Assembly (NCBI GenBank): GCA_963760795.1
Contig: CAVXEP010000013.1
Coordinates: 32,001-96,000 of the forward strand
DNA length: 64,000 nucleotides
Source of the DNA: an uncultured delta proteobacterium
Lineage (GTDB): Bacteria > Desulfobacterota > Binatia > UBA9968
Direction: 5' to 3'
The notes beneath the pieces were generated by a model. That model was not told the DNA's origin. It ran no database searches and saw only the letters and a list, made by a program, of their open reading frames with translations. The translations under genes were made by a program, and so were the position numbers. Shown piece by piece: positions 1 through 64,000 of this stretch (position 1 is the stretch's first letter; the number at the start of each line of letters is the position of its first letter).

Positions 1-1
1 C

Positions 2-103
2 GACCGCACATTAGCCGCCAATACGCCACCGGAAGCCTATTACGACAATACCTACGTCGACGAACTGAAGCAGTCCGGGTTTATCAAAGAGCTGTGGAAA
101 TAG
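2..103 (+). CDS. 3' end of NitT/TauT-type ABC substrate-binding protein (partial, window edge)
   Basis: Translates DRTLAANTPPEAYYDNTYVDELKQSGFIKELWK*, closely matching the C-terminus of 11877..12911 (AFYDNSYIDEIKQSGFLKELWR). Confidence 0.85.
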   Translation, partial: DRTLAANTPPEAYYDNTYVDELKQSGFIKELWK

Positions 104-159
104 ACCAACGGCTCGCTTCGATCCAATTGTCGTTAAGAAAAACAGTCAACAGTCCCGTT

Positions 160-575
160 ATGATGTACTGGCTGCTTATTTTCCTGATCGCCCCCCCTGG
201 TTGATTGCCACACTGCCGCGAGCGAATCCGTCGCCTTGTACTCGGCCAGTTTCGATCCGTCGACCCGCTCGCAACTGCGCATGCTCCGTTGTGCTCTTGG
301 CGCCGCCGATTTGCCGCAGGAGTGTCGAGAACTCGGCAGCTAAATCTCCCGCCTGGTCATTTTGGTCAATGCCGCGCCGAAAATCGAAGCGCGCGCTTCG
401 GCCAAGGAGCGGGTCCTTATGCTCACCCGAGCCTTGCAGGCAAACCGCCCTCGCGTGGAGATTTCCGCCCAATCACCGACAGCGATCGAACAGCAACGCC
501 ATGCGCGGCCCCATCGATGCCACGGTGGCGAAACTGGTGGCGTTTCTCTATCCGAAGCTGGTGAATCCAAGCTGA
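160..575 (+). pseudogene. Disrupted CoaD/NadD-like (HIGH-superfamily) nucleotidyltransferase fragment with signal-like N-terminus
   Basis: Correcting a C7 run at ~191 gives MMYWLLIFLIAPLV...VALYSASFDPSTRSQLRMLRCAL...*ISRLVILVN...SAKERVLMLTRAL; resembles CoaD AIYPGSFDP...FSLEERVEM; in-frame TAA at ~341; 3' end approximate. Confidence 0.45.
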
Positions 576-675
576 TCGGCGGCGCAGAACCAACCGCGGT
601 CTATAACTTTTCTTGACAGACGCGCCGCCGCGGCTTAGGTTTCGCCGTGACAGTTACGTCACCCCGGGAGGAACC

Positions 676-1717
676 ATGACCAAGTCCAAAGTTATCGACG
701 CCGACGGCCATATCTACGAGAATCACGAGGAGATCGAAGAGTATTTCGAGGGCAAATACCGCGGCATGCGCCGGGCGCGCGCGTATCCGCTGTTCCCGTC
801 CCTCGACGGCTGGCCGCGCGGTCTCGGCGCCGGGCGCCCGGATAAAGTAACCGAGACCAAACCGGAAGACGTTATCAAGTTCGTCGACAACATGGGGCTG
901 GAAAGCACCGTGCTCTATCCCACCGCGGCGCTGGCCATCGGCTTAGTCCAAGAGCCGGCCTGGGCCTGCGCGGTTTCACGGGCCTATAACAATTGGTTCC
1001 ACGACCGCTACATCAAAAAAGACTCGCGCTTGAAAGGCGTCGCCGTGCTGCCGATCCAAGATCCCGCGAAAGCGGCCGAAGAGCTGCGCTACGCCGTGGA
1101 GAAGCTCGACATGGTCGGCGCCTTTCTACCGTCGGCCATGGTGATGAGCAAAGCCTTCGGCCATGCCGACTTTGCGCCGATCTTTCGCGAAGCCGAGCAG
1201 TTCGGCGTGCCCTTGGGCGTCCATGGCGCGCCGAGCCGCGGCTTCGGTTTCGACTTTTTCGAAGACCAGGGCCAAGTCCACGCCCTCGAACATCCGTTCC
1301 CGCTGATGATTCAGTTCACCAGCATCATTTGCGACGGCGTGTTGGAAAGATTTCCCAAGCTTAAAATCGCCTTCCTCGAAGCCGGCTGCGGCTGGCTGCC
1401 CTACATGATGGATCGTTTGGATTACGAATACGAAACCCGCGGCGCCCGCTCGTTTCCCAACATGAAAAAGAAACCCAGCGACTACGTCAAAGACTGTCCG
1501 GTGTACGTCAGCTGCGAACCGGAAGAACATTCCCTCGCCTATGTGTCGCCAAGTCATCGGCGCCGACCGCATCATGTTTCCCTCCGACTATCCGCACGAA
1601 CGAGTCTACGGCGAGTTCTTGAAGGACATCCCAGAATTGCTCAAGCGCCCGGAGTTATCCGATGACGCCAAGCAAAAAATCCTCTACGACAACGCCAAGG
1701 AGTTTTACCGGATCTGA
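676..1717 (+). CDS. Amidohydrolase_2 family protein (frameshift ~1545)
   Basis: IDADGH metal motif, VLYPT, GVLERFPKLKIAFLEAGCGWLP; shifted frame continues IGADRIMFPSDYPH...KILYDNAKEFYRI*. Confidence 0.9.
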
Positions 1718-1800
1718 TCCCTGACCTAGTAGGGGCCTTCCCTCTCCCACGAATGGGAACAGGTTGCCCATACGAGGACGAGGGTGAGGCAAAAACTCCC

Positions 1801-2798
1801 ATGCACAAAAAATTCACTAGACTAGCTCTATGCTCTCTGCTCCTCGCTCAGAGCGTTTCCAGCTCAGGCCCAGCAGCCGAAGAAAGTCCTGCGGATAGGG
1901 TATCTAGCGCCGTTCGATCCAGCTCGTGAGTCCGCCCGTGCCGAGGGAATTCGTCTGGCTCTGCGCGAGCGTGGCTACATAGATGGACAGAACATCGCCA
2001 TCGAGTACCGATATGCGGAGGGGAAGATCGATCGGGCCCCTGAGCTTGCGAACGAGCTTGTACGTCTCAAGGTTGATCTCATCGTGGTACCAGGAGGAGA
2101 CCCATGGATTCGTGCGGCCAAGAATGCGACCAAGACGATTCCCATCGTTATAGCGGGCGGCGGGTCCGACCCTGTCGAGGCAGGCCTTGTTGAAAGCCTT
2201 GCCCGTCCCGGCGGCAACGTTACCGGCATTACAAACCTTTCCCGAGTACTAGGCGGGAAGCGGCTGGAGTTGCTCAAAGAGGCGGTTCCAAAAGTTGTCC
2301 GTGTCGCGGTACTCTACGATCCAGCCTTACCCGGCTCTGAACTCGATGTGAAAGAGGTTCTCCCAGTCGCGGCGCACGCGCTGAGGTTGACTCTTCAGCC
2401 ATGGGAGGTCCGAGGTGCGGACGGTCTCGAGAAGGTATTCGCCGCACTGAACAAGCAGCGCCCGGATGGACTCTACGTGCCCCCGTCGGGCCCGCTAATG
2501 TTTGCTAACCCAAATCGGATCGCGGACTTTGCGTTAAAAAGGCGCTTACCGTCGATGTACATCACCAGAAGCTTTGTAGATGCCGGCGGGCTCATGTCCT
2601 ACGCGGCGGACCAACGCGGAGAGCTACCGGCGCGTCGCATACTACGTGGACAGAATCCTGAAGGGAACCAAGCCCGCCGATCTGCCGGTGGAGCAGCCGA
2701 CGAAGTTCGAGTTCGTGATCAACCTTCAGACCGGCAAGCAGATCGGCGTGGCGATTGCGCCGGAGGTGTTGGCGCGGGCGAGTAGGATAATCAAATGA
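1801..2798 (+). CDS. ABC_sub_bind family substrate-binding protein, copy 1 (frameshifts ~1860, ~2615)
   Basis: [57 protein letters not shown] motifs across frames. Confidence 0.9.
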
Positions 2799-2810
2799 CA
2801 GCGGCCACCA
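2759..2810 (+). repeat. Direct repeat copy A (3' end of SBP gene plus 12 nt past the stop)
   Basis: gccggaggtgttggcgcgggcgagtaggataatcaaatgacagcggccacca; near-identical at 9612-9664, with a 21-bp exact core at 2790-2810. Confidence 0.85.
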
Positions 2811-2851
2811 ACGCGAGAGGGCATGCCGAGTGCGGACGGTAGGTCGAGCAT

Positions 2852-2878
2852 AAAAAAGGCGCCCCGATTGAGGCGCCT
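2852..2878 (-). terminator. Intrinsic terminator
   Basis: Minus strand: AGGCGCC-tcaatcgg-GGCGCCT followed by a U run. Confidence 0.75.
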
Positions 2879-2990
2879 GAGTTGGCGGTACGTTGCGGTA
2901 TCACCCCTAGCTGTAATCCACCCCTGCTGTGCTATGGGGAGGCAAAGCCAAATAGCAGAGCTAACTCTTACACGAGTCGCCAACTACTGA
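2852..2990 (-). ncRNA. Candidate structured small RNA (~135 nt)
   Basis: Sigma70-like TTCACT-N16-TATGCT (3022-2995), closing stem AGTTGGCG/CGCCAACT (2880-2887 with 2978-2985), internal stems, terminator; no credible ORF. Confidence 0.45.
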
Positions 2991-3199
2991 CTTAAGCATA
3001 GCGCTGGAAAAGTGGAAGTGAAGACCTTTCAAAAAAAATAATCAAATTTCCTAACCCGTCAAAATGCCCGGGTATCCGACTAGAGGTTTCAACCTATGGG
3101 ATGTTGCGGCAATCGTCCCTAAGCCGGCTTCGGGACTCCCTGCGCCGTGGGTCCTTGGTGGCGTGCTTCCTTCCTATGTGAGCGCCGGTGGGATTCTTA

Positions 3200-3499
3200 T
3201 TACCGTCGGTAAGGCGATCTCGGGTTTTGCCGTCGTTCTCGTTGCTCAATTTCCTCCCGCTCGCGCATAAGTTCAGGATAGCAAGCGTCAACGATCAGCC
3301 TAGCGAGTTCCAGACCGACCAACTCGGCTACCTCACGGTTCTCCAACTCGAAGTTGTGTACATTCAGTGTCGTTAGCTCTAACACTGAATTGTCGCGGCG
3401 CTGGTATAGGACGCAAGCGCCAGGCGTCGAGTTATTGCCGCCGGGATAGCCGGGAGTGGCATGCCCGGAAATCCAAAGGTCTTTGTATTGTTCCATCAT
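3200..3499 (-). CDS. Hypothetical protein (YKxxxI...AExxGL small alpha/beta family)
   Basis: 99-aa ORF MMEQYKDLWISG...VAELVGLELARLIVD; pattern shared with 4916 and 6066. Confidence 0.65.
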   Translation of the reverse strand: MMEQYKDLWISGHATPGYPGGNNSTPGACVLYQRRDNSVLELTTLNVHNFELENREVAELVGLELARLIVDACYPELMREREEIEQRERRQNPRSPYRR

Positions 3500-3514
3500 G
3501 GTGATGAGTGCGGC

Positions 3515-3763
3515 TTATTTGATCGGTTTTACATAGGCCAACACAATGGCTTTCGCGATGGCGGTTCGGATTCGCTCTGTCTTTATCTCATCGTCTGGAT
3601 TATCACCTAGGTCTGGCAACGAGACCGGAATTGAAACTCTACGCCCTCGAAGGATTACCATGTCCGGAAGACCGTTAGGATCAGGTTCTACATGCCAATC
3701 CTCGGCGAGGCCCATTAGTGCCAAAACACGGGTTATCTCTGCGCCTTGGTCAACGCTCATCAC
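3515..3763 (-). CDS. Hypothetical protein
   Basis: 82-aa ORF, co-directional and closely spaced with 3200..3499. Confidence 0.5.
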   Translation of the reverse strand: MMSVDQGAEITRVLALMGLAEDWHVEPDPNGLPDMVILRGRRVSIPVSLPDLGDNPDDEIKTERIRTAIAKAIVLAYVKPIK

Positions 3764-3843
3764 ATTGTCCGCTAGAAATCGATTTAAATCATTCTGAGGG
3801 ACTGAAGGTCAACTATGATTTTTACGAGAGTACGGATGGGCGC

Positions 3844-4104
3844 TTAAGTGGTTAGAACTCCGGCCTCTCTAAGCCCTTGGCGTATTCTTTTTATCGAGGT
3901 TGGACACTGTGCTGTGGCAATTTCCAGTAACCGTAAGGCGTCATTTTCACTACATCGAATTGCACTCATCGGCCAGGGGATAGAGAGACGTGCAGCTTCT
4001 GATTGAAGTAGTAATCGCCCAAGTCGAGAGTCGTGGTCAACGTGATTAAGAAAGAGCTTGACCTCGGTTGGGAACAGCTCAATGAAAATTTCCATCATTT
4101 GCAC
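3844..4104 (-). CDS. Hypothetical protein
   Basis: 86-aa ORF with protein-like composition (IRCSENDALRLLEIATAQCP). Confidence 0.6.
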   Translation of the reverse strand: MQMMEIFIELFPTEVKLFLNHVDHDSRLGRLLLQSEAARLSIPWPMSAIRCSENDALRLLEIATAQCPTSIKRIRQGLREAGVLTT

Positions 4105-4532
4105 TCAATTGCGACGTTTCTTGACGAGTTTCTTCTTTCCACGGCGCTTATAAACTTCGAGTTGTTTAGCCCCCATTTTTGCTAAGACAGAAGTAAAAGC
4201 CTTCGTGATCGGCGCCAGTTGAACTGCGTAGTCTGGTTTGTTGTTCGCCGAGATTCACTACGTCGCGCATAGAATGGTGTTCCTTCCGCGCCGTTTTCGG
4301 CGAAAACAAACAGGGTACCAATGATCGCTAAGACAGAGAAGAAACGCTGCATCGTAGCCACGTTTCACGGAGCGTTCTTCTACCGCACGTCCCAGAGATA
4401 AAGCAAGGCGCCGATCGCCATTGCAATTCTCAAATGCGTTAGCCTATAAATTAGCTCCATGCCCTATTGATTCTATCAAGCCCGCGTGTGCCTATTCGCA
4501 TGCAAATTCACGAACAAGAAAGGTGTGACGAT

Positions 4533-4688
4533 ATGGTCAAACCAAATAGTACGTGTCCGAAGTGCGGCAAAGGTGTGATGAAGTTGATACCCAACACTAC
4601 ACCGCTTGATCCTTCGGTCTGGAAGGACTGTCTTCGAGCGCGATGCACTGAGTGCGGACATGTGGACGACATTGCGCTCAATCCGTAA
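4533..4688 (+). CDS. Small zinc-ribbon protein (51 aa)
   Basis: CPKCGKG...CTECGH; AAGG upstream of ATG. Confidence 0.6.
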   Translation: MVKPNSTCPKCGKGVMKLIPNTTPLDPSVWKDCLRARCTECGHVDDIALNP

Positions 4689-4704
4689 GTGCTAGTGTCT
4701 CCCG

Positions 4705-4788
4705 ATGGATTCCTGGACAATCGTTGCGCTTAGTCTTGGCGTGATCCTGCCACTCTTTATCGTCGTCTGTATAATGTTCTTCCTGTAG
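4705..4788 (+). CDS. 27-aa single-TM peptide
   Basis: MDSWTIVALSLGVILPLFIVVCIMFFL*, hand-translated; weak RBS. Confidence 0.4.
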   Translation: MDSWTIVALSLGVILPLFIVVCIMFFL

Positions 4789-4915
4789 AGCGGCACCTAG
4801 TCCTACGCCCTTTGGCCGATAGTACAGCGGCGCCCGTGAGTGCTATTGCTTAGCCGTGGAATTCCGGAAAATCCTCGTCCTTATCTTCGGCGTGATCGGA
4901 TAATTTAGCAGGCCC

Positions 4916-5140
4916 ATGACAACGGCATACAGGGGTTATACAATCAACGTCACGGCGACGAGGCAGGTGGATGGGCTCTGGAGTGCGAAGATTTTGATTT
5001 GGCCGATAACTGAAACCACTAAAGGCTTGCGCCAACATAGCGAAATAAAAGGCTACTCTAGTCAGGTAAAAGCGGAGCATGCAGGTCTGCAATTGGGTCG
5101 TAAGCGACTCAATCTATACGCCCAAAATAAACTTCGTTAG
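4916..5140 (+). CDS. Small hypothetical protein, paralog of 6066..6281
   Basis: AYRGYTINVT...DGLWSAKI...GYSSQVKAEHAGL. Confidence 0.7.
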   Translation: MTTAYRGYTINVTATRQVDGLWSAKILIWPITETTKGLRQHSEIKGYSSQVKAEHAGLQLGRKRLNLYAQNKLR

Positions 5141-5261
5141 TTTCAACCTCACCCGAGCCCAACGACCCGGCGCCAGAGAAAGCACCAGAGGCGTCCAATA
5201 CTGAACAGTAATCTATACCCGGCATGATGGATTGTCTCTAGGACCACCGAGGGAGGTCCTG

Positions 5262-5390
5262 ATGACTATCGCACAAATCGAACTGATCACCGTGAAAACC
5301 CGCGAGGTAATTGATGCTGCCAACCATACGATGGAGTATACAGCAACGATAATCGAGCAATCGAAAAGATTGATGCGCAGCATGAAATGA
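5262..5390 (+). CDS. 42-aa helical peptide
   Basis: GGGAGG at 5251-5256 then MTIAQIELITVKTREVIDAANHTMEYTATIIEQSKRLMRSMK*. Confidence 0.5.
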   Translation: MTIAQIELITVKTREVIDAANHTMEYTATIIEQSKRLMRSMK

Positions 5391-5615
5391 AAAAACACCC
5401 TCCTACGCCCGCGGGTGAAACGCCGGGGTCAGTTGATTCGAACAGATAGGTTCTACGTGGCCAGCGCATTTTCTCTAATCGTGGCGCGCGCCCGCGTCGA
5501 CTGGAAAGCGGAATGAAGCAAAGCGGCCGACAGTGAAAAGCGACTATGACATTTATTGCACCGGGTCAAATCGTAACAGCCAAAAGCCGAAGGGGATTTA
5601 AGGCGAGTAAGGGCC

Positions 5616-5909
5616 TCAGTTGCCGTGCAGCATTTCAAACTCGGTGAAATCTTCCTGGCCAATATAGCGGATTACCGTCAACTGGATCTTCCTTTCTTTT
5701 GCGAAGTCTACAGCTTCTCCGCGAGTAAAGAATCTGGCAATGTCTGATCTTAATTTAGTAACGCTTCCCTTCTTGTCGATATAGCGCTTTTCTAGGCTTT
5801 TAAACTGTTGCGGACTCGCAAAGATCACCCACATGGTCGTGCGCTTCGGCTTCCGCTTCATAAGAAACGCCTCCGCTGAAGCCCATTCTATTAACACCTT
5901 GTCAGTCAT
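5616..5909 (-). CDS. Hypothetical protein
   Basis: 97-aa ORF (WVIFASP...RYIDKKG...ARFFTRGEAVDFAKE); true start may be internal. Confidence 0.6.
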   Translation of the reverse strand: MTDKVLIEWASAEAFLMKRKPKRTTMWVIFASPQQFKSLEKRYIDKKGSVTKLRSDIARFFTRGEAVDFAKERKIQLTVIRYIGQEDFTEFEMLHGN

Positions 5910-6065
5910 TTACTTGGTTTCTACCCCCGGGGCGATGGTGCCATAGGAAAGAAATCCCGCACCCGGCCGTGGATTTCTGTTCAATATTAGACAATTTCGC
6001 GATCACCACTTCCGCGCCGTCCAAGGGTTTGACTATCTGTGAGCCGGTGATAAGTAGCGGGTCCG

Positions 6066-6281
6066 ATGAAGACGGTATACAAGGGCCATACGATCGAAGT
6101 GACGATGAAGCAGAAAAATGGGCTCTGGGCGGCAGACGTTTGGACCTGGACGCCAGATCAATTTGGGAGCCACTTAAACAACTGGTGGGGAGCAGAAGGC
6201 CATAGTAGCGCGCATGACGCGGAGGTTGCGGGCCTGGTTTGGGCTAAGGCGCACATCGATATACTCTCTCAAATACGATAG
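6066..6281 (+). CDS. Small hypothetical protein, paralog of 4916..5140
   Basis: VYKGHTIEVT...NGLWAADV...GHSSAHDAEVAGLVWAKAHID. Confidence 0.7.
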   Translation: MKTVYKGHTIEVTMKQKNGLWAADVWTWTPDQFGSHLNNWWGAEGHSSAHDAEVAGLVWAKAHIDILSQIR

Positions 6282-6413
6282 TCGCAATTAATCGTGTTTC
6301 TGTTCGCAATTCGCAACAGCTCAACGGCGGGTAAGTGAAACGCAGCGATCAGTTGACGTTGAGCAGATAGTTCCTCGTTGCATGAAGCCAAGTATCTATC
6401 GCATTTAGGAGTG

Positions 6414-6440
6414 TCTGATTGTCGATCTGATTGTCGATCT
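6414..6440. repeat. 12-bp tandem duplication
   Basis: tctgattgtcga x2 plus tct. Confidence 0.7.
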
Positions 6441-6742
6441 CTTTGTCGAGCCCTTTCTCTTTCAACGAGACCCGGAGTTCAGTGAATGCTAATCAAGTTT
6501 TTCGCTCACAATGTTCTCGAACTCGTCTTCCTTATCGCGTATGGCTTCTGCCTCCGCCACCAGTTATCGATTTCTATCAAGCCGAACTGCACTACTTTGC
6601 TGACTCGAACAGCAAGCGCAGGGTGTGCCCCTGTGGTTGCAGCCGGTCTGTCTTTGACCGGAGGAAGTGGGCGATACCAGGAATGTCAAAAGAAAGCACG
6701 CGCGGCGAGTCACGGACCAGCGTTTTGCCTGCGTCCATGTAG
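6431..6742 (+). pseudogene. Probable 3' fragment of a Cys-cluster protein
   Basis: ...RRVCPCGCSRSVFDRRKWA zinc-binding-like motif; no convincing start. Confidence 0.35.
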
Positions 6743-6852
6743 TTGATTTTGTTAACGCTAAACCGGGACAAAAAAGAGGAATGGCTATATAGTCCCGTAT
6801 GCCGGGTTGATGCCCTGAAATCAGGGACATCATTTGAAGGAAGGAAACAGCA

Positions 6853-7014
6853 ATGAGCCAGGGAAAGCGGCAAACACAAGCTTACGACGAGAGAAAAGAA
6901 CCACCCTCACCGAAGAGACCTCCAATAAAAGAGCCGACGAAACCCAAGAAGCCCATCGGCGATCCGACATCAAAGAAACCACCAAAGCGGGTTTCGTCTC
7001 CCATGGCGCGATAG
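6853..7014 (+). CDS. 53-aa Pro/Lys-rich protein
   Basis: GAAGGAAGG upstream; MSQGKRQ...PPSPKRPPIKEPTKPKKPIGDPTSKKPPKRV. Confidence 0.5.
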   Translation: MSQGKRQTQAYDERKEPPSPKRPPIKEPTKPKKPIGDPTSKKPPKRVSSPMAR

Positions 7015-7136
7015 TTTCATGTATTGAAACCGCCCCCGCGGAGGCGATGATAGTGAAAAACGGCTCGCTAGAATACCCTCAGGATCAACGCTACGACGAG
7101 CAAATTATCAATGACTACATTGGGGTATCGCATCAT

Positions 7137-7715
7137 ATGGCTCACTCTGAATCACTACGTGTCATAGGGCAGTTGCTCGAGGCTGCGAACATCCGTAACT
7201 TCGTGCTGGAAACGGACGGTCCGAATTATATCGTCACCTGTGATCCCCTGACTCAAAATGGTGAATGGGTTCCCCATGAATTCAGTCCTAGTGAGTTTAC
7301 CGCGCAGACCACTCACCGACCAGTAGTTACCGGTCCAGTACGGGTCAGGCTGCCGGATATTTTTCGGCTTGAGACGCAGGCGAAGCAGCGAAGACGACAA
7401 GATTCTTTTCAAAGTGAGGCATACTCTACTGTGTCTCAATTATTGCGTAGTCTTGGCGCTCTTCTTGAGCGAATGAACGTAAGGGTTTTTCAGATTCGCT
7501 GGGGGTCTAATTCGGTCGCGGTCGATTGTCGCCGTCTCGATGGCCGATATGATTCCGTAACGTATTCCCTTGAAAAACTACAGCGATTAAGCGCATCTTC
7601 ACTATCGCGACGCTCGAAGCGCAAGTTTCCCAACCACGCGCCGTCATCAGAAGCGCTAGGTGGCGTCAAGTTTTTAGGATGTTCTAGTGGCACCCTGCCT
7701 ATCCTGGCTCTCTAA
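7137..7715 (+). CDS. Hypothetical protein with internal duplication
   Basis: SESLRVIGQLLEAANIRNFVLE resembles SQLLRSLGALLERMNVRVFQIR; same frame as ORF 6834..7715, start uncertain. Confidence 0.6.
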   Translation: MAHSESLRVIGQLLEAANIRNFVLETDGPNYIVTCDPLTQNGEWVPHEFSPSEFTAQTTHRPVVTGPVRVRLPDIFRLETQAKQRRRQDSFQSEAYSTVSQLLRSLGALLERMNVRVFQIRWGSNSVAVDCRRLDGRYDSVTYSLEKLQRLSASSLSRRSKRKFPNHAPSSEALGGVKFLGCSSGTLPILAL

Positions 7716-8672
7716 CCACGTCTCGCGCTTTCTTGTCCTTGCGAATCCCGACAAACGCGGCATGGCGCAAGTGATCGTCCGGTGTCCATTCGGTAAATTC
7801 GATTTGTACGACTAACTCAGGTTTGAGCCAGACGCAGTTTTTCATTTCTTCGGCAGTAAGCGCCCATTGGGTGCGTCTCTTTTTCTCCGGCAGATTCGCG
7901 AACGGGCAGACATCGGTTTCCAGCGGTTTCATGCGGGCCATGACTTCGCGCCGTACATGGGGCACAAAGCCGGCGCGAACTTTCCCGGCATAGAGCAGCT
8001 TGTCGCCCTCATAGTACCCTACGATTATGGCATCGAAGGGATTGCCGGGAGTGTAGCCGCCAACGACGAACTCCTGGCCTTTGTTAACCTTATATTTGAC
8101 CCAGGCTCCGCTGCGCTTTCCAGGCTCATAAAGCGAATCTTGCCGCTTGGCGATGATACCTTCAAGTCCAAGTTCCGTGATCGCCCGGATCATGTCATTG
8201 GCGGAAGCGGTCACGGTTTGCGACAGGTCAATCACTGATGGTTTCTTACGGACGGGTCGCAATAGGTCGGTGAGTGCGTCACGGCGTTTCAACAGCGGCT
8301 CATGGAGCATGCTTCGGCCACGAAGGATCAGAAGGTCAAAGACGTAGAAGCGGATCGCGGACGCTTCGGAGCGGTGACGCTGGAGCGTATTGAACGAGAC
8401 TTGTCCCTTGGAATCCATCGCGACGATCTCGCCGTCGACGAGTGTGCCGGTCGGCAGAAGTTCACATGCTTTGGCAATTGCGGGGAACTGAGAGTGAGAG
8501 CATTCGCTCTGCGCGACCATAGGCTCACGCCGCTGGCATCCTTCCCTGCCAAACATCGATAGCCGTCTAATTTGATTTCGTAGAGCCAGTCCGGCCCTTC
8601 GGGCAGGTTACGGACGCCGAGCGCATACATCGGTTCGATAAAGCTGATTTTGTCTGGCAGTGATTTCGCCAC
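7699..8672 (-). CDS. ATP-dependent DNA ligase, stand-alone LigD/LigC-type ligase plus OB domain (frameshift ~8495)
   Basis: YEIKLDGYR (motif I), VDGEIV, FYVFDLL, EGIIAK, YEPGKRSGAWVKYK, WLKPELVVQIEFTEWT, LRHAAFVGIR. Confidence 0.92.
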
Positions 8673-8909
8673 GCATCATGTTAACGAGTGGAGAAGCGCG
8701 TTGCTAGAAGGCAATCGAGGCCCATTTGCGTGAAGCGGGCGCCGTATGACATGCGCCGCCTTCGGCGCGCCTCTTTCGATGGTGCCGGCACTGTGTGACA
8801 AAGCGCCGGATACCCCACGGAGAAAGTGACGGACCTGGTTCATTATCTGCCGTAAATAATACTTTTCGCCAGTGCCACATGCGTGATAGCTTCCAGCACG
8901 AGGTGCGCA

Positions 8910-9652
8910 ATGAGGATAGTTTCTCTCAGATCAATCCTGGTCGTTACCATGCTGCTTGCTCCCTGCCTCCCAGCCGAGGCGCAGCAGCCGGCGGGAATTC
9001 CCCGGATAGGAATTATGTTGCCGACCACCGCATCCTTTTATTTGCCCCGGGTCGAAGCATTTCGCCAACGGCTGCGCGAGCTTGAGTACGTCGAAGGGAA
9101 AAACATTGTCATTGAGTACCGATATGCAGAAGGGAAACTCGAACGGCTGCCTGATCTGGCAGCCGAGCTAGTCCGTCTCAAAGGTGGAACAAGGGGAAAC
9201 CTGACCCTCACAGACATGGAGGCTGCCGCTAAGGCGTTGGGATTCAAACTTCAATCGCTTCCAGTGCGAGGCCTTGACGATTTCGAGAGCGCATTTGCGC
9301 GAGCGAAAACCGAGGGTGCCCAGGCGCTCGTTACGACCGTAAGTCCACTTATCAATACTCAGCAACGCCAAGTGTTGGACTTCGCAGCAAAGAACGGTTT
9401 GCCCGCGATGTACACAGCGAGTGAGTTTGTCGAGGCCGGCGGCTTGATGAGCTACGCGCCAAGCTCTACGGACTTATACCGGCGCGCCGCTGACTTTGTC
9501 GACAAGATCTTGAAAGGCACCAAGCCCGCCGATATTCCCGTCGAGCAGCCGACGAAGTTCGAGTTTGTAATCAATCTTGAAGACCGCCAAGCAGATCGGC
9601 CTGACGATTCCGCCGGAGGTGCTGGCGCGGGCGACGTAGGATTATCAAATGA
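8910..9652 (+). pseudogene. ABC_sub_bind protein copy 2 with ~80-codon internal deletion and 3' frameshifts
   Basis: LAAELVRLK joins directly to GGTRGNLTLTDME at ~9183; the [11 protein letters not shown]...KRLELLKE segment present in copies 1 and 3 is missing. Confidence 0.85.
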
Positions 9653-9664
9653 CAGCGGCCACCA
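9612..9664 (+). repeat. Direct repeat copy B
   Basis: gccggaggtgctggcgcgggcgacgtaggattatcaaatgacagcggccacca; matches 2759-2810. Confidence 0.85.
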
Positions 9665-9707
9665 GTCCGCGATCAGTTGTCAGCAAAAACCTCGGAGATA
9701 AAAATCC

Positions 9708-10698
9708 ATGATGAAATCCATAGTCATCTGGTTACTGGCAACTGCCATTGTGATTTCTGCTCCCACCGCCAACGCGCAACAGGCTGGGAAAATCCTCCGC
9801 ATCGGTTTCCTGGATCCAAGCACCGCTTCTGGCAGGTCGGTCCTCATGGAGGCGTTCCGGCAGGAGTTGCAGAAGCTTGGTTGGATCGAGGGGAAAAATA
9901 TCACCATCGAATACCGATTTACAGACCACAAGACTGAGCGCCTACCTGAGCTTGCGGCAGACCTTGTCCGTCTCAAGGTTGATGTCATCATCGTTACATC
10001 GCCGGCGGCGGCGTTGGCGGCCAAGAGCGCCACTACTACCATCCCTATCGTGGTGACGAACTCTGCGGACCCCGTCGGCGAAGGTCTGGTTGCCAGCCTG
10101 GCGCGGCCGGGAGGCAATGTCACCGGTTTCTCGAATTTAGCAACCGAGCTAAATACCAAAAGGCTAGAGGTACTCAAGGACGCGGTCCCCAAGCTCGCCC
10201 GAGTTGGTACTTATGCGGCGGTCGACAAATAGCGTAGCAGTAGACCTCCAAATGAAAGAGCTTAGGCCTGCGGCTCTGGCACTGAAGCTAAAATTGGAGG
10301 AGATCGAAACTCAACCCGACGCCAAGGGTTTAGAGAGCGCCTTTAATACCGCGAAGCAGAAACAGGTGGACGCGATTATGACCACCTCCAGTCCCTCCTT
10401 TTTCGCCGAAAGAAAGCGGATCGTCGAGCTTGCCGGCAAATACCGGTTGCCGGCTATTTACTCCCAGAAGGAGTTTGTCGATGAAGGCGGTCTCATGTCC
10501 TACGGGGCGGACTACGATGACCTCTATCGGCGCGCGGCTGTTTACGTCGACAAGATTTTGAAAGGCGCCAAACCGGCTGACCTGCCGGTGCAGCAGGCGA
10601 CCAAGTTTGAGTTTGTCATCAACTTGAAGGCGGCGAAACAGATCGGACTGACACTTTCACCGGAGTTTCTCTCGCGGGCGAATCGGGTGATCAAATGA
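9708..10698 (+). CDS. ABC_sub_bind protein copy 3 (frameshift ~10210)
   Basis: ORFs 9708..10232 and 10204..10698 join into a full-length family member. Confidence 0.9.
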
Positions 10699-10822
10699 AT
10701 CAAGATCCTTCACATTCGTTCAGGACAAGTTTTGGATTTTCGTCTGCGGAACCGCTTTTCGAATTTGGATTGGGGACTAGGACATGACTTGCCTGCCCTC
10801 GGCGCAATTTAACTGTTCGGAC

Positions 10823-10848
10823 GGGCAACCACGGGGGGTTGCCCCTAC
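10823..10848 (-). repeat. GTAG-type REP hairpin
   Basis: Reverse strand GTAG-GGGCAACC-ccccgt-GGTTGCCC. Confidence 0.7.
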
Positions 10849-10878
10849 ATCGATAAATGATAAGAGGTGCAGATCATT

Positions 10879-11874
10879 ATGAAGCAATCCTTATTCATCT
10901 CGCTACTACTGCTTTTCACCAACGTTGCCTTCGCCCAGGACGCCAAGCTCATCGAAGCGGCCAAGAAAGACGGCAAGCTGATCGTCTACGGCACCATGCA
11001 ATCGGATATATTCGAACTGCTGCAAAAATCCTTTCAAAGAAAGACCGGCATCGCCATCGACTACTGGCGCACCTCGGCGACCAAGGTGATGGAGCGCGCG
11101 CTCAGCGAAGCGCGCGCCGGCAAGGCGCTGTTCGATCTGGTCATGTCCACCGAAGACACCCAGCGGATTATGCTCAAGGAAGGCATCCTGACGAAATACG
11201 AATCGCCGATGATCAAAGACTTTCCCAAAGACGCGATCGACCCGCAATTGGGACCGCGGGCGCGCAACCATATCGTCGGCGTCATGTATAACAAGAATGA
11301 GATAAAACCCGCCGACGCGCCGAAGACTTTAGAAGATCTAGTCAAGCCGCAATACCGCGGCAAGCTGGTCATGGCCGATCCGACCTTGCACACGACGACG
11401 GCGCAATGGCTCGCCAACTTGCATAAGCTCATGGGCAAAGACCGGGCCGACAAATTTATCCGCGATCTCGCCGCGATGAAGCCGATCCTAGTGGAATCCT
11501 TCGCCCCCTCCGCCGACCGCGTCACCACCGGCGAGACTCCCATCGGCATCACCTACGTCTATTACGTATTTTTGAACGGCCAGAAAGGCGCGCCAGTGGA
11601 CTACGTGCGCGGCGACTACCGGCTCCTGGGCGACGCCAGCTACATGTCGATCTTCCACAAAGCGCCCCATCCGAGCGCCGCCAAAGCTTTCATCGACTTT
11701 TTCCTCGATGACGAGAGCATGAACATCATGGCCAAGGCCGGCGAGTTCGTAAACCGCAAAGGCGTCTACCCGCCGGTGCCCGACGCGGATAAGATCAAGT
11801 TCGTCGAGATGGACGATCTCGGCGAGATCTTCTACGCCGAGAAACGCAAAGAGTTCCAGAAGCTATTTCGCTAA
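10879..11874 (+). CDS. ABC extracellular solute-binding protein (Fe3+/AfuA-like family)
   Basis: Signal peptide, LIEAAKKDGKLIVYG, KAPHPSAAKAFIDF. Confidence 0.88.
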   Translation: MKQSLFISLLLLFTNVAFAQDAKLIEAAKKDGKLIVYGTMQSDIFELLQKSFQRKTGIAIDYWRTSATKVMERALSEARAGKALFDLVMSTEDTQRIMLKEGILTKYESPMIKDFPKDAIDPQLGPRARNHIVGVMYNKNEIKPADAPKTLEDLVKPQYRGKLVMADPTLHTTTAQWLANLHKLMGKDRADKFIRDLAAMKPILVESFAPSADRVTTGETPIGITYVYYVFLNGQKGAPVDYVRGDYRLLGDASYMSIFHKAPHPSAAKAFIDFFLDDESMNIMAKAGEFVNRKGVYPPVPDADKIKFVEMDDLGEIFYAEKRKEFQKLFR

Positions 11875-11876
11875 TT

Positions 11877-12911
11877 ATGATGATCCGACCCAGCACCCGA
11901 TTACTCCAACACTCTAATTTCGTGTTCGTCTTCGTGCTCGTGCTCGTGACTTTGATTGCGAGTGGCGGTGAATTGCGCGCGCAAGCCCTGATCAAGGTCC
12001 CCTTCCCCTACTCGCCGATCAACTCAAGCAGTTTACCTTGGATGATCGCCAAGGATGCCAAGCTGTTTGAGAAGCATGGGCTCGATGTCGACTTGGTCTA
12101 CTTCGGCGCTTCGTCGCTGATTCTCCAGACGATGCTGTCAGGCTCGGCCAACTATGCCGGCTTTGCCGGACCGGCGATCATCTCCAACGTGCTCAAAGGC
12201 GGCGACGTGATTACCATAGGCGCTCTCACGCCGATGAGCATTTCGCTGCTCACCCGGGCGTCCATCGAAAAGGGCGAAGACCTGCGCGGCAAGAAGATCG
12301 GCATCAGCCGCCTCGGCGCGGTGCCGCACTTAGCGATTCAGTTGATCCTGGATAAATTCGCGATCAAAGACGCGACCATTCTACAAATGGGCGGCCAGCC
12401 CGAAGCAGCGGCCGCGCTACGAAGGGGCATCGTCGACGGCGCCATGGTTTCGGCGCCACTATCGTTTCAGCTGGTCAAAGAGGGGTTTCGCGAGTTGATC
12501 GGCACACCGGAGTACCAGAGGTTAGGAATCAATTTTACTTCGCAGGGCATCGCCGCGCGCCGGTCCTTTGCCGCGAAGAACCGCGACGTGACGGTGCGCT
12601 TGATCAAAGGCACCATGGAAGGCGTCAAAACCATGTGGGCGAACGAGAGCCTGGCCAAGAAAGTACTCGCCAAGTACGCGCGCCAAAGCGATGCCGAATT
12701 GCTCGACCGCACCTACAAAGACGCGCTCGCAACCGTTGCCCGCGATCCGACCTCATCGAAAGATTCCGTTGTTTCGACAGTGCGGCTGATGGCCGACCTC
12801 GGCCTCGCCGACCGCGCTGCGGTCAACAGCACGCCAGTAGAAGCGTTCTACGACAACAGCTACATCGATGAGATCAAACAATCGGGCTTTCTAAAGGAGC
12901 TGTGGCGATGA
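11877..12911 (+). CDS. NitT/TauT (NMT1/THI5-like) substrate-binding protein
   Basis: WMIAKDAKLFEKHGLDVDLV, DLRGKKIGISRLG. Confidence 0.88.
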   Translation: MMIRPSTRLLQHSNFVFVFVLVLVTLIASGGELRAQALIKVPFPYSPINSSSLPWMIAKDAKLFEKHGLDVDLVYFGASSLILQTMLSGSANYAGFAGPAIISNVLKGGDVITIGALTPMSISLLTRASIEKGEDLRGKKIGISRLGAVPHLAIQLILDKFAIKDATILQMGGQPEAAAALRRGIVDGAMVSAPLSFQLVKEGFRELIGTPEYQRLGINFTSQGIAARRSFAAKNRDVTVRLIKGTMEGVKTMWANESLAKKVLAKYARQSDAELLDRTYKDALATVARDPTSSKDSVVSTVRLMADLGLADRAAVNSTPVEAFYDNSYIDEIKQSGFLKELWR

Positions 12912-13895
12912 CCCAACGGCGCTTTGTCGGATCTGTCCTATCCATTCTATGTTTCTACACGCTGCTACAATCGAGCGCAGAGGCTTTCGCCGCCGACGCC
13001 CCGGCGCAGAACCAAGATCAGGATCGCCACCGCGGCGCCGTCGTTGAGCTACTTTCCGATCTACGCCGCGGTGCAAAAAGGCTTCTTCGCCCGGCGCGGC
13101 TTCGACGTCGAGATGATCCAGATGGCCCCTAGCTTAACCGCGGCGGCGCTGCTCAATCGCTCGGTGGATTACACGATCATCCCCAGCACCATCGCCACCG
13201 CCGCCGCCCGCGGCGCGCCGGCGAAAGTCATCATGTTTGCCTCGGTGAAACTGCAACACACCCTGGTCGTGCGCGCCGATGTCAATGCAATCACCGATTT
13301 AGCCGGCAAGAAAATCGCCGGCAGCGGCTTCGGCAACCTGGTCGCCTATGAAATCCAGTTTCTCATCGAGCGCTACAAGCTCGGTCCCAAGACCACCATC
13401 ATCAACGCGCCGTCCTCCATCGACCGCTTGATCGCCGTGCAGAAAGGCCTTGCCGAAGCCGCGATCATCGCCGCTCCGGCCGATATCAAAGGCGAAGAGA
13501 TGGGGCTCAAGCGCTTGGTGCAGATGGGCACGCTGCTGCAAATTCCCCAGGCCGGCCTCGCCGCCACCGACGAGAAAATCAAAACCAACCGCGGCGAAGT
13601 CATCGAAGTTCTCAAAGCCGCCATCGACGGTTTGGAATACACGGCGAATCAGCGGGAAGACGCCACGGCATTAATCGGCAAATGGATGGCGCTCACGCCA
13701 ACCCAAGCAGTCAAAGCGTACGATAGCGTCAAAGACACCTACTCCCGCGACGGCGTGCCGACGCCCGAGCAAAGTAAAGCCTACATCGCCATGCTCGCCG
13801 CCACCGCCGGCCTGAGCGCCGATCTGCCGGCGGCGACGATCTTCGATTTTTCGCTGTCCGCCGCCGCTGCCAAAGAACTCGCGGCAAAAAAGTGA
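12908..13895 (+). CDS. NitT/TauT substrate-binding protein (frameshift ~13008)
   Basis: ATGA overlap with the upstream stop; signal peptide in one frame, then IYAAVQKGFFARRGFDVE, DLAGKKIA. Confidence 0.85.
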
Positions 13896-13979
13896 GAGTA
13901 AGGAGTTAGGCGTGAAGGGTTAGGAGATCTCTGACCCCACTGACTTCTGACTCCTTACTCCTAACTATTTACGATTTAC
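13896..13979. repeat. Inverted array of degenerate heptamers
   Basis: gagtaag gagttag ... tccttac tcctaac tatttac gatttac. Confidence 0.7.
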
Positions 13980-14053
13980 CCCTCCCACTGTTCAGGAATT
14001 CTCCGGTGGAATGTTATGATGTTGAGATTCGCATCAATTCCACGGAGACTTTC

Positions 14054-15338
14054 TTGTCCAAAGCATTCGGTCTCGACTTCGGCACCACCAATAGCGCCTT
14101 GGCCCTCGCCCACGCCGACCACACCGTGGAGCTCGCCCGTTTTGGCGCCGGCTCGACCTTTCGGTCGATTCTTTACTTTGAGCAAGACGAGGCTTCGAAG
14201 AGCGGCTCGCTGCGCGTGGTCGCCGGGCCTGACGCGATCCAAGGCTATTTGAATGCGCGCATGCCGGGACGGTTGATTCAATCGACCAAGTCCTATCTCG
14301 CCAGCCGGTTATTCAGCCAGACACAGATATTCAATCAAACTTTCTCACTGGAAGAATTGATCGGCACCCTGCTGCGTTATCTGCGCAAGTCCGCCGAATC
14401 TCAGTTCGGCGATCTCGGCACCAAGCTGGTGGTCGGCCGCCCGGTTCACTTCAGCGGCACGAAAGATTCAAAGGACGACGCCTTCGCGGTTGCGCGCTTG
14501 CGCAAAGCCTTTGCCAACGCCGGCTTCGACGAGGTCCACTTCTTGCCCGAGCCGGTCGCCGCCGCCTACAAGTACCGCCAGCGGCTCGACCACGACGAAC
14601 TCGTGCTGATCGCCGACTTCGGCGGCGGCACCAGCGATTTTTCCCTGGTCAAATTGCAACCGGCGCAAACTTCGACAGCTGAATTGGCCGATCAAGTGAT
14701 CGGCAATCGATGGCGTCGGCATCGCCGGCGATACTTTTGACAGTAAACTTGTGCGCCATCTGGTGGCGCCGATGCTGGGCTTGGGCAGCCAATACAAGAC
14801 TGAATTCGGCAAAGTCCTACCCGTGCCCAACTGGCTCTACGAGCATTTGGAACGCTGGCACTACCTGTCGTTTCTCAAGACCCGGAAAAACATCGAACTG
14901 CTCAAGCAGATTCGCTTCCAAGCCCTGGCGCCGGAAAAGCTCGACGCGCTGATCGAGCTGGTCGACCAGGATCTCGGCTACCGCCTGCACCAAGCGATCG
15001 AGGCGGTCAAGTGCGGTTTATCGGAACAGACGAGCAGCCAATTTCATTTCAAAGAAGCGGCCATCGATATCGAGAAATCCGTCGCACGCGGCGATTTCGA
15101 GCAGTGGATCGGCGCCGAAGTGAGCGCGATCGCAGCCTGTGTCGACAGACTGCTCGCCAATTGCAACATCGCTGCCCATGAAATCGATGCGGTATTCATG
15201 ACCGGCGGCTCGTCGTTCGTACCGGCGATCCGAAGAATCTTTGACAGCAAATTCCCCAAGGCGCCGATCCGCGCCGGCCAGGAGTTCACCTCGGTGGCCG
15301 AGGGTTTGGCGCTGCATGCGCTGGAACAGCTAAATTGA
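14054..15338 (+). CDS. yegD: Hsp70-family protein, YegD-like (frameshift ~14708)
   Basis: GLDFGTTNS, VVGRPVHF, EPVAAA, DFGGGTSDFS, VFMTGGSS; lacks a substrate-binding domain. Confidence 0.85.
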
Positions 15339-15414
15339 ATGCTGGCGCCGGCGCGTTGACACTGCGAATCGCTATCGGCTACTGTCGGTGCAAATGCAAA
15401 TCACACTTGGAGGC

Positions 15415-16401
15415 ATGATGGCGCAGTGGAAAACAGTTGCCTTGACGCTCTGGCTGGCGATCGGCTGCTTGGGCGCGCCGCTGCACGCCCAGAGCGCGCC
15501 GGACAAGATCACCCTCGGCACGATCACGCTTTCGCTCAACAATTTGCCGATTTACGTCGCCCAGGAAAAGGGCTTTTTCGTCAAAGAGAATATTTTTCTT
15601 GAAGCCGTGGTGTTGAACGCCAGCACGCTGGCGATCCCCGTGTTGATCGCCGGCTCGACCCAGGTGTCGGCATCCTCGGCCATGACCACCATCCGGGCGG
15701 TTGAGAAAGGCGCGGCGCTCAAGATCGTCGGCGGCCTGACCAACGCGCCGGTTTACGATCTCTACGCCAGTCCCAAGCACAAAACTTTCAAAGATCTCAA
15801 AGGCAGCACCATCGGCGTGTCGGGCTTGATCACCAGCGACACGGTGATCATGAAAGAAATGCTCAAGGCCAACGGCCTGGAGTATCCGCGCGATTACGCC
15901 TTACGCGTCATGGGCAGCATGCCCGACCGCTTCCTGGCGATGCAGACCGGCAATATCGCCGCGGCGATTCTCAGCCCGCCCTACAGCTTCGGCGCCGACG
16001 AAGCCGGCTTGATCAACCTCGGCGCCACCGCCAAGTACACGCCAAATTTCGTTCAGACTGTCTTCAACGTCCGCGCCGACTTCGCCCAAGACAAGAAAGC
16101 GTTGTTGGTTCGTTTCCTGCGCGCGATCCTGCGCGCCGACCAATGGATCCACAACCAGAAGGAAGACACCGTGCGCATCATCGTCAAGCGGCTTAAGTAT
16201 AGCGAGAAACATTCCGAAGCGAGTTGGCGCTACTACATCAACACCAACGCCATCCCCAAAGACGGCGAAATCAATCCCAAGGGCATGGACAAGGTCATGC
16301 AGTTGCTGGTCGAAGACGGCACCCTGGCCCAACCACCGCCCAAGACCGACAAGTATGTCGACATGAGCTATCTCGCCGAAGCGCGCCGGACGTTACAATA
16401 A
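15415..16401 (+). CDS. NitT/TauT substrate-binding protein
   Basis: Signal peptide, IYVAQEKGFF, DLKGSTIGVS. Confidence 0.88.
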   Translation: MMAQWKTVALTLWLAIGCLGAPLHAQSAPDKITLGTITLSLNNLPIYVAQEKGFFVKENIFLEAVVLNASTLAIPVLIAGSTQVSASSAMTTIRAVEKGAALKIVGGLTNAPVYDLYASPKHKTFKDLKGSTIGVSGLITSDTVIMKEMLKANGLEYPRDYALRVMGSMPDRFLAMQTGNIAAAILSPPYSFGADEAGLINLGATAKYTPNFVQTVFNVRADFAQDKKALLVRFLRAILRADQWIHNQKEDTVRIIVKRLKYSEKHSEASWRYYINTNAIPKDGEINPKGMDKVMQLLVEDGTLAQPPPKTDKYVDMSYLAEARRTLQ

Positions 16402-16460
16402 AGTTCTGCGTGACCCGCGTTGGCGATCTACCGATACCGATCACCAGATTCCCAGATTCA

Positions 16461-18371
16461 ATGATTAATCCGTCACTCGCGCTTCGCGTCACCGTTTGCG
16501 CCCTGCTTGCGCTCCAGTTTGTCCTGCCGCCGCAGACTCACGCACAGGCAGCGTCAAAAGCCATCGTCATGGCCTGGGACGGCACCGTGCCGTCATTCGT
16601 GAAAGAACTAATCCGCGAAGGTAAATTGCCCAACCTAGCCAAGCTCATCGCCGGCGGCAGCTTTGCCGACGATGTCATGGCCGGATATCCATCGAAGACC
16701 GCGCCGGGCTTTGCCTCGCTCATGACCGGTGCGCCACCGCGGGTCACCGGCATCAGCGGCAACCGCGTACCGCGCGCGCCACGTGAACAGTTTACGATCC
16801 TCGACAGTCTCGCCGGCTTCGCCGGCGCGCCGCTGCGCGCCGAGCCGATCTGGGCCACCGCCCAACGTGGCGGCAAGAAGTCGGTGGTTTCGCATATCCC
16901 GTCCTTCGCCGAGGAGCGGGCCGAGGACGTCGTACGATTCTCCGGCTACGACAATCTGATCGCCGGACGCGACGGCATCGTCACCCGGCGCGCGGTTAAA
17001 AGCGAAAGCGGCGCGCCTTGGCAAGATCCGCCGGCGAGCGACGCGACGCCCATCGAGTTTGAATTTACCGTCGGTGAATCCCAGCTGATCGGTCTGCTGA
17101 TCGACGATCCCGCCGATCCGCAAGTCGGCTACGACACCGCCGTGATCGCCGCCAGCCGCAATAGCCGCGAGATCAAAACCAGACTAAAGCCGGCGCCGCC
17201 AAGCCCCGGCAGCGAACTTTTCTGGTCCAGCCCCATCGCGGTCAAAGGCACGGGCAGTGTTGACGCGAGAGTTTATTTGCGTCTGTTCGATCTCAAGCCG
17301 GACGGCAGCGACTTTTTTCTCTACTACACCCGGCCGAGCCGCGATCTTGAGTTTAAAAAAGACACCGAGACCGGCGCCACCGTGCGCACCTTCATCGGCA
17401 ACGGCGCCAGCATTCTCTATCAAAACGGCGCCCTCGGCCGGACGCTAGCCAACGACGGCAGCGGCGGCGCCGAGGCGCGCTATTTGGAGACCATCATGTT
17501 CGCGCAGCACCAGTTGATGGAAACCAACCGCTGGGCGATTGAGAATTTACCCTGGGATCTGTTTCTCGCCTACACGCCGTTCCCCGACGAGGCCGAGCAT
17601 GCCTGGCGCGGCCATCTCGACACAACACTGCCGACCTATCGTCCGGAGATCGCCGGCAAGCTCCGGCCTTTTCTCGAACGGGTGTACCGCTCCAGCGACG
17701 AGCATCTTGGCCTGTTGTTATCCAAGCGGCCTGACGACGCCCTATTTGCGATCATCTCCGACCATGGCATGCAAGGCAGCTACAAACGCGTCGCGCTCAA
17801 TCTTTGGCTGCAACAAAACGGCTTTCTCGCGCTCGACGGACAGAACCGCGTCGACCTCACAAAAACCCAAGTACTCTACCCGGCGGTGAACAGCGGCTAC
17901 TTGCTGATCAATTCAAACGACCGCAAGGGCGGCATCGTCCGCAGCGACGAACGCAATGAGCTAATCCGCAAGTTGCGCGAATCGCTCAACTCGCTGCGTG
18001 ATGGTGATCGTCAAGTGATCGTGTCAATCATCGATGCGGAAATCGACGGAGAAACAAAAGGCATCGGCGGCGAGGTCGGCGGCGATCTTTACATCGAACT
18101 TGCCGCTGGCTATGACTTCGACCCGCGCCTGAGCGGCGGTCAACTGATCGCCGACGCCGAGCCCTACGGCACTCATGGCGCCAATCCCGACCAACCTTCC
18201 ATGCGCACGCTCATGGTGCTTAACGGTCCCGGCATTCGCGCCGGACAGAAACTTACCAACGTGCGGATTATCGATTTCGCTCCCACCCTCGCCTGGCTGC
18301 TCGGCTTGTCCCAGCCCAAAGACGCAACCGGCAAAGTGCTTTACGAAGCTTTTGTCGACAGCCCGCGTTGA
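16461..18371 (+). CDS. Secreted alkaline phosphatase / nucleotide pyrophosphatase-phosphodiesterase superfamily protein
   Basis: WDG, PSKTAPGFASLMTG, PDEAEH, ISDHG, GTHG, IDFAPTLA. Confidence 0.85.
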   Translation: MINPSLALRVTVCALLALQFVLPPQTHAQAASKAIVMAWDGTVPSFVKELIREGKLPNLAKLIAGGSFADDVMAGYPSKTAPGFASLMTGAPPRVTGISGNRVPRAPREQFTILDSLAGFAGAPLRAEPIWATAQRGGKKSVVSHIPSFAEERAEDVVRFSGYDNLIAGRDGIVTRRAVKSESGAPWQDPPASDATPIEFEFTVGESQLIGLLIDDPADPQVGYDTAVIAASRNSREIKTRLKPAPPSPGSELFWSSPIAVKGTGSVDARVYLRLFDLKPDGSDFFLYYTRPSRDLEFKKDTETGATVRTFIGNGASILYQNGALGRTLANDGSGGAEARYLETIMFAQHQLMETNRWAIENLPWDLFLAYTPFPDEAEHAWRGHLDTTLPTYRPEIAGKLRPFLERVYRSSDEHLGLLLSKRPDDALFAIISDHGMQGSYKRVALNLWLQQNGFLALDGQNRVDLTKTQVLYPAVNSGYLLINSNDRKGGIVRSDERNELIRKLRESLNSLRDGDRQVIVSIIDAEIDGETKGIGGEVGGDLYIELAAGYDFDPRLSGGQLIADAEPYGTHGANPDQPSMRTLMVLNGPGIRAGQKLTNVRIIDFAPTLAWLLGLSQPKDATGKVLYEAFVDSPR

Positions 18372-18432
18372 CATCGGCGTCGTCGTCCCATAATTTCCGT
18401 CATAGTAAATTTGTCCTTGGGAGACATTTTCC

Positions 18433-19722
18433 ATGGCATTCAATGCCTCTTGGGAACCGCCGGCGGTAGTTTCCTTCGACGAAGTTCTCAAACTCAACGA
18501 CGAAGTCACGACCAAAGCCGGTGCGCCCATCGACATCAGCGAAGATATTTTTCGCATTCATGAACTGGCCATGGACTGGGACATCGGCGTGGTTCGCTAC
18601 GCGCCGAGAGACCAGCGCCGCATCCCCACCGGACCCGACGGCAAGAAGGTCGGCATCTTCCTCCTCCACGGCGGCGTTTCCGACTTCAAATCGGTGCAGC
18701 GGATCGCCAAACTTTTACCGGAAAAGTTCGGCATCCCGGTGGCGACCATGACGTTTCCCGGCCGGTTTTACTTCCTTGACGCCAACCGCGATTGGCCCGG
18801 CGACGTCGAAAACTCCGATGGCGCGGCGCGCACACCGCTGTGGACCAAGGAAACCAAGATCACCAAAGATCAGTACACGACGGTCCAAGACACGTCGAAG
18901 CGTGAAGACTACGGCACGCTGGTTTCTCTGTCGGCAAAAGAAGGCACGGAGTTTTACCACCGCATGGCCGCCTGGCCGGTGGCCTTCGAGCAAGCGGTCA
19001 TAGATTCCGCACGCCGGCAATTTCCCGCGGGCGAATACTCCATTTACATCCACGGCCACTCCACCGGCGGCCCCTTCGCGATGATGGCCTCCCAGCGCGT
19101 CCCCAATATCGCCGGCCTGCTCGGCTGGGGCAGTTCGCCCTTCGGCTGGATGTATCCGATAGTCAGCGGCGACGACTGGAGTTTTCCGTTCAACCAATTG
19201 CGCCTGCGCACTTGGCGCGACACCGCGCGATACATGTACGAAGGCATGAAGAACCAAGACATCGGCCTGCCGATGCTGATCGAGCTTACATTTGAACGCT
19301 GGGAGAGCGCCAAGAAGCGGCCCAACTTCAAAGCCGAAGACTTTATTCACAAGAATTCGACCCAGGCCCTCGAAGCCGCCGCCCGCGCCGCCGCAACTCG
19401 GCTCAAACTATCGCACCAGGAAACCGCCGCCTTGGTCCAGCGTTATCTCGGCTACACCAGGGAGTTGTCGGGCCCCGGCGTCAAACCGGTGCCGAACTTT
19501 CTGTCGATCCACGGCATCAACGATGCCACCGTCACGCTCAAACGCTGCGAACGTTCGCTGCCGCTGTTCGCCAATTTGAATCCCGCACCCAAAGTCCGCC
19601 CCGTCTCCCTCGGCGCCGGCATTCACTCGTGGGGCTGGACAGACGATAAGCTGCCGCAAGGCATCGTGCCCCCGGTGGCAAAGCTCTGGCACGACGCGAT
19701 CATGAATGGATTCTTTCTCTAA
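18433..19722 (+). CDS. Alpha/beta-hydrolase fold protein
   Basis: LLHGG, nucleophile elbow GHSTGG, IHGINDATV, AGIH. Confidence 0.75.
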   Translation: MAFNASWEPPAVVSFDEVLKLNDEVTTKAGAPIDISEDIFRIHELAMDWDIGVVRYAPRDQRRIPTGPDGKKVGIFLLHGGVSDFKSVQRIAKLLPEKFGIPVATMTFPGRFYFLDANRDWPGDVENSDGAARTPLWTKETKITKDQYTTVQDTSKREDYGTLVSLSAKEGTEFYHRMAAWPVAFEQAVIDSARRQFPAGEYSIYIHGHSTGGPFAMMASQRVPNIAGLLGWGSSPFGWMYPIVSGDDWSFPFNQLRLRTWRDTARYMYEGMKNQDIGLPMLIELTFERWESAKKRPNFKAEDFIHKNSTQALEAAARAAATRLKLSHQETAALVQRYLGYTRELSGPGVKPVPNFLSIHGINDATVTLKRCERSLPLFANLNPAPKVRPVSLGAGIHSWGWTDDKLPQGIVPPVAKLWHDAIMNGFFL

Positions 19723-19764
19723 AGTAGACGATCAGGAGATTCCAAGCGAGGAACGAAGTGCTTA

Positions 19765-19828
19765 ACGAAGGACACGAGAGTTCGGAATAATCCCATCACT
19801 CCGAATCCTTCGTGCACTTCGTGCTCTC
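19765..19828. repeat. CACGAAG/CTTCGTG palindromic repeat (degenerate)
   Basis: acgaaggacacgagagttcgga...tccgaatccttcgtgcacttcgtg. Confidence 0.7.
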
Positions 19829-19906
19829 CGATTGGATCAAGAATTTGTCACACTGTTTTGAACGGCTTGAACGATTAATGTTTGACGAATTCATTAGGTT
19901 GAAGCC

Positions 19907-20443
19907 ATGCCAGACTCCAATCACCTAATTCTCACCGCCGTCGGCCCGGATCGGGTCGGTCTAGTGGAAAAGATCGCCGCGTTCATCGCCCGCCATGATT
20001 GCAACATCGAGGACAGTAAGATGGCGGTGTTCTGCGGCGAGTTCGCCGTCATCGTCTTGATCACCGGCGACGGCAACAAACTGGCCAAGATCGGCCGCGA
20101 TTATCGCGAGATCGAAAGCGAAACCGGCTTGACCATCTCGATCAAGACGCCGGCGCTGCGCAGCACCGCCGAATCGTTTCTGCCCTACAAACTCACCGCC
20201 TCGTGCATGGACCATCCGGGGATCGTTTATCAAATTAGTAACGTGCTGAGCGGCATGGGCGTGAATATAGAATCGATGGAAACCAAAACCTACGCCGCGC
20301 CGATCAGCGGCACGCCGATCTTCCAACTCGAAGCCGAGCTGGCCGTACCGACGCGAACCAACATCGCCGAGCTACGCGAGCGTTTCGGCGAGATCCAGCG
20401 GCAGGAGAATATCGATATCGATCTAGCAGCGGCGAAAAATTAA
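19907..20443 (+). CDS. GcvR-like double ACT-domain protein
   Basis: LTAVGPDRVGLV...CNIEDSKM and DHPGIV...NIESMET. Confidence 0.85.
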   Translation: MPDSNHLILTAVGPDRVGLVEKIAAFIARHDCNIEDSKMAVFCGEFAVIVLITGDGNKLAKIGRDYREIESETGLTISIKTPALRSTAESFLPYKLTASCMDHPGIVYQISNVLSGMGVNIESMETKTYAAPISGTPIFQLEAELAVPTRTNIAELRERFGEIQRQENIDIDLAAAKN

Positions 20444-20448
20444 CGCCG

Positions 20449-20550
20449 CGGTTCCACTGGTTCCAAACGTTCCAGGGTTCCAAACGTTTCGGAAGGGCGT
20501 CGGACCGTCGAGCGGGTTGGAACGATTGGAACCGCTGGAACCGTTGGAAC
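20449..20550. repeat. Inverted nonamer array (GTTCCA/TGGAAC) between convergent genes
   Basis: 4x gttcca followed by 4x tggaac with ~9-bp period. Confidence 0.8.
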
Positions 20551-21866
20551 TATCCGGCGTATGGAACCGCCTCAAGCGCTCTTTGCTTTCTCCCCAGCCA
20601 CAAACTATTGACCAGCCAAAGAATTGAAATCGGCACAGCGACGATGGATACCCCGGTCATCGCCAAACCGAGCGCGCCCAAGCCGGCATAGGACCATGCG
20701 CCCACCTGATCGCCCAAGCGATACACCACCGTATCGATAAAACTCTTGGCCTTGTACTTATCCTCCCGCGGCACGACGGTGAACAGCACTTCGCGGGTCG
20801 GCCGGGCGAAGGCGAAATTACCGGCGCGGCGAATCACCTGAAAGGCCACCAGCGCAGCGATGGTCGGCGCCCAGGCCAGGGTGCCGAAACCGAAGACGCT
20901 GAGCAACGGCAGCAACGCCAAGGTAAGCGCTACACCGATACGTTTGATCGTTCTGCCTGTGACAAACAGTTGCGCGCCGAGGGTGAGAATATTCACCCAA
21001 AGATCGACGCGCGCAAAAAATGCTGTGCGCGCGCCGCGGTCGGCGAAATATTTCCTGGCGATCTCGGCTTGCTGGAAATAAAGAAACGTCGAGGTAATCG
21101 CGAACAGCAAAAGAAAAATACTGACGTTGATCAGATAGGGCGACTTGAGCGCGTGGGACAAGCCGCTCAGGATCGGACCGCCGATGAGCGACTCGTCGTT
21201 GCGACCTGCAGGCCGTTCGCTCAACGCCGACGACAAACGTGACAAACGTCCGACACAGAAGACCGCGACTTCCAGCAAAATCGCGGAGCCAAGCAGAAGA
21301 TAGGTCGCCGGAACTTGCTTGGCGAGAGCCGCGGTCAAGCTCGAACCGAAGATACCGCCGAGGGTCGCGCCGGCGGCGATGAAGCCGAACAGCCGCTTGC
21401 TCTGCTCGGTGTCGAACACGTCGACCATCAGCGCCCAAAACACCGACACCACGAACAGATTGAAAATCGATGTCCAGATGAAAAACAGCCGGCCGATCCA
21501 GATGCTCTGTTCCCCGGAAGCCATCTGAAAAAGCGCGACAAAACATAAAAGATTGACGGCAAAAAAACGATAGGTGATGCCGATGAATTTGACCCGCGGC
21601 AGCTTTGCCACCAGCGCAGCGAAGGGCGGATTGACCGCGATCATGCCGACCAGCGTGCCGGTGAAAAGCCACTGGAGATTCTCCACCCCGCCGGCCACGC
21701 CCATCTCGTCGCGGATCGGCCGGAGAATATAGTAGGAGATAAAAAGTGAAATGATATACAGCCACGACCAGCCAAGCGCGCGCAACTCGGCCGGCCGGAC
21801 ATCGATCGCTCGCGATAGAAGTCGATGCACAGCGCCATTACCCGTCGATGCGACCGAATCCGTCAC
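20550..21866 (-). CDS. MFS transporter, ATP:ADP antiporter (AAA/NTT)-like
   Basis: YYILRPIRD, FNLFVVSVFW, AFARPTREVLFT, KYKAKSFIDTVVYRLGD. Confidence 0.88.
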   Translation of the reverse strand: MTDSVASTGNGAVHRLLSRAIDVRPAELRALGWSWLYIISLFISYYILRPIRDEMGVAGGVENLQWLFTGTLVGMIAVNPPFAALVAKLPRVKFIGITYRFFAVNLLCFVALFQMASGEQSIWIGRLFFIWTSIFNLFVVSVFWALMVDVFDTEQSKRLFGFIAAGATLGGIFGSSLTAALAKQVPATYLLLGSAILLEVAVFCVGRLSRLSSALSERPAGRNDESLIGGPILSGLSHALKSPYLINVSIFLLLFAITSTFLYFQQAEIARKYFADRGARTAFFARVDLWVNILTLGAQLFVTGRTIKRIGVALTLALLPLLSVFGFGTLAWAPTIAALVAFQVIRRAGNFAFARPTREVLFTVVPREDKYKAKSFIDTVVYRLGDQVGAWSYAGLGALGLAMTGVSIVAVPISILWLVNSLWLGRKQRALEAVPYAG

Positions 21867-21899
21867 TCCTCACACCTCACCACTCGCTCGTAACTTCCC

Positions 21900-22826
21900 C
21901 TAAACGCTATCGATGAACTGCTCCATGCGCTTGCGCATGGCCGCATCCGGCAGCCGGCCGCGCGCCGCGCCGAGATTGTCGACGACATACTCGGCCCGCG
22001 CCATGCCGGGCACGGCGCAAGTGATGGCGGGATGCGAGACGATATATTTCAAAAAGAACTGCGCCCAAGTCGCGCAGTCGAACTCGGCGGCCCACTCCGG
22101 CAACTTCTTCCCCTGCACGGCGTTGAACAGCCGGCCGCGGCCGAACGGCAGATTGATCATCACGCCCATGCCGCGGTCCGGTGCCAGCGGAATAATCCGC
22201 TCGCCGGCGTCGCGGTTGTCCAGCGCGTAATCGACTTGAATGAAGTCGAGGGTTTCTTTCTTCATCACCTGCTCGAATTCGCCGTATTGGTTATCGAACG
22301 ACGTGGTGATGCCGACATAGCGAATCCGCCCCGCCGCTTTCATCTCGCGCAGGGTTTTCAACTGCACGTCGGTGTCGCGCAAGTTATGCACGGCGAGCAG
22401 GTCGATCCGGTTGGTGCGCAGTTTTTTGAAAGACTCGTCGATTTGTTTGATGCCCTCTGCGCGGCCGACGTTGCGCAGGCTCACCTTGGTGGCGAGAAAC
22501 AGCGAGTCGCGGACTTTCAGACCATCGACCAATTCGCCGACGACCGCCTCCGCGGTGCCATAGGATGGCGAGCTATCGATGACCTTCCCTCCCAGCGCTT
22601 GGAACTGGCGGATGGTTTCGCGCAGCGGCGCTTTCTCGCTATCGTTTTTAACTTCTTCATAACGGCGCGCCGTGCCGATACCGATGATGGGGATCGCCTC
22701 ACCCGACGATGGGATTTTTTTCTGAATCAGCGGTTGGCTCTGCGCCGCGACATACTCAGGACGCAGCAGCAACGACGCTCCCAGTCCCAATCCAGCTTTG
22801 ATGACATTCCGACGACTCTGGTCCAT
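21900..22826 (-). CDS. Aldo/keto reductase with Tat signal
   Basis: MDQSRRNVIK Tat motif; IDSSPSYG, FLATK, IDLLAVHN. Confidence 0.9.
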   Translation of the reverse strand: MDQSRRNVIKAGLGLGASLLLRPEYVAAQSQPLIQKKIPSSGEAIPIIGIGTARRYEEVKNDSEKAPLRETIRQFQALGGKVIDSSPSYGTAEAVVGELVDGLKVRDSLFLATKVSLRNVGRAEGIKQIDESFKKLRTNRIDLLAVHNLRDTDVQLKTLREMKAAGRIRYVGITTSFDNQYGEFEQVMKKETLDFIQVDYALDNRDAGERIIPLAPDRGMGVMINLPFGRGRLFNAVQGKKLPEWAAEFDCATWAQFFLKYIVSHPAITCAVPGMARAEYVVDNLGAARGRLPDAAMRKRMEQFIDSV

Positions 22827-22981
22827 AAATGCTCCTTGTCGCTCGACAGCATCATCTAGCACCAGTCGCGCAACCCCACAAGACAATGGCGCGCCGTGTG
22901 TCTTCAGGTTTTCCCCTTGTGCTCGCCGGCCGCCGGCATTAGCATGCGCACATTGCACTCGCATGAGAGGAGATCGCCTGA

Positions 22982-23962
22982 ATGAAAGCCGATCTGAAGC
23001 TCATTGGCGTCCTGGCGGTTCTGGCAGGGTTAATCGGAACTCGACCGGCCATAGGTCAGACTCTCGATAAAGTCCGCTTGGGCAACAGCGGGACCGGCAT
23101 CAACGTTTACCTGCTGGATATCGGCAAGCGCTTAGGCATCTTCCGTAAGCACGGCATCGACCTCGAAGCGATCTATGTGAGCAGCGGCTCGCTGCTCAAC
23201 CAAGCGCTGCTGGCCGGCACCTTCGACATGGTCATGTCGCAGGGCTCGGAAGCGATGATGATGAAACTGCGCGGCGCCGATCTGCGCATCAACGCCGTGG
23301 TCGCCAACCGTTTCAATCACGTCTATCTCAGCGGTCCCTCGATCACTTCGATCAAACAACTCAAAGGCAAACGGGTCGCCGTCAGCCGCTTCGGTTCGGG
23401 CTCCCACTTCCAGACCAACCTCGCGCTCAAGGACGGCGGACTCGATACGGAAAAGGATGTGACAGTTTTGCAAATCGGCAATTCCGCGGCGCGCATGGCA
23501 GCGATCTTAAGCGGCACCGTCGACGGCACGATCATGGCCGCCGACTTCGTACCCAGGGCGAAGAAAGCCGGCTTTAATATTCTCACCGATCTCGCTGAGA
23601 CCAAGATCGAATATCCATTTCTTTCCGTGCATATGCTCGGTAGCTATACCGACCGCAATCTACGCGTCGTCAAAGCCCTGATCAAGGGGATGTCGGAATC
23701 CATCCGCGCGCTGCAGAGCGATCCGGCAATAGCCAAAACGGCGATCCGCGCCGCCCTGCGCACCGATGACCAGGAAACCATCGACTACGCGCTGGCGCGC
23801 GCCGTTCAAGTGCTCGACCGCCGCCCCTTCCCTACTCCCGGCGGCATTCAAACCGTGCTTGACGAGCTCGGCAAAGAGGCTAAAGCCAAAGCGTGGAAGT
23901 TCGACGACTTCGTCGATCTGCGCGCGCTGCGGGAACTGGAGAAAGAAGGATTTTTCAAATAG
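22982..23962 (+). CDS. NitT/TauT substrate-binding protein
   Basis: GIFRKHGIDLE, QLKGKRVAVSRFGSGS, ELEKEGFF. Confidence 0.88.
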   Translation: MKADLKLIGVLAVLAGLIGTRPAIGQTLDKVRLGNSGTGINVYLLDIGKRLGIFRKHGIDLEAIYVSSGSLLNQALLAGTFDMVMSQGSEAMMMKLRGADLRINAVVANRFNHVYLSGPSITSIKQLKGKRVAVSRFGSGSHFQTNLALKDGGLDTEKDVTVLQIGNSAARMAAILSGTVDGTIMAADFVPRAKKAGFNILTDLAETKIEYPFLSVHMLGSYTDRNLRVVKALIKGMSESIRALQSDPAIAKTAIRAALRTDDQETIDYALARAVQVLDRRPFPTPGGIQTVLDELGKEAKAKAWKFDDFVDLRALRELEKEGFFK

Positions 23963-23964
23963 CT

Positions 23965-25681
23965 CTACGGGAAGAACCGCGTGCAACAGCACCAGCGGCG
24001 CGTCGCCTTCAGGCCCCCTGCCGCGGCTCCGAAGCAACGGGGGCGTCAATTGAGGTTGCGCTTGCTGAAGTCTGTTCCACACTTTCTCGGTGGTGATGAT
24101 GTAGCCGTCGCCGTCAGCGATCTGCGCCACGGTGGAATCCACGGGCCGTTCGGCAACCTCAACTGCCCCGCCGCGATAGAACACCACGGCATCGCCATTA
24201 AAGCCACCGTACAAAACCAACTTGTCCGCTGGTTGCACCAGACGGTTCACTTCGACCATGAAGTCACGATAGCTCTTGGTCTCGGCGATCTTCACTTCCA
24301 CCAAGCCTCGGCTCAAAAACGCGAAAATAATCGATAGCGCCACCAACGAGCCGCCGGCCGCGATCATGCGGCCGCGCCACAGGTAATAGCCGAACAGCGA
24401 CCAGAGACGCGGCCCAGGCCAGCGCGACGGCATCGAACTTCCAGCCCCAACCGGCGATCTGATTGACGATGACGAGAAAGTTAGCACGGTCTTTGGGCTT
24501 GAGCAATTTTCTCGATGGGCTCGAACAACCAGGCCGGATCATGAGTCCATAAATCGCCCAGCGCGATAATTAGCAGGATCAAGGCCGTGATCGCAGCAAC
24601 GCCGGAAATCAGCCGGAGAAACCAAGTTCGAACAACATCAAACTTCGCCTGGCGATGAACCCACACGGCCAAGAGCAGCGCCAAGGCCGGATAGATCGGC
24701 AACAGATAAACCGCCCGTTTGCCCGACGACAGCGAGAAAAACAGCAGCATGACGCCGAACCAAGTTTGGAAAAACAGCACATCATCATTGTCGTCGCCAC
24801 GAGTTCTTGCGCCAGTCCCAAAACATAAACGGATAGAACAATCCCCAAGGCGCCGCGAGACTGAAGAGATAAGACAAATAGTAATAAACTGGATGGCTGT
24901 GGCCGGAGCCGCCAACAAAGCGTCGCAGATTTTCCGACAGCAGTTGGCGATCGACAAATCCCTCGCCGCCCCGGCTAATCGCCATGCCATACCAGCCGAC
25001 GACCAGAAGTAATGCGATCAGCACGCCGGGATGAAAGGCGAATTTGAAAAACATTTTCCAATTGCGTTTGATGGCGAGGAAGACCGCGATCACCAGCCCC
25101 GGCAAAACAATCCCCAACGGCCCTTTGGAAAGAGTCGCCAAACCCACCAGCAGGTACATCGCATAGGGCCACAGCGGATGGCGCAAGAAACCGCGGTAAA
25201 TGGCGTAGAACAGGATCAAACTCAGCGTGACGAAGAAACACAAGGTCATATCGACGCGGGCATTGACCGCCTGGGTTTGATAGATCATCGTCGTCGCCAG
25301 GATCGCGCCGCCCAACAAGCCGACCTGCGCACCGAACAGGTTGGCGCCGAGTAGATAGAGAAAAACCACGCCGAGAGTCGCGTACAGCGCAGACGGGAAA
25401 CGGATCGTCGCTTCGTCGAGCACACCGGTAATCTGATAGGTCAGCGCCGCCGACCAATGAAACATCGGCGGTTTGGACGGTATCGCGGTGGCGCGCTTGA
25501 GCGGAAACAGCCACTCGCCGCGCTGGACAATATCCTGCACGGCCAAAGCCTCGCGCGGCTCGCCTTTGTCGAACATCGGCGTGCTGCCGAGGTAAGGAAA
25601 GTACAGGACGCCGCAGAGCGCCAGCAGGAGAACTATATGAAAGAAGGAATAGGATCGATCCGACGCCGGTACTGCCATCAC
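23965..25681 (-). CDS. ArnT-like glycosyltransferase family 39 (several frameshifts; 3' end approximate)
   Basis: DKGEPREA, KPPMFHW, KGPLG, HPVYYY, FFSLSSGKRAVYLLPIYPALA across frames. Confidence 0.85.
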
Positions 25682-25792
25682 CTCAGTTAGATAACCTTTT
25701 CACCGGAGTTGTTAAAGAGAAGCGTGACGGGAAAAGGAAGGGTCGGCATCCCGGCAAATTCGTCGGCATTGTCCTCGATTGAAAGGATTTCT

Positions 25793-25875
25793 TTCACCCC
25801 GAAGGACACGAAGAGCACCAAGTGTCAGGGATTTGTTTATCCGAACCGTTCGTGTCTTCGTGCGCTTCGTGGTGA
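25793..25875. repeat. CACGAAG/CTTCGTG palindromic repeat
   Basis: ttcaccccgaaggacacgaagagcac...cttcgtgcgcttcgtggtga. Confidence 0.8.
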
Positions 25876-25924
25876 CAATTACGAAAGCATATTGCCGCAG
25901 GTTAGCGCCTGAGAATAGGAACGC

Positions 25925-26896
25925 TTATTTTTTCGTCAGCGCATCCGGATTCAACACATGGCTCGGCTTGCCGGCGGCGAAGCTGACGAGGTCGTCAACG
26001 ACCGTGGCGTAATACTCTTCATAACTTTCACGGGTGACATAACCCAAATGCGGCGTGCAGGTGACGTTGGCCATTTTGACCAATGGCTCGTCCGCGCCAA
26101 CCGGCTCTTTATCGTAAACGTCGACGGCGGCGAAGCCCGGCCGGCCGGCCTTCAACGCCTCGACCAACGCGCCCTTGGCGATCAACCCGGAACGGCTCGC
26201 GTTGACGAGCAACGCGCTCGGCTTCATGCGGGCTAAATCATTACTGGTAATGATGCCGCGGGTGTCCTTGTTGAGCGGCAGATGAAAGCTCACGATATCC
26301 ACTTCGGCGAAGAACTCCTCGCGGCTCTTGGCGACTTCGAACCCAGCGGCTTTCGCTCGGCCTGTCGAACCTTCGCGCCCCCAGCAAACCACCCGCGCGC
26401 CGAAGGCTTTGCCCACCCCGGCAACGATACTGCCGATCTTGCCGTAGGCGTAAATGCCGATGGTCTTGCCACTGACGCCGATACCCAACGTCGACTGCCA
26501 GCCGCCGTTCTTCAAGCTGGTCACTTCACGCGGCAAACTGCGCAGCGACGACAGAATCAATCCCCAAGTAAGCTCCGCCGTCGCGTTGGGATTGCCCGAG
26601 CCGCCGGCCGACACGACGATCCCCTTCTCGGTGCACGCTTCGAGATCGACATGGGTCGCCGCCCGGCCGGTTTGACCGATCAGCTTGAGCTTGGGTAATT
26701 TCTCGACCAACTCACGCGGAAAATAGGAACGCTGCTGGGTCAGCACCACGGCATCGGCGTCTTTCAATTTCGTCGCCAAACTCGCCACATCGTTGGCGGT
26801 GTCCGTGAATACCACCACGTCATGACCGGCCAGCTTGGGAAAACATTTCAAAGTTTTAAAAGCATTCTGATAATCATCGATCACAGCAATTTTCAT
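25925..26896 (-). CDS. D-2-hydroxyacid dehydrogenase family protein
   Basis: MKIAVIDDYQ, YGKIG, LVNASR, TPHLGY. Confidence 0.92.
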   Translation of the reverse strand: MKIAVIDDYQNAFKTLKCFPKLAGHDVVVFTDTANDVASLATKLKDADAVVLTQQRSYFPRELVEKLPKLKLIGQTGRAATHVDLEACTEKGIVVSAGGSGNPNATAELTWGLILSSLRSLPREVTSLKNGGWQSTLGIGVSGKTIGIYAYGKIGSIVAGVGKAFGARVVCWGREGSTGRAKAAGFEVAKSREEFFAEVDIVSFHLPLNKDTRGIITSNDLARMKPSALLVNASRSGLIAKGALVEALKAGRPGFAAVDVYDKEPVGADEPLVKMANVTCTPHLGYVTRESYEEYYATVVDDLVSFAAGKPSHVLNPDALTKK

Positions 26897-26960
26897 TTTA
26901 CTCTCCCTTTTTTGCGCCCTTTGCGTTCTTTGCGGCCAATTTTCTTTCTCCCAGCATTTC

Positions 26961-28005
26961 TTACATGTCACCCAGTCCATACAACCGACGCGGGTTTTCC
27001 GAAAGGATCTGCCGAGTTGTCGCTTCGGATAAATCCTCGCGGCCGATGAACTTATCGAGATCGCCGGAGAATTGATCCCAAGGTTTCTCATGGGGAAAAT
27101 CCGACGGCCAGATCAACTGCGTGCTGCCCATGAGCGACGCCACCGAGCTCAGCGTCGACTCGCCGACTTCACAGGAATAATAGAGGTTACCGCCGCGCAT
27201 GATCTCCTTGGGCGAGCGCGCCGGTTTATGCGGCCAGCGATTGGTGCGGTGCTCGAAACTCTCTTCGAGGCGGTCCATCAGATAGGGCACCCAGCCGCAG
27301 CCCGATTCGAGAAACACCACGCGCAGTTTGGGAAAGCGTTCGAACACGCCGTGAATCATCATGCTGGTCAACTGCTGCATCTGCGCGAACGGATGGCTCA
27401 GCGGGTAGACGCCGGCGAAACTGGTGAAAGTGATCCAAACCCAGCTCCGCCGCCGAACCGGCATGGACGCCGAGCGGCACGTTCAAGCGCTCGGCCGCGG
27501 CGAAGATTGGATCGAACTGCGGCAGTCCGTAGCCGCGCATGGGATTCATCACCGCCGCCAGCATGCCGCCGACCATGCCCAAGTCGCGCACGCAGCGTTC
27601 TAGTTCTTTGGCGGCTTCTTGCGGCTCTTGAATCGCCAACAGCGCCACGCCTTTGAAACGCGGATTGACGCGGAGAAAATACTGGTGCAGCCAATCGTTG
27701 TACGCCCGCGCCATGATCACCGCCCAATCGGCATCGTGGATCAGGCCGATGCTCAATCCGGCGCTGGTATAAAGCACGGTGGTCGAAATGCCGCAGTGAT
27801 CGAGAAACTTGATCCAGCGCTCGGCATCCGGGTGCTCGCGCTGGCGCGGCGACAGCGCGCCGCGCATCCAACCATCGCGCGGAAACAACACGTACTCGCG
27901 CTTGCCGTCTTCCTTCTGAAACGCCCCCGGCAAAAACTCCCGCAGTTGCTTAATGTCTTCGATGACATGGCCGTCGGCATCGATGACTGGAAATTCTCTC
28001 TTCAC
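26961..28005 (-). CDS. Amidohydrolase_2 family protein (frameshifts ~27420, ~27050)
   Basis: IDADGH, GVFERFPKLRVVFLESGCGW, SDFPHE. Confidence 0.88.
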
Positions 28006-28041
28006 GGTGGTGTCTCCTTATGAATGAATGCACAAGTCGTG

Positions 28042-28120
28042 TTCACCACGAAGGACACGAAGAGCACGAAGTTCGGATAACTTTCCGAACTTCGTGCTCT
28101 TCGTGATCCTTCGTGGTGAA
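28042..28120. repeat. Near-perfect palindrome of the CACGAAG family (~36-bp arms)
   Basis: ttcaccacgaaggacacgaagagcacgaagttcgga-taactt-tccgaacttcgtgctcttcgtgatccttcgtggtgaa. Confidence 0.9.
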
Positions 28121-28160
28121 AGAACTTTTCCGAACTTTGCGCCCTTTGCGTTCTTTGCGG

Positions 28161-29076
28161 CTAACTTCCCTTCTTCAACTCCGCGACGTAATCGCGCAGG
28201 CCGGCTTCCAACTTGTACTCGGGACTGTAGCCCAACTCTGTCTGCGCTCTGCGTGATATCCATGCGCGGCCGCGCCGGCGTCAGTTTGCCGCGCTGCATA
28301 TTAACGCCGGGGAAAATCGCTTTGAGCGCGGACTCGACATCTTCCACCGTCGTCAACCGGCCGCTGCCCAAGTTGAAAACATTATGCGGCAGCGGCGAAG
28401 TATGCACGGCCAAAGCAATGCCGTTTGCCAGGTCCTTGGCATAAATGAAATCGACGGTCTCGTAAACATTGAGCGTCACCGGCTTGCCGGCCATGGCATC
28501 CCACACCGCTTGCTGCACCGCCACCCCCGGGCCGCCGGCGACCGAATAGTAACCGTAGACGCCGGCGAAGCGCAGCAGCGCCAACTCGATTTTATGCTTT
28601 GCCGAATAGGTGCGCAGCACATGTTCGCAACCGATCTTCGACGCGTTGTAAACCCGCTCGCGGCAATCGATCGGCGAGTCCTCGCGCAGCAACTCTTTGG
28701 GATCTTCGCCGGCATAGACCGCCTGGGTGCTGGCATGGACGAGCCTGCGCACGCCGGCCAAGCGCACCGCCTCCGCGACGTTGATCGCGGCGACTAGATT
28801 TACTTGAAAGCCCGTATAGACGTTGTTGATATTGGCCTCGCCCACGGACGCGGCCAGGTGAATCACGCACTCCGGCCGCACGGTCTGAAACGCATCCACC
28901 AGCGCCGCCAGATCGCGGATGTCGCCGCGCAGCACCGGCAGATCCTTGCCGGTCACCTGGCGGATATAATCCGGCCGCGGCGCGAAATCGAAAAACGTCA
29001 CCTCATCGCCGCGGTCGATTAATTCCTTCGCAGTGTGGGTGCCGATCAGGCCGGCGCCGGTTATGAGTACGCGCAT
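28161..29076 (-). CDS. NAD-dependent epimerase/dehydratase (extended SDR; frameshift ~28245)
   Basis: TGAGLIG, HLAA, YNASK; corrected C-terminus [10 protein letters not shown]. Confidence 0.88.
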
Positions 29077-29102
29077 CGCTAACCTCCAATTTAAATAATG
29101 CC

Positions 29103-29187
29103 CGTTCAAGGTTCAAAAGTTCAAGAGTTCAAGGTTCGGACTCCGGATTCTTCACCTTGAACTCTTTACTCCTTGAACCCTTGAACG
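29103..29187. repeat. Inverted GTTCAA/TTGAAC array
   Basis: gttcaaggttcaaaagttcaagagttcaag...ccttgaacccttgaac. Confidence 0.8.
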
Positions 29188-29192
29188 TTCAG

Positions 29193-30244
29193 TTATCCAG
29201 CCAACCTTTAAGCTTATAAAACCGCCGCGGGATTATCGAAAAGTATCTGCTTCGGCAGCGCCTCCGGCAAATCTTTGCGGTTCACCAGCGTATCGATGTC
29301 ACCGCTGAACTCATCCCAGGGGCGTTCGTGGGGGAAATCGGACGCCCACAGTAATTGCCCCGCGCCGACTATTTCAGCCACCGTCGCCAAGAGTGCGCTC
29401 TTCCCGTTCGCAGGCGTAGTACAGATTGCCGCCGCTCATGATTTCGCTCGGCGATTGCTTGGTCGGGTGCGGCCAGCGCTTGCGCCGGTGCTCCCAGCTC
29501 TCGTCCAAGCGGTCGGCCATATACGGCACCCAGCCGCAGCCCGACTCGAGATAGGCGACGCGCAGCTTGGGGAAGCGCTCGAACACGCCGTAGATCATCA
29601 TGCTGGTGATTTGCTGCATCTGCGCGAACGGATGACTGAGCGGATAGACACCGGCAAAGGACTGCATATGATCCAAGCCCCAGCTCCACCGCCGGCCCGC
29701 TATGCACGGCCAGCGGCACATCGAGCTTCTCAGCCATTTGGTAAATCGGATCGAACTCCGGCAATCCCAGTCCCTTCATCGGACTCATCACCCCCGGCAA
29801 CATGCCGGCGACCATGCCGAGATCGCGCACCGCGCGTTCCAACTCTCTTGCCGCTTCTTGCGGATCCTGCGGCGCCAACAGCGCCACGCCTTGAAAGCGC
29901 GGGCTCACGCTCAAGAAATCATGATGCAGCCAGTCGTTATACGCCCGCGCCAAACCGACGGCCCAATCGCCATCGCGCTGCAGGCCGATGTTCAAGCCTT
30001 CGTTGGGATAAAGAACTGTGAGCGCGATCTCCGTCGCATCGAGAAAGCGCAGCCATAACTCGACGCTCGGATGCTCGCGTTTCGTCGGCGACAATGCACC
30101 GCGCGCCCAACCATCCCAGGAAAACAATGGATACTCGCGCTTCCCCGGCACGGCGCGAAACTCGGGCGGGAGAAATTCCCTCAGCTCGTGATCCTTTTCC
30201 AGAATGTGACCGTCGGCATCGATGACCGGGAAAGATCGTTTCAT
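29193..30244 (-). CDS. Amidohydrolase_2 family protein, paralog of 26961..28005 (frameshifts)
   Basis: IDADGH, AGVYPLSHPFAQMQQ, ASDFPHE. Confidence 0.88.
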
Positions 30245-30379
30245 GGCTTCTTCTCCGAAAAGATTCTACTTCGCAAGAAATACAAAATGGCGCTCCACTG
30301 CTCTTCTACTACCGCGCAGTTGATTTCGTCAACATGAGCGCGCGGAAACTGCGCTGATGAATTCTTGAGAACTCATGTC

Positions 30380-31010
30380 AGCCCTAACGGGAAAAGAGTG
30401 GTCTTCGTTAGTCGGCGGAATCTGCCAGGATGAAAAAGTTGACAAGTCATCCTTTTAACAATACAAACTGGACATTGTTATCGAAATCTAGCTTGGCTAA
30501 TTGGAAGACTCGAGTACTCACTCGTTATGGCTTCAGAACGATCTGGACGAAGAATCTTGAGCACCAGACGCGTAGGATCACTCGTGGTCGACCGAGCATT
30601 CGGACGACAAGAATACTGATCTCACGCTCAGCCGCACACATCCAGCGTTGTTGTGCTTATCTCGAGACGCTCGATTGCTAACAACACCACCATACGACGG
30701 CAATCTAGGGCGTGCTGCCTGTGCGCGCTTTACGCTGCTCTTGACCACCGCAGCGGGCACGGACGGTCTCGGCTCATGGCAGCGTTCGTTATGCGCTCAA
30801 CGACACCTGATGGACATTCGCCTCAGTCGATACTGTAATATTGTCGCACTCCGCGAGACCACGTGCATGAGCACAGTTACATGGCCGCGTGGTACTTCTC
30901 GGACAGAACAAGTACGGCATCAGACTCCGACTGCGATTCTTGCGATACGTCACCAACGAAACGTCTAACTATGCGCTGAACCCGTCATCGCGCGCCGGTT
31001 ACAACCACGC
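30380..31010 (+). mobile_element. Possible degraded integron cassettes / attC-like sites
   Basis: Core-like GTTAGTC (30407) and GTTATGC (30788); ORF 30810..30968 stops inside GTCTAAC followed by tatgcgctgaacccg. Confidence 0.35.
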
Positions 31011-31090
31011 TCCCCGTCGCGAGCAAGCTCGCCGAGCTTGGGTCTCCGAAGAATGAGCAGAAGCAAGATTACATAGAGGAGGAACTCACA

Positions 31091-31669
31091 ATGGCACAAT
31101 CAATTTCCATACATCCAGCGGTGGATCAGGGCGTGAAACCCGCGGCGGCGAACTTCGCCGGCGGCACTTTACTCTGTCGCTGCGCCGACAAGAAAGTGGC
31201 GGTCTCGATCAAAGGCCAATGCGCCCACAACCACGTCTGCGGCTGCACCAAATGTTGGAAGCCGGCCGGCGCGCTGTTCTCCCAGGTCGCCGTCGTCAGC
31301 CGCGATAATCTCACCGTGACGGCCAATGGCGACAAGCTAAAAGTCGTCGACGCCAACGCCGCGATCAAACGCCACGCATGCAGCGGCTGCGGCGTGCACA
31401 TGTACGGCCGCATCGATAACACGAAGCATCCGTTCTACGGCTTCGACTTCTTCCACACGGAATTGTCGTCAGAGTCCGGTTGGGCGCCGCCGGAATTCGC
31501 CGCTTTTGTCTCATCGATCATCGAGTCCGGCGCCGATCCCGCCAACATGGGCGCCGTGAGAGCAAGACTGAAAGAATTGAAGCTGGAACCGTACGATTGC
31601 TTGTCACCGGCACTGATGGACGCCATCGCTACCCATGCGGCAAAAGCATCGGGGGTGCTCAGTCGTTAA
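31091..31669 (+). CDS. gfa: S-(hydroxymethyl)glutathione synthase (glutathione-dependent formaldehyde-activating enzyme)
   Basis: [39 protein letters not shown]; strong RBS. Confidence 0.95.
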
Positions 31670-31732
31670 CGCTAGCAACAACGGTTCTTCAGGTTTTGGC
31701 TGGATGATGTATTACGTTCAGCTTGTTTTGTG

Positions 31733-31796
31733 CACCACGAAGGGTTCGGATGACCAAAACTCCGAACTTCGTGCACTTCGTGTTCTTCGTGGTGAA
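31733..31796. repeat. CACGAAG/CTTCGTG palindromic repeat
   Basis: caccacgaagggttcgga...tccgaacttcgtgcacttcgtgttcttcgtggtgaa. Confidence 0.8.
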
Positions 31797-31858
31797 AAGT
31801 CTTCACTATGGACCCGGACGAGCATTCTTCAGAGTTCGACGAATGTGAGGATGCCGCC

Positions 31859-32788
31859 ATGGAAAAGCAATCTTATTGCCTCGCCATCGCACTCTGGGTC
31901 GCGACGCTCCTGCTTACAGCGGTTCTAAAAGCCGAAGCGCAAACGAAACCAGACACGAGCATCAAAACGCTCACGCTAGGGGCGGTTTTCCAAGACCCGC
32001 GCGCGCCGGTGGAGGAGCACTTTCGCCCTTTGGCGGCTTACGCAGCGCGCAAACTCTCGCCTTCGGGGGAAACTAAGGGAACGGTGGTCGTTGCGTCCAG
32101 CGCCGCGCAAATGATCAAATTGCTTGACGAGAAGCGTGTCGATTTCTACATGGAAAGTCCCCATCCCACCTATGTGATCAACCGCCTGGGCGCCGCCGCG
32201 CTGCTGCTCAGACGGTGGAAAGGCGGGATCGCTGAATATCGCAGCCTCATCTTCACCGGCAAAGAAAGCGGCATCGCCCGGCTCGACGAGCTGCGCGGCA
32301 AAATCATCGCGTTCGAAGACGCTGGGTCGACCTCCGGTTATTTTCTTCCCAAGCTTTTTCTCCTCAAGAAAGGATTTTCGGTAGTGGAAAAACCGAGTCT
32401 TGGAGCCAAAGTCGCCGCCGGCGAGATCGGTTATACTTTCGCCGGTACTGAAAAAAACGTCGTCAATCTCGTGCTGCAAAAGAAGGTGGCGGCGGGAGCC
32501 TTTAGTAACGACGATTATGCGAGCTTGGACGAAAATAACAAAGCGGCGATCTCGATCCTCGGTGAAAGCGAATCGATGCCGCGCCATCTCGTATCGGTGC
32601 GCAAGGATTTATCGGAGCCGGTCAAAAAGCGCCTCAAAGAAATTCTGCTTAACATGCATCACGACGACGAAGGGCAGAAAGTCCTGCGACTAATCGATAA
32701 CACGACAAAATTCGACTCCCTGCCGGGCGGCGAGGAATCAGTCAGGCGAAAGCTGGTGGAACTGTTTCGCCCCCGGGGCAAGAAATGA
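31859..32788 (+). CDS. PhnD-like phosphate/phosphonate substrate-binding protein
   Basis: EYRSLIF, LRGKIIAFEDAGSTSGYFLP. Confidence 0.85.
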   Translation: MEKQSYCLAIALWVATLLLTAVLKAEAQTKPDTSIKTLTLGAVFQDPRAPVEEHFRPLAAYAARKLSPSGETKGTVVVASSAAQMIKLLDEKRVDFYMESPHPTYVINRLGAAALLLRRWKGGIAEYRSLIFTGKESGIARLDELRGKIIAFEDAGSTSGYFLPKLFLLKKGFSVVEKPSLGAKVAAGEIGYTFAGTEKNVVNLVLQKKVAAGAFSNDDYASLDENNKAAISILGESESMPRHLVSVRKDLSEPVKKRLKEILLNMHHDDEGQKVLRLIDNTTKFDSLPGGEESVRRKLVELFRPRGKK

Positions 32789-32807
32789 TCGGTCCGCAAC
32801 TTGAATC

Positions 32808-33482
32808 GTGCAAGGGCTTCATAGGCTAAGCTTTAGAATATGCCAACACGAAAAGCTCGGACCTCACCACCAAACGGAGTCTGTCGAGGTCAGCCAATTC
32901 CGGCCGCACCCGTGGCACGGCTTACCCGCCGGCGCGGAACCGCCGGAACTCCTCAACGCCTATATCGAGATCACGCCCTTCGACCTGATGAAATATGAGG
33001 TCGATAAGGTTTCCGGTTATCTCCGAGTCGACCGGCCGCAACGCACCTCGGCGCAACCACCGACGCTCTACGGCTTCATTCCCCGAACCTACTGCAACGA
33101 GAAAGTGCGCCGGCTCGCCCCCGGATCGACACGCGGCGACGGCGATCCGCTGGATGTGTGCGTGCTCAGCGAGCGGACCATCGCGCGCAACGAGATCATC
33201 GTGCGCTGCCGGGTCATCGGCGGTTTGCAGATGATCGACCACGGCGAGGCCGACGATAAGATCATCGCCGTCTTGGACAACGACTACGTCTGGGGCCACG
33301 CCCGCAATATCGACGACGTCCCGGCGGTTTTCACTGAGCGACTCCAGCACTATTTCCTGACCTACAAGCTCGTGCCGGGAGAAAGAGCCAAAGTGCGCAT
33401 CGCCCAAACCTACGGCCGCAGTCACGCGCTTCGAGTGGTGCGCGCGGCGATGGCTGATTACCAAGCCAACTTCGTTCGATAA
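32808..33482 (+). CDS. ppa: Inorganic pyrophosphatase, family I (start uncertain)
   Basis: [33 protein letters not shown]. Confidence 0.92.
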
Positions 33483-33564
33483 AACGCCCACCGTTTCCTT
33501 GCATTGACATCGGAAGACTTGCTTAGCTAAGCTTGATTCAGAAATTATTCATGGGAGGCAGATT

Positions 33565-34536
33565 ATGAAAGCCATCCGCATCCACGAATTCGGCCAGTCG
33601 GAAGATGTTCTTAAATACGAAGACGTATCCGTCCCGGAACCCAAGGGCGGTGAGGTATTGATCAAGGTCGAAGCCGCGTCACTCAATCGCGCCGACCTGG
33701 GATTGCGCAAGGGAACCTATCGAATAGCCGCCGATGCGCTGCCGGTGACTCCAGGGCGGGAGTTTGCCGGAACGGTCGCCAAGCTCGGCGCCGGCGTCAG
33801 CGAATTCGCCGTGGGCCAGCGTGTCGTCGGTTATCCGAGTCTCGGCGGCTATGCCGAGTACGCCGTCGCAAAAGTCGCCGAAGTGCGGCCGGTGCCTGAC
33901 GGCGTTACCGCCGCGCAGGCCGCGGCGCTGCCGACCGCTTCGCTCACTGCATGGTTCGGTCTGAAGACTGACGGCGCTTTGAAATCCGGCGATTGGCTGC
34001 TCATCCAAGGCGGCAGCAGCGGCGTCGGCGTCGCGGCGATCCAGATCGCCAAGCATCTCGGCGCCCAAGTCATCGCCACCTCGGGCAGTGAAGTAAAATG
34101 CCGCAGACTGCGCCAGCTCGGCGCCGACGTAACCGTCGATGTGTCGGAAAATGACTTTCTAAGCGAAGTCATGCGGGTCACCGACAACCGCGGTGTCGAT
34201 GTCGTCCTCGAAATGATCGGCGGCGATGTCTATCAGAAAAGCCTGCAAGCGCTGGCGCCCGGTGGAAGGCTGGTTTCCATCGGCGGCGCCTTCGGCGCGG
34301 TTCCCGATCCGCCGCCGGCCCTGACCGAAGGCAGAAAAGCGACACGCTTTTCGATCACCAACTATTTGAAGACGAAACCGGAAGATTTCAAAGAGCTCGA
34401 CATCATTCTAAAACTTGTGCAGGAAAAGAAATTCGACGCCGGCATCGGCAAAACGTTTCCGTTGGCCGAAACCCGCGCCGCCCAGCGCTACCTCGAAGGG
34501 CGCGACCACTTCGGCAAAGTCATGCTATCAATGTAG
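33565..34536 (+). CDS. NADPH:quinone oxidoreductase (zeta-crystallin / MDR family)
   Basis: MKAIRIHEFG, GGYAEY, GGSSGVG, HFGKVML. Confidence 0.9.
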   Translation: MKAIRIHEFGQSEDVLKYEDVSVPEPKGGEVLIKVEAASLNRADLGLRKGTYRIAADALPVTPGREFAGTVAKLGAGVSEFAVGQRVVGYPSLGGYAEYAVAKVAEVRPVPDGVTAAQAAALPTASLTAWFGLKTDGALKSGDWLLIQGGSSGVGVAAIQIAKHLGAQVIATSGSEVKCRRLRQLGADVTVDVSENDFLSEVMRVTDNRGVDVVLEMIGGDVYQKSLQALAPGGRLVSIGGAFGAVPDPPPALTEGRKATRFSITNYLKTKPEDFKELDIILKLVQEKKFDAGIGKTFPLAETRAAQRYLEGRDHFGKVMLSM

Positions 34537-34542
34537 AAACGA

Positions 34543-34608
34543 TTGGAGTGATGGAGTATTGGAGTGATGGGAATTTCACACCCTTTACTCCAGCACTCCA
34601 ACCCTCCA
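34543..34608. repeat. Inverted octamer array (TGGAGTRW/ACTCCA)
   Basis: ttggagtgatggagtattggagtgatgg...tactccagcactccaaccctcca. Confidence 0.8.
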
Positions 34609-34614
34609 AGGAAG

Positions 34615-34734
34615 AAGTTCCCACGCGTCGACCATTTAGTTTTGAAAGTGAAGGATCTTGAGCGCTCGCGCAAGTTCTTCACCGAAGTCTTGGGCTTTCC
34701 CCAGGTCGGCGAGAACGACGGCATGCTGTCTTAG
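34615..34734 (+). pseudogene. N-terminal fragment of a VOC/glyoxalase protein
   Basis: RVDHLVLKVKDLERSRKFFTEVLGF...ML*; truncated after ~40 aa. Confidence 0.7.
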
Positions 34735-34808
34735 CACCGGCGCACTGTCCGAACTCCGCCAGGCAGTTCTGACTGGCCGCTTCCCCCGTGGTCTGCTAAA
34801 GTGGCCCA

Positions 34809-35864
34809 GTGAGCGTTTCACCTGAAAAAGCCAAGAGCGCACACGTGCAGCCACAGAATCCCGGCTTAGACCTAGCCGCGCTGGACGATGACACGTTGTT
34901 GCAGATGCGCATCTGCGATTTGAAGCTCAAAATCGCCGGCAGCGAGCTCGAATCGCGCATCGACAAATTCTACGCCGAGCTCACTGCCAGGGACATCGCG
35001 GTAAAACCGCTCTGCTACTTGGGCGACGAGTGGTTTTGCCCGGACGGCTCGGCGACCATCGCGATCCCCTTCTACCTCGCCCATCCGCGCTTGAAGCGGC
35101 TCGAAGCCAAGATGATGCTGGAAGTGGAAGGCGATACCGAGGCCTGGTGTCTGCGTCTGCTGCGCCACGAGATGGGCCATGTGGTCAACCACGCTTACTT
35201 GCTCAAGAAAGACAAACGCTGGCAGAAGCTGTTCGGTCCGCCGTCGTTGGAATACTCCGAAAGTTTTCGTGCCCGTCCCTACAGCAAGCGCTTCGTGCGC
35301 CATCTCGAAGGTTACTACGCCCAGAGCCACCCGGAGGAAGACTTCGCCGAAACCTTTGCCATATGGCTCACGCCCGACCTCGATTGGCGCCAGCAGTATC
35401 GCGATTGGAAGGCATTGGATAAATTGGAATATGTCGACAAGCTTATGCAAGAGCTCGCCGGCAAACCGCCATTGGTGTTTTCTAAATCGAAAATCAGCGA
35501 TGCCGCGCGCCTGCGTTCTCGGCTTGATGTCCACTACCGCCGCCGGCGCCGCACCTACGCCCAGGAATTCCCCGACTTTTTCGACGGCGACTTGCGCAAA
35601 CTATTTGTCGATTCCGAGGCGGCGCCGGATAGCGAGCGCGCCGCAACGTTCCTGCGCCGGTCGAACAAGTTGATTCTTAACGCCGTCTCCGCCTGGACCG
35701 GCGAGCCCAAGTTTACCATCAGCCGACTGCTGCGCGGCCTCACCGAACGCTGCAGCGAGCTCGATCTGCGCTTGAAGTCGCAATCGGCTCCCGTGGAAAT
35801 CACCGCCTATCTGGCGACTCTAGCGTCTCATTACCGGCTCACGGGAAAGTTTAAGGACACCTAA
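34809..35864 (+). CDS. Putative zinc-binding (zincin) metallopeptidase
   Basis: LLRHEMGH (HExxH), YAQSHPEEDFAETFA. Confidence 0.85.
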   Translation: MSVSPEKAKSAHVQPQNPGLDLAALDDDTLLQMRICDLKLKIAGSELESRIDKFYAELTARDIAVKPLCYLGDEWFCPDGSATIAIPFYLAHPRLKRLEAKMMLEVEGDTEAWCLRLLRHEMGHVVNHAYLLKKDKRWQKLFGPPSLEYSESFRARPYSKRFVRHLEGYYAQSHPEEDFAETFAIWLTPDLDWRQQYRDWKALDKLEYVDKLMQELAGKPPLVFSKSKISDAARLRSRLDVHYRRRRRTYAQEFPDFFDGDLRKLFVDSEAAPDSERAATFLRRSNKLILNAVSAWTGEPKFTISRLLRGLTERCSELDLRLKSQSAPVEITAYLATLASHYRLTGKFKDT

Positions 35865-35867
35865 GTC

Positions 35868-36893
35868 ATGGCGCAAGCCAAGAAACGTTACAAAGTTCTC
35901 GTCCTGTTCGGCAGCGCTGGCACACCGCCGGCCAACCAAGATTTCACTAAGGAATTAAAGACCGAGGATTTCGCCGCCGAAGCCCATGTCATCGAGGCGC
36001 TGAAAACCGTCGGCCATGAAGTGCGCACTCTGGGTGTTTGGGACGAAGCCTCGCTGATCATCGACGAGATCAAAGCCAACCCGCCGGATGTCGTGTTCAA
36101 TCTCACCGAGCATTTCAACGAGATCTCCGCCTACGACCGCAACGTCGCCGGGCTACTGGAAATGATGGCCGTGCCCTATACCGGCTCGAGTCCGACCGGA
36201 CTTACACTGTGCAAAAACAAAGGCATGGCGAAGGAGCTGCTCGCCTATCACAAAATTCGCGTGCCCAATTTTGCCATTTACTCGCCGGGCGCGACGATCA
36301 AGCGGCCGAGCCGCCTCAAGTTTCCGCTGTTTATCAAACCCGCCGAAGAGGAAGCGTCCTACGGTATCTCGCTCGATTCTTTCGTTGAGGACGACGATTC
36401 ATTCGACGAACGCATTCGATTCATTCACGAGCGCATGAACCAACCGGCCTTGGCCGAGGAATATATCGAGGGGCGGGAGATCTATGTCAGTCTGCTCGGC
36501 AACGACCGGCTTCGAGTTTTTCCATTCCGTGAGGTGATTTTCAACGCGATGCCCGAAGGCCAACCGAAATTCTCCACCTTCAAAGCCAAGTGGGACGACG
36601 CCTACCGCAAGCGCTGGGGCATTCAGAACGTCTTCGCCGAACCCTTCCCCAACGGCATCGACCAACGTATTGGCAACATCTGCAAAGCCGTCTATCGCGC
36701 CCTGCGCATCCGCGGTTATGGCCGTATCGACCTGCGGGTGACGCCGGCGGGGGAAATCGTTGTCCTCGAAGCCAACCCCAATCCCAACCTCGACCGCGAC
36801 GATGAGTTCGCCCAGTCGGCGATGAAAGCGGGGATCAGCTTTCCGCATGTAGTGCAGAGAATTCTCAAGCTGGCGCTAACCGCGCCTCACTAA
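35868..36893 (+). CDS. D-Ala-D-Ala ligase-like ATP-grasp protein
   Basis: VPYTGS, PLFIKP, EEYIEGRE, YGRIDLR, LEANPNP. Confidence 0.88.
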   Translation: MAQAKKRYKVLVLFGSAGTPPANQDFTKELKTEDFAAEAHVIEALKTVGHEVRTLGVWDEASLIIDEIKANPPDVVFNLTEHFNEISAYDRNVAGLLEMMAVPYTGSSPTGLTLCKNKGMAKELLAYHKIRVPNFAIYSPGATIKRPSRLKFPLFIKPAEEEASYGISLDSFVEDDDSFDERIRFIHERMNQPALAEEYIEGREIYVSLLGNDRLRVFPFREVIFNAMPEGQPKFSTFKAKWDDAYRKRWGIQNVFAEPFPNGIDQRIGNICKAVYRALRIRGYGRIDLRVTPAGEIVVLEANPNPNLDRDDEFAQSAMKAGISFPHVVQRILKLALTAPH

Positions 36894-36902
36894 CACCGAA
36901 AT

Positions 36903-37508
36903 ATGGAATTTCTCATCTTTGCTTTTATGGGTAGTCTCGCAGCGTACGCACTCTATTTGACGTTTCGTGGCCACAGTAGTCCAATCACCGACCCTACGCT
37001 CGGACTCTTGAATATTGGCGGAGATACCTTTACGCAGCTTATGGAAGAAGACCGTGCATCCCTCGATCCGCTGTTTCCGAGAGTGGAGGTTGGCAGCGGA
37101 TTGCAGATCCCGAAATGCGACGTGCTGTTCGTCTACACCGACATCGCCTCGGATGGCCAGATCGGTCTTGGCAAGGGTTTAACGATTCGGCACTTAGCCG
37201 GACGTGCAGCCGCTTCGATCATCGTGCTCGCTGCTCCGAATTCATGGGAACATATTGCTCAAGCGGTGAAACAAGATGGCCCCAAACGCGCCAACCTCGT
37301 ATGTACCAGAGACCGCAAGGGCTCGGTTTTTTCGTCGTTCTTTCGAAAACTCTTCGAACTGATGCGGGCAGGGAAATCCATGCCCATGGCATGGAACTCG
37401 CTCGCCCCGCAAGTACCCAGTCAAGTCGATCCTCACACCGACGTGCCCGAGACGGTCGCCATCCTAGAAGCGGGGCAAGTAAAGTTTACTTGGACCAACC
37501 CGAAATAA
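36903..37508 (+). CDS. Hypothetical protein with N-terminal membrane anchor
   Basis: 201-aa ORF with hydrophobic N-terminus; codon usage more AT-rich than neighbours. Confidence 0.6.
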   Translation: MEFLIFAFMGSLAAYALYLTFRGHSSPITDPTLGLLNIGGDTFTQLMEEDRASLDPLFPRVEVGSGLQIPKCDVLFVYTDIASDGQIGLGKGLTIRHLAGRAAASIIVLAAPNSWEHIAQAVKQDGPKRANLVCTRDRKGSVFSSFFRKLFELMRAGKSMPMAWNSLAPQVPSQVDPHTDVPETVAILEAGQVKFTWTNPK

Positions 37509-37531
37509 CGATTGCTTCGGAATCTGCGCTT

Positions 37532-37723
37532 TCAGTTCAACCACTCGTCGACTTTTCCCGCCATCACTTCATCGAGGATTTCCTTGCAATCGGCAATCGC
37601 CTTATCGACTATGGGCGGCTCCTTGACATGGGGAATTCCTTGTTTTACCGCGCCATAAAGCGCCTGCACAATTGCCTTTAAGTGTTCATCCATCTCATCC
37701 AAATTCGCTGCGGCCTGTGGCAT
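37532..37723 (-). CDS. 63-aa acidic helical protein
   Basis: GGAG RBS; starts 14 bp after the stop of the PaaA-like gene. Confidence 0.7.
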   Translation of the reverse strand: MPQAAANLDEMDEHLKAIVQALYGAVKQGIPHVKEPPIVDKAIADCKEILDEVMAGKVDEWLN

Positions 37724-37737
37724 GGTTTCTCCATTCG

Positions 37738-38454
37738 CTAGATGTAACGGCGCCCTTTGTTGGGGTCAGGAATCTGCAAACCCATTTGCCTGAGAATCGG
37801 TCCGACCTCATTGATATAATCTTCGCGCGCCTGCTGATTGGTGCGGCGCTTCAAACCCCAGTGGCGATAGCGCTCGGACTTCTTAGAATCTGCCCGGCCG
37901 AACATATCGAGGGCGCGCACATACCAATAATCCACCGCCTTTTGCGCCTTAGCCTTGCCCTCGTCACCCGACACGATCAGCTCTAAGGTTTTGTTGTAAC
38001 CGTACTCAATATGTCCACGCTCTTCGGTGACGATGTCGGGTAGAATGCGCTGCAGCGGCAAATAGCTGCAATCGTAGAACTCTTCCAACTGATAGCGCCC
38101 GACGCGATCGACGAGAAAGCCGAACACAGAGTTATCTTCCCAGGTGGTAATCGAACCGCGAAAGGCGTCGACGAAACGTTTTTCATTGGGCTGGCTCAAA
38201 ACAAAAGATACATCGACGCCAATATCGCCAGCGACGCGCGCGACTTTACGATAATGATCGATCTCTTCCGCCGCCGTGCGCGCGACGATCAATTGATCGA
38301 GCTTGGTCGGCGCCGCCGGCAACATCTTCTCGACATACAAATGCGGCCCGCCAATCTCGCAGTCCGCTTGGATGGTCAACACGTGGCCCAAGAGCTCCTT
38401 GTACTCCGGCGCCATTTTGTCGAAGTCTTTCAGTTCGATCTTGTCGGTGAACAT
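37738..38454 (-). CDS. PaaA/PaaC-family ferritin-like di-iron protein (aryl-CoA epoxidase-like)
   Basis: QADCE, EEIDH, EERGH, SYLPL, WYVRALDMFG, WGLKRRTN. Confidence 0.82.
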   Translation of the reverse strand: MFTDKIELKDFDKMAPEYKELLGHVLTIQADCEIGGPHLYVEKMLPAAPTKLDQLIVARTAAEEIDHYRKVARVAGDIGVDVSFVLSQPNEKRFVDAFRGSITTWEDNSVFGFLVDRVGRYQLEEFYDCSYLPLQRILPDIVTEERGHIEYGYNKTLELIVSGDEGKAKAQKAVDYWYVRALDMFGRADSKKSERYRHWGLKRRTNQQAREDYINEVGPILRQMGLQIPDPNKGRRYI

Positions 38455-38516
38455 TTTCCCCTCCCGCGAATTTCAAAATCCCATTCCAGACTCATCAGAA
38501 TGTTGAAAGAAGATTC

Positions 38517-38532
38517 AGCAAGAGAAGTGCCA
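38517..38532 (-). promoter_or_regulatory. Sigma-54 (-24/-12) promoter
   Basis: Minus strand TGGCAC-TTCTC-TTGCT, a consensus match ~60 bp upstream of the PaaA-like gene. Confidence 0.8.
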
Positions 38533-38693
38533 GTGCAGAAGCTGGTTTTTCAGGGGAAAGATCACCCAAATTGCCAATCCTTTTCTCAATACTCGGAGAA
38601 GTGAGCTTGCGCTTTCCCACAAATCAGAAATTCTGCTCGGGTTGGCAGGACGGATGCGGGAGCAAATAATCATGGCGGCGGCCATTCAGGCCG

Positions 38694-38731
38694 AAAAAAA
38701 AGGGCGGCCGTTGCTCACGGCCGCCCCTTTT
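38694..38731 (-). terminator. Intrinsic terminator downstream of the UbiD gene
   Basis: A8-GGGCGGCCGT-tgctc-ACGGCCGCCC-CTTTT. Confidence 0.85.
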
Positions 38732-38752
38732 CAACTTCAGTCGAAATTCGAC

Positions 38753-40243
38753 TTATCCTTCGATAAGCTTCTTATACTTGTTGTAGATCTTCGCGCGCAG
38801 CTCGGGGGACGACTCGGCCACCGGCGGGAAGTCTTTGAGCCACTCGAAGGGACGGCAGGCATCGATCACGGCGCGGGAATTGAAGCCCTTCTTCGACGGA
38901 TGGATGCGCGGATCGAGGGGGCCGCTCCAGCAGCGGCGCAGAATCTCGATGGACTCCACCGGATCGGATCGGCTGGACAAGGCCCAGAGCACGTCGAAGG
39001 TGTTGGTCGGATCGATATCCTCGTCGACGACGATGACGTAGCGGCCGAGATAAGCGCCGGCATGAACTTGCGAAGCGACCAACATGGCTTGACGGGCATG
39101 ACCGGGATAGCGCTGTTTGATCGAAATGATGTTCAACAAGCGGCCGCCGCCAGCCTCGTGACACCACACGCCGCGCACATCGGGCACGCCGGCTTTTTCC
39201 ACCTGTTCCCAGATCAACGACGCCTTCACCATGCACTTGGCGATGGAATAATCTGACGGCGGACGACCGGGCCGGGCGCAGCACAGGATCGGGTCGTTGC
39301 GATAATAAATATTTTCAACTCGAATGACCGGCTCCGGGCGGCTGGAGCTGGCATAGTAACCGGTCCATTCGCCGAACGGACCTTCGGTCTTGCGGTCGGT
39401 GGGGTCCATCCAACCTTCGATGACGATTTCCGCGTTGGCGGCAAAGGGCAATCCGGTGGAACGGCCTTCAATGACTTCGATGGGCGCGCCTTTGAGGCCG
39501 CCGGCATAATCGAACTCGCCAACGCCGTAATCGATTTCGTTACCGGAGACCATGAACAACACCGGATCTTGGCCGACGGAGACAACGACCGGGCAGGGCT
39601 TGCCGCGCTCGAAATATTTGTTGCGCTGAATGCTGCCATGCTTGCCGGGCGAGATGTACAAGCCCATGCTGTTTTTGTCATGGACCATGCCTCGGTATGC
39701 GCCGAAATTGACCCAACCTTCATCGGGGTCGCGGGTCGTGACCAAACATGCGGTGCCGATGAAACGGCCGCCGTCGAGCTCATGCATGAACGGCACGGGG
39801 AACTTGAGCAAGTCGACCTTGTCGCCGGAATCGACATTTTCTAGAATCGGTCCCTTGGTGACGACCTTATGTTTGATCGGTTCGAGATTGACTAACTTCT
39901 GGCGGAAGGCGCGCACCAAATCCAAATTGGACAAGCTCATGTCCAAACCCAAGTTGAGCGCCATTCTCTTGAACGATGCATTCTGGGCAAACAGGGTGCG
40001 GAAACCCTTCGGGTAGCCGGGAACGTTATCGAAAAGCACTGCCGGCGTGGGACCGTCCTTGGACTCGTGAGCAAAGATCTCGGCGAGAGTGCCCATTTCG
40101 AGATTCCAGTCGACGCCGTCGACTTTTTTCAGCTCGCCCATGCTGTCGACGATTTCCAACCAATCGCGCAGATCGTTGTACTTTGGCGTCTTCCCTGCCT
40201 TCATATCGTCTTCGGCTAATTTTCTAGCCTCTAGTGCTGTCAT
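38753..40243 (-). CDS. UbiD-family (prFMN-dependent) decarboxylase
   Basis: PAVLFDNVPGY, DGGRFIGT, NFGAYR, EGPFGEWTGYY, VVDEDIDP. Confidence 0.92.
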   Translation of the reverse strand: MTALEARKLAEDDMKAGKTPKYNDLRDWLEIVDSMGELKKVDGVDWNLEMGTLAEIFAHESKDGPTPAVLFDNVPGYPKGFRTLFAQNASFKRMALNLGLDMSLSNLDLVRAFRQKLVNLEPIKHKVVTKGPILENVDSGDKVDLLKFPVPFMHELDGGRFIGTACLVTTRDPDEGWVNFGAYRGMVHDKNSMGLYISPGKHGSIQRNKYFERGKPCPVVVSVGQDPVLFMVSGNEIDYGVGEFDYAGGLKGAPIEVIEGRSTGLPFAANAEIVIEGWMDPTDRKTEGPFGEWTGYYASSSRPEPVIRVENIYYRNDPILCCARPGRPPSDYSIAKCMVKASLIWEQVEKAGVPDVRGVWCHEAGGGRLLNIISIKQRYPGHARQAMLVASQVHAGAYLGRYVIVVDEDIDPTNTFDVLWALSSRSDPVESIEILRRCWSGPLDPRIHPSKKGFNSRAVIDACRPFEWLKDFPPVAESSPELRAKIYNKYKKLIEG

Positions 40244-40284
40244 TTAATTAACTCTCCTTTCAAATTCCGCTTTTGCGGGGCATT

Positions 40285-41433
40285 CTAGTCCCCCAACATC
40301 GAATCATCAACACCCTCCCTATCATCAGCCGGCAGACCGTTGCAGCTGGCCGGATCGAGATGGAGGTAAACAGTATCGCCAACGCTCACGGCGTTAAACG
40401 GATGGGTATGCACCGCCACTAAATCATCGCCGACAGCGACCTTGCACTGATAAGAATCGCCCATGAAGATCGCCTCTCTGATGATGCCATCAACGATGTT
40501 CTCCAATCCCTGCGGCTTATCCTTATACAGCGGGATATTTTCCGGGCGGATCGAGATCACCGCGGCTTGGTCCTTCTTCAGTCCGGGCGCGGGAATGAAA
40601 CTTAAAATACCCTTCTTGGTCTGCATCTTGCCCGGCCGGGAGTCGCCGTCGACTTCCAGCACCTTGCCATTGATCAGGTTGGTCAAGCCCAGAAACGTCG
40701 CGGTAAAGCGCCGTTTGGGCCGGGTATAGAGCTGGTGCGGCGCCCCCACTTCGATCAGCACGCCGCCATGCATGACGGCGATCTGGTCCGAGATCGCCAG
40801 CGCTTCGGCTTGATCGTGGGTGACGAAAATCGTCGTGATGTTGGTGCGGCGTTGCAGCGCTTTGATCTCGGAACGCATCTGCACACGCAGCTTGGCGTCC
40901 AGGTTACTTAAGGGCTCGTCCAGCAGCATGACCTTGGGCTCATTGATCAGTGCGCGGGCAAAGGCGACACGCTGTTGCTGACCGCCGGAGAGCTTCGGCG
41001 CGGGGCGGTCTTCCAAGCCGTCCAGGCCGACGATCTTCAAAACTTCACCCACCCGCTTTTTGATCTCATCCTTAGACTTACGTTGAATGGTCAACGGATA
41101 AGCGACATTTTCTGCCACGGTCATATGCGGCCAGATGGCGTATGACTGGAACACCATGCCGATGGGCCGCTTGTTGGTCGGCACGTAGACGCGCTCGCCG
41201 GAGGCGTACACGGTCTGGCCGCCGATGCTGATCTTACCGCCGTCCGGCCGCTCTAGACCTGCGACACAGCGCAAGGTCGTGGTCTTGCCGCAGCCGCTGG
41301 GGCCCAAGAAGGTGTAGAGCGATCCTTCCGGTACGTTGAGCGACACGCCTTTGAGGACATGCACCCGTTCTTTATCTTCGCCGAAGTACTTCTCCAGCGA
41401 TTCGATCTGCACCATGTCTCTTGCTTCAGCCAT
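40285..41433 (-). CDS. ABC ATP-binding protein (FbpC/PotA-type with TOBE domain)
   Basis: GPSGCGKT, LSGGQQQR, LLDEPLSNLD. Confidence 0.93.
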   Translation of the reverse strand: MAEARDMVQIESLEKYFGEDKERVHVLKGVSLNVPEGSLYTFLGPSGCGKTTTLRCVAGLERPDGGKISIGGQTVYASGERVYVPTNKRPIGMVFQSYAIWPHMTVAENVAYPLTIQRKSKDEIKKRVGEVLKIVGLDGLEDRPAPKLSGGQQQRVAFARALINEPKVMLLDEPLSNLDAKLRVQMRSEIKALQRRTNITTIFVTHDQAEALAISDQIAVMHGGVLIEVGAPHQLYTRPKRRFTATFLGLTNLINGKVLEVDGDSRPGKMQTKKGILSFIPAPGLKKDQAAVISIRPENIPLYKDKPQGLENIVDGIIREAIFMGDSYQCKVAVGDDLVAVHTHPFNAVSVGDTVYLHLDPASCNGLPADDREGVDDSMLGD

Positions 41434-41500
41434 ATGATTATTCTCCCTTGGTTCCCGTAGCCGTAGGTGCCGGGAACTGTCAGTGCATTAAGTCGGCAAA

Positions 41501-43195
41501 TTATTCGGCGATACCCACCTTAGCGCCCAATTTCCGCGCCACCATGGCCATGGAAACCAGCAGTAAGACCATCAACACACCCAGCGCGCAGACGTAGGTA
41601 TACTGGCCGCCTTCCCATAAATCGAACGCCATGATCGACAACACCGTGCTGTTGTAGGAATAGAGCAAGATCGAGGTCGACAGCTCGCGCAGGGCGATGA
41701 TGCTGATGTAAATCCAGCCGGCGGTAAAGCCCGGCATCAGCAGCGGCAAAATGATTTTCCAAAAGGTTTGAAACCAAGTGCCACCGGCGGTAAAGGACGC
41801 CTCCTCGAGTTCCTTATTGATCTGGATCATCGAGGCGGATGCGGCGCGAATGCCATAAGGAATATACTTGGTCATGTAGGCCAGGAGCAAAACCCAAATC
41901 GTGCCATAGATTGGGATCGGTAAGGTAAGATAGACCCAGATCAGACTAACGCCAAGCACGATTCCGGGCATGGCGATTGGGATAAACGTCATGGTGTCGA
42001 GAAACGCCCGGCCCGGCAACTTAGTCTTGACGGTAATCCACGCGATCACCGAGGTGAGCAACATCACCAACGTGGCGGTTCCGACGGAGAGATAAAAGCT
42101 ATTTTTAAACGCCGTCGCCGCCAACGGATAATTGAGAATATAGTGATAATTGCCCCAGGTCATTTTCCCCGCCAGTTCCCAGGACGGCACGCCGTAATAG
42201 GGAATAAACGACGACCAGAGCAGGACAAAGATCGGCAGGATCACCGCCAGAAAGAAAACCAGAAACGAGATGCCGAGGGTGAGCCACTTCCAATGGCCGA
42301 GATCGATCACCCGCGGCCGGTAGCCTTTGCCGGTTACCGTCGCATAGCGCTCTTCCCTGCGGGTGATCTTGCCATAGATCAATACCCCGATGGTGCTGAT
42401 CGCCAACAAGGTCACCGCGTAGGCGCCGGCCAGGCCGAAATCCGAGGGAAACTGGTGGATCGCGAGAAAAATCTTGGTGGTAAAAACCGAAATCTTCGCC
42501 GGCACGCCGATCAAGGCCGGCACTTCGAAGGCCTCGATGCCGCGAATGAAGTTGATCAAGAGCACGCTCACCATCGCCGGCCGCATGAGCGGCAGTGTCA
42601 CCGTGCGAAAGGTTTGAAAGGTGCTCGATCCGGCGGTCAACGCCGCCTCCTCCAGCGACGTGTCCATATTGCGGAACGCGGCCGACATCAAGAGAAAAAC
42701 CAACGGGTAGAGATGAATCGACTCGGCCCAGATCATGCCCCACATCGAATAGACGTTGAACGGCGCCGCTTCCAGGCCCAACGCCTCCTTGACGACGATG
42801 TTGATCAGGCCGATCTTCGGACTCAAGAGCAGAATCCACGAAATCGTGCTCAAGATCCCAGGGATGATAAAAGGGATCAACGACATGACCATGAAGAGTT
42901 TTTTGAGTGGCGTGTTGGTGCGCTCGCTCACCCAAGCGAGAAAGGTACCGATCAAGAAGGTCAGCGTGCAGGTGCCCAGTGCGTAATAAACCGAGTTGAG
43001 CAGCAGTAGATAGAACTCTTTGTCGACATAAGCCTTGACGTAATTGGCGATGGTGAAATGAGCGCCAGGCTCGCCGATGGGAGCGCTTCTGATGCTGCCG
43101 TAGAGCAGCATCAGAAGCGGAATCCCGGCAAGATATAAGACGAAAAGAGTGCAGCCTACGAGGATGAGAGACTGGGAATTAAAACGATTCCCCAT
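41501..43195 (-). CDS. ABC permease, FbpB-type (two EAA repeats)
   Basis: SLEEAALTAG and ELEEASFTAG; multiple TM helices. Confidence 0.92.
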   Translation of the reverse strand: MGNRFNSQSLILVGCTLFVLYLAGIPLLMLLYGSIRSAPIGEPGAHFTIANYVKAYVDKEFYLLLLNSVYYALGTCTLTFLIGTFLAWVSERTNTPLKKLFMVMSLIPFIIPGILSTISWILLLSPKIGLINIVVKEALGLEAAPFNVYSMWGMIWAESIHLYPLVFLLMSAAFRNMDTSLEEAALTAGSSTFQTFRTVTLPLMRPAMVSVLLINFIRGIEAFEVPALIGVPAKISVFTTKIFLAIHQFPSDFGLAGAYAVTLLAISTIGVLIYGKITRREERYATVTGKGYRPRVIDLGHWKWLTLGISFLVFFLAVILPIFVLLWSSFIPYYGVPSWELAGKMTWGNYHYILNYPLAATAFKNSFYLSVGTATLVMLLTSVIAWITVKTKLPGRAFLDTMTFIPIAMPGIVLGVSLIWVYLTLPIPIYGTIWVLLLAYMTKYIPYGIRAASASMIQINKELEEASFTAGGTWFQTFWKIILPLLMPGFTAGWIYISIIALRELSTSILLYSYNSTVLSIMAFDLWEGGQYTYVCALGVLMVLLLVSMAMVARKLGAKVGIAE

Positions 43196-43230
43196 ATGGA
43201 AGCCGATCTAGAACTCGAGACCATTAGTCA

Positions 43231-44046
43231 TTAATTATTGATGTTTGTAACGACCTGATCGGCGAGCATGGTCTTTTTGACTTCTTCTTCGATCAAAGTC
43301 CACAGCTCGTCTTCATACTTGAGGAACTGCGGATCGCGCTTGATCGACAAATCGCGCGGCCGCGGTAGGTTGACGGGAATCATTTTCTTGACCCGCCCAG
43401 GGCGCGAGCCGAAAACGATCACCCGATCCGCCAGAAAGATCGCCTCACTGATCTGATGGGTAATGAAGAGCACGGTCTTGCCGGACTCTTTCCAAATGCG
43501 CAAGAGCTCGGCCTGCATGATTTCGCGGGTCTGCGCGTCCAGGGCGGCGAAGGGCTCGTCCATGATGAGGATCTTCGGGTCGACTGTGAGCGCCCGCGCG
43601 AGATTGCAGCGTTGCTGCATACCGCCGGACAATTCATGGGGATAGTGTTCCTCAAATCCCTGCAACCCGACCAGCTTGATAAAACCCATGGCGCGCTCGA
43701 TCCCCTCCGCGTTATCCAGGCCCTGGCACTCAAGGCCGAAAATGACGTTCTTCAACACCGTACGCCACGGCATCAAGCAAGAGTCTTGGAACACCATGCC
43801 GCGGTCGATGCCGGGGCCAGTCACCGTTTTGCCATCGATCGAAATATGCCCCGCCGTCGGTTTGAGCAGACCATCGCACAGATTGATGAAGGTGGTTTTA
43901 CCGCAACCGCTGGGTCCGACGATGGTAACGAATTCGCCTTCGTTCACTTCGAGGTTGATCTGGTCCAAGGCCAAGAGCCTGCCACCAGTTCTCGGCTGAT
44001 AATACTCATGCCGTAATCCGACTGCCTGTAGTTTTGTCTGTGCCAC
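43231..44046 (-). CDS. ABC ATP-binding protein, NitT/TauT-type
   Basis: GPSGCGKT, YPHELSGGMQQR, MDEPFAALD, SRPGRVK. Confidence 0.93.
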   Translation of the reverse strand: MAQTKLQAVGLRHEYYQPRTGGRLLALDQINLEVNEGEFVTIVGPSGCGKTTFINLCDGLLKPTAGHISIDGKTVTGPGIDRGMVFQDSCLMPWRTVLKNVIFGLECQGLDNAEGIERAMGFIKLVGLQGFEEHYPHELSGGMQQRCNLARALTVDPKILIMDEPFAALDAQTREIMQAELLRIWKESGKTVLFITHQISEAIFLADRVIVFGSRPGRVKKMIPVNLPRPRDLSIKRDPQFLKYEDELWTLIEEEVKKTMLADQVVTNINN

Positions 44047-44216
44047 AATGCCTCCTAAAATATATTGACGTTTTGCCGCAGTTTTACTGGTTGTAAGTCA
44101 ACCGCAAGCGGGTGGGCCCCTTGGGTCGCATGACTCATTATCATTTTCCACCGTTAATTCAAGCAAAAAGTTCGCTTCGTTGACAACCCAAACCGGATCG
44201 GATAATTTTCGCACCG

Positions 44217-44238
44217 TTGCATAAACTATTTTATGCAA
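44217..44238. promoter_or_regulatory. Palindromic operator candidate
   Basis: TTGCATAAA-ctat-TTTATGCAA, a perfect inverted repeat just upstream of the GntR gene in the divergent region. Confidence 0.65.
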
Positions 44239-44248
44239 AATCGCGCCG

Positions 44249-44971
44249 ATGACATTCCCGCTCAAAAAATCTAAAACCAAAACGACGCTCGCTGTCGAAA
44301 ACCTCTCAGCCCGCGTTTACCACCAAGTCAAACAGTTAATCCTGTGCAACGAAATCATGCCGGGACAAAAATTGCATCATCAACAGCTCAGTGAACGTCT
44401 CGGCGTCAGTCGCACTCCGGTGCGCGAAGCATTGACCCGACTCGGGCAGGAAGGATACGTGTCCTTTCTGCCGAATCGGGGTTTTACCTGCAAAGAAATT
44501 AGATTACAAGAGGCCGAAGAACTCTACGAGCTGCGCGAATCTCTCGAGGCTTTCGCCGTCGAAAAAGCCGTCGAGAAACTGACCGACCAAGCCCTCGCGG
44601 AGTTGCGCCAGCGGTTGGATATCTACGGCGACGACGTGCAAAACCGTTTCACCCGGGAACGGCTGGTATACGACCAGGACGTCCATCTCCATATTGCCCA
44701 AATCGCCGGCAACGAGACCCTGAAAAATACCTTGAGCTATGTTTTCGAGCGCATCGTGCTCAAACGCCGCACCGACGGCATTTATGACCCGGCGCGCGGA
44801 CTCATGGCCCATCAAGAACATACCGAGCTATTCGCAGCGATGGCCCGGCGCGACGCCCGCGCCGCCGTCGCCATCATGCGCAAGCATATCCAAGCCGGCA
44901 AAAAAAATGTCATTGCCGACCTGCGGCAGCGCCAAGCGATCCGCGAGCTGCGACCCGCGGAATTGATCTAG
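44249..44971 (+). CDS. GntR-family (FCD) transcriptional regulator
   Basis: LGVSRTPVREAL, ELYELRESLE, QEH...RDARAA...HI. Confidence 0.93.
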   Translation: MTFPLKKSKTKTTLAVENLSARVYHQVKQLILCNEIMPGQKLHHQQLSERLGVSRTPVREALTRLGQEGYVSFLPNRGFTCKEIRLQEAEELYELRESLEAFAVEKAVEKLTDQALAELRQRLDIYGDDVQNRFTRERLVYDQDVHLHIAQIAGNETLKNTLSYVFERIVLKRRTDGIYDPARGLMAHQEHTELFAAMARRDARAAVAIMRKHIQAGKKNVIADLRQRQAIRELRPAELI

Positions 44972-45003
44972 GACCGGAAAACCAACAGAAGAAAGGGAGA
45001 ATT

Positions 45004-46374
45004 ATGGCAGCAGATCTAGTTATCAAAGGCGGTTGGGTGGTGACACCCGACGCAACATTTAAAGGCGGCGTGGCGATCAGCAACCAAGTGATCGTCGCCA
45101 TCGGCGACGATGCTTCACTGCCCGAAGGCAAGGAGGTCATCGACGTCAAAGGCAAACATATCTTGCCGGGCTTATTCGACGGCCACGTCCATTTCCGCGA
45201 ACCGGGCATGACTCACAAAGAGGATTTCAACACCGGCTCCACCGCGGCGGTCTGCGGCGGCATCACTACCGTCGTCGATATGCCGAACACCGTGCCGCCT
45301 ACGGCCGACGCCGAGCAGGTCAAAGTTAAGAAGGAACTGGGCGAAGCCAAATCCCTGGTCGACTTTGGCATCACCGGCGTCGTCGTCCAGACCAACACCA
45401 AAGACATTCTACCCATGGCCGCCGCCGGCGTCATCGGTTACAAGATCTTCTTTGGCGAGACCATCGGTAATCTGCCCTTCCCCGATGACGGCATGTGCGT
45501 CGAAGCGTTCGATTACATCGCCCAGTCTAAGCTACCCTTGGGCATCCACGCCGAGAACCGTCAAATCATGGCTTACAACACCAATAAGCTGAAGACCGAA
45601 GGCAAGAACGAAGCGCGCTACTGGGAAGCCTCCCGGCCGGATATCTGCGAAGCGGAATCCGTGCATCACGCGATCTTCTTCGCCGAGACCTTTGGCACCA
45701 AGCTGCATGTATTTCACATGAGCTCGAAGCAAGCCGCTTACATGGTGCGCGACGCCAAGGCGCGCGGCATGAGAATCACCGCGGAGACGGGCCCGCATTA
45801 CTTGCTGCGCGAGCCCAACGACATGGATAAAGTCGGTTCGTTGTTGAAGATGAATCCGCCGGTCCGGACTAAAGATCACGCCGAGGTGCTCTGGCAGGGA
45901 CTGCGCGAAGGCTTCGTCGACACGCTGGCAACCGACCACTCGCCGCATACTTTGGATGAAAAGGGCTCGGACATCTACGGCAAGCTCACCAAGCCGGCGA
46001 TCTGGGACTGCATCTCGGGCTTCTGCGGCGTCGAGACCGGTGTGCCGCTGATCTTGACCGAAGTAAACAAAGGCCGCTTGACCTTGAACCAATACGTCAA
46101 AGTGGCCTCTGAGAACCCCGCCAAAGTTTGGCAGGTCTATCCTAAGAAAGGCGCCATCCGCTTGGGCTCCGACGGCGACATCACCGTCGTCGACATGGAT
46201 AAAGAAGGCACCATCGACGTCAACAAGCTGCACAGCAAGAACAAGCCCTCGCCTTGGCATGGCTGGAAAGTCAAAGGCATGCCGGTGCTCACGGTCGTGC
46301 GCGGTCACGTGCAAATGCGAGACGGCGAGCCCTGCGGCAAAGCGATCGGCAAAGCACTCAAGCCGATCATCTAA
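45004..46374 (+). CDS. Cyclic amidohydrolase (allantoinase/dihydroorotase family)
   Basis: DGHVHFREPG, GGITTVVDMPN, KMNPPVR, ATDHSPH. Confidence 0.9.
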   Translation: MAADLVIKGGWVVTPDATFKGGVAISNQVIVAIGDDASLPEGKEVIDVKGKHILPGLFDGHVHFREPGMTHKEDFNTGSTAAVCGGITTVVDMPNTVPPTADAEQVKVKKELGEAKSLVDFGITGVVVQTNTKDILPMAAAGVIGYKIFFGETIGNLPFPDDGMCVEAFDYIAQSKLPLGIHAENRQIMAYNTNKLKTEGKNEARYWEASRPDICEAESVHHAIFFAETFGTKLHVFHMSSKQAAYMVRDAKARGMRITAETGPHYLLREPNDMDKVGSLLKMNPPVRTKDHAEVLWQGLREGFVDTLATDHSPHTLDEKGSDIYGKLTKPAIWDCISGFCGVETGVPLILTEVNKGRLTLNQYVKVASENPAKVWQVYPKKGAIRLGSDGDITVVDMDKEGTIDVNKLHSKNKPSPWHGWKVKGMPVLTVVRGHVQMRDGEPCGKAIGKALKPII

Positions 46375-46387
46375 AGACGGGGAAAAA

Positions 46388-46476
46388 ATGGAGTGATGGA
46401 GATGAGTGGAATGTTGGAGTGATGGGTTCGGGCTCTCCGACCCAATACCCCATTACTCCAACACTCCATCACTCCC
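46388..46476. repeat. Inverted octamer array
   Basis: tggagtgatgga...ttactccaacactccatcactcc. Confidence 0.8.
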
Positions 46477-46551
46477 GATCCGCACTGGCGCATTGCACGA
46501 AGCCTATGCCCCCTGAAATTATAGTTAGTTCCAGCCAGGAAGAGTAGTTTC

Positions 46552-47473
46552 ATGAAACGCACCGAAGCATTCGATTTCTACCAGCCGGCGACGCTCCAAG
46601 AAGCGAGCCGGCTGCTCAAGGCACAATGGCCCCGGTGGACGCTTTCTCGCCGGCGGCACCGACCTGGTCATCGCCATGAAAGAGAAAGGGCTGGTGCCTA
46701 AGTACATCGTCGACTTAAAGCGCGTGCCCGGCCTCGCCGGCATCCGCGAAAATGGCGACGGCAGTATCACCCTGGGCGCGTTGACGACCCTGTATGCCAT
46801 CGAGACCTCGGCACTGATCAAGAAGAAATTTCCGTTTCTAGCGCAAAGCGCTGCGGAAGTCGGCTCGATCCAGATTCGCAACCGCGCCACCATCGGCGGC
46901 AATATGGCCAACGCCTCGCCGTCTGCCGATACTTCGCCGGCGCTCATGGCGCTCGGCGCCACCGCGACCATCGCCAATGGCGCAGGCGCAAGAACAGTTG
47001 CCGTAGAAGATTTTTTCACAGGTCCGGGCCAGAGTGTGATGAACGCCGATGACGTCCTCAGTGAAATTACCATTCCAAAAACCGCCGCCAATCTGGTCGG
47101 CGAGTATATAAAATTTTCCCCGCGGGAAATGATGGACCTGGCTTACGTCGGCGTCGCCGTGGCGTACAATCTCGGCGCCCAAAATGCCAATGACAAAATA
47201 TGCTCGGGCGTGCGCATCGTCTTGGGCGCCGTGGCACCGACACCGATCCGCGCCAAACGCGCCGAAGCGGCGCTCGAAGGCCAAGTTCTCAGCGAAGCCC
47301 TGGCGGAGAAAGCCGGCCAGATCGCCGCCGAAGAGGCCAAACCGATTAGCGACGTGCGCTCATCGGCCGACTATCGCCGCGCCATGGTTGGCACCATGAC
47401 CAAACGCGCCCTGCTCAACGCCGCCACCGGCCCAGCGCAATCCTGGTACGACCGGCGCGATCGAAGATATTAG
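46552..47473 (+). CDS. Molybdenum hydroxylase FAD-binding (medium) subunit (frameshift ~46620)
   Basis: AGGTDL, QIRNRATIGGN, ASPSAD, PISDVRSSADYR. Confidence 0.9.
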
Positions 47474-47477
47474 CATC

Positions 47478-47565
47478 ATGGAGTGATGGAGTAATGGAAT
47501 GTTGGAGTGATGGGTTTTCTGATTCCGAGCCCAACACTCCAATACTCCACCCCTCCAACACTCCA
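47478..47565. repeat. Inverted octamer array inside the Mo-hydroxylase operon
   Basis: atggagtgatggagtaatggaatgttggagtg...acactccaatactccacccctccaacactcca. Confidence 0.8.
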
Positions 47566-47585
47566 GTTGTAAATTGGAGTTACCG

Positions 47586-48065
47586 ATGAACACAAAAATC
47601 CAATTCACCCTCAACGGTAAGCCGGTCAGCCGCGAGGTCCAGACCCATCGACTCCTGCTTGACCTGCTGCGCGACGAGATCGGCGCCACCGGCACCAAGG
47701 AAGGCTGCGGCACCGGCGACTGCGGCGCCTGCACGGTGATGATGAACGGCAAGCCGGTGAACTCCTGTCTGATTCTTTCCGGCGAATTGGACGGCGCCGA
47801 TATCATCACCATCGAAGGCTTGAAAATCGGCCCCGAGCTTCATCCGGTGCAACAGGCATTCGTTCAAGATGGCGGCGCCCAATGCGGCTACTGCACGCCG
47901 GGCATGTTGATGATGTCCAAAGCTTTACTCGACGACAATCCCAATCCGACCGAGGAAGAAATTCGCTACGCCCTCTCCGGCAACCTCTGCCGCTGCACCG
48001 GTTACGCGAAGATCGTCCAGGCGGTACAAGATGCCGCCGTCATGCTGCGCGCGAAAAACCCGTAA
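47586..48065 (+). CDS. Molybdenum hydroxylase 2x[2Fe-2S] (small) subunit
   Basis: GCGTGDCGAC, QCGYCTPG, GNLCRCTGY. Confidence 0.95.
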   Translation: MNTKIQFTLNGKPVSREVQTHRLLLDLLRDEIGATGTKEGCGTGDCGACTVMMNGKPVNSCLILSGELDGADIITIEGLKIGPELHPVQQAFVQDGGAQCGYCTPGMLMMSKALLDDNPNPTEEEIRYALSGNLCRCTGYAKIVQAVQDAAVMLRAKNP

Positions 48066-48116
48066 GTCGCAGCATAGCTTTGACCTTGAACCCTTGAACT
48101 AATTTTGGAGCGAACC

Positions 48117-50429
48117 ATGGCAGAACTCACAGTTGTCGGCAAACCGGTCACGCGCGTCGATGCCAATGAAAAAGTTACCGGACAAATAGTCTATGGATAC
48201 GATCTCGCCCTGCCGAACATGCTTTACGGCAAGACGCTGTTTAGCCCCAAGGCCCACGCGAAAATCATCAGCATCCATACCGACAAAGCCAAAGCGCTGC
48301 CCGGCGTCGTTGCCGTCGTCACTGGCGCAGATGCGCCTTGGACCCACGGCGAGGCCGTCAAAGACAAGCCGTTCTTGGCGCAGGGCAAAGTGCGCTATAT
48401 CGGCGAGCCGGTGGCGGCGGTGGCCGCCGAGGACGAAGATATCGCCCAAGCGGCGGTGAAGCTCATCGAAGTCGAATATGAAGATCTGCCGGTTTACACC
48501 GATCCCGAAGCGGCCTGTAAACCGGGTTGCATGGAGATCCACGAAGAATACGACAGCTATCGCAAGGCCAACTTTATGGTTCGCGGCAGCGCGCCCAATG
48601 TCGCCGAGCATTTCAAACTGCGCACCGGCGATGTCGCCAAAGGTTTTGCCGAATCGGACCTGGTGCTCGAAGAAAAATATTTCGTGCCGATGATCCAGCA
48701 TGCCGCCATGGAGCCCCATTCGGCGCATGCGCAGTGGGATAAGCAGTCCGGTCGTCTGACCATTTGGGTCGCCAACGATGCGCCGTTCCGCGCCCTGCAC
48801 GAGATCTCCGAAGCTCTCGACATGGCCAAGGAAAAAATCCGCTTCATCAATCCGGCCCAAGGCGGCGGTTTCGGCTCCAAGGGCGGTCTCAAATGCGAAC
48901 CCATCGCGGTGGCGTTGGCATTCCATACCAACGGCCGGCCGGTGCGGGTGAAGTTCAACCGCGAGGAGACTTTTATCTCGACGCTGACACGTCACGAAGC
49001 AGTGGTCTATTCCAAGACCGGCGTAAAGAAAGACGGCACCATGATGGCTCGCGAAATGACGATCTACTGGGGCGCCGGCGCCTACGCCGAGAAAAGCCCG
49101 ACGGTGTGCATCCGCGGCAGCTTGCCCGCGCCGGGACCCTATAGAATTCCCCATGTCAAAGTCGACGGCTACGCGGTTTATACCAATAAGCCGGTGGCCG
49201 GCTCCTATCGCGGTTACGGCATCCCCCAGGGCGCCTGGGCCGGCGAACAGCAGATGGACGAGCTGGCGAAAAAACTCGGCATGGACCCAATCGACATTCG
49301 CATGAAGAATATCTTCGTCGAAGGCGATACCTCGTACTGGGGTGAGAAACTCCACGCCGTCGGCTTGAAAGAAACCCTGGTCAAAGCCACCGAGGCGATC
49401 GATTACGGCAAGCCGTCGACCGTCAATAAGCCTGGCCTGAAAATCGGCAAGGGCTTCGCCTGCATTCAAAAACCGACCCGCTCGCCGACCACTTCCAACG
49501 CCGGCGTCACCGTCAATGCCCAAGGCGAAGTCACCGTGTTCGCCGGAACGGTGGAAATTGGCCAAGGGTGTAATACGATCTTGTCGCAAGTGGCCGCCGA
49601 AGAGTTAAAAGTCCCCATGGATAAAGTGCTCATGCACCAGCTCGACACCGACGTCATCCCCTACGACGCCTCGACGACCTCGAGCCGGAGCACCTATCAT
49701 ATGGGCAACGCCGTGCGCAGCGCCTCGATTCACGCCCGCGAACAGATCATGGAAGCGGCGGCGCCAATGCTCGAAGTCGGCGTCCAAGAGCTCGTCCTCG
49801 GTGACGGTAAAGTTTTCGCCAAAGACCAACCGCAACAATCACTGTCCATCGGCGAAGTCGTCAAGCGCAAGCTCGGCATCAACGGCATCGTCCGCGGCGA
49901 CGCGTCGTACACCTATGAAATCGGCAAAGACCTGGATTTGGAGACTGGCCACAGCGATCATGCGTCGGCATTTTATATGTATGCCACCCAGGCCGCCGAA
50001 GTCAGCGTCGACGAAGAGAGCGGCCGCGTCCGGGTGCTCAGAATGTCGGCCGCCCATGATGTCGGCAAGGCGATCAATCCGCTCAACTGCGTCGCGCAAA
50101 TCGAAGGCGGCGTGGTCATGGGCATCGGCTCGGCGATCCATGAAGAGATGATCATCGACGCCACCGGCAAAGTGCGCAATCCGTCGTTCCTCGATTACCA
50201 TCTGGTCACCTCCCTCGATTGTCCGGAGATGATTCCGATCATTGTCGAATGCCACGAGCCCGAAGGTCCCTACGGCGCCAAAGGTTTGGGCGAACCGGGT
50301 CTGGCGCCGACCCCCGCCGCCATCGGCAATGCCGTCGCCGACGCCACCGGCGTGCGCATCTACGATCTGCCGCTCAAGCCGGAAAACGTTTTCTGGGCGC
50401 TGCAGAAGAATAAAAAAAGCGCCGCATAA
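48117..50429 (+). CDS. Xanthine oxidase-family molybdopterin-binding (large) subunit
   Basis: GGGFGSK, GAY, YRGYG, EIGQG, SSSRS, AKGLGEP. Confidence 0.95.
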   Translation: MAELTVVGKPVTRVDANEKVTGQIVYGYDLALPNMLYGKTLFSPKAHAKIISIHTDKAKALPGVVAVVTGADAPWTHGEAVKDKPFLAQGKVRYIGEPVAAVAAEDEDIAQAAVKLIEVEYEDLPVYTDPEAACKPGCMEIHEEYDSYRKANFMVRGSAPNVAEHFKLRTGDVAKGFAESDLVLEEKYFVPMIQHAAMEPHSAHAQWDKQSGRLTIWVANDAPFRALHEISEALDMAKEKIRFINPAQGGGFGSKGGLKCEPIAVALAFHTNGRPVRVKFNREETFISTLTRHEAVVYSKTGVKKDGTMMAREMTIYWGAGAYAEKSPTVCIRGSLPAPGPYRIPHVKVDGYAVYTNKPVAGSYRGYGIPQGAWAGEQQMDELAKKLGMDPIDIRMKNIFVEGDTSYWGEKLHAVGLKETLVKATEAIDYGKPSTVNKPGLKIGKGFACIQKPTRSPTTSNAGVTVNAQGEVTVFAGTVEIGQGCNTILSQVAAEELKVPMDKVLMHQLDTDVIPYDASTTSSRSTYHMGNAVRSASIHAREQIMEAAAPMLEVGVQELVLGDGKVFAKDQPQQSLSIGEVVKRKLGINGIVRGDASYTYEIGKDLDLETGHSDHASAFYMYATQAAEVSVDEESGRVRVLRMSAAHDVGKAINPLNCVAQIEGGVVMGIGSAIHEEMIIDATGKVRNPSFLDYHLVTSLDCPEMIPIIVECHEPEGPYGAKGLGEPGLAPTPAAIGNAVADATGVRIYDLPLKPENVFWALQKNKKSAA

Positions 50430-50531
50430 CCCTTTTATCTCGAATTTCCCACGACTTTCGTTTAACATTTGCGCACCGGCTGAGAGGACAAATCTCAGCC
50501 GGTGAATTTCTCTATTTCGGAGGACCCTGTA

Positions 50532-51704
50532 ATGCGGATGTTATCGCGCCGATTGCTCCCGGCCTTCCTATGGGCTGTGGCAATCTCCTATGGAATACCT
50601 GCCACGGCGGCGGAAACTGGGCCGCGGCCGAGCCAACCCTTAGCCGGCATGCCCGCCGTGGTCGATCCCAACAATCTCTACAGCGAGACCCGCTCGGACA
50701 AGATGAGCCCAGCCGTGGCCAAGCATTTGAGCAGGGTCTACGTGCCCAACCGCACGTCCAACGACGTATGGGTAATCGATCCCGAATCGCTGAAAGTCAT
50801 CGACAAATTCAAAGTCGGCATCAACCCGCAGCACGTCGTGCCGTCATGGGACTTGAAAACCCTCTGGGTCAACAACAACGCCGAAGGGCGCCACGACGGC
50901 AGCGTCACGCCCATCGACCCGCTCACCGGCAAGCCCGGCAAAAATATTCCGGTGGACGATCCTTACAACATGTACTTCACCCCGGACGGCAGCGCCGCCA
51001 TCGTCGTCGCTGAAGCGCGCAAGCGACTGGATTTCCGCGATCCGCAGACAATGGCGATGAAGTATTCCATCGACACGCCGCAATGCGCCGGCATCAACCA
51101 CGCCGACTTTTCCGCCGACGGACGCTACGCGATTTTCACCTGTGAGTTCGCCCAGAGCTTGGCGAAAATCGATCTGGTCGAGAAGAAAGTCGTCGGCTAT
51201 TTGAAACTATCCAAGGGCGGCATGCCGCAAGACGCGCGCATCTCGCCGGACGGCAAAGTATTTTACATCGCCGACATGAAAGCCGAAGGCGTGTTCATCA
51301 TCGATGGTGAGAAGTTTAGCGAAATCGGCCATATCAAGACCGGCCTCGGCACCCATGGCCTCTACCCCAGCCGCGACGGGAAAAAACTCTATGTCGCCAA
51401 TCGCGGCGTGGCAAAAGTCTACGGCCCGCCCAAAGGCAAAGGCAGCGTCAGCGTCGTCGACTTCGCCACGAGAAAAGTCGAAGCGACCTGGACAATCCCC
51501 GGCGGCGGCAGTCCCGACATGGGCAACGTCAGCATCGACGGCAAGCAGCTCTGGCTCTCGGGCCGCTATGACAACGAAGTCTACGTCTTCGACACCGCCA
51601 ATGGCAGCGTCAAAAAAATCCCTGTAAAAACCGAACCCCACGGTCTCACCGTCTGGCCGCAGCCGGGAAGATACTCGCTCGGCCATACTGGGAACATGCG
51701 CTAA
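50532..51704 (+). CDS. Secreted YVTN/YncE-type beta-propeller protein
   Basis: Signal peptide; repeated YVPN/YVAN, SPDG, PHG blades. Confidence 0.85.
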   Translation: MRMLSRRLLPAFLWAVAISYGIPATAAETGPRPSQPLAGMPAVVDPNNLYSETRSDKMSPAVAKHLSRVYVPNRTSNDVWVIDPESLKVIDKFKVGINPQHVVPSWDLKTLWVNNNAEGRHDGSVTPIDPLTGKPGKNIPVDDPYNMYFTPDGSAAIVVAEARKRLDFRDPQTMAMKYSIDTPQCAGINHADFSADGRYAIFTCEFAQSLAKIDLVEKKVVGYLKLSKGGMPQDARISPDGKVFYIADMKAEGVFIIDGEKFSEIGHIKTGLGTHGLYPSRDGKKLYVANRGVAKVYGPPKGKGSVSVVDFATRKVEATWTIPGGGSPDMGNVSIDGKQLWLSGRYDNEVYVFDTANGSVKKIPVKTEPHGLTVWPQPGRYSLGHTGNMR

Positions 51705-51951
51705 GGTGATTTCCGTTTTAATTGTTTGCTTCTTCGAAGCTGCGTCAAGCAACTTGTGATCGACCGCCACGATCGAATGCCCGAGGCGCACGGGACAAGC
51801 GCCGAATAGTAAAGTCGCGCCTTCGCCGCCTTCCGTAGCGATTTCCCGCCCACATCTTGCGCCAGCCGTATCAACTCCGGTAAAACACCTCCATTGCGAT
51901 CAATCGAATAGTTTGATCGGTTCGGATTAGTTAAGTCACTAAGGAGCTCGA

Positions 51952-52986
51952 ATGACAAAATTATCCTTTCTTTTAATGGCACTATTCGCGGCGGTAATTC
52001 CCCAGCGAGCCGCTGCCGCCGCAGCGGATGAAACCTTCTACCGCGGCAAGACCATCCGGGTGATCGTTGGTTTCGCCGCCGGCGGCGGCTTCGATCAATA
52101 CGCGCGCACCATCGCGCGCCATATGCCGAAGCATATTGCCGGCAACCCGACGATGATCGTCGACAACATGGGCGGCGCCGGCAGCCGGCTCGCTGCCAAT
52201 TATCTCTACAAGGCCAGCGCGCCGGACGGCTTGACCATCGGCAACTTCATCGGCTCGCTGCTGTTGCAACAGATCCTCGGCGACCAGGGCGTGGAATTCG
52301 ACGGCAAGCGCTTCGAATGGCTCGGCGCACCGGTCCAGGACGAAACGGTTTGCGCGCTGACCAAGGCGAGCGGCGTCACCAGCCTCGACCAATGGTTCGC
52401 GGCCAAGAAACCGGTGAAACTCGGCGGCGAAGCGCCCGGCGCCAACGACTCCGACGTGCCGCGCATGCTGCAAGCGACTTTGAAGCTGCCGCTGCAATTG
52501 ATCGAGGGCTACAAAGGTACTTCATTCATTCGCATCGCCGCCGAATCTGGCGAAGTCGACGGCGGCTGCTGGACCTGGGCGTCGATCCGTTCGACTTGGA
52601 AAAAGGGCCTCGACTCGGGGCAAGTGATTCCGATCATTCAGGTCAACGCCAAGAAAGCTCAGGACATCCCCAACGTCCCCAACGCCTACGACCACGCCAA
52701 GACCGCCGAGGCCAAAGCGCTGCTTGAGGCCGGCGTCCACGCGCCGTCGGCGATCCTGCGCGCCTACGCGCTGCCGCCGGGAACGCCGAAAGACCGATTA
52801 ACGACTTTGCGCGATGCCTTCAACGCGACCATGAAAGACAAGGAATTTATCGCCGAGATCGTCAAAGGCAACCTAGAGCTGGATCCACTCACCGGCGCCG
52901 AGGTCGAAACCCTCGCGCGCAAGCTCTACCAGGTCGATCAAAGCTTGGTCGGCAAGTTACGCGAGATCTTAGTGCCGAAGAAATAG
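51952..52986 (+). CDS. Bug/TctC tripartite tricarboxylate transporter substrate-binding protein
   Basis: VGFAAGGGFD, NMGGAG, APDGLT, GYKG, PPGTP. Confidence 0.9.
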   Translation: MTKLSFLLMALFAAVIPQRAAAAAADETFYRGKTIRVIVGFAAGGGFDQYARTIARHMPKHIAGNPTMIVDNMGGAGSRLAANYLYKASAPDGLTIGNFIGSLLLQQILGDQGVEFDGKRFEWLGAPVQDETVCALTKASGVTSLDQWFAAKKPVKLGGEAPGANDSDVPRMLQATLKLPLQLIEGYKGTSFIRIAAESGEVDGGCWTWASIRSTWKKGLDSGQVIPIIQVNAKKAQDIPNVPNAYDHAKTAEAKALLEAGVHAPSAILRAYALPPGTPKDRLTTLRDAFNATMKDKEFIAEIVKGNLELDPLTGAEVETLARKLYQVDQSLVGKLREILVPKK

Positions 52987-52992
52987 CCGGCC

Positions 52993-55218
52993 CTAGCGCC
53001 AGCGCAGCACCTTTTGAACATTGGAAAACTCGTCGGTCCAGAGATCACCGCCGAGACGTCCATCGAGCCGCTGCCAGCGCGGACCGGAAGCGAGAGTGTC
53101 CGCCGCTCGACGGTCGCGTGACAACAGCATCCAGCGCGATGGACTCTTCCCCTCGGCGATCTCTTCAGGGGTCAGTTCGAAGTCGTCCTGAATCAGCGCC
53201 GTTAGTTCCAACTCCTTGGCCAGCCGGTCAAGCACTGGCGCCAGATCCATGTGGCGGTTCGAAATATGGATCAGCAGTATGCCGTCGCCAGATAGCTTCC
53301 GCAGATAGAGCTCAAACGCCTGGCGAGTCAATAGATGCGTGGGAATTACATCCGAACTAAATGCATCTAAAACAAAAATGTCAAAATAATAACTAGGCGC
53401 GCTCACCAACGACAAGCGCGCGTCGCCGATGATCACATCGATCTTCGGCGAACAATCGCGCAGATAGGTGAACAAACGCGGGTCGCGCGCGATCTTTTCC
53501 ACCATCGGGTCAATTTCGTAAAAAGTGAACTCTTGCGCCGCGGCGCCGTGGCACGCCAACGCGCCGGTGCCAAGGCCAACGATGGCGACTTTACTCGCGG
53601 CGCCGCCGCGCGCGGCCGCGAGCAGCACCTGGCCGGCCGGCCCGGTGCGATGATAGTACGACAGGGGAATTAGATGCTTCGCGGGCTCGGAGTTCTGCGC
53701 GCCATGAATCGTCGTGCCATGAAACAGCAGACGGCGTTTAACGGCAAGGTCATCAGTCACCCGATAGGCCCCGAAGAAACTACGGTCGTGGAATATCTCG
53801 TGACCATAGGGCGGTGGAAACCTCGCAGCGATCAAGAAGAGCGCGATCAAACCCAACCCAAAGCGCACCGGCCGGGCGGCGAAAGTCAGGCAAAGCATGC
53901 CGCTGATGCCAAAAATTATCAAGTGAAGATTGGCGCGCGATAAAGATGGCATAGCCTTGCCAAGTTCGAGGAGCAGCATCATAGCCGCACACAGCAGCAC
54001 TGGGAGGAGCCAGTCCATTTTTTTGCCCGCCGCCGTATTTTCGGCACCACTGACCACTGGACGGGCAAAAGCAGCCGCAACCATCATCAAAGGATATTCC
54101 AGGACGCTGCTGAAAACTTGCGGTGCCAACAACGCGTTGAACAATCCGCCCAGCACACCGCCTAGCGATATCCAGAGATAAAATCCGGTGAGCTGGCTAG
54201 CCGGTGGCCGGTCTTGGGCCAAGCGGCCATGACATATGACTGCGGTGATGAAGAACGCGAGCAGGTGTAAAGGCAAAACGATGTACACCGGACTCGTGGC
54301 ACTCACGGCGACGATAATCGCCGCCGCGAGCAGGAGAAACGCTTGACGGCGAACGAGAAACGGCCCAGTCGCCCATTGCGCGCCACCGAAGGCGACGATG
54401 AAAGACAATAAATAAGCCGCCAATGGAATCACCCAGAAAAGCGGCGCCGAAACCACATCCGTGGTGACGTACAGGGTTACGCCACTGAGTAAACTCGACG
54501 GCACGAAAGACCAGAGAAGCCAGCTAAACCGTCGGCTCAGCGCGATCGTGAATTCGTGATCGTGGGAGCCATCGCCGCCCACGCCGGCTGCTACAGCACC
54601 GGGGTCTGGGTGAGCGACTGCGCGAGAAGATGAATATAGAAAACTCAGCATACAGAGCACGACAAGCAGCGCCAATCCGAAATAAGCGGAGAACCAATAA
54701 TAATTTTGCTGATTGAGCGTCAGATTGGGTTCGATCAAAGCCGGATAGGCGAGCAAACCGGCCAAACTCCCGGCGTTGCTCGCCGCGTATAAAAAATAGG
54801 GATCGCGCGACGCGCTGTGACGACTTTGAGCAAACCACTGTTGCAGCAGCGGCGTGCCCGCGGCAATCACAAACAACGGAAAGCCGATCGACACCGTTAA
54901 CGCGCCGAGCACGAGCTGCGTCGGATGCTCAGCCGGCGCCGAAAACCATTGCATCGGCAAAGTGACCGGCAGCAGCAGGATCGCCGCGAAAACCAGCCCC
55001 AAATGTAAAAACGCCTGGCGCTTGACACCAATCCACGCGCCGAGGTAATGCGCATACGCGTAGCCAATCAGCAGGGCGCCTTGATAAAAAGCCAGACTGG
55101 CGTTCCAAACCGCCGGACTGCCGCCGAGAAAAGGCAAAATCATCTTGGCGACTAACGGTTCAATAATGAACATCAAGGCCGCGTTGACGAACAAGGTTAG
55201 CGAATAAAGTAGGATCAA
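52993..55218 (-). CDS. Fused membrane / spermidine-synthase-like SAM-dependent protein
   Basis: Many TM helices, HGTTIHG, VGLGTG, YEIDP, GDAR, LDAFSSD. Confidence 0.88.
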   Translation of the reverse strand: MILLYSLTLFVNAALMFIIEPLVAKMILPFLGGSPAVWNASLAFYQGALLIGYAYAHYLGAWIGVKRQAFLHLGLVFAAILLLPVTLPMQWFSAPAEHPTQLVLGALTVSIGFPLFVIAAGTPLLQQWFAQSRHSASRDPYFLYAASNAGSLAGLLAYPALIEPNLTLNQQNYYWFSAYFGLALLVVLCMLSFLYSSSRAVAHPDPGAVAAGVGGDGSHDHEFTIALSRRFSWLLWSFVPSSLLSGVTLYVTTDVVSAPLFWVIPLAAYLLSFIVAFGGAQWATGPFLVRRQAFLLLAAAIIVAVSATSPVYIVLPLHLLAFFITAVICHGRLAQDRPPASQLTGFYLWISLGGVLGGLFNALLAPQVFSSVLEYPLMMVAAAFARPVVSGAENTAAGKKMDWLLPVLLCAAMMLLLELGKAMPSLSRANLHLIIFGISGMLCLTFAARPVRFGLGLIALFLIAARFPPPYGHEIFHDRSFFGAYRVTDDLAVKRRLLFHGTTIHGAQNSEPAKHLIPLSYYHRTGPAGQVLLAAARGGAASKVAIVGLGTGALACHGAAAQEFTFYEIDPMVEKIARDPRLFTYLRDCSPKIDVIIGDARLSLVSAPSYYFDIFVLDAFSSDVIPTHLLTRQAFELYLRKLSGDGILLIHISNRHMDLAPVLDRLAKELELTALIQDDFELTPEEIAEGKSPSRWMLLSRDRRAADTLASGPRWQRLDGRLGGDLWTDEFSNVQKVLRWR

Positions 55219-55433
55219 ACTCTAGTCCGATATTGGTATTGAGTCGTGAGTTGCCGGGTCGGAAGCCGTATACGCCAGTTGCATGCCAAGCTATTTAACT
55301 ACGGTTGATCAGTACGACCGGCCAGTCAAATTAGCGGATCGAACTATCCAGTTAATTGACATCTTGGCGCACTCTTCGATAGAATCAAATACCCACACGT
55401 CGCATCGAACACTCACGTTTCACGCGAGGGAAC

Positions 55434-55631
55434 ATGGCCGAAGCACTCACTGTCGAGAACCTAAAAACAATCGCCGAACAGCGGGGATTGAAACTTGCCG
55501 ACGAAGAACTGCAAAAACTCCTGCCCGGCGTCATGCGCGCGCGCCAGCAAGCAGCCGAGCTGAGAGAATTGCTCACGCTGCCGGATGAACCGGCGGGCGT
55601 ATTCAATGCCGGCAGAGAGCAACTGAAGTAG
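55434..55631 (+). CDS. Small GatC/AtzG-like amidase partner
   Basis: 65 aa ending EPAGVF; 7 bp upstream of the amidase. Confidence 0.7.
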   Translation: MAEALTVENLKTIAEQRGLKLADEELQKLLPGVMRARQQAAELRELLTLPDEPAGVFNAGREQLK

Positions 55632-55638
55632 CCACGCC

Positions 55639-57039
55639 ATGGAGCAAAGCGAACTCTGTTATCTGACCATCGCCGAAGCCGCCGCTGGCCTCAGGCGCAA
55701 GCAATTTTCCGCTGTCGAACTTGCTGACGCATGTCTCGACCGTATCGAAGCGCATGACGCCAAGCTGCATAGTTTCATCACGCTCACGGCGGATCTAGCC
55801 TTGGCACAAGCCCGGCAAGCGGAAAAAGAATTGCGCAGCGGCGTCGATCGCGGTCCGCTCCACGGCATTCCCATCGCGCTCAAAGATCTCTACGCGACCA
55901 AAGGCATTCGCACGACATGCCATTCAGCGGTGTTGGAGCACTGGATACCCGATCAAGATGCGACAACCGTCACCAGACTCCAGGATGCCGGCACAGTCTT
56001 ACTGGGCAAGCTCGGCATGCACGAGTTCGCCTTCGGCGGCCCGTCGCTGGACGCGCCCTTCCCGGCCGTGAGAAATCCCTGGAACACGGCGCATATTCCC
56101 GGGGGTTCGAGCAGCGGTTCCGGCGCCGCGCTGGCCGCCGGCTTTTGCTTCGGCGCCATGGGCTCCGACACCGGCGGATCGATTCGCACTCCTTCATCAC
56201 ACTGTGGCGTCGTCGGCATCAAACCGACCTACGGCCGTTGCAGCCGTTACGGCGTCATCCCGCTGAGCTGGTCCCTCGATCATACCGGCCCGATGGCGCG
56301 CAGCGTCGAAGACTGCGCCATCATGCTGCAAGTCCTGGCCGGCTACGACGCCAAGGACAATGCTTCGGCGAATGTGCCGGTGGCGAATTTTCAAGCGGGC
56401 GTGAAGGACGGAGTCAAGGACCTGCGCATCGGCGCGCCGCGCAAAAACTGGTTCGATGAAAATCTCGGCATCGACCGGCAAACCGAAGCGGCCTACAATC
56501 AAGCGCTCAAAGTCCTCGAAAGCCTCGGCGCGACGATCGTCGACATCGACGGCAAGTCTTTCTCACTGGCGCGCAAGGCCAACCAGACCATTTTAACCTG
56601 CGAAGCCTACACCTATCATGAAAAGACTTATCAACAGACGCCGCTGAAGTTCGGCAGCTCGGTGCGCCGAAGAATGCTCGAAGGCGCGTTCCTGAGCGCC
56701 GCCGATTACCTCACCGCCCAGCGCGCCCGCGCCGTGCTCAACGAACAGATCCGCGCCAACTTCGCCAAGGTCGACGTCTTCGCCGTCCCCGGCGCCGCGA
56801 GGCCGCCGGAAGCGTTTGATAGCATGGACCCCAACGAGCAGAACCTGCGGCCGAGTTTCACCAATCCATTTAACCTAACGGGTTTGCCGGCGATCTCCGT
56901 GCCCTGCGGTTTCACTGAAGGGAATTTACCGGCAGGCTTGCAAATCGTCGCGCCAGCGTTTGAGGAAGCGACTTGTTTCCGGGTTGCCTACGCTTATGAA
57001 CAGGCGACACAGTGGCATAATCAAAGGCCGGTGCTTTAG
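55639..57039 (+). CDS. Amidase-signature family amidase
   Basis: ALKDL, PGGSSSGS, GSDTGGSIR (Ser-cisSer-Lys triad). Confidence 0.93.
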   Translation: MEQSELCYLTIAEAAAGLRRKQFSAVELADACLDRIEAHDAKLHSFITLTADLALAQARQAEKELRSGVDRGPLHGIPIALKDLYATKGIRTTCHSAVLEHWIPDQDATTVTRLQDAGTVLLGKLGMHEFAFGGPSLDAPFPAVRNPWNTAHIPGGSSSGSGAALAAGFCFGAMGSDTGGSIRTPSSHCGVVGIKPTYGRCSRYGVIPLSWSLDHTGPMARSVEDCAIMLQVLAGYDAKDNASANVPVANFQAGVKDGVKDLRIGAPRKNWFDENLGIDRQTEAAYNQALKVLESLGATIVDIDGKSFSLARKANQTILTCEAYTYHEKTYQQTPLKFGSSVRRRMLEGAFLSAADYLTAQRARAVLNEQIRANFAKVDVFAVPGAARPPEAFDSMDPNEQNLRPSFTNPFNLTGLPAISVPCGFTEGNLPAGLQIVAPAFEEATCFRVAYAYEQATQWHNQRPVL

Positions 57040-57056
57040 TCGCATGCAGCCCAACA

Positions 57057-57105
57057 GGAGGGCGGACATTCGGATCCGCCTGGCGGGTTGGAAACCCCGC
57101 CCTCC
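57057..57105. repeat. Inverted REP pair (GGAG-footed)
   Basis: GGAG-GGCGGA..TCCGCC-t-GGCGGG..CCCGCC-CTCC. Confidence 0.7.
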
Positions 57106-57179
57106 TTTCCTGGAATAAATCAGGAACGTTTGAATAAGTAATTACCGTGTCGTACTGATGCGGCTTTTTGGCATATCGT

Positions 57180-58650
57180 TCACGCGCTCTTCCCGAATAC
57201 TCGGAAATACATTTCCGCCAGCGCCGGCTCCATACTGCGCGCGGCGGCAAGTTCTCTTTGCATCGATGGCTCCAGGCGGGAGCGGGCGTCTTCGGCACGC
57301 TTGAGCACTTCCATTTCATCGATTTGAGTTAGTCGCCCGCCTTCAACGACTATTTCACCGTTGACTAAAACCGTATCGACGTTGCTGCCGTTCTCGCAGA
57401 AGACAACCTGATTGACGACATCGTTCATCGGCCGGTAAGCCGGCGTGTCGCGGCGCAGCAGAACGATGTCGGCGAGCTTTCCCGGTGCAATCACCCCGGC
57501 ATCCAAACCGAAGGCGCGGGCGCCGTTACGCGTCGCCATGGCCAAGGCTTGCGCGGGCGTGACCCAGTGATTGAAATCGCTGCCGGCATGGTTGTGCATC
57601 AGTGAAACCAATCGCGCCGCGTCGAACATGTTCTGGTTGTCGTTGGAGGCCGCGCCATCGGTGCCTAACCCAACATTCACGCCGGCCGCGAGAAACTCCT
57701 TTACCTTCGCCAGGCCGCTGCCAATGCGCAGGTTGCTCGCCGGATTGTGCACCGGCGTGGCGCCGCGTTTGGCGAACAGCTCGACATCGGCGTCTTCGAT
57801 CCAGATCGAATGGGCACAGGAGAGATTGGCGCCGACGATGCCGAGAGAATCGAGATGCTGCAAAAGCGAATGGCCGTAGATGCTATTACCTTGCACCTGC
57901 TGTGCTTTGGTTTCCGCGAGATGGATGTGCAACGGCAGATTTCGCCTGCGCGCGATTTCGCCGCAACCTTGAAGTAACTCGTCGGTGCAGCGCTGCACCG
58001 CAGACGGGCCAGGACATGCAGTCGTAAGCTTTTCCGGCGCATGAAATGTCGCGATAAACTCTTCGCACTCGTCGAGCCAAGCTTGCGTAGATTTCGCCTC
58101 GCTGGCGCTCATGCGTTTGAGTTCGTCGTTCAAGCTCGCGTCGGTTTGACCGAGCGGGATGGTATCTTCGTAGTTCTTGTCGGTCACCGTCAGCGCCGCG
58201 ACGTGGCGCAGGCCGAGATCGCGCATCGCCTGGATCGCCGCCCCCGCGCCCATGAAGCGGCAGGCCGCGCTGCCGGCGAAGTGATCGAGCACCATGGTCG
58301 CGCCGTTCTTGAGCATCTCCATGCCGCCCAAGAGAGCGCTGGCATAAAAGTCATCTTCGCGCATGTCGCGCAGCGACGCCCGGTAATAGGCGCGCCAAAT
58401 CTCCAGCGGCTTGCTCGGCATCATGCCACGCACCAGATTCGCCGCCGAGTGGCAGTGCGCATTCACCATGCCGGGCAGCGCAATCATGCGGCCGGCGTCG
58501 ATAACTTTGTCGAAGGGCCCGTCCGGCGTCCACTCGCCCGGACCGGCAAAAACGATGCAGTTGCCGTCTATAACGATGCTGGACTTTATCGACAACCTCG
58601 TTCTGCTCGTTCATGGTGACAAGCAGAGGATTGCGAATCAAAGTTTTCAT
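57180..58650 (-). CDS. Metal-dependent deaminase (SsnA/MTA-SAH deaminase-like; frameshift ~58590)
   Basis: PGMVNAHCH, HIHLAE, HNPASN, GLGTDG, GKLADIV. Confidence 0.9.
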
Positions 58651-58712
58651 AAGGCCCTCAAGAAAAAAGGGACAGACAACTTTTCATAAACGCTGAAAAG
58701 TAGCTGTCCCAT

Positions 58713-58768
58713 CGTTCGAACGTTGAACTTTTGAACCTTGAACCCTTGAACGGCGCGCAACGCGCGCC
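58713..58768. repeat. TTGAAC array plus GC hairpin at the end of pyrE
   Basis: gttgaacttttgaaccttgaacccttgaac then ggcgcgc-aac-gcgcgcc. Confidence 0.65.
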
Positions 58769-59436
58769 TATACGAAACCCATCTTACGGCCCCAATTCTC
58801 CGGGTCCTTCAAGAAATCGATGATCTGTGAATTCTGTTCCGCGGTGAAGTAGTGCTTGCTCGTGCCGGTGTCCAGGACATCGTCCCAGTTTGCCAGCACA
58901 TGAAGCGCGATGTCGTTCTTCGCTAGACTCTCTCGGCCTTCATGCTGATTGAGCCGGTCCGAAGCATAGTCGAACACGCACAAGCAATGGGTCATCTTGG
59001 CGCCCGCCCCGCGCACACCGATATTGAAGCGCAGCTTACTCAAACCATCGGTGATCAAATCCTCGACCATGAGCACGCGCTTGCCCGGTTCGAGAATGCC
59101 TTCGATCTGCTTGGTGCCGCCGTAGCCTTTGGGCTGCTTGCGGATATAGATCATCGGCTTCTTGACGATATGCGCGACAAACGCCGCGTAAGGAATGCCA
59201 GCGGTCTCGCCGCCGGCGACGACATCGAAGTTATCCAGACCGATGTCGGTTTCCGCCATGTTTGCCAGCGCCGTGACGATGTATTCCCGCTCCGCGGCGA
59301 ACGACAACAGCTTGCGGCAGTCGATGTAGACCGGCGAAATTCGCCCGGAGACGAACACGTACGGCCTGTCATCGTAAACCGCGATCGACTTCGTCGCCAG
59401 CAGCATCTCGGCAACCATCTTGGACATTTCGCTCAT
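58768..59436 (-). CDS. pyrE: Orotate phosphoribosyltransferase
   Basis: SGRISPVYIDCR, GGETAGIP, RKQPKGYG, MVEDLITDG. Confidence 0.88.
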   Translation of the reverse strand: MSEMSKMVAEMLLATKSIAVYDDRPYVFVSGRISPVYIDCRKLLSFAAEREYIVTALANMAETDIGLDNFDVVAGGETAGIPYAAFVAHIVKKPMIYIRKQPKGYGGTKQIEGILEPGKRVLMVEDLITDGLSKLRFNIGVRGAGAKMTHCLCVFDYASDRLNQHEGRESLAKNDIALHVLANWDDVLDTGTSKHYFTAEQNSQIIDFLKDPENWGRKMGFV

Positions 59437-59705
59437 GGAAAAACCTCGCAGATTTGGGGATTAAGGCAAGGTCATAACATAGCGACTTGCGCTTGCCAAC
59501 GCTCGCGCTCACAAAGCGGTAGGATAAGATGAGAGAACGGGCTCACCACAAAAATAGCGCGGCGCAGCCGCAACCGAAAAGAACAATGGCCGCATAGAAC
59601 ACATAGGATGCAAAAAAGAATCGGAGGTGAAAATTGCGGAAATAGAGATGAACCCGAAGCTGCAGGGATAGCGACGCTATCCCGCAGCTTGGGTAAAGAG
59701 GTCAA

Positions 59706-59828
59706 TCATTTTGCCTTGATGGAAAAACCCCTGGTCTCTTTCTTGGCGCGCTTCTCTGCGCGCTTTTCCATCATCGTTTTCTGTGGTTTCTTCTTTCCTT
59801 GTTTCTTCGAGTCCATGCCTTTACTCAT
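59706..59828 (-). CDS. 40-aa Lys-rich small protein
   Basis: AGGAGG RBS; MSKGMDSKKQGKKKPQKTMMEKRAEKRAKKETRGFSIKAK*. Confidence 0.7.
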   Translation of the reverse strand: MSKGMDSKKQGKKKPQKTMMEKRAEKRAKKETRGFSIKAK

Positions 59829-59924
59829 ATGCGTCCCTCCTTATGATGACTGGTTTTGAAAGGCGTTGCGTAACCGCACGCCCCTGCGTCGATAACATTT
59901 ACCTCCTCATCCACACCACCACAA

Positions 59925-60269
59925 CTACTTTCCACAGCAGTTTTTGAATTTTTTGCCGCTGCCGCAGGAGCAGGGCTCGTTGCGCCCGACCTTCTTTGCC
60001 ACGACCGTCGGTTTCTGCGGATGCAGCAACCGCTCCAGATCGCCGACATCCTCGGCCTTGTCCGGCTCGATACTGATGCGGCATTCCCAACCATGCTTGG
60101 CGAACGTCGCACTCACTTCCTTGAATCGCAGCTCCGACTGAACCCGCACAACCGCCGGATTCTTCTCACTGCCGAGCTTCACGGTTGGTTTCGGAGCAAA
60201 GTTGTTTTTCCAGCTATCCGCGTCGACACTGCTGCGCATCGTCCCGATATCACTGATTCGATTGCTCAT
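59925..60269 (-). CDS. SEC-C motif protein
   Basis: [14 protein letters not shown] and C-terminal [18 protein letters not shown]. Confidence 0.85.
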
Positions 60270-60544
60270 AGGGCTATTATTTCAGTTATTACCGCACTTA
60301 GCCATACAAGTCGTATCTCTGGCTGCTCGATCAGAGAAAAGACATTCAACCACGCAAGGCACAAAATACACGAAATGGGTTTCCCGACTTTCGTATTTTT
60401 CGCGTGTTTGGTGGTTAAACTCCCCCAACCGACTCTTCACCTCATCAGGTCAATCATCTCGGAGAAGATTTTTTAACCACGTAAAACACGTACCACACGA
60501 AATGGGAACCCAACAATTCGCGCCTTTTATCGTTGCGTCTCTTC

Positions 60545-61534
60545 CTACGGTCGCAGCTTATACTTTCGCTCGATCTCCTCGACATAGCCGCTCTTTACCA
60601 CCTTGGTCAGGATGCGCTGATCGAGCAGCTCCTCGACGTTGAAATTCTTAATCTTGGGATCGCGCATAGCTATGACCTCCTGGGCGGTCTTCAGTCCCCT
60701 GGGGGTGACGAAGGTGTAAGAGGTCAGGTCTTCGAGAAGTAATTTGTAACCCAGCTCGGCGAGCTGGCGGTCGACCTTGATATATTTTTGCAGCAAGGCG
60801 ACGCCGCGCTCTTTATTCGCGCGCATGAACGCGCTGGCTTCGATCATGGTCTTGATAAAGTTCTCAATGGTCTGCGGATTCTTTAGCACAAAAGCCTCGG
60901 CGCACATGAAGGGGCTTGAAGGCAGGGGTATCTTGCTCAAGTCGAGCAACGGTTTCACTCCCAGAGTTTGCAGCCGCGCCGATTGCAATTTATCCAACGC
61001 GGCGCCGTCGATGATGCCGGACGCCAATGACTGGGCGATCACGGTGCTGTCGCCGATCGCTTGGATGCTGATGTTGTCCCTTTGCGGGTCGAGACCCATT
61101 TCGCGCAGCGACAGCATGGTGAGGCTCCAGAGCAGACCGCTGAAATCCTGCACGCCGATTTTCTTGCCGCGCAAATCGGCTGGCTTGGTTATCGACGGCG
61201 CCACCAGAAAATCGTAGGAAGCCCGTTCGGCGAACAGCGACATGATGATCTTGAGCTTGGCGCCTTGGGCGGCCGCTGTCAGCATACTCGACGCGCTGCC
61301 GCGGACGAACTGCACTTCGTTGGAGACCAGCGCCGTGACCTGGATCGGTGCGCTGCGCACCGCGACCAGGTCGGCTTCCAGTCCGTGCTTGGCGAAGAGG
61401 CCTTCCTCTTTAGCAAGCCACACCGGCGTCCCCGACGCGGCCACGCCGGAATAGGCGATGCGAATCGGCTCGGCGCGCACCGGCGCGGTCCACAGCATTA
61501 GAACAGCGATCAGCAAGAGTCTGGTAGCGACCAT
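60545..61534 (-). CDS. NitT/TauT substrate-binding protein
   Basis: Signal peptide, VWLAKEEGLFAKHGL, DLRGKKIG. Confidence 0.88.
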   Translation of the reverse strand: MVATRLLLIAVLMLWTAPVRAEPIRIAYSGVAASGTPVWLAKEEGLFAKHGLEADLVAVRSAPIQVTALVSNEVQFVRGSASSMLTAAAQGAKLKIIMSLFAERASYDFLVAPSITKPADLRGKKIGVQDFSGLLWSLTMLSLREMGLDPQRDNISIQAIGDSTVIAQSLASGIIDGAALDKLQSARLQTLGVKPLLDLSKIPLPSSPFMCAEAFVLKNPQTIENFIKTMIEASAFMRANKERGVALLQKYIKVDRQLAELGYKLLLEDLTSYTFVTPRGLKTAQEVIAMRDPKIKNFNVEELLDQRILTKVVKSGYVEEIERKYKLRP

Positions 61535-61702
61535 GGCGACTATCCTCCCTGCACAGGTAACGAGAGATATTGGGAACCAAGCATTGCTAATGGCGCTTCT
61601 AACATGGGGCCGGTTCGCCTGACAATGACAATCGTTCTCCCCGGGCACCGGCCGAAAGATTTGAATTCTCAGGTACCCCGGAAACTGCTACAGTGACTGC
61701 GA

Positions 61703-62997
61703 ATGAAACGCCTGCCCACGGCAAACGGTCCATCCGCCCTGCCCGCCATCAACCAGCGCCGTCTCATGCGCGACTTGAACGCCATCGGCCGCATTGGCAT
61801 CGGCAACCGCGGCGGTGTGACGCGTCTGGTGTTTTCCATCAAAGAATTGCGCAGCCGGCAAGTATTGATCCACCTGATGCGCCAGGCCGGATTGAAAATC
61901 CACATCGACGCCATCGGCAACATCTTCGGCCGGCTCGAAGGCCGCGATGCAAAAGCGCCGGCGGTGCTGTCGGGCTCGCACTTGGACACGGTGATTCATG
62001 GCGGCAAGTATGACGGCCCGGTGGGCGTCATCGGCGCGCTGGAGGCGGTGCGCACCATCGGCGAGAATAAAATTCCAATCCGCTCGCCGCTGGAGGTCGT
62101 CTGCTTCGTCGGCGAGGAATCGAGCCGCTTTGGCTTCTCGACCCTCGGCAGCAGCCTGGTGGCCGGCGAAGTCCATGCGAAAGATCTTGCCAATGCCGTC
62201 GACGCCCAGGGAACCAAACTCGCCGATGTACTTTCAAGCCTTGGCATCGTGGCGAAAAGCTTGCGCGGCCTCGCCCGCGATCCGAAAAGCCTCAAGGCCT
62301 ATCTCGAACTACACATCGAACAAGGACCGATCTTAGAAGCCATCGGCAAGCGCATCGGCCTGGTCACCTCCATCGCCGCACCGAGCCGGTTCAAAGTCAT
62401 CTTCACCGGCCAGGCCGATCATTCCGGCACGACGCCGATGGAGATGCGCAAAGACGCCCTAGTCGCCGCGGCGCTGCTGATCGAGTTCATCGAAGCGACC
62501 TGCCGCGAGTTCTCGTCCATGATCAAAGGCCGCGTCGTCGGCACCGTCGGCGCAATGAAGATCGAACCCGGCGTCATCAACGCCGTGCCGGGCAGAACCG
62601 AACTGCTGGTCGATATCCGCGCCATCACCGCGCCGGCGAAAAACCGCGTTGCCCGCCTGGTCAAGGCGCAAGCGCAACGTATCGCACGCCAGCGCAGTCG
62701 TCGGCGTCGAAGTCCTGACGATACGCGAAGAAGACCCTGTGCCGCTGGATAAGCGGCTCTTGCGGCTGACGCGGCAAATCTGCGATGCCAAGACAAATCA
62801 TCTATGAGATCATGCCGTCGGGCGCCGGCCACGACGCCATGCAGATGGCCAAGATCACCCCGGCGGGAATGATTTTCATTCCCAGCCAACGCGGCATCAG
62901 CCACAACCCGCTCGAATGGACCGATCCCGACGACATCGGATTGGGCACACAATTACTCATGGAAACGATGATCCGAGTCGCCAATGAAACGTTCTAA
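61703..62997 (+). CDS. M20 Zn-hydrolase, allantoate amidohydrolase / N-carbamoyl-amino acid hydrolase type (frameshifts ~62700-62790)
   Basis: GSHLDTV, GGKYDG, ELHIEQG, HSGTTPM, SGAGHDA, GISHNP. Confidence 0.9.
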
Positions 62998-63151
62998 CAA
63001 GCCGTTGAAAAAACCTCATATGCCACAGCCTGACTACGGCAGGCGTTACGATAGTTGCACTCAATCGCCGCGCGCCAACGTACGGGCAAGTATGCCTCCG
63101 CTCGTCGATCCATCGTGCGCCTCGCCTCTGAGTACTTTTTGAACAGCTTGT
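62997..63151. mobile_element. MITE-like non-coding element
   Basis: Terminal inverted repeats acaagccgttgaaaaa / tttttgaacagcttgt (14/16 match); no coding capacity. Confidence 0.6.
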
Positions 63152-63183
63152 AAACCTAATGTCATACTCATATCGGAGTCTTG

Positions 63184-63732
63184 ATGGCGAAGCAGAATAA
63201 CAAAACAAAAAAGAAACGCATCCTTAATGCCGGGCAAATCAAAGTCATTCTCGAACGCTTCGCCCGCGAGATGGCCAAGCAATATGGCAGCTTCGATCAA
63301 GTGGCGTTCATCGGCGTGCGCACCCGCGGGCCTTACATCGCCAAACGGCTGGCCGAAATCGTCAAGAGGCGCCACGGCAAGGATATCCCCATCGGCGAGA
63401 TGGACATCACGCTGTATCGCGACGATTTGAACGCTCTCCTGCCCGGCGGCACCATCGACCACACGCGCATCCCCTTCGATATCGCCAACAAGATCGTCGT
63501 GCTCTTCGATGACGTCTTGAACACCGGCCGCACCGTGCGCGCGGCGGTCGATCATCTTATCGATCTCGGCCGCCCGCGCATGATCCACCTGGCGGTGATG
63601 ATCGACCGTGGCGGCCGCGAACTGCCAATCGCCGCCAACTACGTCGGCAAGCGGATCGATCTAAAAGCCGGCGGCAACGTCGAAGTCAAGCTGAAAGAAG
63701 TCGACAGGACCGAGGAAGTATTGGTGGAGTGA
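63184..63732 (+). CDS. pyrR: Pyrimidine operon regulator / uracil PRTase
   Basis: GVRTRG, MDITLYRDD, VLFDDVLNTGRTVRAA, DRGGRELPI. Confidence 0.92.
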   Translation: MAKQNNKTKKKRILNAGQIKVILERFAREMAKQYGSFDQVAFIGVRTRGPYIAKRLAEIVKRRHGKDIPIGEMDITLYRDDLNALLPGGTIDHTRIPFDIANKIVVLFDDVLNTGRTVRAAVDHLIDLGRPRMIHLAVMIDRGGRELPIAANYVGKRIDLKAGGNVEVKLKEVDRTEEVLVE

Positions 63733-63823
63733 AGAAAGACCTTATTCGCCACGGACGGCAAGGTTTATGCGCGGTGGGCGGATGATTTAACCGCATTGTA
63801 ACAATTAGACTTGACACAATTCG

Positions 63824-63860
63824 GCCCTCGTGGTGACTTACCGCCACGAGGGCTTTTTTT
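63824..63860 (+). terminator. Intrinsic terminator or attenuator
   Basis: GCCCTCGTGG-N10-CCACGAGGGC-T7. Confidence 0.85.
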
Positions 63861-63877
63861 CAGCGTAGGAGGTTAAT

Positions 63878-64000
63878 ATGCATCGAACATTGTTCATTTT
63901 TATGACGGCGTTGCTCTGTTTCGTCAATGACATCGCTTCAGCCAGAGACGTCGTCATCGTTACCTCGTTCCCCAAGGAACTGTTCGAGACCTATAAAAAA
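63878..64000 (+). CDS. ABC substrate-binding protein, 5' part (partial, window edge)
   Basis: AGGAGG RBS, signal peptide, VVIVTSFPKELFETYKK. Confidence 0.75.
   Translation, partial: MHRTLFIFMTALLCFVNDIASARDVVIVTSFPKELFETYKK

Follow-up and report, generated by a model that had tools for sequence, protein, structure and literature searches.

The 64-kb window (the whole stretch of DNA analyzed here) contains a variable site that sits in a small tandem array of orphan ABC_sub_bind paralogs (SBP copies 1–3), between conserved amidohydrolase and SBP_bac_6 genes (Table 1). We take the locus to be a gene-turnover hotspot, not a new mobile element, and give a probability of roughly 0.6 to the explanation that it is an integrase-less hotspot of horizontal transfer in a tandem paralog array whose contents turn over by host recombination. 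The first-pass annotation had described an integrase-less island between direct repeats and had proposed an undescribed system. A strain-specific insert of ~5.9 kb does exist, but the right repeat is not at its edge, and the repeated sequence is the tail that two neighboring paralogs of one transporter binding-protein gene have in common; we read the locus as a turnover hotspot instead.

Table 1. Features of the variable site and its surroundings (window coordinates)
Feature	Position	Strand	Evidence or remark
Amidohydrolase (PF04909), conserved left flank	613..1665	+	Pfam E 6.8e-19; relatives 84–95% identical in protein
SBP copy 1 (ABC_sub_bind, PF04392)	1801..2798	+	Pfam matches on ORFs 2084-2785 and 2580-2798
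Left arm of 3′ homology with copy 2, including exact 21-mer 2790-2810	2573..2810	+	Pairwise alignment, BLAST
Window-specific inserted DNA	2811..8909		Absent from all related loci; GC 0.516
Candidate small RNA, ~180 nt	2850..3028	-	Promoter-like site 3062-3035; intrinsic terminator (stem 2878-2857 plus T-run)
Two adjacent small ORFs: 3515-3763 (82 aa), 3200-3499 (99 aa)	3200..3763	-	ORF listing
Small CxxC...CxxC zinc-ribbon-like ORF	4533..4688	+	Weak, sub-threshold zinc-ribbon matches only
Small protein, CV_2116 / DUF6566-like domain	4916..5140	+	NF046097 E 9.7e-8, 32 bits (cutoff 58 not reached); PF20204 E 5e-4
97-aa ORF	5616..5909	-	Weak PHROG match only, E 0.0046
Paralog of ORF 4916-5140	6066..6281	+	35% identity; Y.G.TI.VT..GLW / AE.AGL pattern in both; NF046097 E 0.025
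Conserved hypothetical protein, ~173-aa family	7137..7715	+	12 homologs, best 96% identical over 166 aa
Stand-alone NHEJ-type ATP-dependent DNA ligase domain gene	7699..8672	-	PF01068 and PF04679
SBP copy 2	8910..9652	+	Pfam match restricted to profile 153-272
Right arm of 3′ homology, including exact 21-mer 9644-9664	9426..9664	+	Orthologous to L008 fragment f1 (L008 13015-13193)
Copy 2 / copy 3 spacer	9665..9707	+	Conserved with L008 (..AATCAGTTGTCAGCAAAA..GGAGA..ATG)
SBP copy 3, different 3′ subtype	9708..10698	+	Pfam on 9708-10232 and 10204-10698
SBP_bac_6-type binding protein, conserved right flank of variable region	10867..11874	+	Pfam

The exact core of the repeat, the 21-mer ATCAAATGACAGCGGCCACCA, was found at its two sites and, with up to three mismatches allowed, nowhere else in the 64 kb; its expected number by chance is 0, and it was absent from 100 of 100 dinucleotide-preserving shuffles. 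As first described, it consists of the final two codons of copies 1 and 2, their TGA stop (2796-2798 and 9650-9652) and the 12 bases beyond, and the non-coding part is not shared by copy 3 (stop at 10696-10698), where the post-stop sequence is different. The ~52-bp repeat drawn around this core is, however, not a discrete element. The homology of copies 1 and 2 runs along the whole gene, with an identity that climbs toward the 3′ end from 72% over 141 nt to 82% over 102 nt, 91% over 54 nt and 97% over 29 nt (240 nt at 80.8% by BLAST). The six ends of the copy-1/2 type (window copies 1 and 2; copy 1 and fragments f1 and f3 of the related locus L008; and a fragment in L001) are 87–95% identical over their last ~66 nt, and 71–81% identical over the ~100 nt upstream of this box; the two window copies share only 87% of their last 66 nt.

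Conservation past the stop codon had been taken as unexplained by protein selection. The identity is real, but given that the terminal box is so similar in all six ends and that other genomes share 8 of the 12 post-stop bases, it represents mostly an inherited ancestral 3′ flank. A search of the relatives for the motif after SBP stops located CAGCGG(C/T)C directly past the stop in L008 f1 and the L001 SBP, as in window copies 1 and 2, and CAGAAG or TAGAAG in two other fragments, but the remaining four bases (ACCA) occur in the window only. Beyond the 12-mer, the window continues with ACGCGAGAGGG, resembling the flank of the copy-1 ortholog in L008, GGCGCGAGAGAAT.

None of the three window copies reads as intact. 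Apparent frame breaks interrupt copy 1 twice (near 1850-1870 and near 2624) and copy 3 once (near 10205), and their orthologs in L008 are intact, at 329 aa for copy 1 (L008 11152-12141) and at 328 and 327 aa for copy 3. Copy 2 lacks ~88 internal residues (Pfam profile positions 65-153) and has two 1-nt insertions near its 3′ end. The deleted SBP copy previously placed between the repeats therefore exists, but it is copy 2 itself, the bearer of the right repeat. A weak promoter-like site (9677-9705) lies in the spacer that follows.

Because the right repeat lies ~0.75 kb inside copy 2, whose start is ~735 nt upstream of it, the insert ends somewhere between ~8673 and 8909 and not at the repeat; on the left, the boundary falls at 2811-2822. 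As claimed, the sequence between the repeats is AT-richer: its GC content is 0.516 across the insert and 0.504 for 3041-7136, whereas copy 1 has 0.587, the amidohydrolase 0.594 and the remainder of the window 0.575. The ligase gene (0.556) and the 5′ half of copy 2 (0.559) are host-like. The reported lack of an integrase or transposase was also borne out, as none of the 91 stop-to-stop ORFs (≥35 aa) overlapping 2592-7715 belonged to an integrase, transposase or recombinase family, and NCBIfam and PHROG profile searches of 34 ORFs identified no recombinase in the insert. A trans-acting recombinase was likewise absent from the 58 other window ORFs scanned. We found no tRNA or tmRNA, no plasmid or phage match for the insert, and no terminal inverted repeats.

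The DNA ligase seen between the repeats is an ATP-dependent enzyme gene that retains the KxDG motif (EIKLDGYR) and has one frame break near 8480-8500; its larger piece scored 216.2 bits with TIGR02779 (cutoff 227.75). The neighboring 173-aa family protein differs from its closest homolog at the C-terminus, and none of its 12 homologs has a Pfam domain. For the two adjacent small ORFs there was no Pfam, NCBIfam, PHROG or PADLOC match, and the Atlas gave leads only (top score 0.87).

We fetched 80 related loci from Binatia-type MAGs via the amidohydrolase. The region is not syntenic among them: at E ≤ 1e-3, none of the 80 contained a homolog of any of 21 protein queries from 2726-8672, and L008, the sole relative to retain copies 1 and 3 together with the 3′ end of copy 2, has a 0.87-kb MNT/HEPN toxin–antitoxin (TA) pair at the position of the window's ~5.9 kb. 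In 11 of 21 related loci compared for gene order, the amidohydrolase is directly followed by SBP_bac_6; in one of this type, L002, ~66 nt from the start of copy 1 survive. The SBP arrays of L001 and L008 differ in content, and L058 breaks off within an SBP start. Only two relatives were informative, and the related loci included no clean empty allele, in which copy 1 is directly followed by an intact copy 2, of the kind that the first-pass annotation suggested looking for.

The contents found after the paralogs differ. In L008 there are three type II TA cargos with Pfam matches above cutoff (MNT+HEPN, ParE+Phd-like and MNT+HepT), and in L001 a weaker candidate pair (BrnT+CopG-like, Pfam below cutoff). 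Each of these four cargos precedes an orphan SBP 3′ fragment, and never a 5′ or internal one. The fragments (~168, 84, 72 and 66-72 nt) vary in length and start at different bases, which favors imprecise joins, and three of the starts lie within ~15 nt of each other. Fragment f3 of L008 and the L001 fragment are probably orthologous, with junctions ~8 nt apart. Such regularity, in the exclusively 3′ fragments and their clustered starts, exceeds what random deletion would predict, though two of the fragments are probably orthologous. Three cargos begin directly after a shared CGCGAGA motif located 7-13 nt past a stop, a motif that was picked post hoc. Fragment f2 of L008 has an unusual GATTC(A/G)GTGA ending common to its left neighbor only, which parallels the ACCA of the window pair.

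Such a layout might also arise if the SBP 3′ box were a homologous anchor for host RecA-type recombination, with units of "SBP 3′ end plus cargo" inserted through Campbell-type integration of circles, or through one homologous and one illegitimate join. Every insertion would push the resident 3′ tail downstream and so generate strings of full gene, cargo and orphan 3′ fragment, much as has been suggested for C-terminal displacement at rhs, CDI and T6SS loci. The order of full gene, TA pair and 3′ fragment does recur three times in a row in L008 and once, with the weaker candidate pair, in L001, and in the window a full gene and cargo are followed by a damaged copy. The fragments, although non-coding, still match full genes at 87–95% identity within the box; f3 and the L001 fragment, being probably orthologous and yet behind different TA pairs, suggest cargo exchange at one site; and pair-specific endings are shared across two cargos, both in the window (ACCA) and in L008 (copy 3 and f2). 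We nevertheless consider this explanation unlikely. Window copy 1 has no clear mosaic signal (its 3′ part is 80–87% identical to L008 copy 1 and 81–90% to L008 f1), the fragment starts vary, by up to ~100 nt for f1, and retention of 3′ fragments could merely reflect selection for the upstream region of the next gene. Given the substrate requirements of RecA, a single crossover between arms that are 81% identical, with a longest exact match of 21 nt, would probably be inefficient. The earlier idea that SBP paralogs serve as recombination anchors for variable cargo thus gains from the four further cargos with orphan fragments, but is weakened by their differing starts and by the fact that no cargo was seen at two different SBP sites.

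We regard it as very improbable that the box or post-stop motif is an attB-like site of a recombinase encoded elsewhere, with the 21-mers as attL and attR of an excisable element. An exact 21-mer spanning a stop codon, cargo starts just past CGCGAGA in three cases and three clustered fragment starts would suit such a site, but no recombinase was found in the insert or among the window ORFs scanned, the right repeat is away from the insert edge, the fragment lengths are unequal (168, 84, 72 and ~70 nt), the junctions of the two probable orthologs do not coincide, and similarity continues for 1 kb to the left of the "site". The attL/attR-like pair of the first-pass annotation is thus not supported; in addition, the repeats are tails of whole-gene paralogs with a mostly ancestral flank, and copies 1 and 2 are no more similar over the last 66 nt (87%) than other pairs of the subtype across genomes (87–95%). 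Equally hard to credit is an assembly artifact, in which a lower-GC segment from another genome or locus was joined at the SBP sequence and the frame breaks reflect poor consensus. GC does fall by ~7 points; frame breaks affect copies 1–3, the ligase and an HSP70-like gene that is whole in L013; and split genes abound in L001, the closest relative. Many of the 1-nt frame breaks may indeed be assembly errors. However, the exact overlap of just 21 nt (29 nt with one mismatch) is not long enough to deceive a long-read assembler or a large-k graph. GC is host-like in the ligase and in the 5′ half of copy 2, the candidate small RNA at the left edge has a copy in a related MAG, and public contigs contain homologs of the 173-aa gene with up to 96% identity.

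In the integrase-less hotspot that we favor, the copy-1/2 subtype has an unusually conserved terminal box of ~66 nt, and the duplication unit of the array would have extended a few bases beyond the stop, so that the repeat crosses the stop codon. Foreign or fast-turnover DNA would then have entered the spacer just past copy 1 without an element-encoded recombinase, presumably by host illegitimate joins and homologous exchange in conserved flanking or paralogous genes. The additional 4-nt post-stop identity may be due to local gene conversion or chance. Against this reading stand the regularity of the 3′ fragments, the CGCGAGA motif at three cargo starts, the ending that f2 shares with its neighbor, a 16-nt exact match between the window insert and L008, the lack of a clean empty allele and the small number (two) of informative relatives. 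RecA could still delete the insert via the two arms, and nothing indicates a dedicated excision system.

Islands mobilized by tyrosine recombinases integrate into the 3′ end of a gene or tRNA and leave attL/attR direct repeats. As here, these repeats take in the gene's 3′ end and a few bases beyond, with lower-GC cargo between; in contrast, our locus has no recombinase that we could find, repeats that are whole-gene paralogs, and a right repeat off the cargo boundary, and no single-copy empty site was found. Chromosomal integrons, whose hallmarks are IntI, attI and an attC-type imperfect palindrome, often have cassette arrays rich in TA cassettes and so resemble the relatives, where small TA cassettes stand in a row with a recurring 70-170-nt sequence between them. 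Here the recurring sequence is an SBP coding fragment and no integrase family was found; IntI, attI and the attC-type palindrome all seem to be absent, integrase being the feature that was searched for.

The arrays of orphan modules that arise by C-terminal displacement at rhs, CDI and T6SS effector–immunity loci (PMC5361080, which cites Jackson 2009 and Poole 2011) similarly have a full-length gene followed by orphaned 3′ regions, each with a small cargo module, and a comparable model of a homologous "anchor" plus an illegitimate join, without integrase, has been proposed for them. In those systems a polymorphic toxin gene is repeated, the orphan pieces are variable toxic tips and the cargos are cognate immunity genes, whereas here the gene encodes a periplasmic binding protein, the pieces are its conserved end and each cargo is a self-contained TA pair or a set of unrelated genes. 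According to a survey of hotspots (Oliveira et al., 2017; PMC5635113), many lack mobile elements and integrases, and homologous recombination in the core genes on either side apparently drives their turnover. Like them, our locus has conserved flanking genes around a position where the accessory genes differ between related genomes, lacks an integrase, transposase, tRNA or recognizable mobile element, and has housekeeping homologous recombination as a plausible driver. It differs in that its immediate flanks are a tandem paralog array, itself accessory, rather than single-copy core genes, and in that its junctions are marked by orphan 3′ gene fragments.

A 16-nt exact match (E 8e-4) links the flank of copy 3 in L008 with window positions 3620-3635. 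The candidate small RNA has no Rfam family, and no pair was changed on both sides in the only two sequences compared; its counterpart, 81% identical, adjoins surE in another MAG (L048:14398-14590).

Loci related to that of the three ABC_sub_bind binding-protein (SBP) genes were retrieved with the window's amidohydrolase as a query, in one genome per species; the 80 obtained come mostly from Binatia-type MAGs, whose labels vary between "uncultured delta proteobacterium" and "Candidatus Binatia". Of the 80 loci, 21 were compared with the window by blastn (L001-L019, L042, and L058), these being the loci that are at least 70% identical in protein sequence. The SBP_bac_6 gene comes immediately after the amidohydrolase gene in 11 of the 21 (L002, L005-L007, L009, and L011-L016), and no SBP remnant was present in the intergenic sequence of these 11 loci except in L002. 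There, at L002:11115-11200, SBP copy 1 is reduced to its first ~66 nt (the ATG and signal-peptide codons), fused just before the SBP_bac_6 start; L002 therefore once carried an SBP array, the whole of which has been cleanly deleted. In L018 and L019, the amidohydrolase leads straight to a later NMT1 gene. Five loci (L003, L004, L010, L017, and L042) have no similarity downstream, L003 having only ~190 nt of downstream sequence, and the sequence of L058 stops within an SBP start. The two remaining loci are L001, the closest relative (94% DNA identity), and L008 (81% DNA identity), which has intact SBP copies of 329, 328, and 327 aa.

The ~5.9 kb of DNA between SBP copies 1 and 2 (the insert, 2811 to ~8700-8909) was then compared with the same 80 loci. 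Since 21 protein queries from the insert found no homolog at E ≤ 1e-3, we consider it to be window-specific among the available genomes; a looser search found a small RNA-like element in L048, another of the related loci, and distant ligase paralogs (best E 0.001) that lie ~8 kb away from amidohydrolases which are themselves paralogous. Only L008 retains both neighbours of the insertion point, and an alternative allele is therefore visible in that locus alone. L008 is without the insert and has a toxin-antitoxin (TA) pair at that position instead, whilst in L001 and L002 the region is deleted. The region is thus non-syntenic in relatives, synteny there having been one of the refuting conditions of the first-pass annotation. 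As for the empty site for which it had called, L008 is free of the insert but occupied by the TA pair, and no allele in which copy 1 is followed by an intact copy 2 was seen among the compared loci.

Positions of features in the window and in the related locus L008 (L008 positions carry that prefix)
Feature	Position	Strand	Description
Amidohydrolase gene	613-1665		left of the SBP genes
SBP copy 1	1801-2798	+	ABC_sub_bind, PF04392
Candidate small RNA, ~180 nt	2850-3028 (2850-3062 with promoter-like site)	-	promoter-like site and clean, strong intrinsic terminator
Two paralogous small proteins	4916-5140, 6066-6281		35% identical; weak CV_2116/DUF6566 matches
Conserved hypothetical gene	7137-7715		~173-aa family
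DNA ligase domain gene	7699-8672	-	stand-alone, NHEJ-type, ATP-dependent
SBP copy 2	8910-9652	+	ABC_sub_bind, PF04392
SBP copy 3	9708-10698	+	ABC_sub_bind, PF04392
SBP_bac_6-type gene	10867-11874		right of the SBP genes; several NMT1-type genes also on the right
L008 copy 1	ends L008:12141
L008 MNT+HEPN pair	L008:12253-12979		occupies the position of the window's 5.9 kb
L008 f1			168-nt SBP 3' fragment, then the spacer that the window also has
L008 copy 3	ends L008:14231
L008 ParE + Phd-like pair	L008:14319-14895
L008 f2			~84-nt SBP 3' fragment, then a homologous spacer
L008 second copy-3-type gene	ends L008:16026
L008 MNT+HepT pair	L008:16147-16822
L008 f3			~72-nt SBP 3' fragment, then the SBP_bac_6 gene

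All three TA pairs of L008 score above the Pfam cutoffs (NTP_transf_2+HEPN, ParE+Unstab_antitox, and NTP_transf_2+HepT), which identifies them as type II TA modules. In L001 the order is a scrambled SBP gene, a BrnT/CopG-like pair, a ~70-nt SBP 3' fragment, and SBP_bac_6. The scrambled gene (L001:7006-7663) has a copy-1-like 5' end, an inverted internal segment (7148-7370), and a copy-3-like 3' end, and the pair is suggestive only, as it falls below the Pfam cutoffs (BrnT 21.4 vs. 34.5; CopG 25.3 vs. 28). All four cargos in the relatives are therefore small TA-type modules, each followed by an orphan SBP 3' piece; the window differs in that its second copy is damaged and there is no bare fragment. 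The f3 and L001 fragments, which are probably orthologous, start ~8 nt apart behind different cargos. Between the relatives' cargos and the insert, fine blastn found one 16-nt match only, an exact stretch (20/22 overall, E 8e-4) between window 3616-3637 and L008:14237-14258, in the flank that follows the L008 copy 3 stop codon. A search for terminal repeats, inverted or direct, at the insert and at the four cargos gave only short, low-identity pairs apart from the SBP ends.

The insert is AT-richer than its surroundings, with a GC content of 0.516 (0.504 for 3041-7136), compared with 0.587-0.594 for copy 1 and the amidohydrolase gene and 0.575 for the rest of the window. Its candidate small RNA is 81% identical to L048:14398-14596, which lies beside surE in another Binatia-type MAG; the comparison comprises two sequences only and carries no covariation support, and the element matches no Rfam family. 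Rfam gave no matches at gathering score, and the seven at E ≤ 5 on 2700-9800 were at chance level (all E > 1). None of 91 stop-to-stop ORFs of the insert exceeded a Pfam cutoff, 27 ORFs had no PADLOC match, and 34 ORFs searched against PHROGs gave the ligase and one weak match only. Blastn of 2811-8900 against plasmid and phage collections found no match, and a tRNA/tmRNA scan found none. Against TIGR02779 / the LigD ligase domain, the 285-aa piece of the ligase scored 216.2 bits, below the cutoff of 227.75, and its N-terminal piece 40.5 bits; its frame is broken once, possibly by an assembly error, and the KxDG adenylation motif is present as KLDG. The gene of the ~173-aa family has 12 homologs, of which the best, P0001, is 96% and P0002 82% identical to the window protein. 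Just upstream of this gene, in another frame, lies a Lys/Pro-rich 53-aa ORF (6853-7014), which has a good ribosome-binding site (GGAAGGA) and may be either a small gene in its own right or a broken N-terminus. Several small ORFs are without a family match. ORF 3200-3499 is possibly a third relative of the CV_2116/DUF6566-like pair, with which it has only a C-terminal AE..GL motif in common; its 12th-ranked match in the Atlas was a DUF6566 cluster (0.85), which is a lead only.

Single-nucleotide frame breaks occur in copy 1 (near 1860 and 2624), in copy 3 (near 10205), and in the ligase (near 8490). In L001, nearly every downstream gene is in pieces (8595-13021), whereas the same genes are whole in L013, another of the related loci. 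The breaks in copy 1, copy 3, and the ligase may therefore be consensus indel errors rather than gene decay, and a reading of them as pseudogenisation was withdrawn on the same grounds. Other window genes are similarly split, such as an HSP70-like gene (244+195 aa, compared with 426 aa in L013) and a mannosyltransferase-like gene at 23660-25681 (three overlapping ORFs); splits in the window lie at 14006-15338, 23660-25681, 27226-28005, and 29369-30244, with far more in L001. Towards its end, copy 2 carries two 1-nt insertions (near 9577 and 9637), and it lacks ~88 internal residues, a deletion that is too large for such a consensus error. That the arrangement as a whole is an artefact of assembly, we hold to be very improbable.

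The repeat at the ends of copies 1 and 2, on which the proposal of an integrase-less island was built, is real. The 21-mer occurs in two exact copies (2790-2810 and 9644-9664), compared with none in 100 shuffles, and covers the final two codons, continuing through the TGA stop for 12 more bases; the post-stop sequence of copy 3 is unlike it. However, the observation had been overstated. All three genes belong to ABC_sub_bind (PF04392 scores of 76.6 and 35.8 bits for copy 1, 59.3 for copy 2, and 72.1 and 88.3 for copy 3; Pfam cutoff 25.9), and the homology of copies 1 and 2 is whole-gene, rising towards the end (141 nt at 72%, 102 nt at 82%, 54 nt at 91%, and 29 nt at 97%; by BLAST, 240 nt at 80.8%). 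We aligned eleven SBP ends and measured pairwise identities. Over the last 66 nt (the box), all six ends of the copy-1/copy-2 subtype, full genes or orphan fragments, are 87-95% identical across genomes, with window copies 1 and 2 at the bottom of this range (87%), whereas the ~100 nt before the box are only 71-81% identical. The copy-3 subtype is without such a contrast (83-92% in both segments). The box reads ATCGGC.TGACGATTGCGCCGGAGGTG.TGGCGCGGGCGAC, with the stop codon behind it. Downstream of the stop, window copies 1 and 2, L008 f1, and the L001 SBP gene have CAGCGG(C/T)C in common, two other fragments have CAGAAG or TAGAAG, and only the last four bases, ACCA, are peculiar to the window. 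Conservation past the stop, beyond what protein selection would explain, is thus present as claimed, but since the box identity and the post-stop bases recur in the SBP ends of relatives, it represents mostly the inherited flank of a duplicated unit. Directly 3' of the 12-mer, the window reads ACGCGAGAGGG, a sequence similar to the one that flanks the copy-1 ortholog in L008, GGCGCGAGAGAAT; the orthologous flank seems to resume here, with foreign DNA beginning a few bases later. A recent conversion of the copy 1 3' end from copy 2 was considered and is not supported by the identity matrix.

A site-specific island would have its repeats exactly at the ends of the insert, with no homology outside them. 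Instead, homology to the left of the supposed site extends for ~1 kb across the whole gene, the right repeat lies ~735 nt into copy 2, beyond the end of the insert, and the orphan fragments of relatives are of unequal length (168, 84, 72, and ~70 nt). As the first-pass annotation had noted, no integrase or transposase is encoded in the insert, and no recombinase, integrase, or transposase family was found in its 91 ORFs (Pfam), in 34 ORFs (NCBIfam, PHROGs), or in 58 other window ORFs. Its attL/attR pair is therefore not supported, and we give a site-specific system very little credence, the exact repeat notwithstanding. Given the 1-kb homology, the internal right repeat, the unequal fragments with shifted starts, and the lack of a recombinase, imprecise, recombinase-independent joins would fit the sequences better. 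Homology-facilitated illegitimate recombination is reportedly the subject of de Vries and Wackernagel, 2002. The process has been documented experimentally (PMC3240628). Likewise, the locus does not match an integron, which has IntI, attI, and attC sites between cassettes; no integrase family was found among the insert and other window ORFs scanned, and what separates the cassettes in relatives is a coding fragment of an SBP gene. With recombinases looked for and not found, and repeats that are not at the insert edges, we place the locus outside the integrative-island and integron classes.

We favor a passive integrase-less hotspot, with a probability of about 0.6. Accessory content differs at one interval between conserved flanks, the amidohydrolase and SBP_bac_6 genes. 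Of the 21 loci, 11 are empty there (one of them but for a remnant), L008 has an SBP array with TA pairs, L001 has an SBP array whose candidate TA pair is weaker, and the window has its 5.9-kb insert. Oliveira et al. report that about half of hotspots are without mobile elements and that 27% are without any integrase or transposase, and propose turnover via double homologous recombination in flanking genes (PMC5635113); the window locus behaves like the integrase-less hotspots described there. A rather unlikely alternative is that the box anchors host homologous recombination, by which "box plus cargo" units displace resident tails. Several observations point this way. All four remnants are 3' pieces, three of which start within ~15 nt (two of these may share descent), and the non-coding fragments are as conserved in the box as the full genes. 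Three cargos begin just past CGCGAGA, 7-13 nt after the stop, although this motif was picked post hoc and may be inherited flank. L008 f2 has an unusual GATTC(A/G)GTGA ending in common only with its left neighbour, and the 16-nt match links the L008 copy-3 flank to the insert. However, the 3' bias could also result from selection to retain the sequence upstream of the next gene. Displacement at a homologous anchor is the model put forward for the orphan modules of rhs, CDI, and T6SS loci (PMC5361080). The SBP arrays are like those arrays in that orphan 3' fragments and cargo come after a full-length gene (three units in L008, one in L001), but are without the variable toxic tips and cognate immunity genes by which those arrays are defined; the SBP fragments are the conserved end, 87-95% identical, and the L008 cargos are complete TA pairs by Pfam.

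In its strongest form, which we think doubtful, the ~66-nt box of one ABC_sub_bind subfamily would be a recombinase-free docking sequence for travelling "box plus cargo" modules. Such modules (the TA pairs of relatives, the mixed 5.9-kb segment of the window) would be inserted or exchanged at any box-bearing paralog by host homologous recombination, leaving behind strings of orphan 3' fragments. It would then be a displacement-type cassette system that uses an ordinary multi-copy family of housekeeping genes in place of polymorphic toxins or integron sites. The "recombination anchor" of the first-pass annotation thus remains a minority possibility. Expanded orphan binding-protein gene families are very common in soil bacteria, and if anchored cassettes were real, such families would have a second role as entry points for accessory DNA, which would help explain the spread of TA pairs and small genes in genomes without recognisable mobile elements. 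If, on the other hand, the passive hotspot is correct, an uncultured lineage adds another example to the integrase-less hotspots, and its main use is as a caution that paralog tails with a few common post-stop bases can mimic att sites.

Further pairs of a gene end and a downstream fragment were sought by self-BLAST of the window and the 80 loci (1.38 Mb). Window matches at 25.8, 28.0, and 31.7 kb were rejected as gene fragments, being REP-like palindromes (CACCACGAAGG...CCTTCGTGGTG) in three copies (25793-25875, 28042-28121, and 31736-31797), one of which overlaps the 3' end of an epimerase ORF (28018-29109). An 89-nt intergenic direct repeat (80%; 46388-46475 and 47478-47564) flanks a CO-dehydrogenase flavoprotein-like gene (46676-47473). 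One true further case, in another gene family, was found in the related locus L025, where a dioxygenase gene has its final 182 nt (16221-16402) repeated ~1 kb downstream (17401-17582) at 90.7% identity, which stops exactly at the stop codon; between the two lies a TenA/haem-oxygenase-like gene on the opposite strand.
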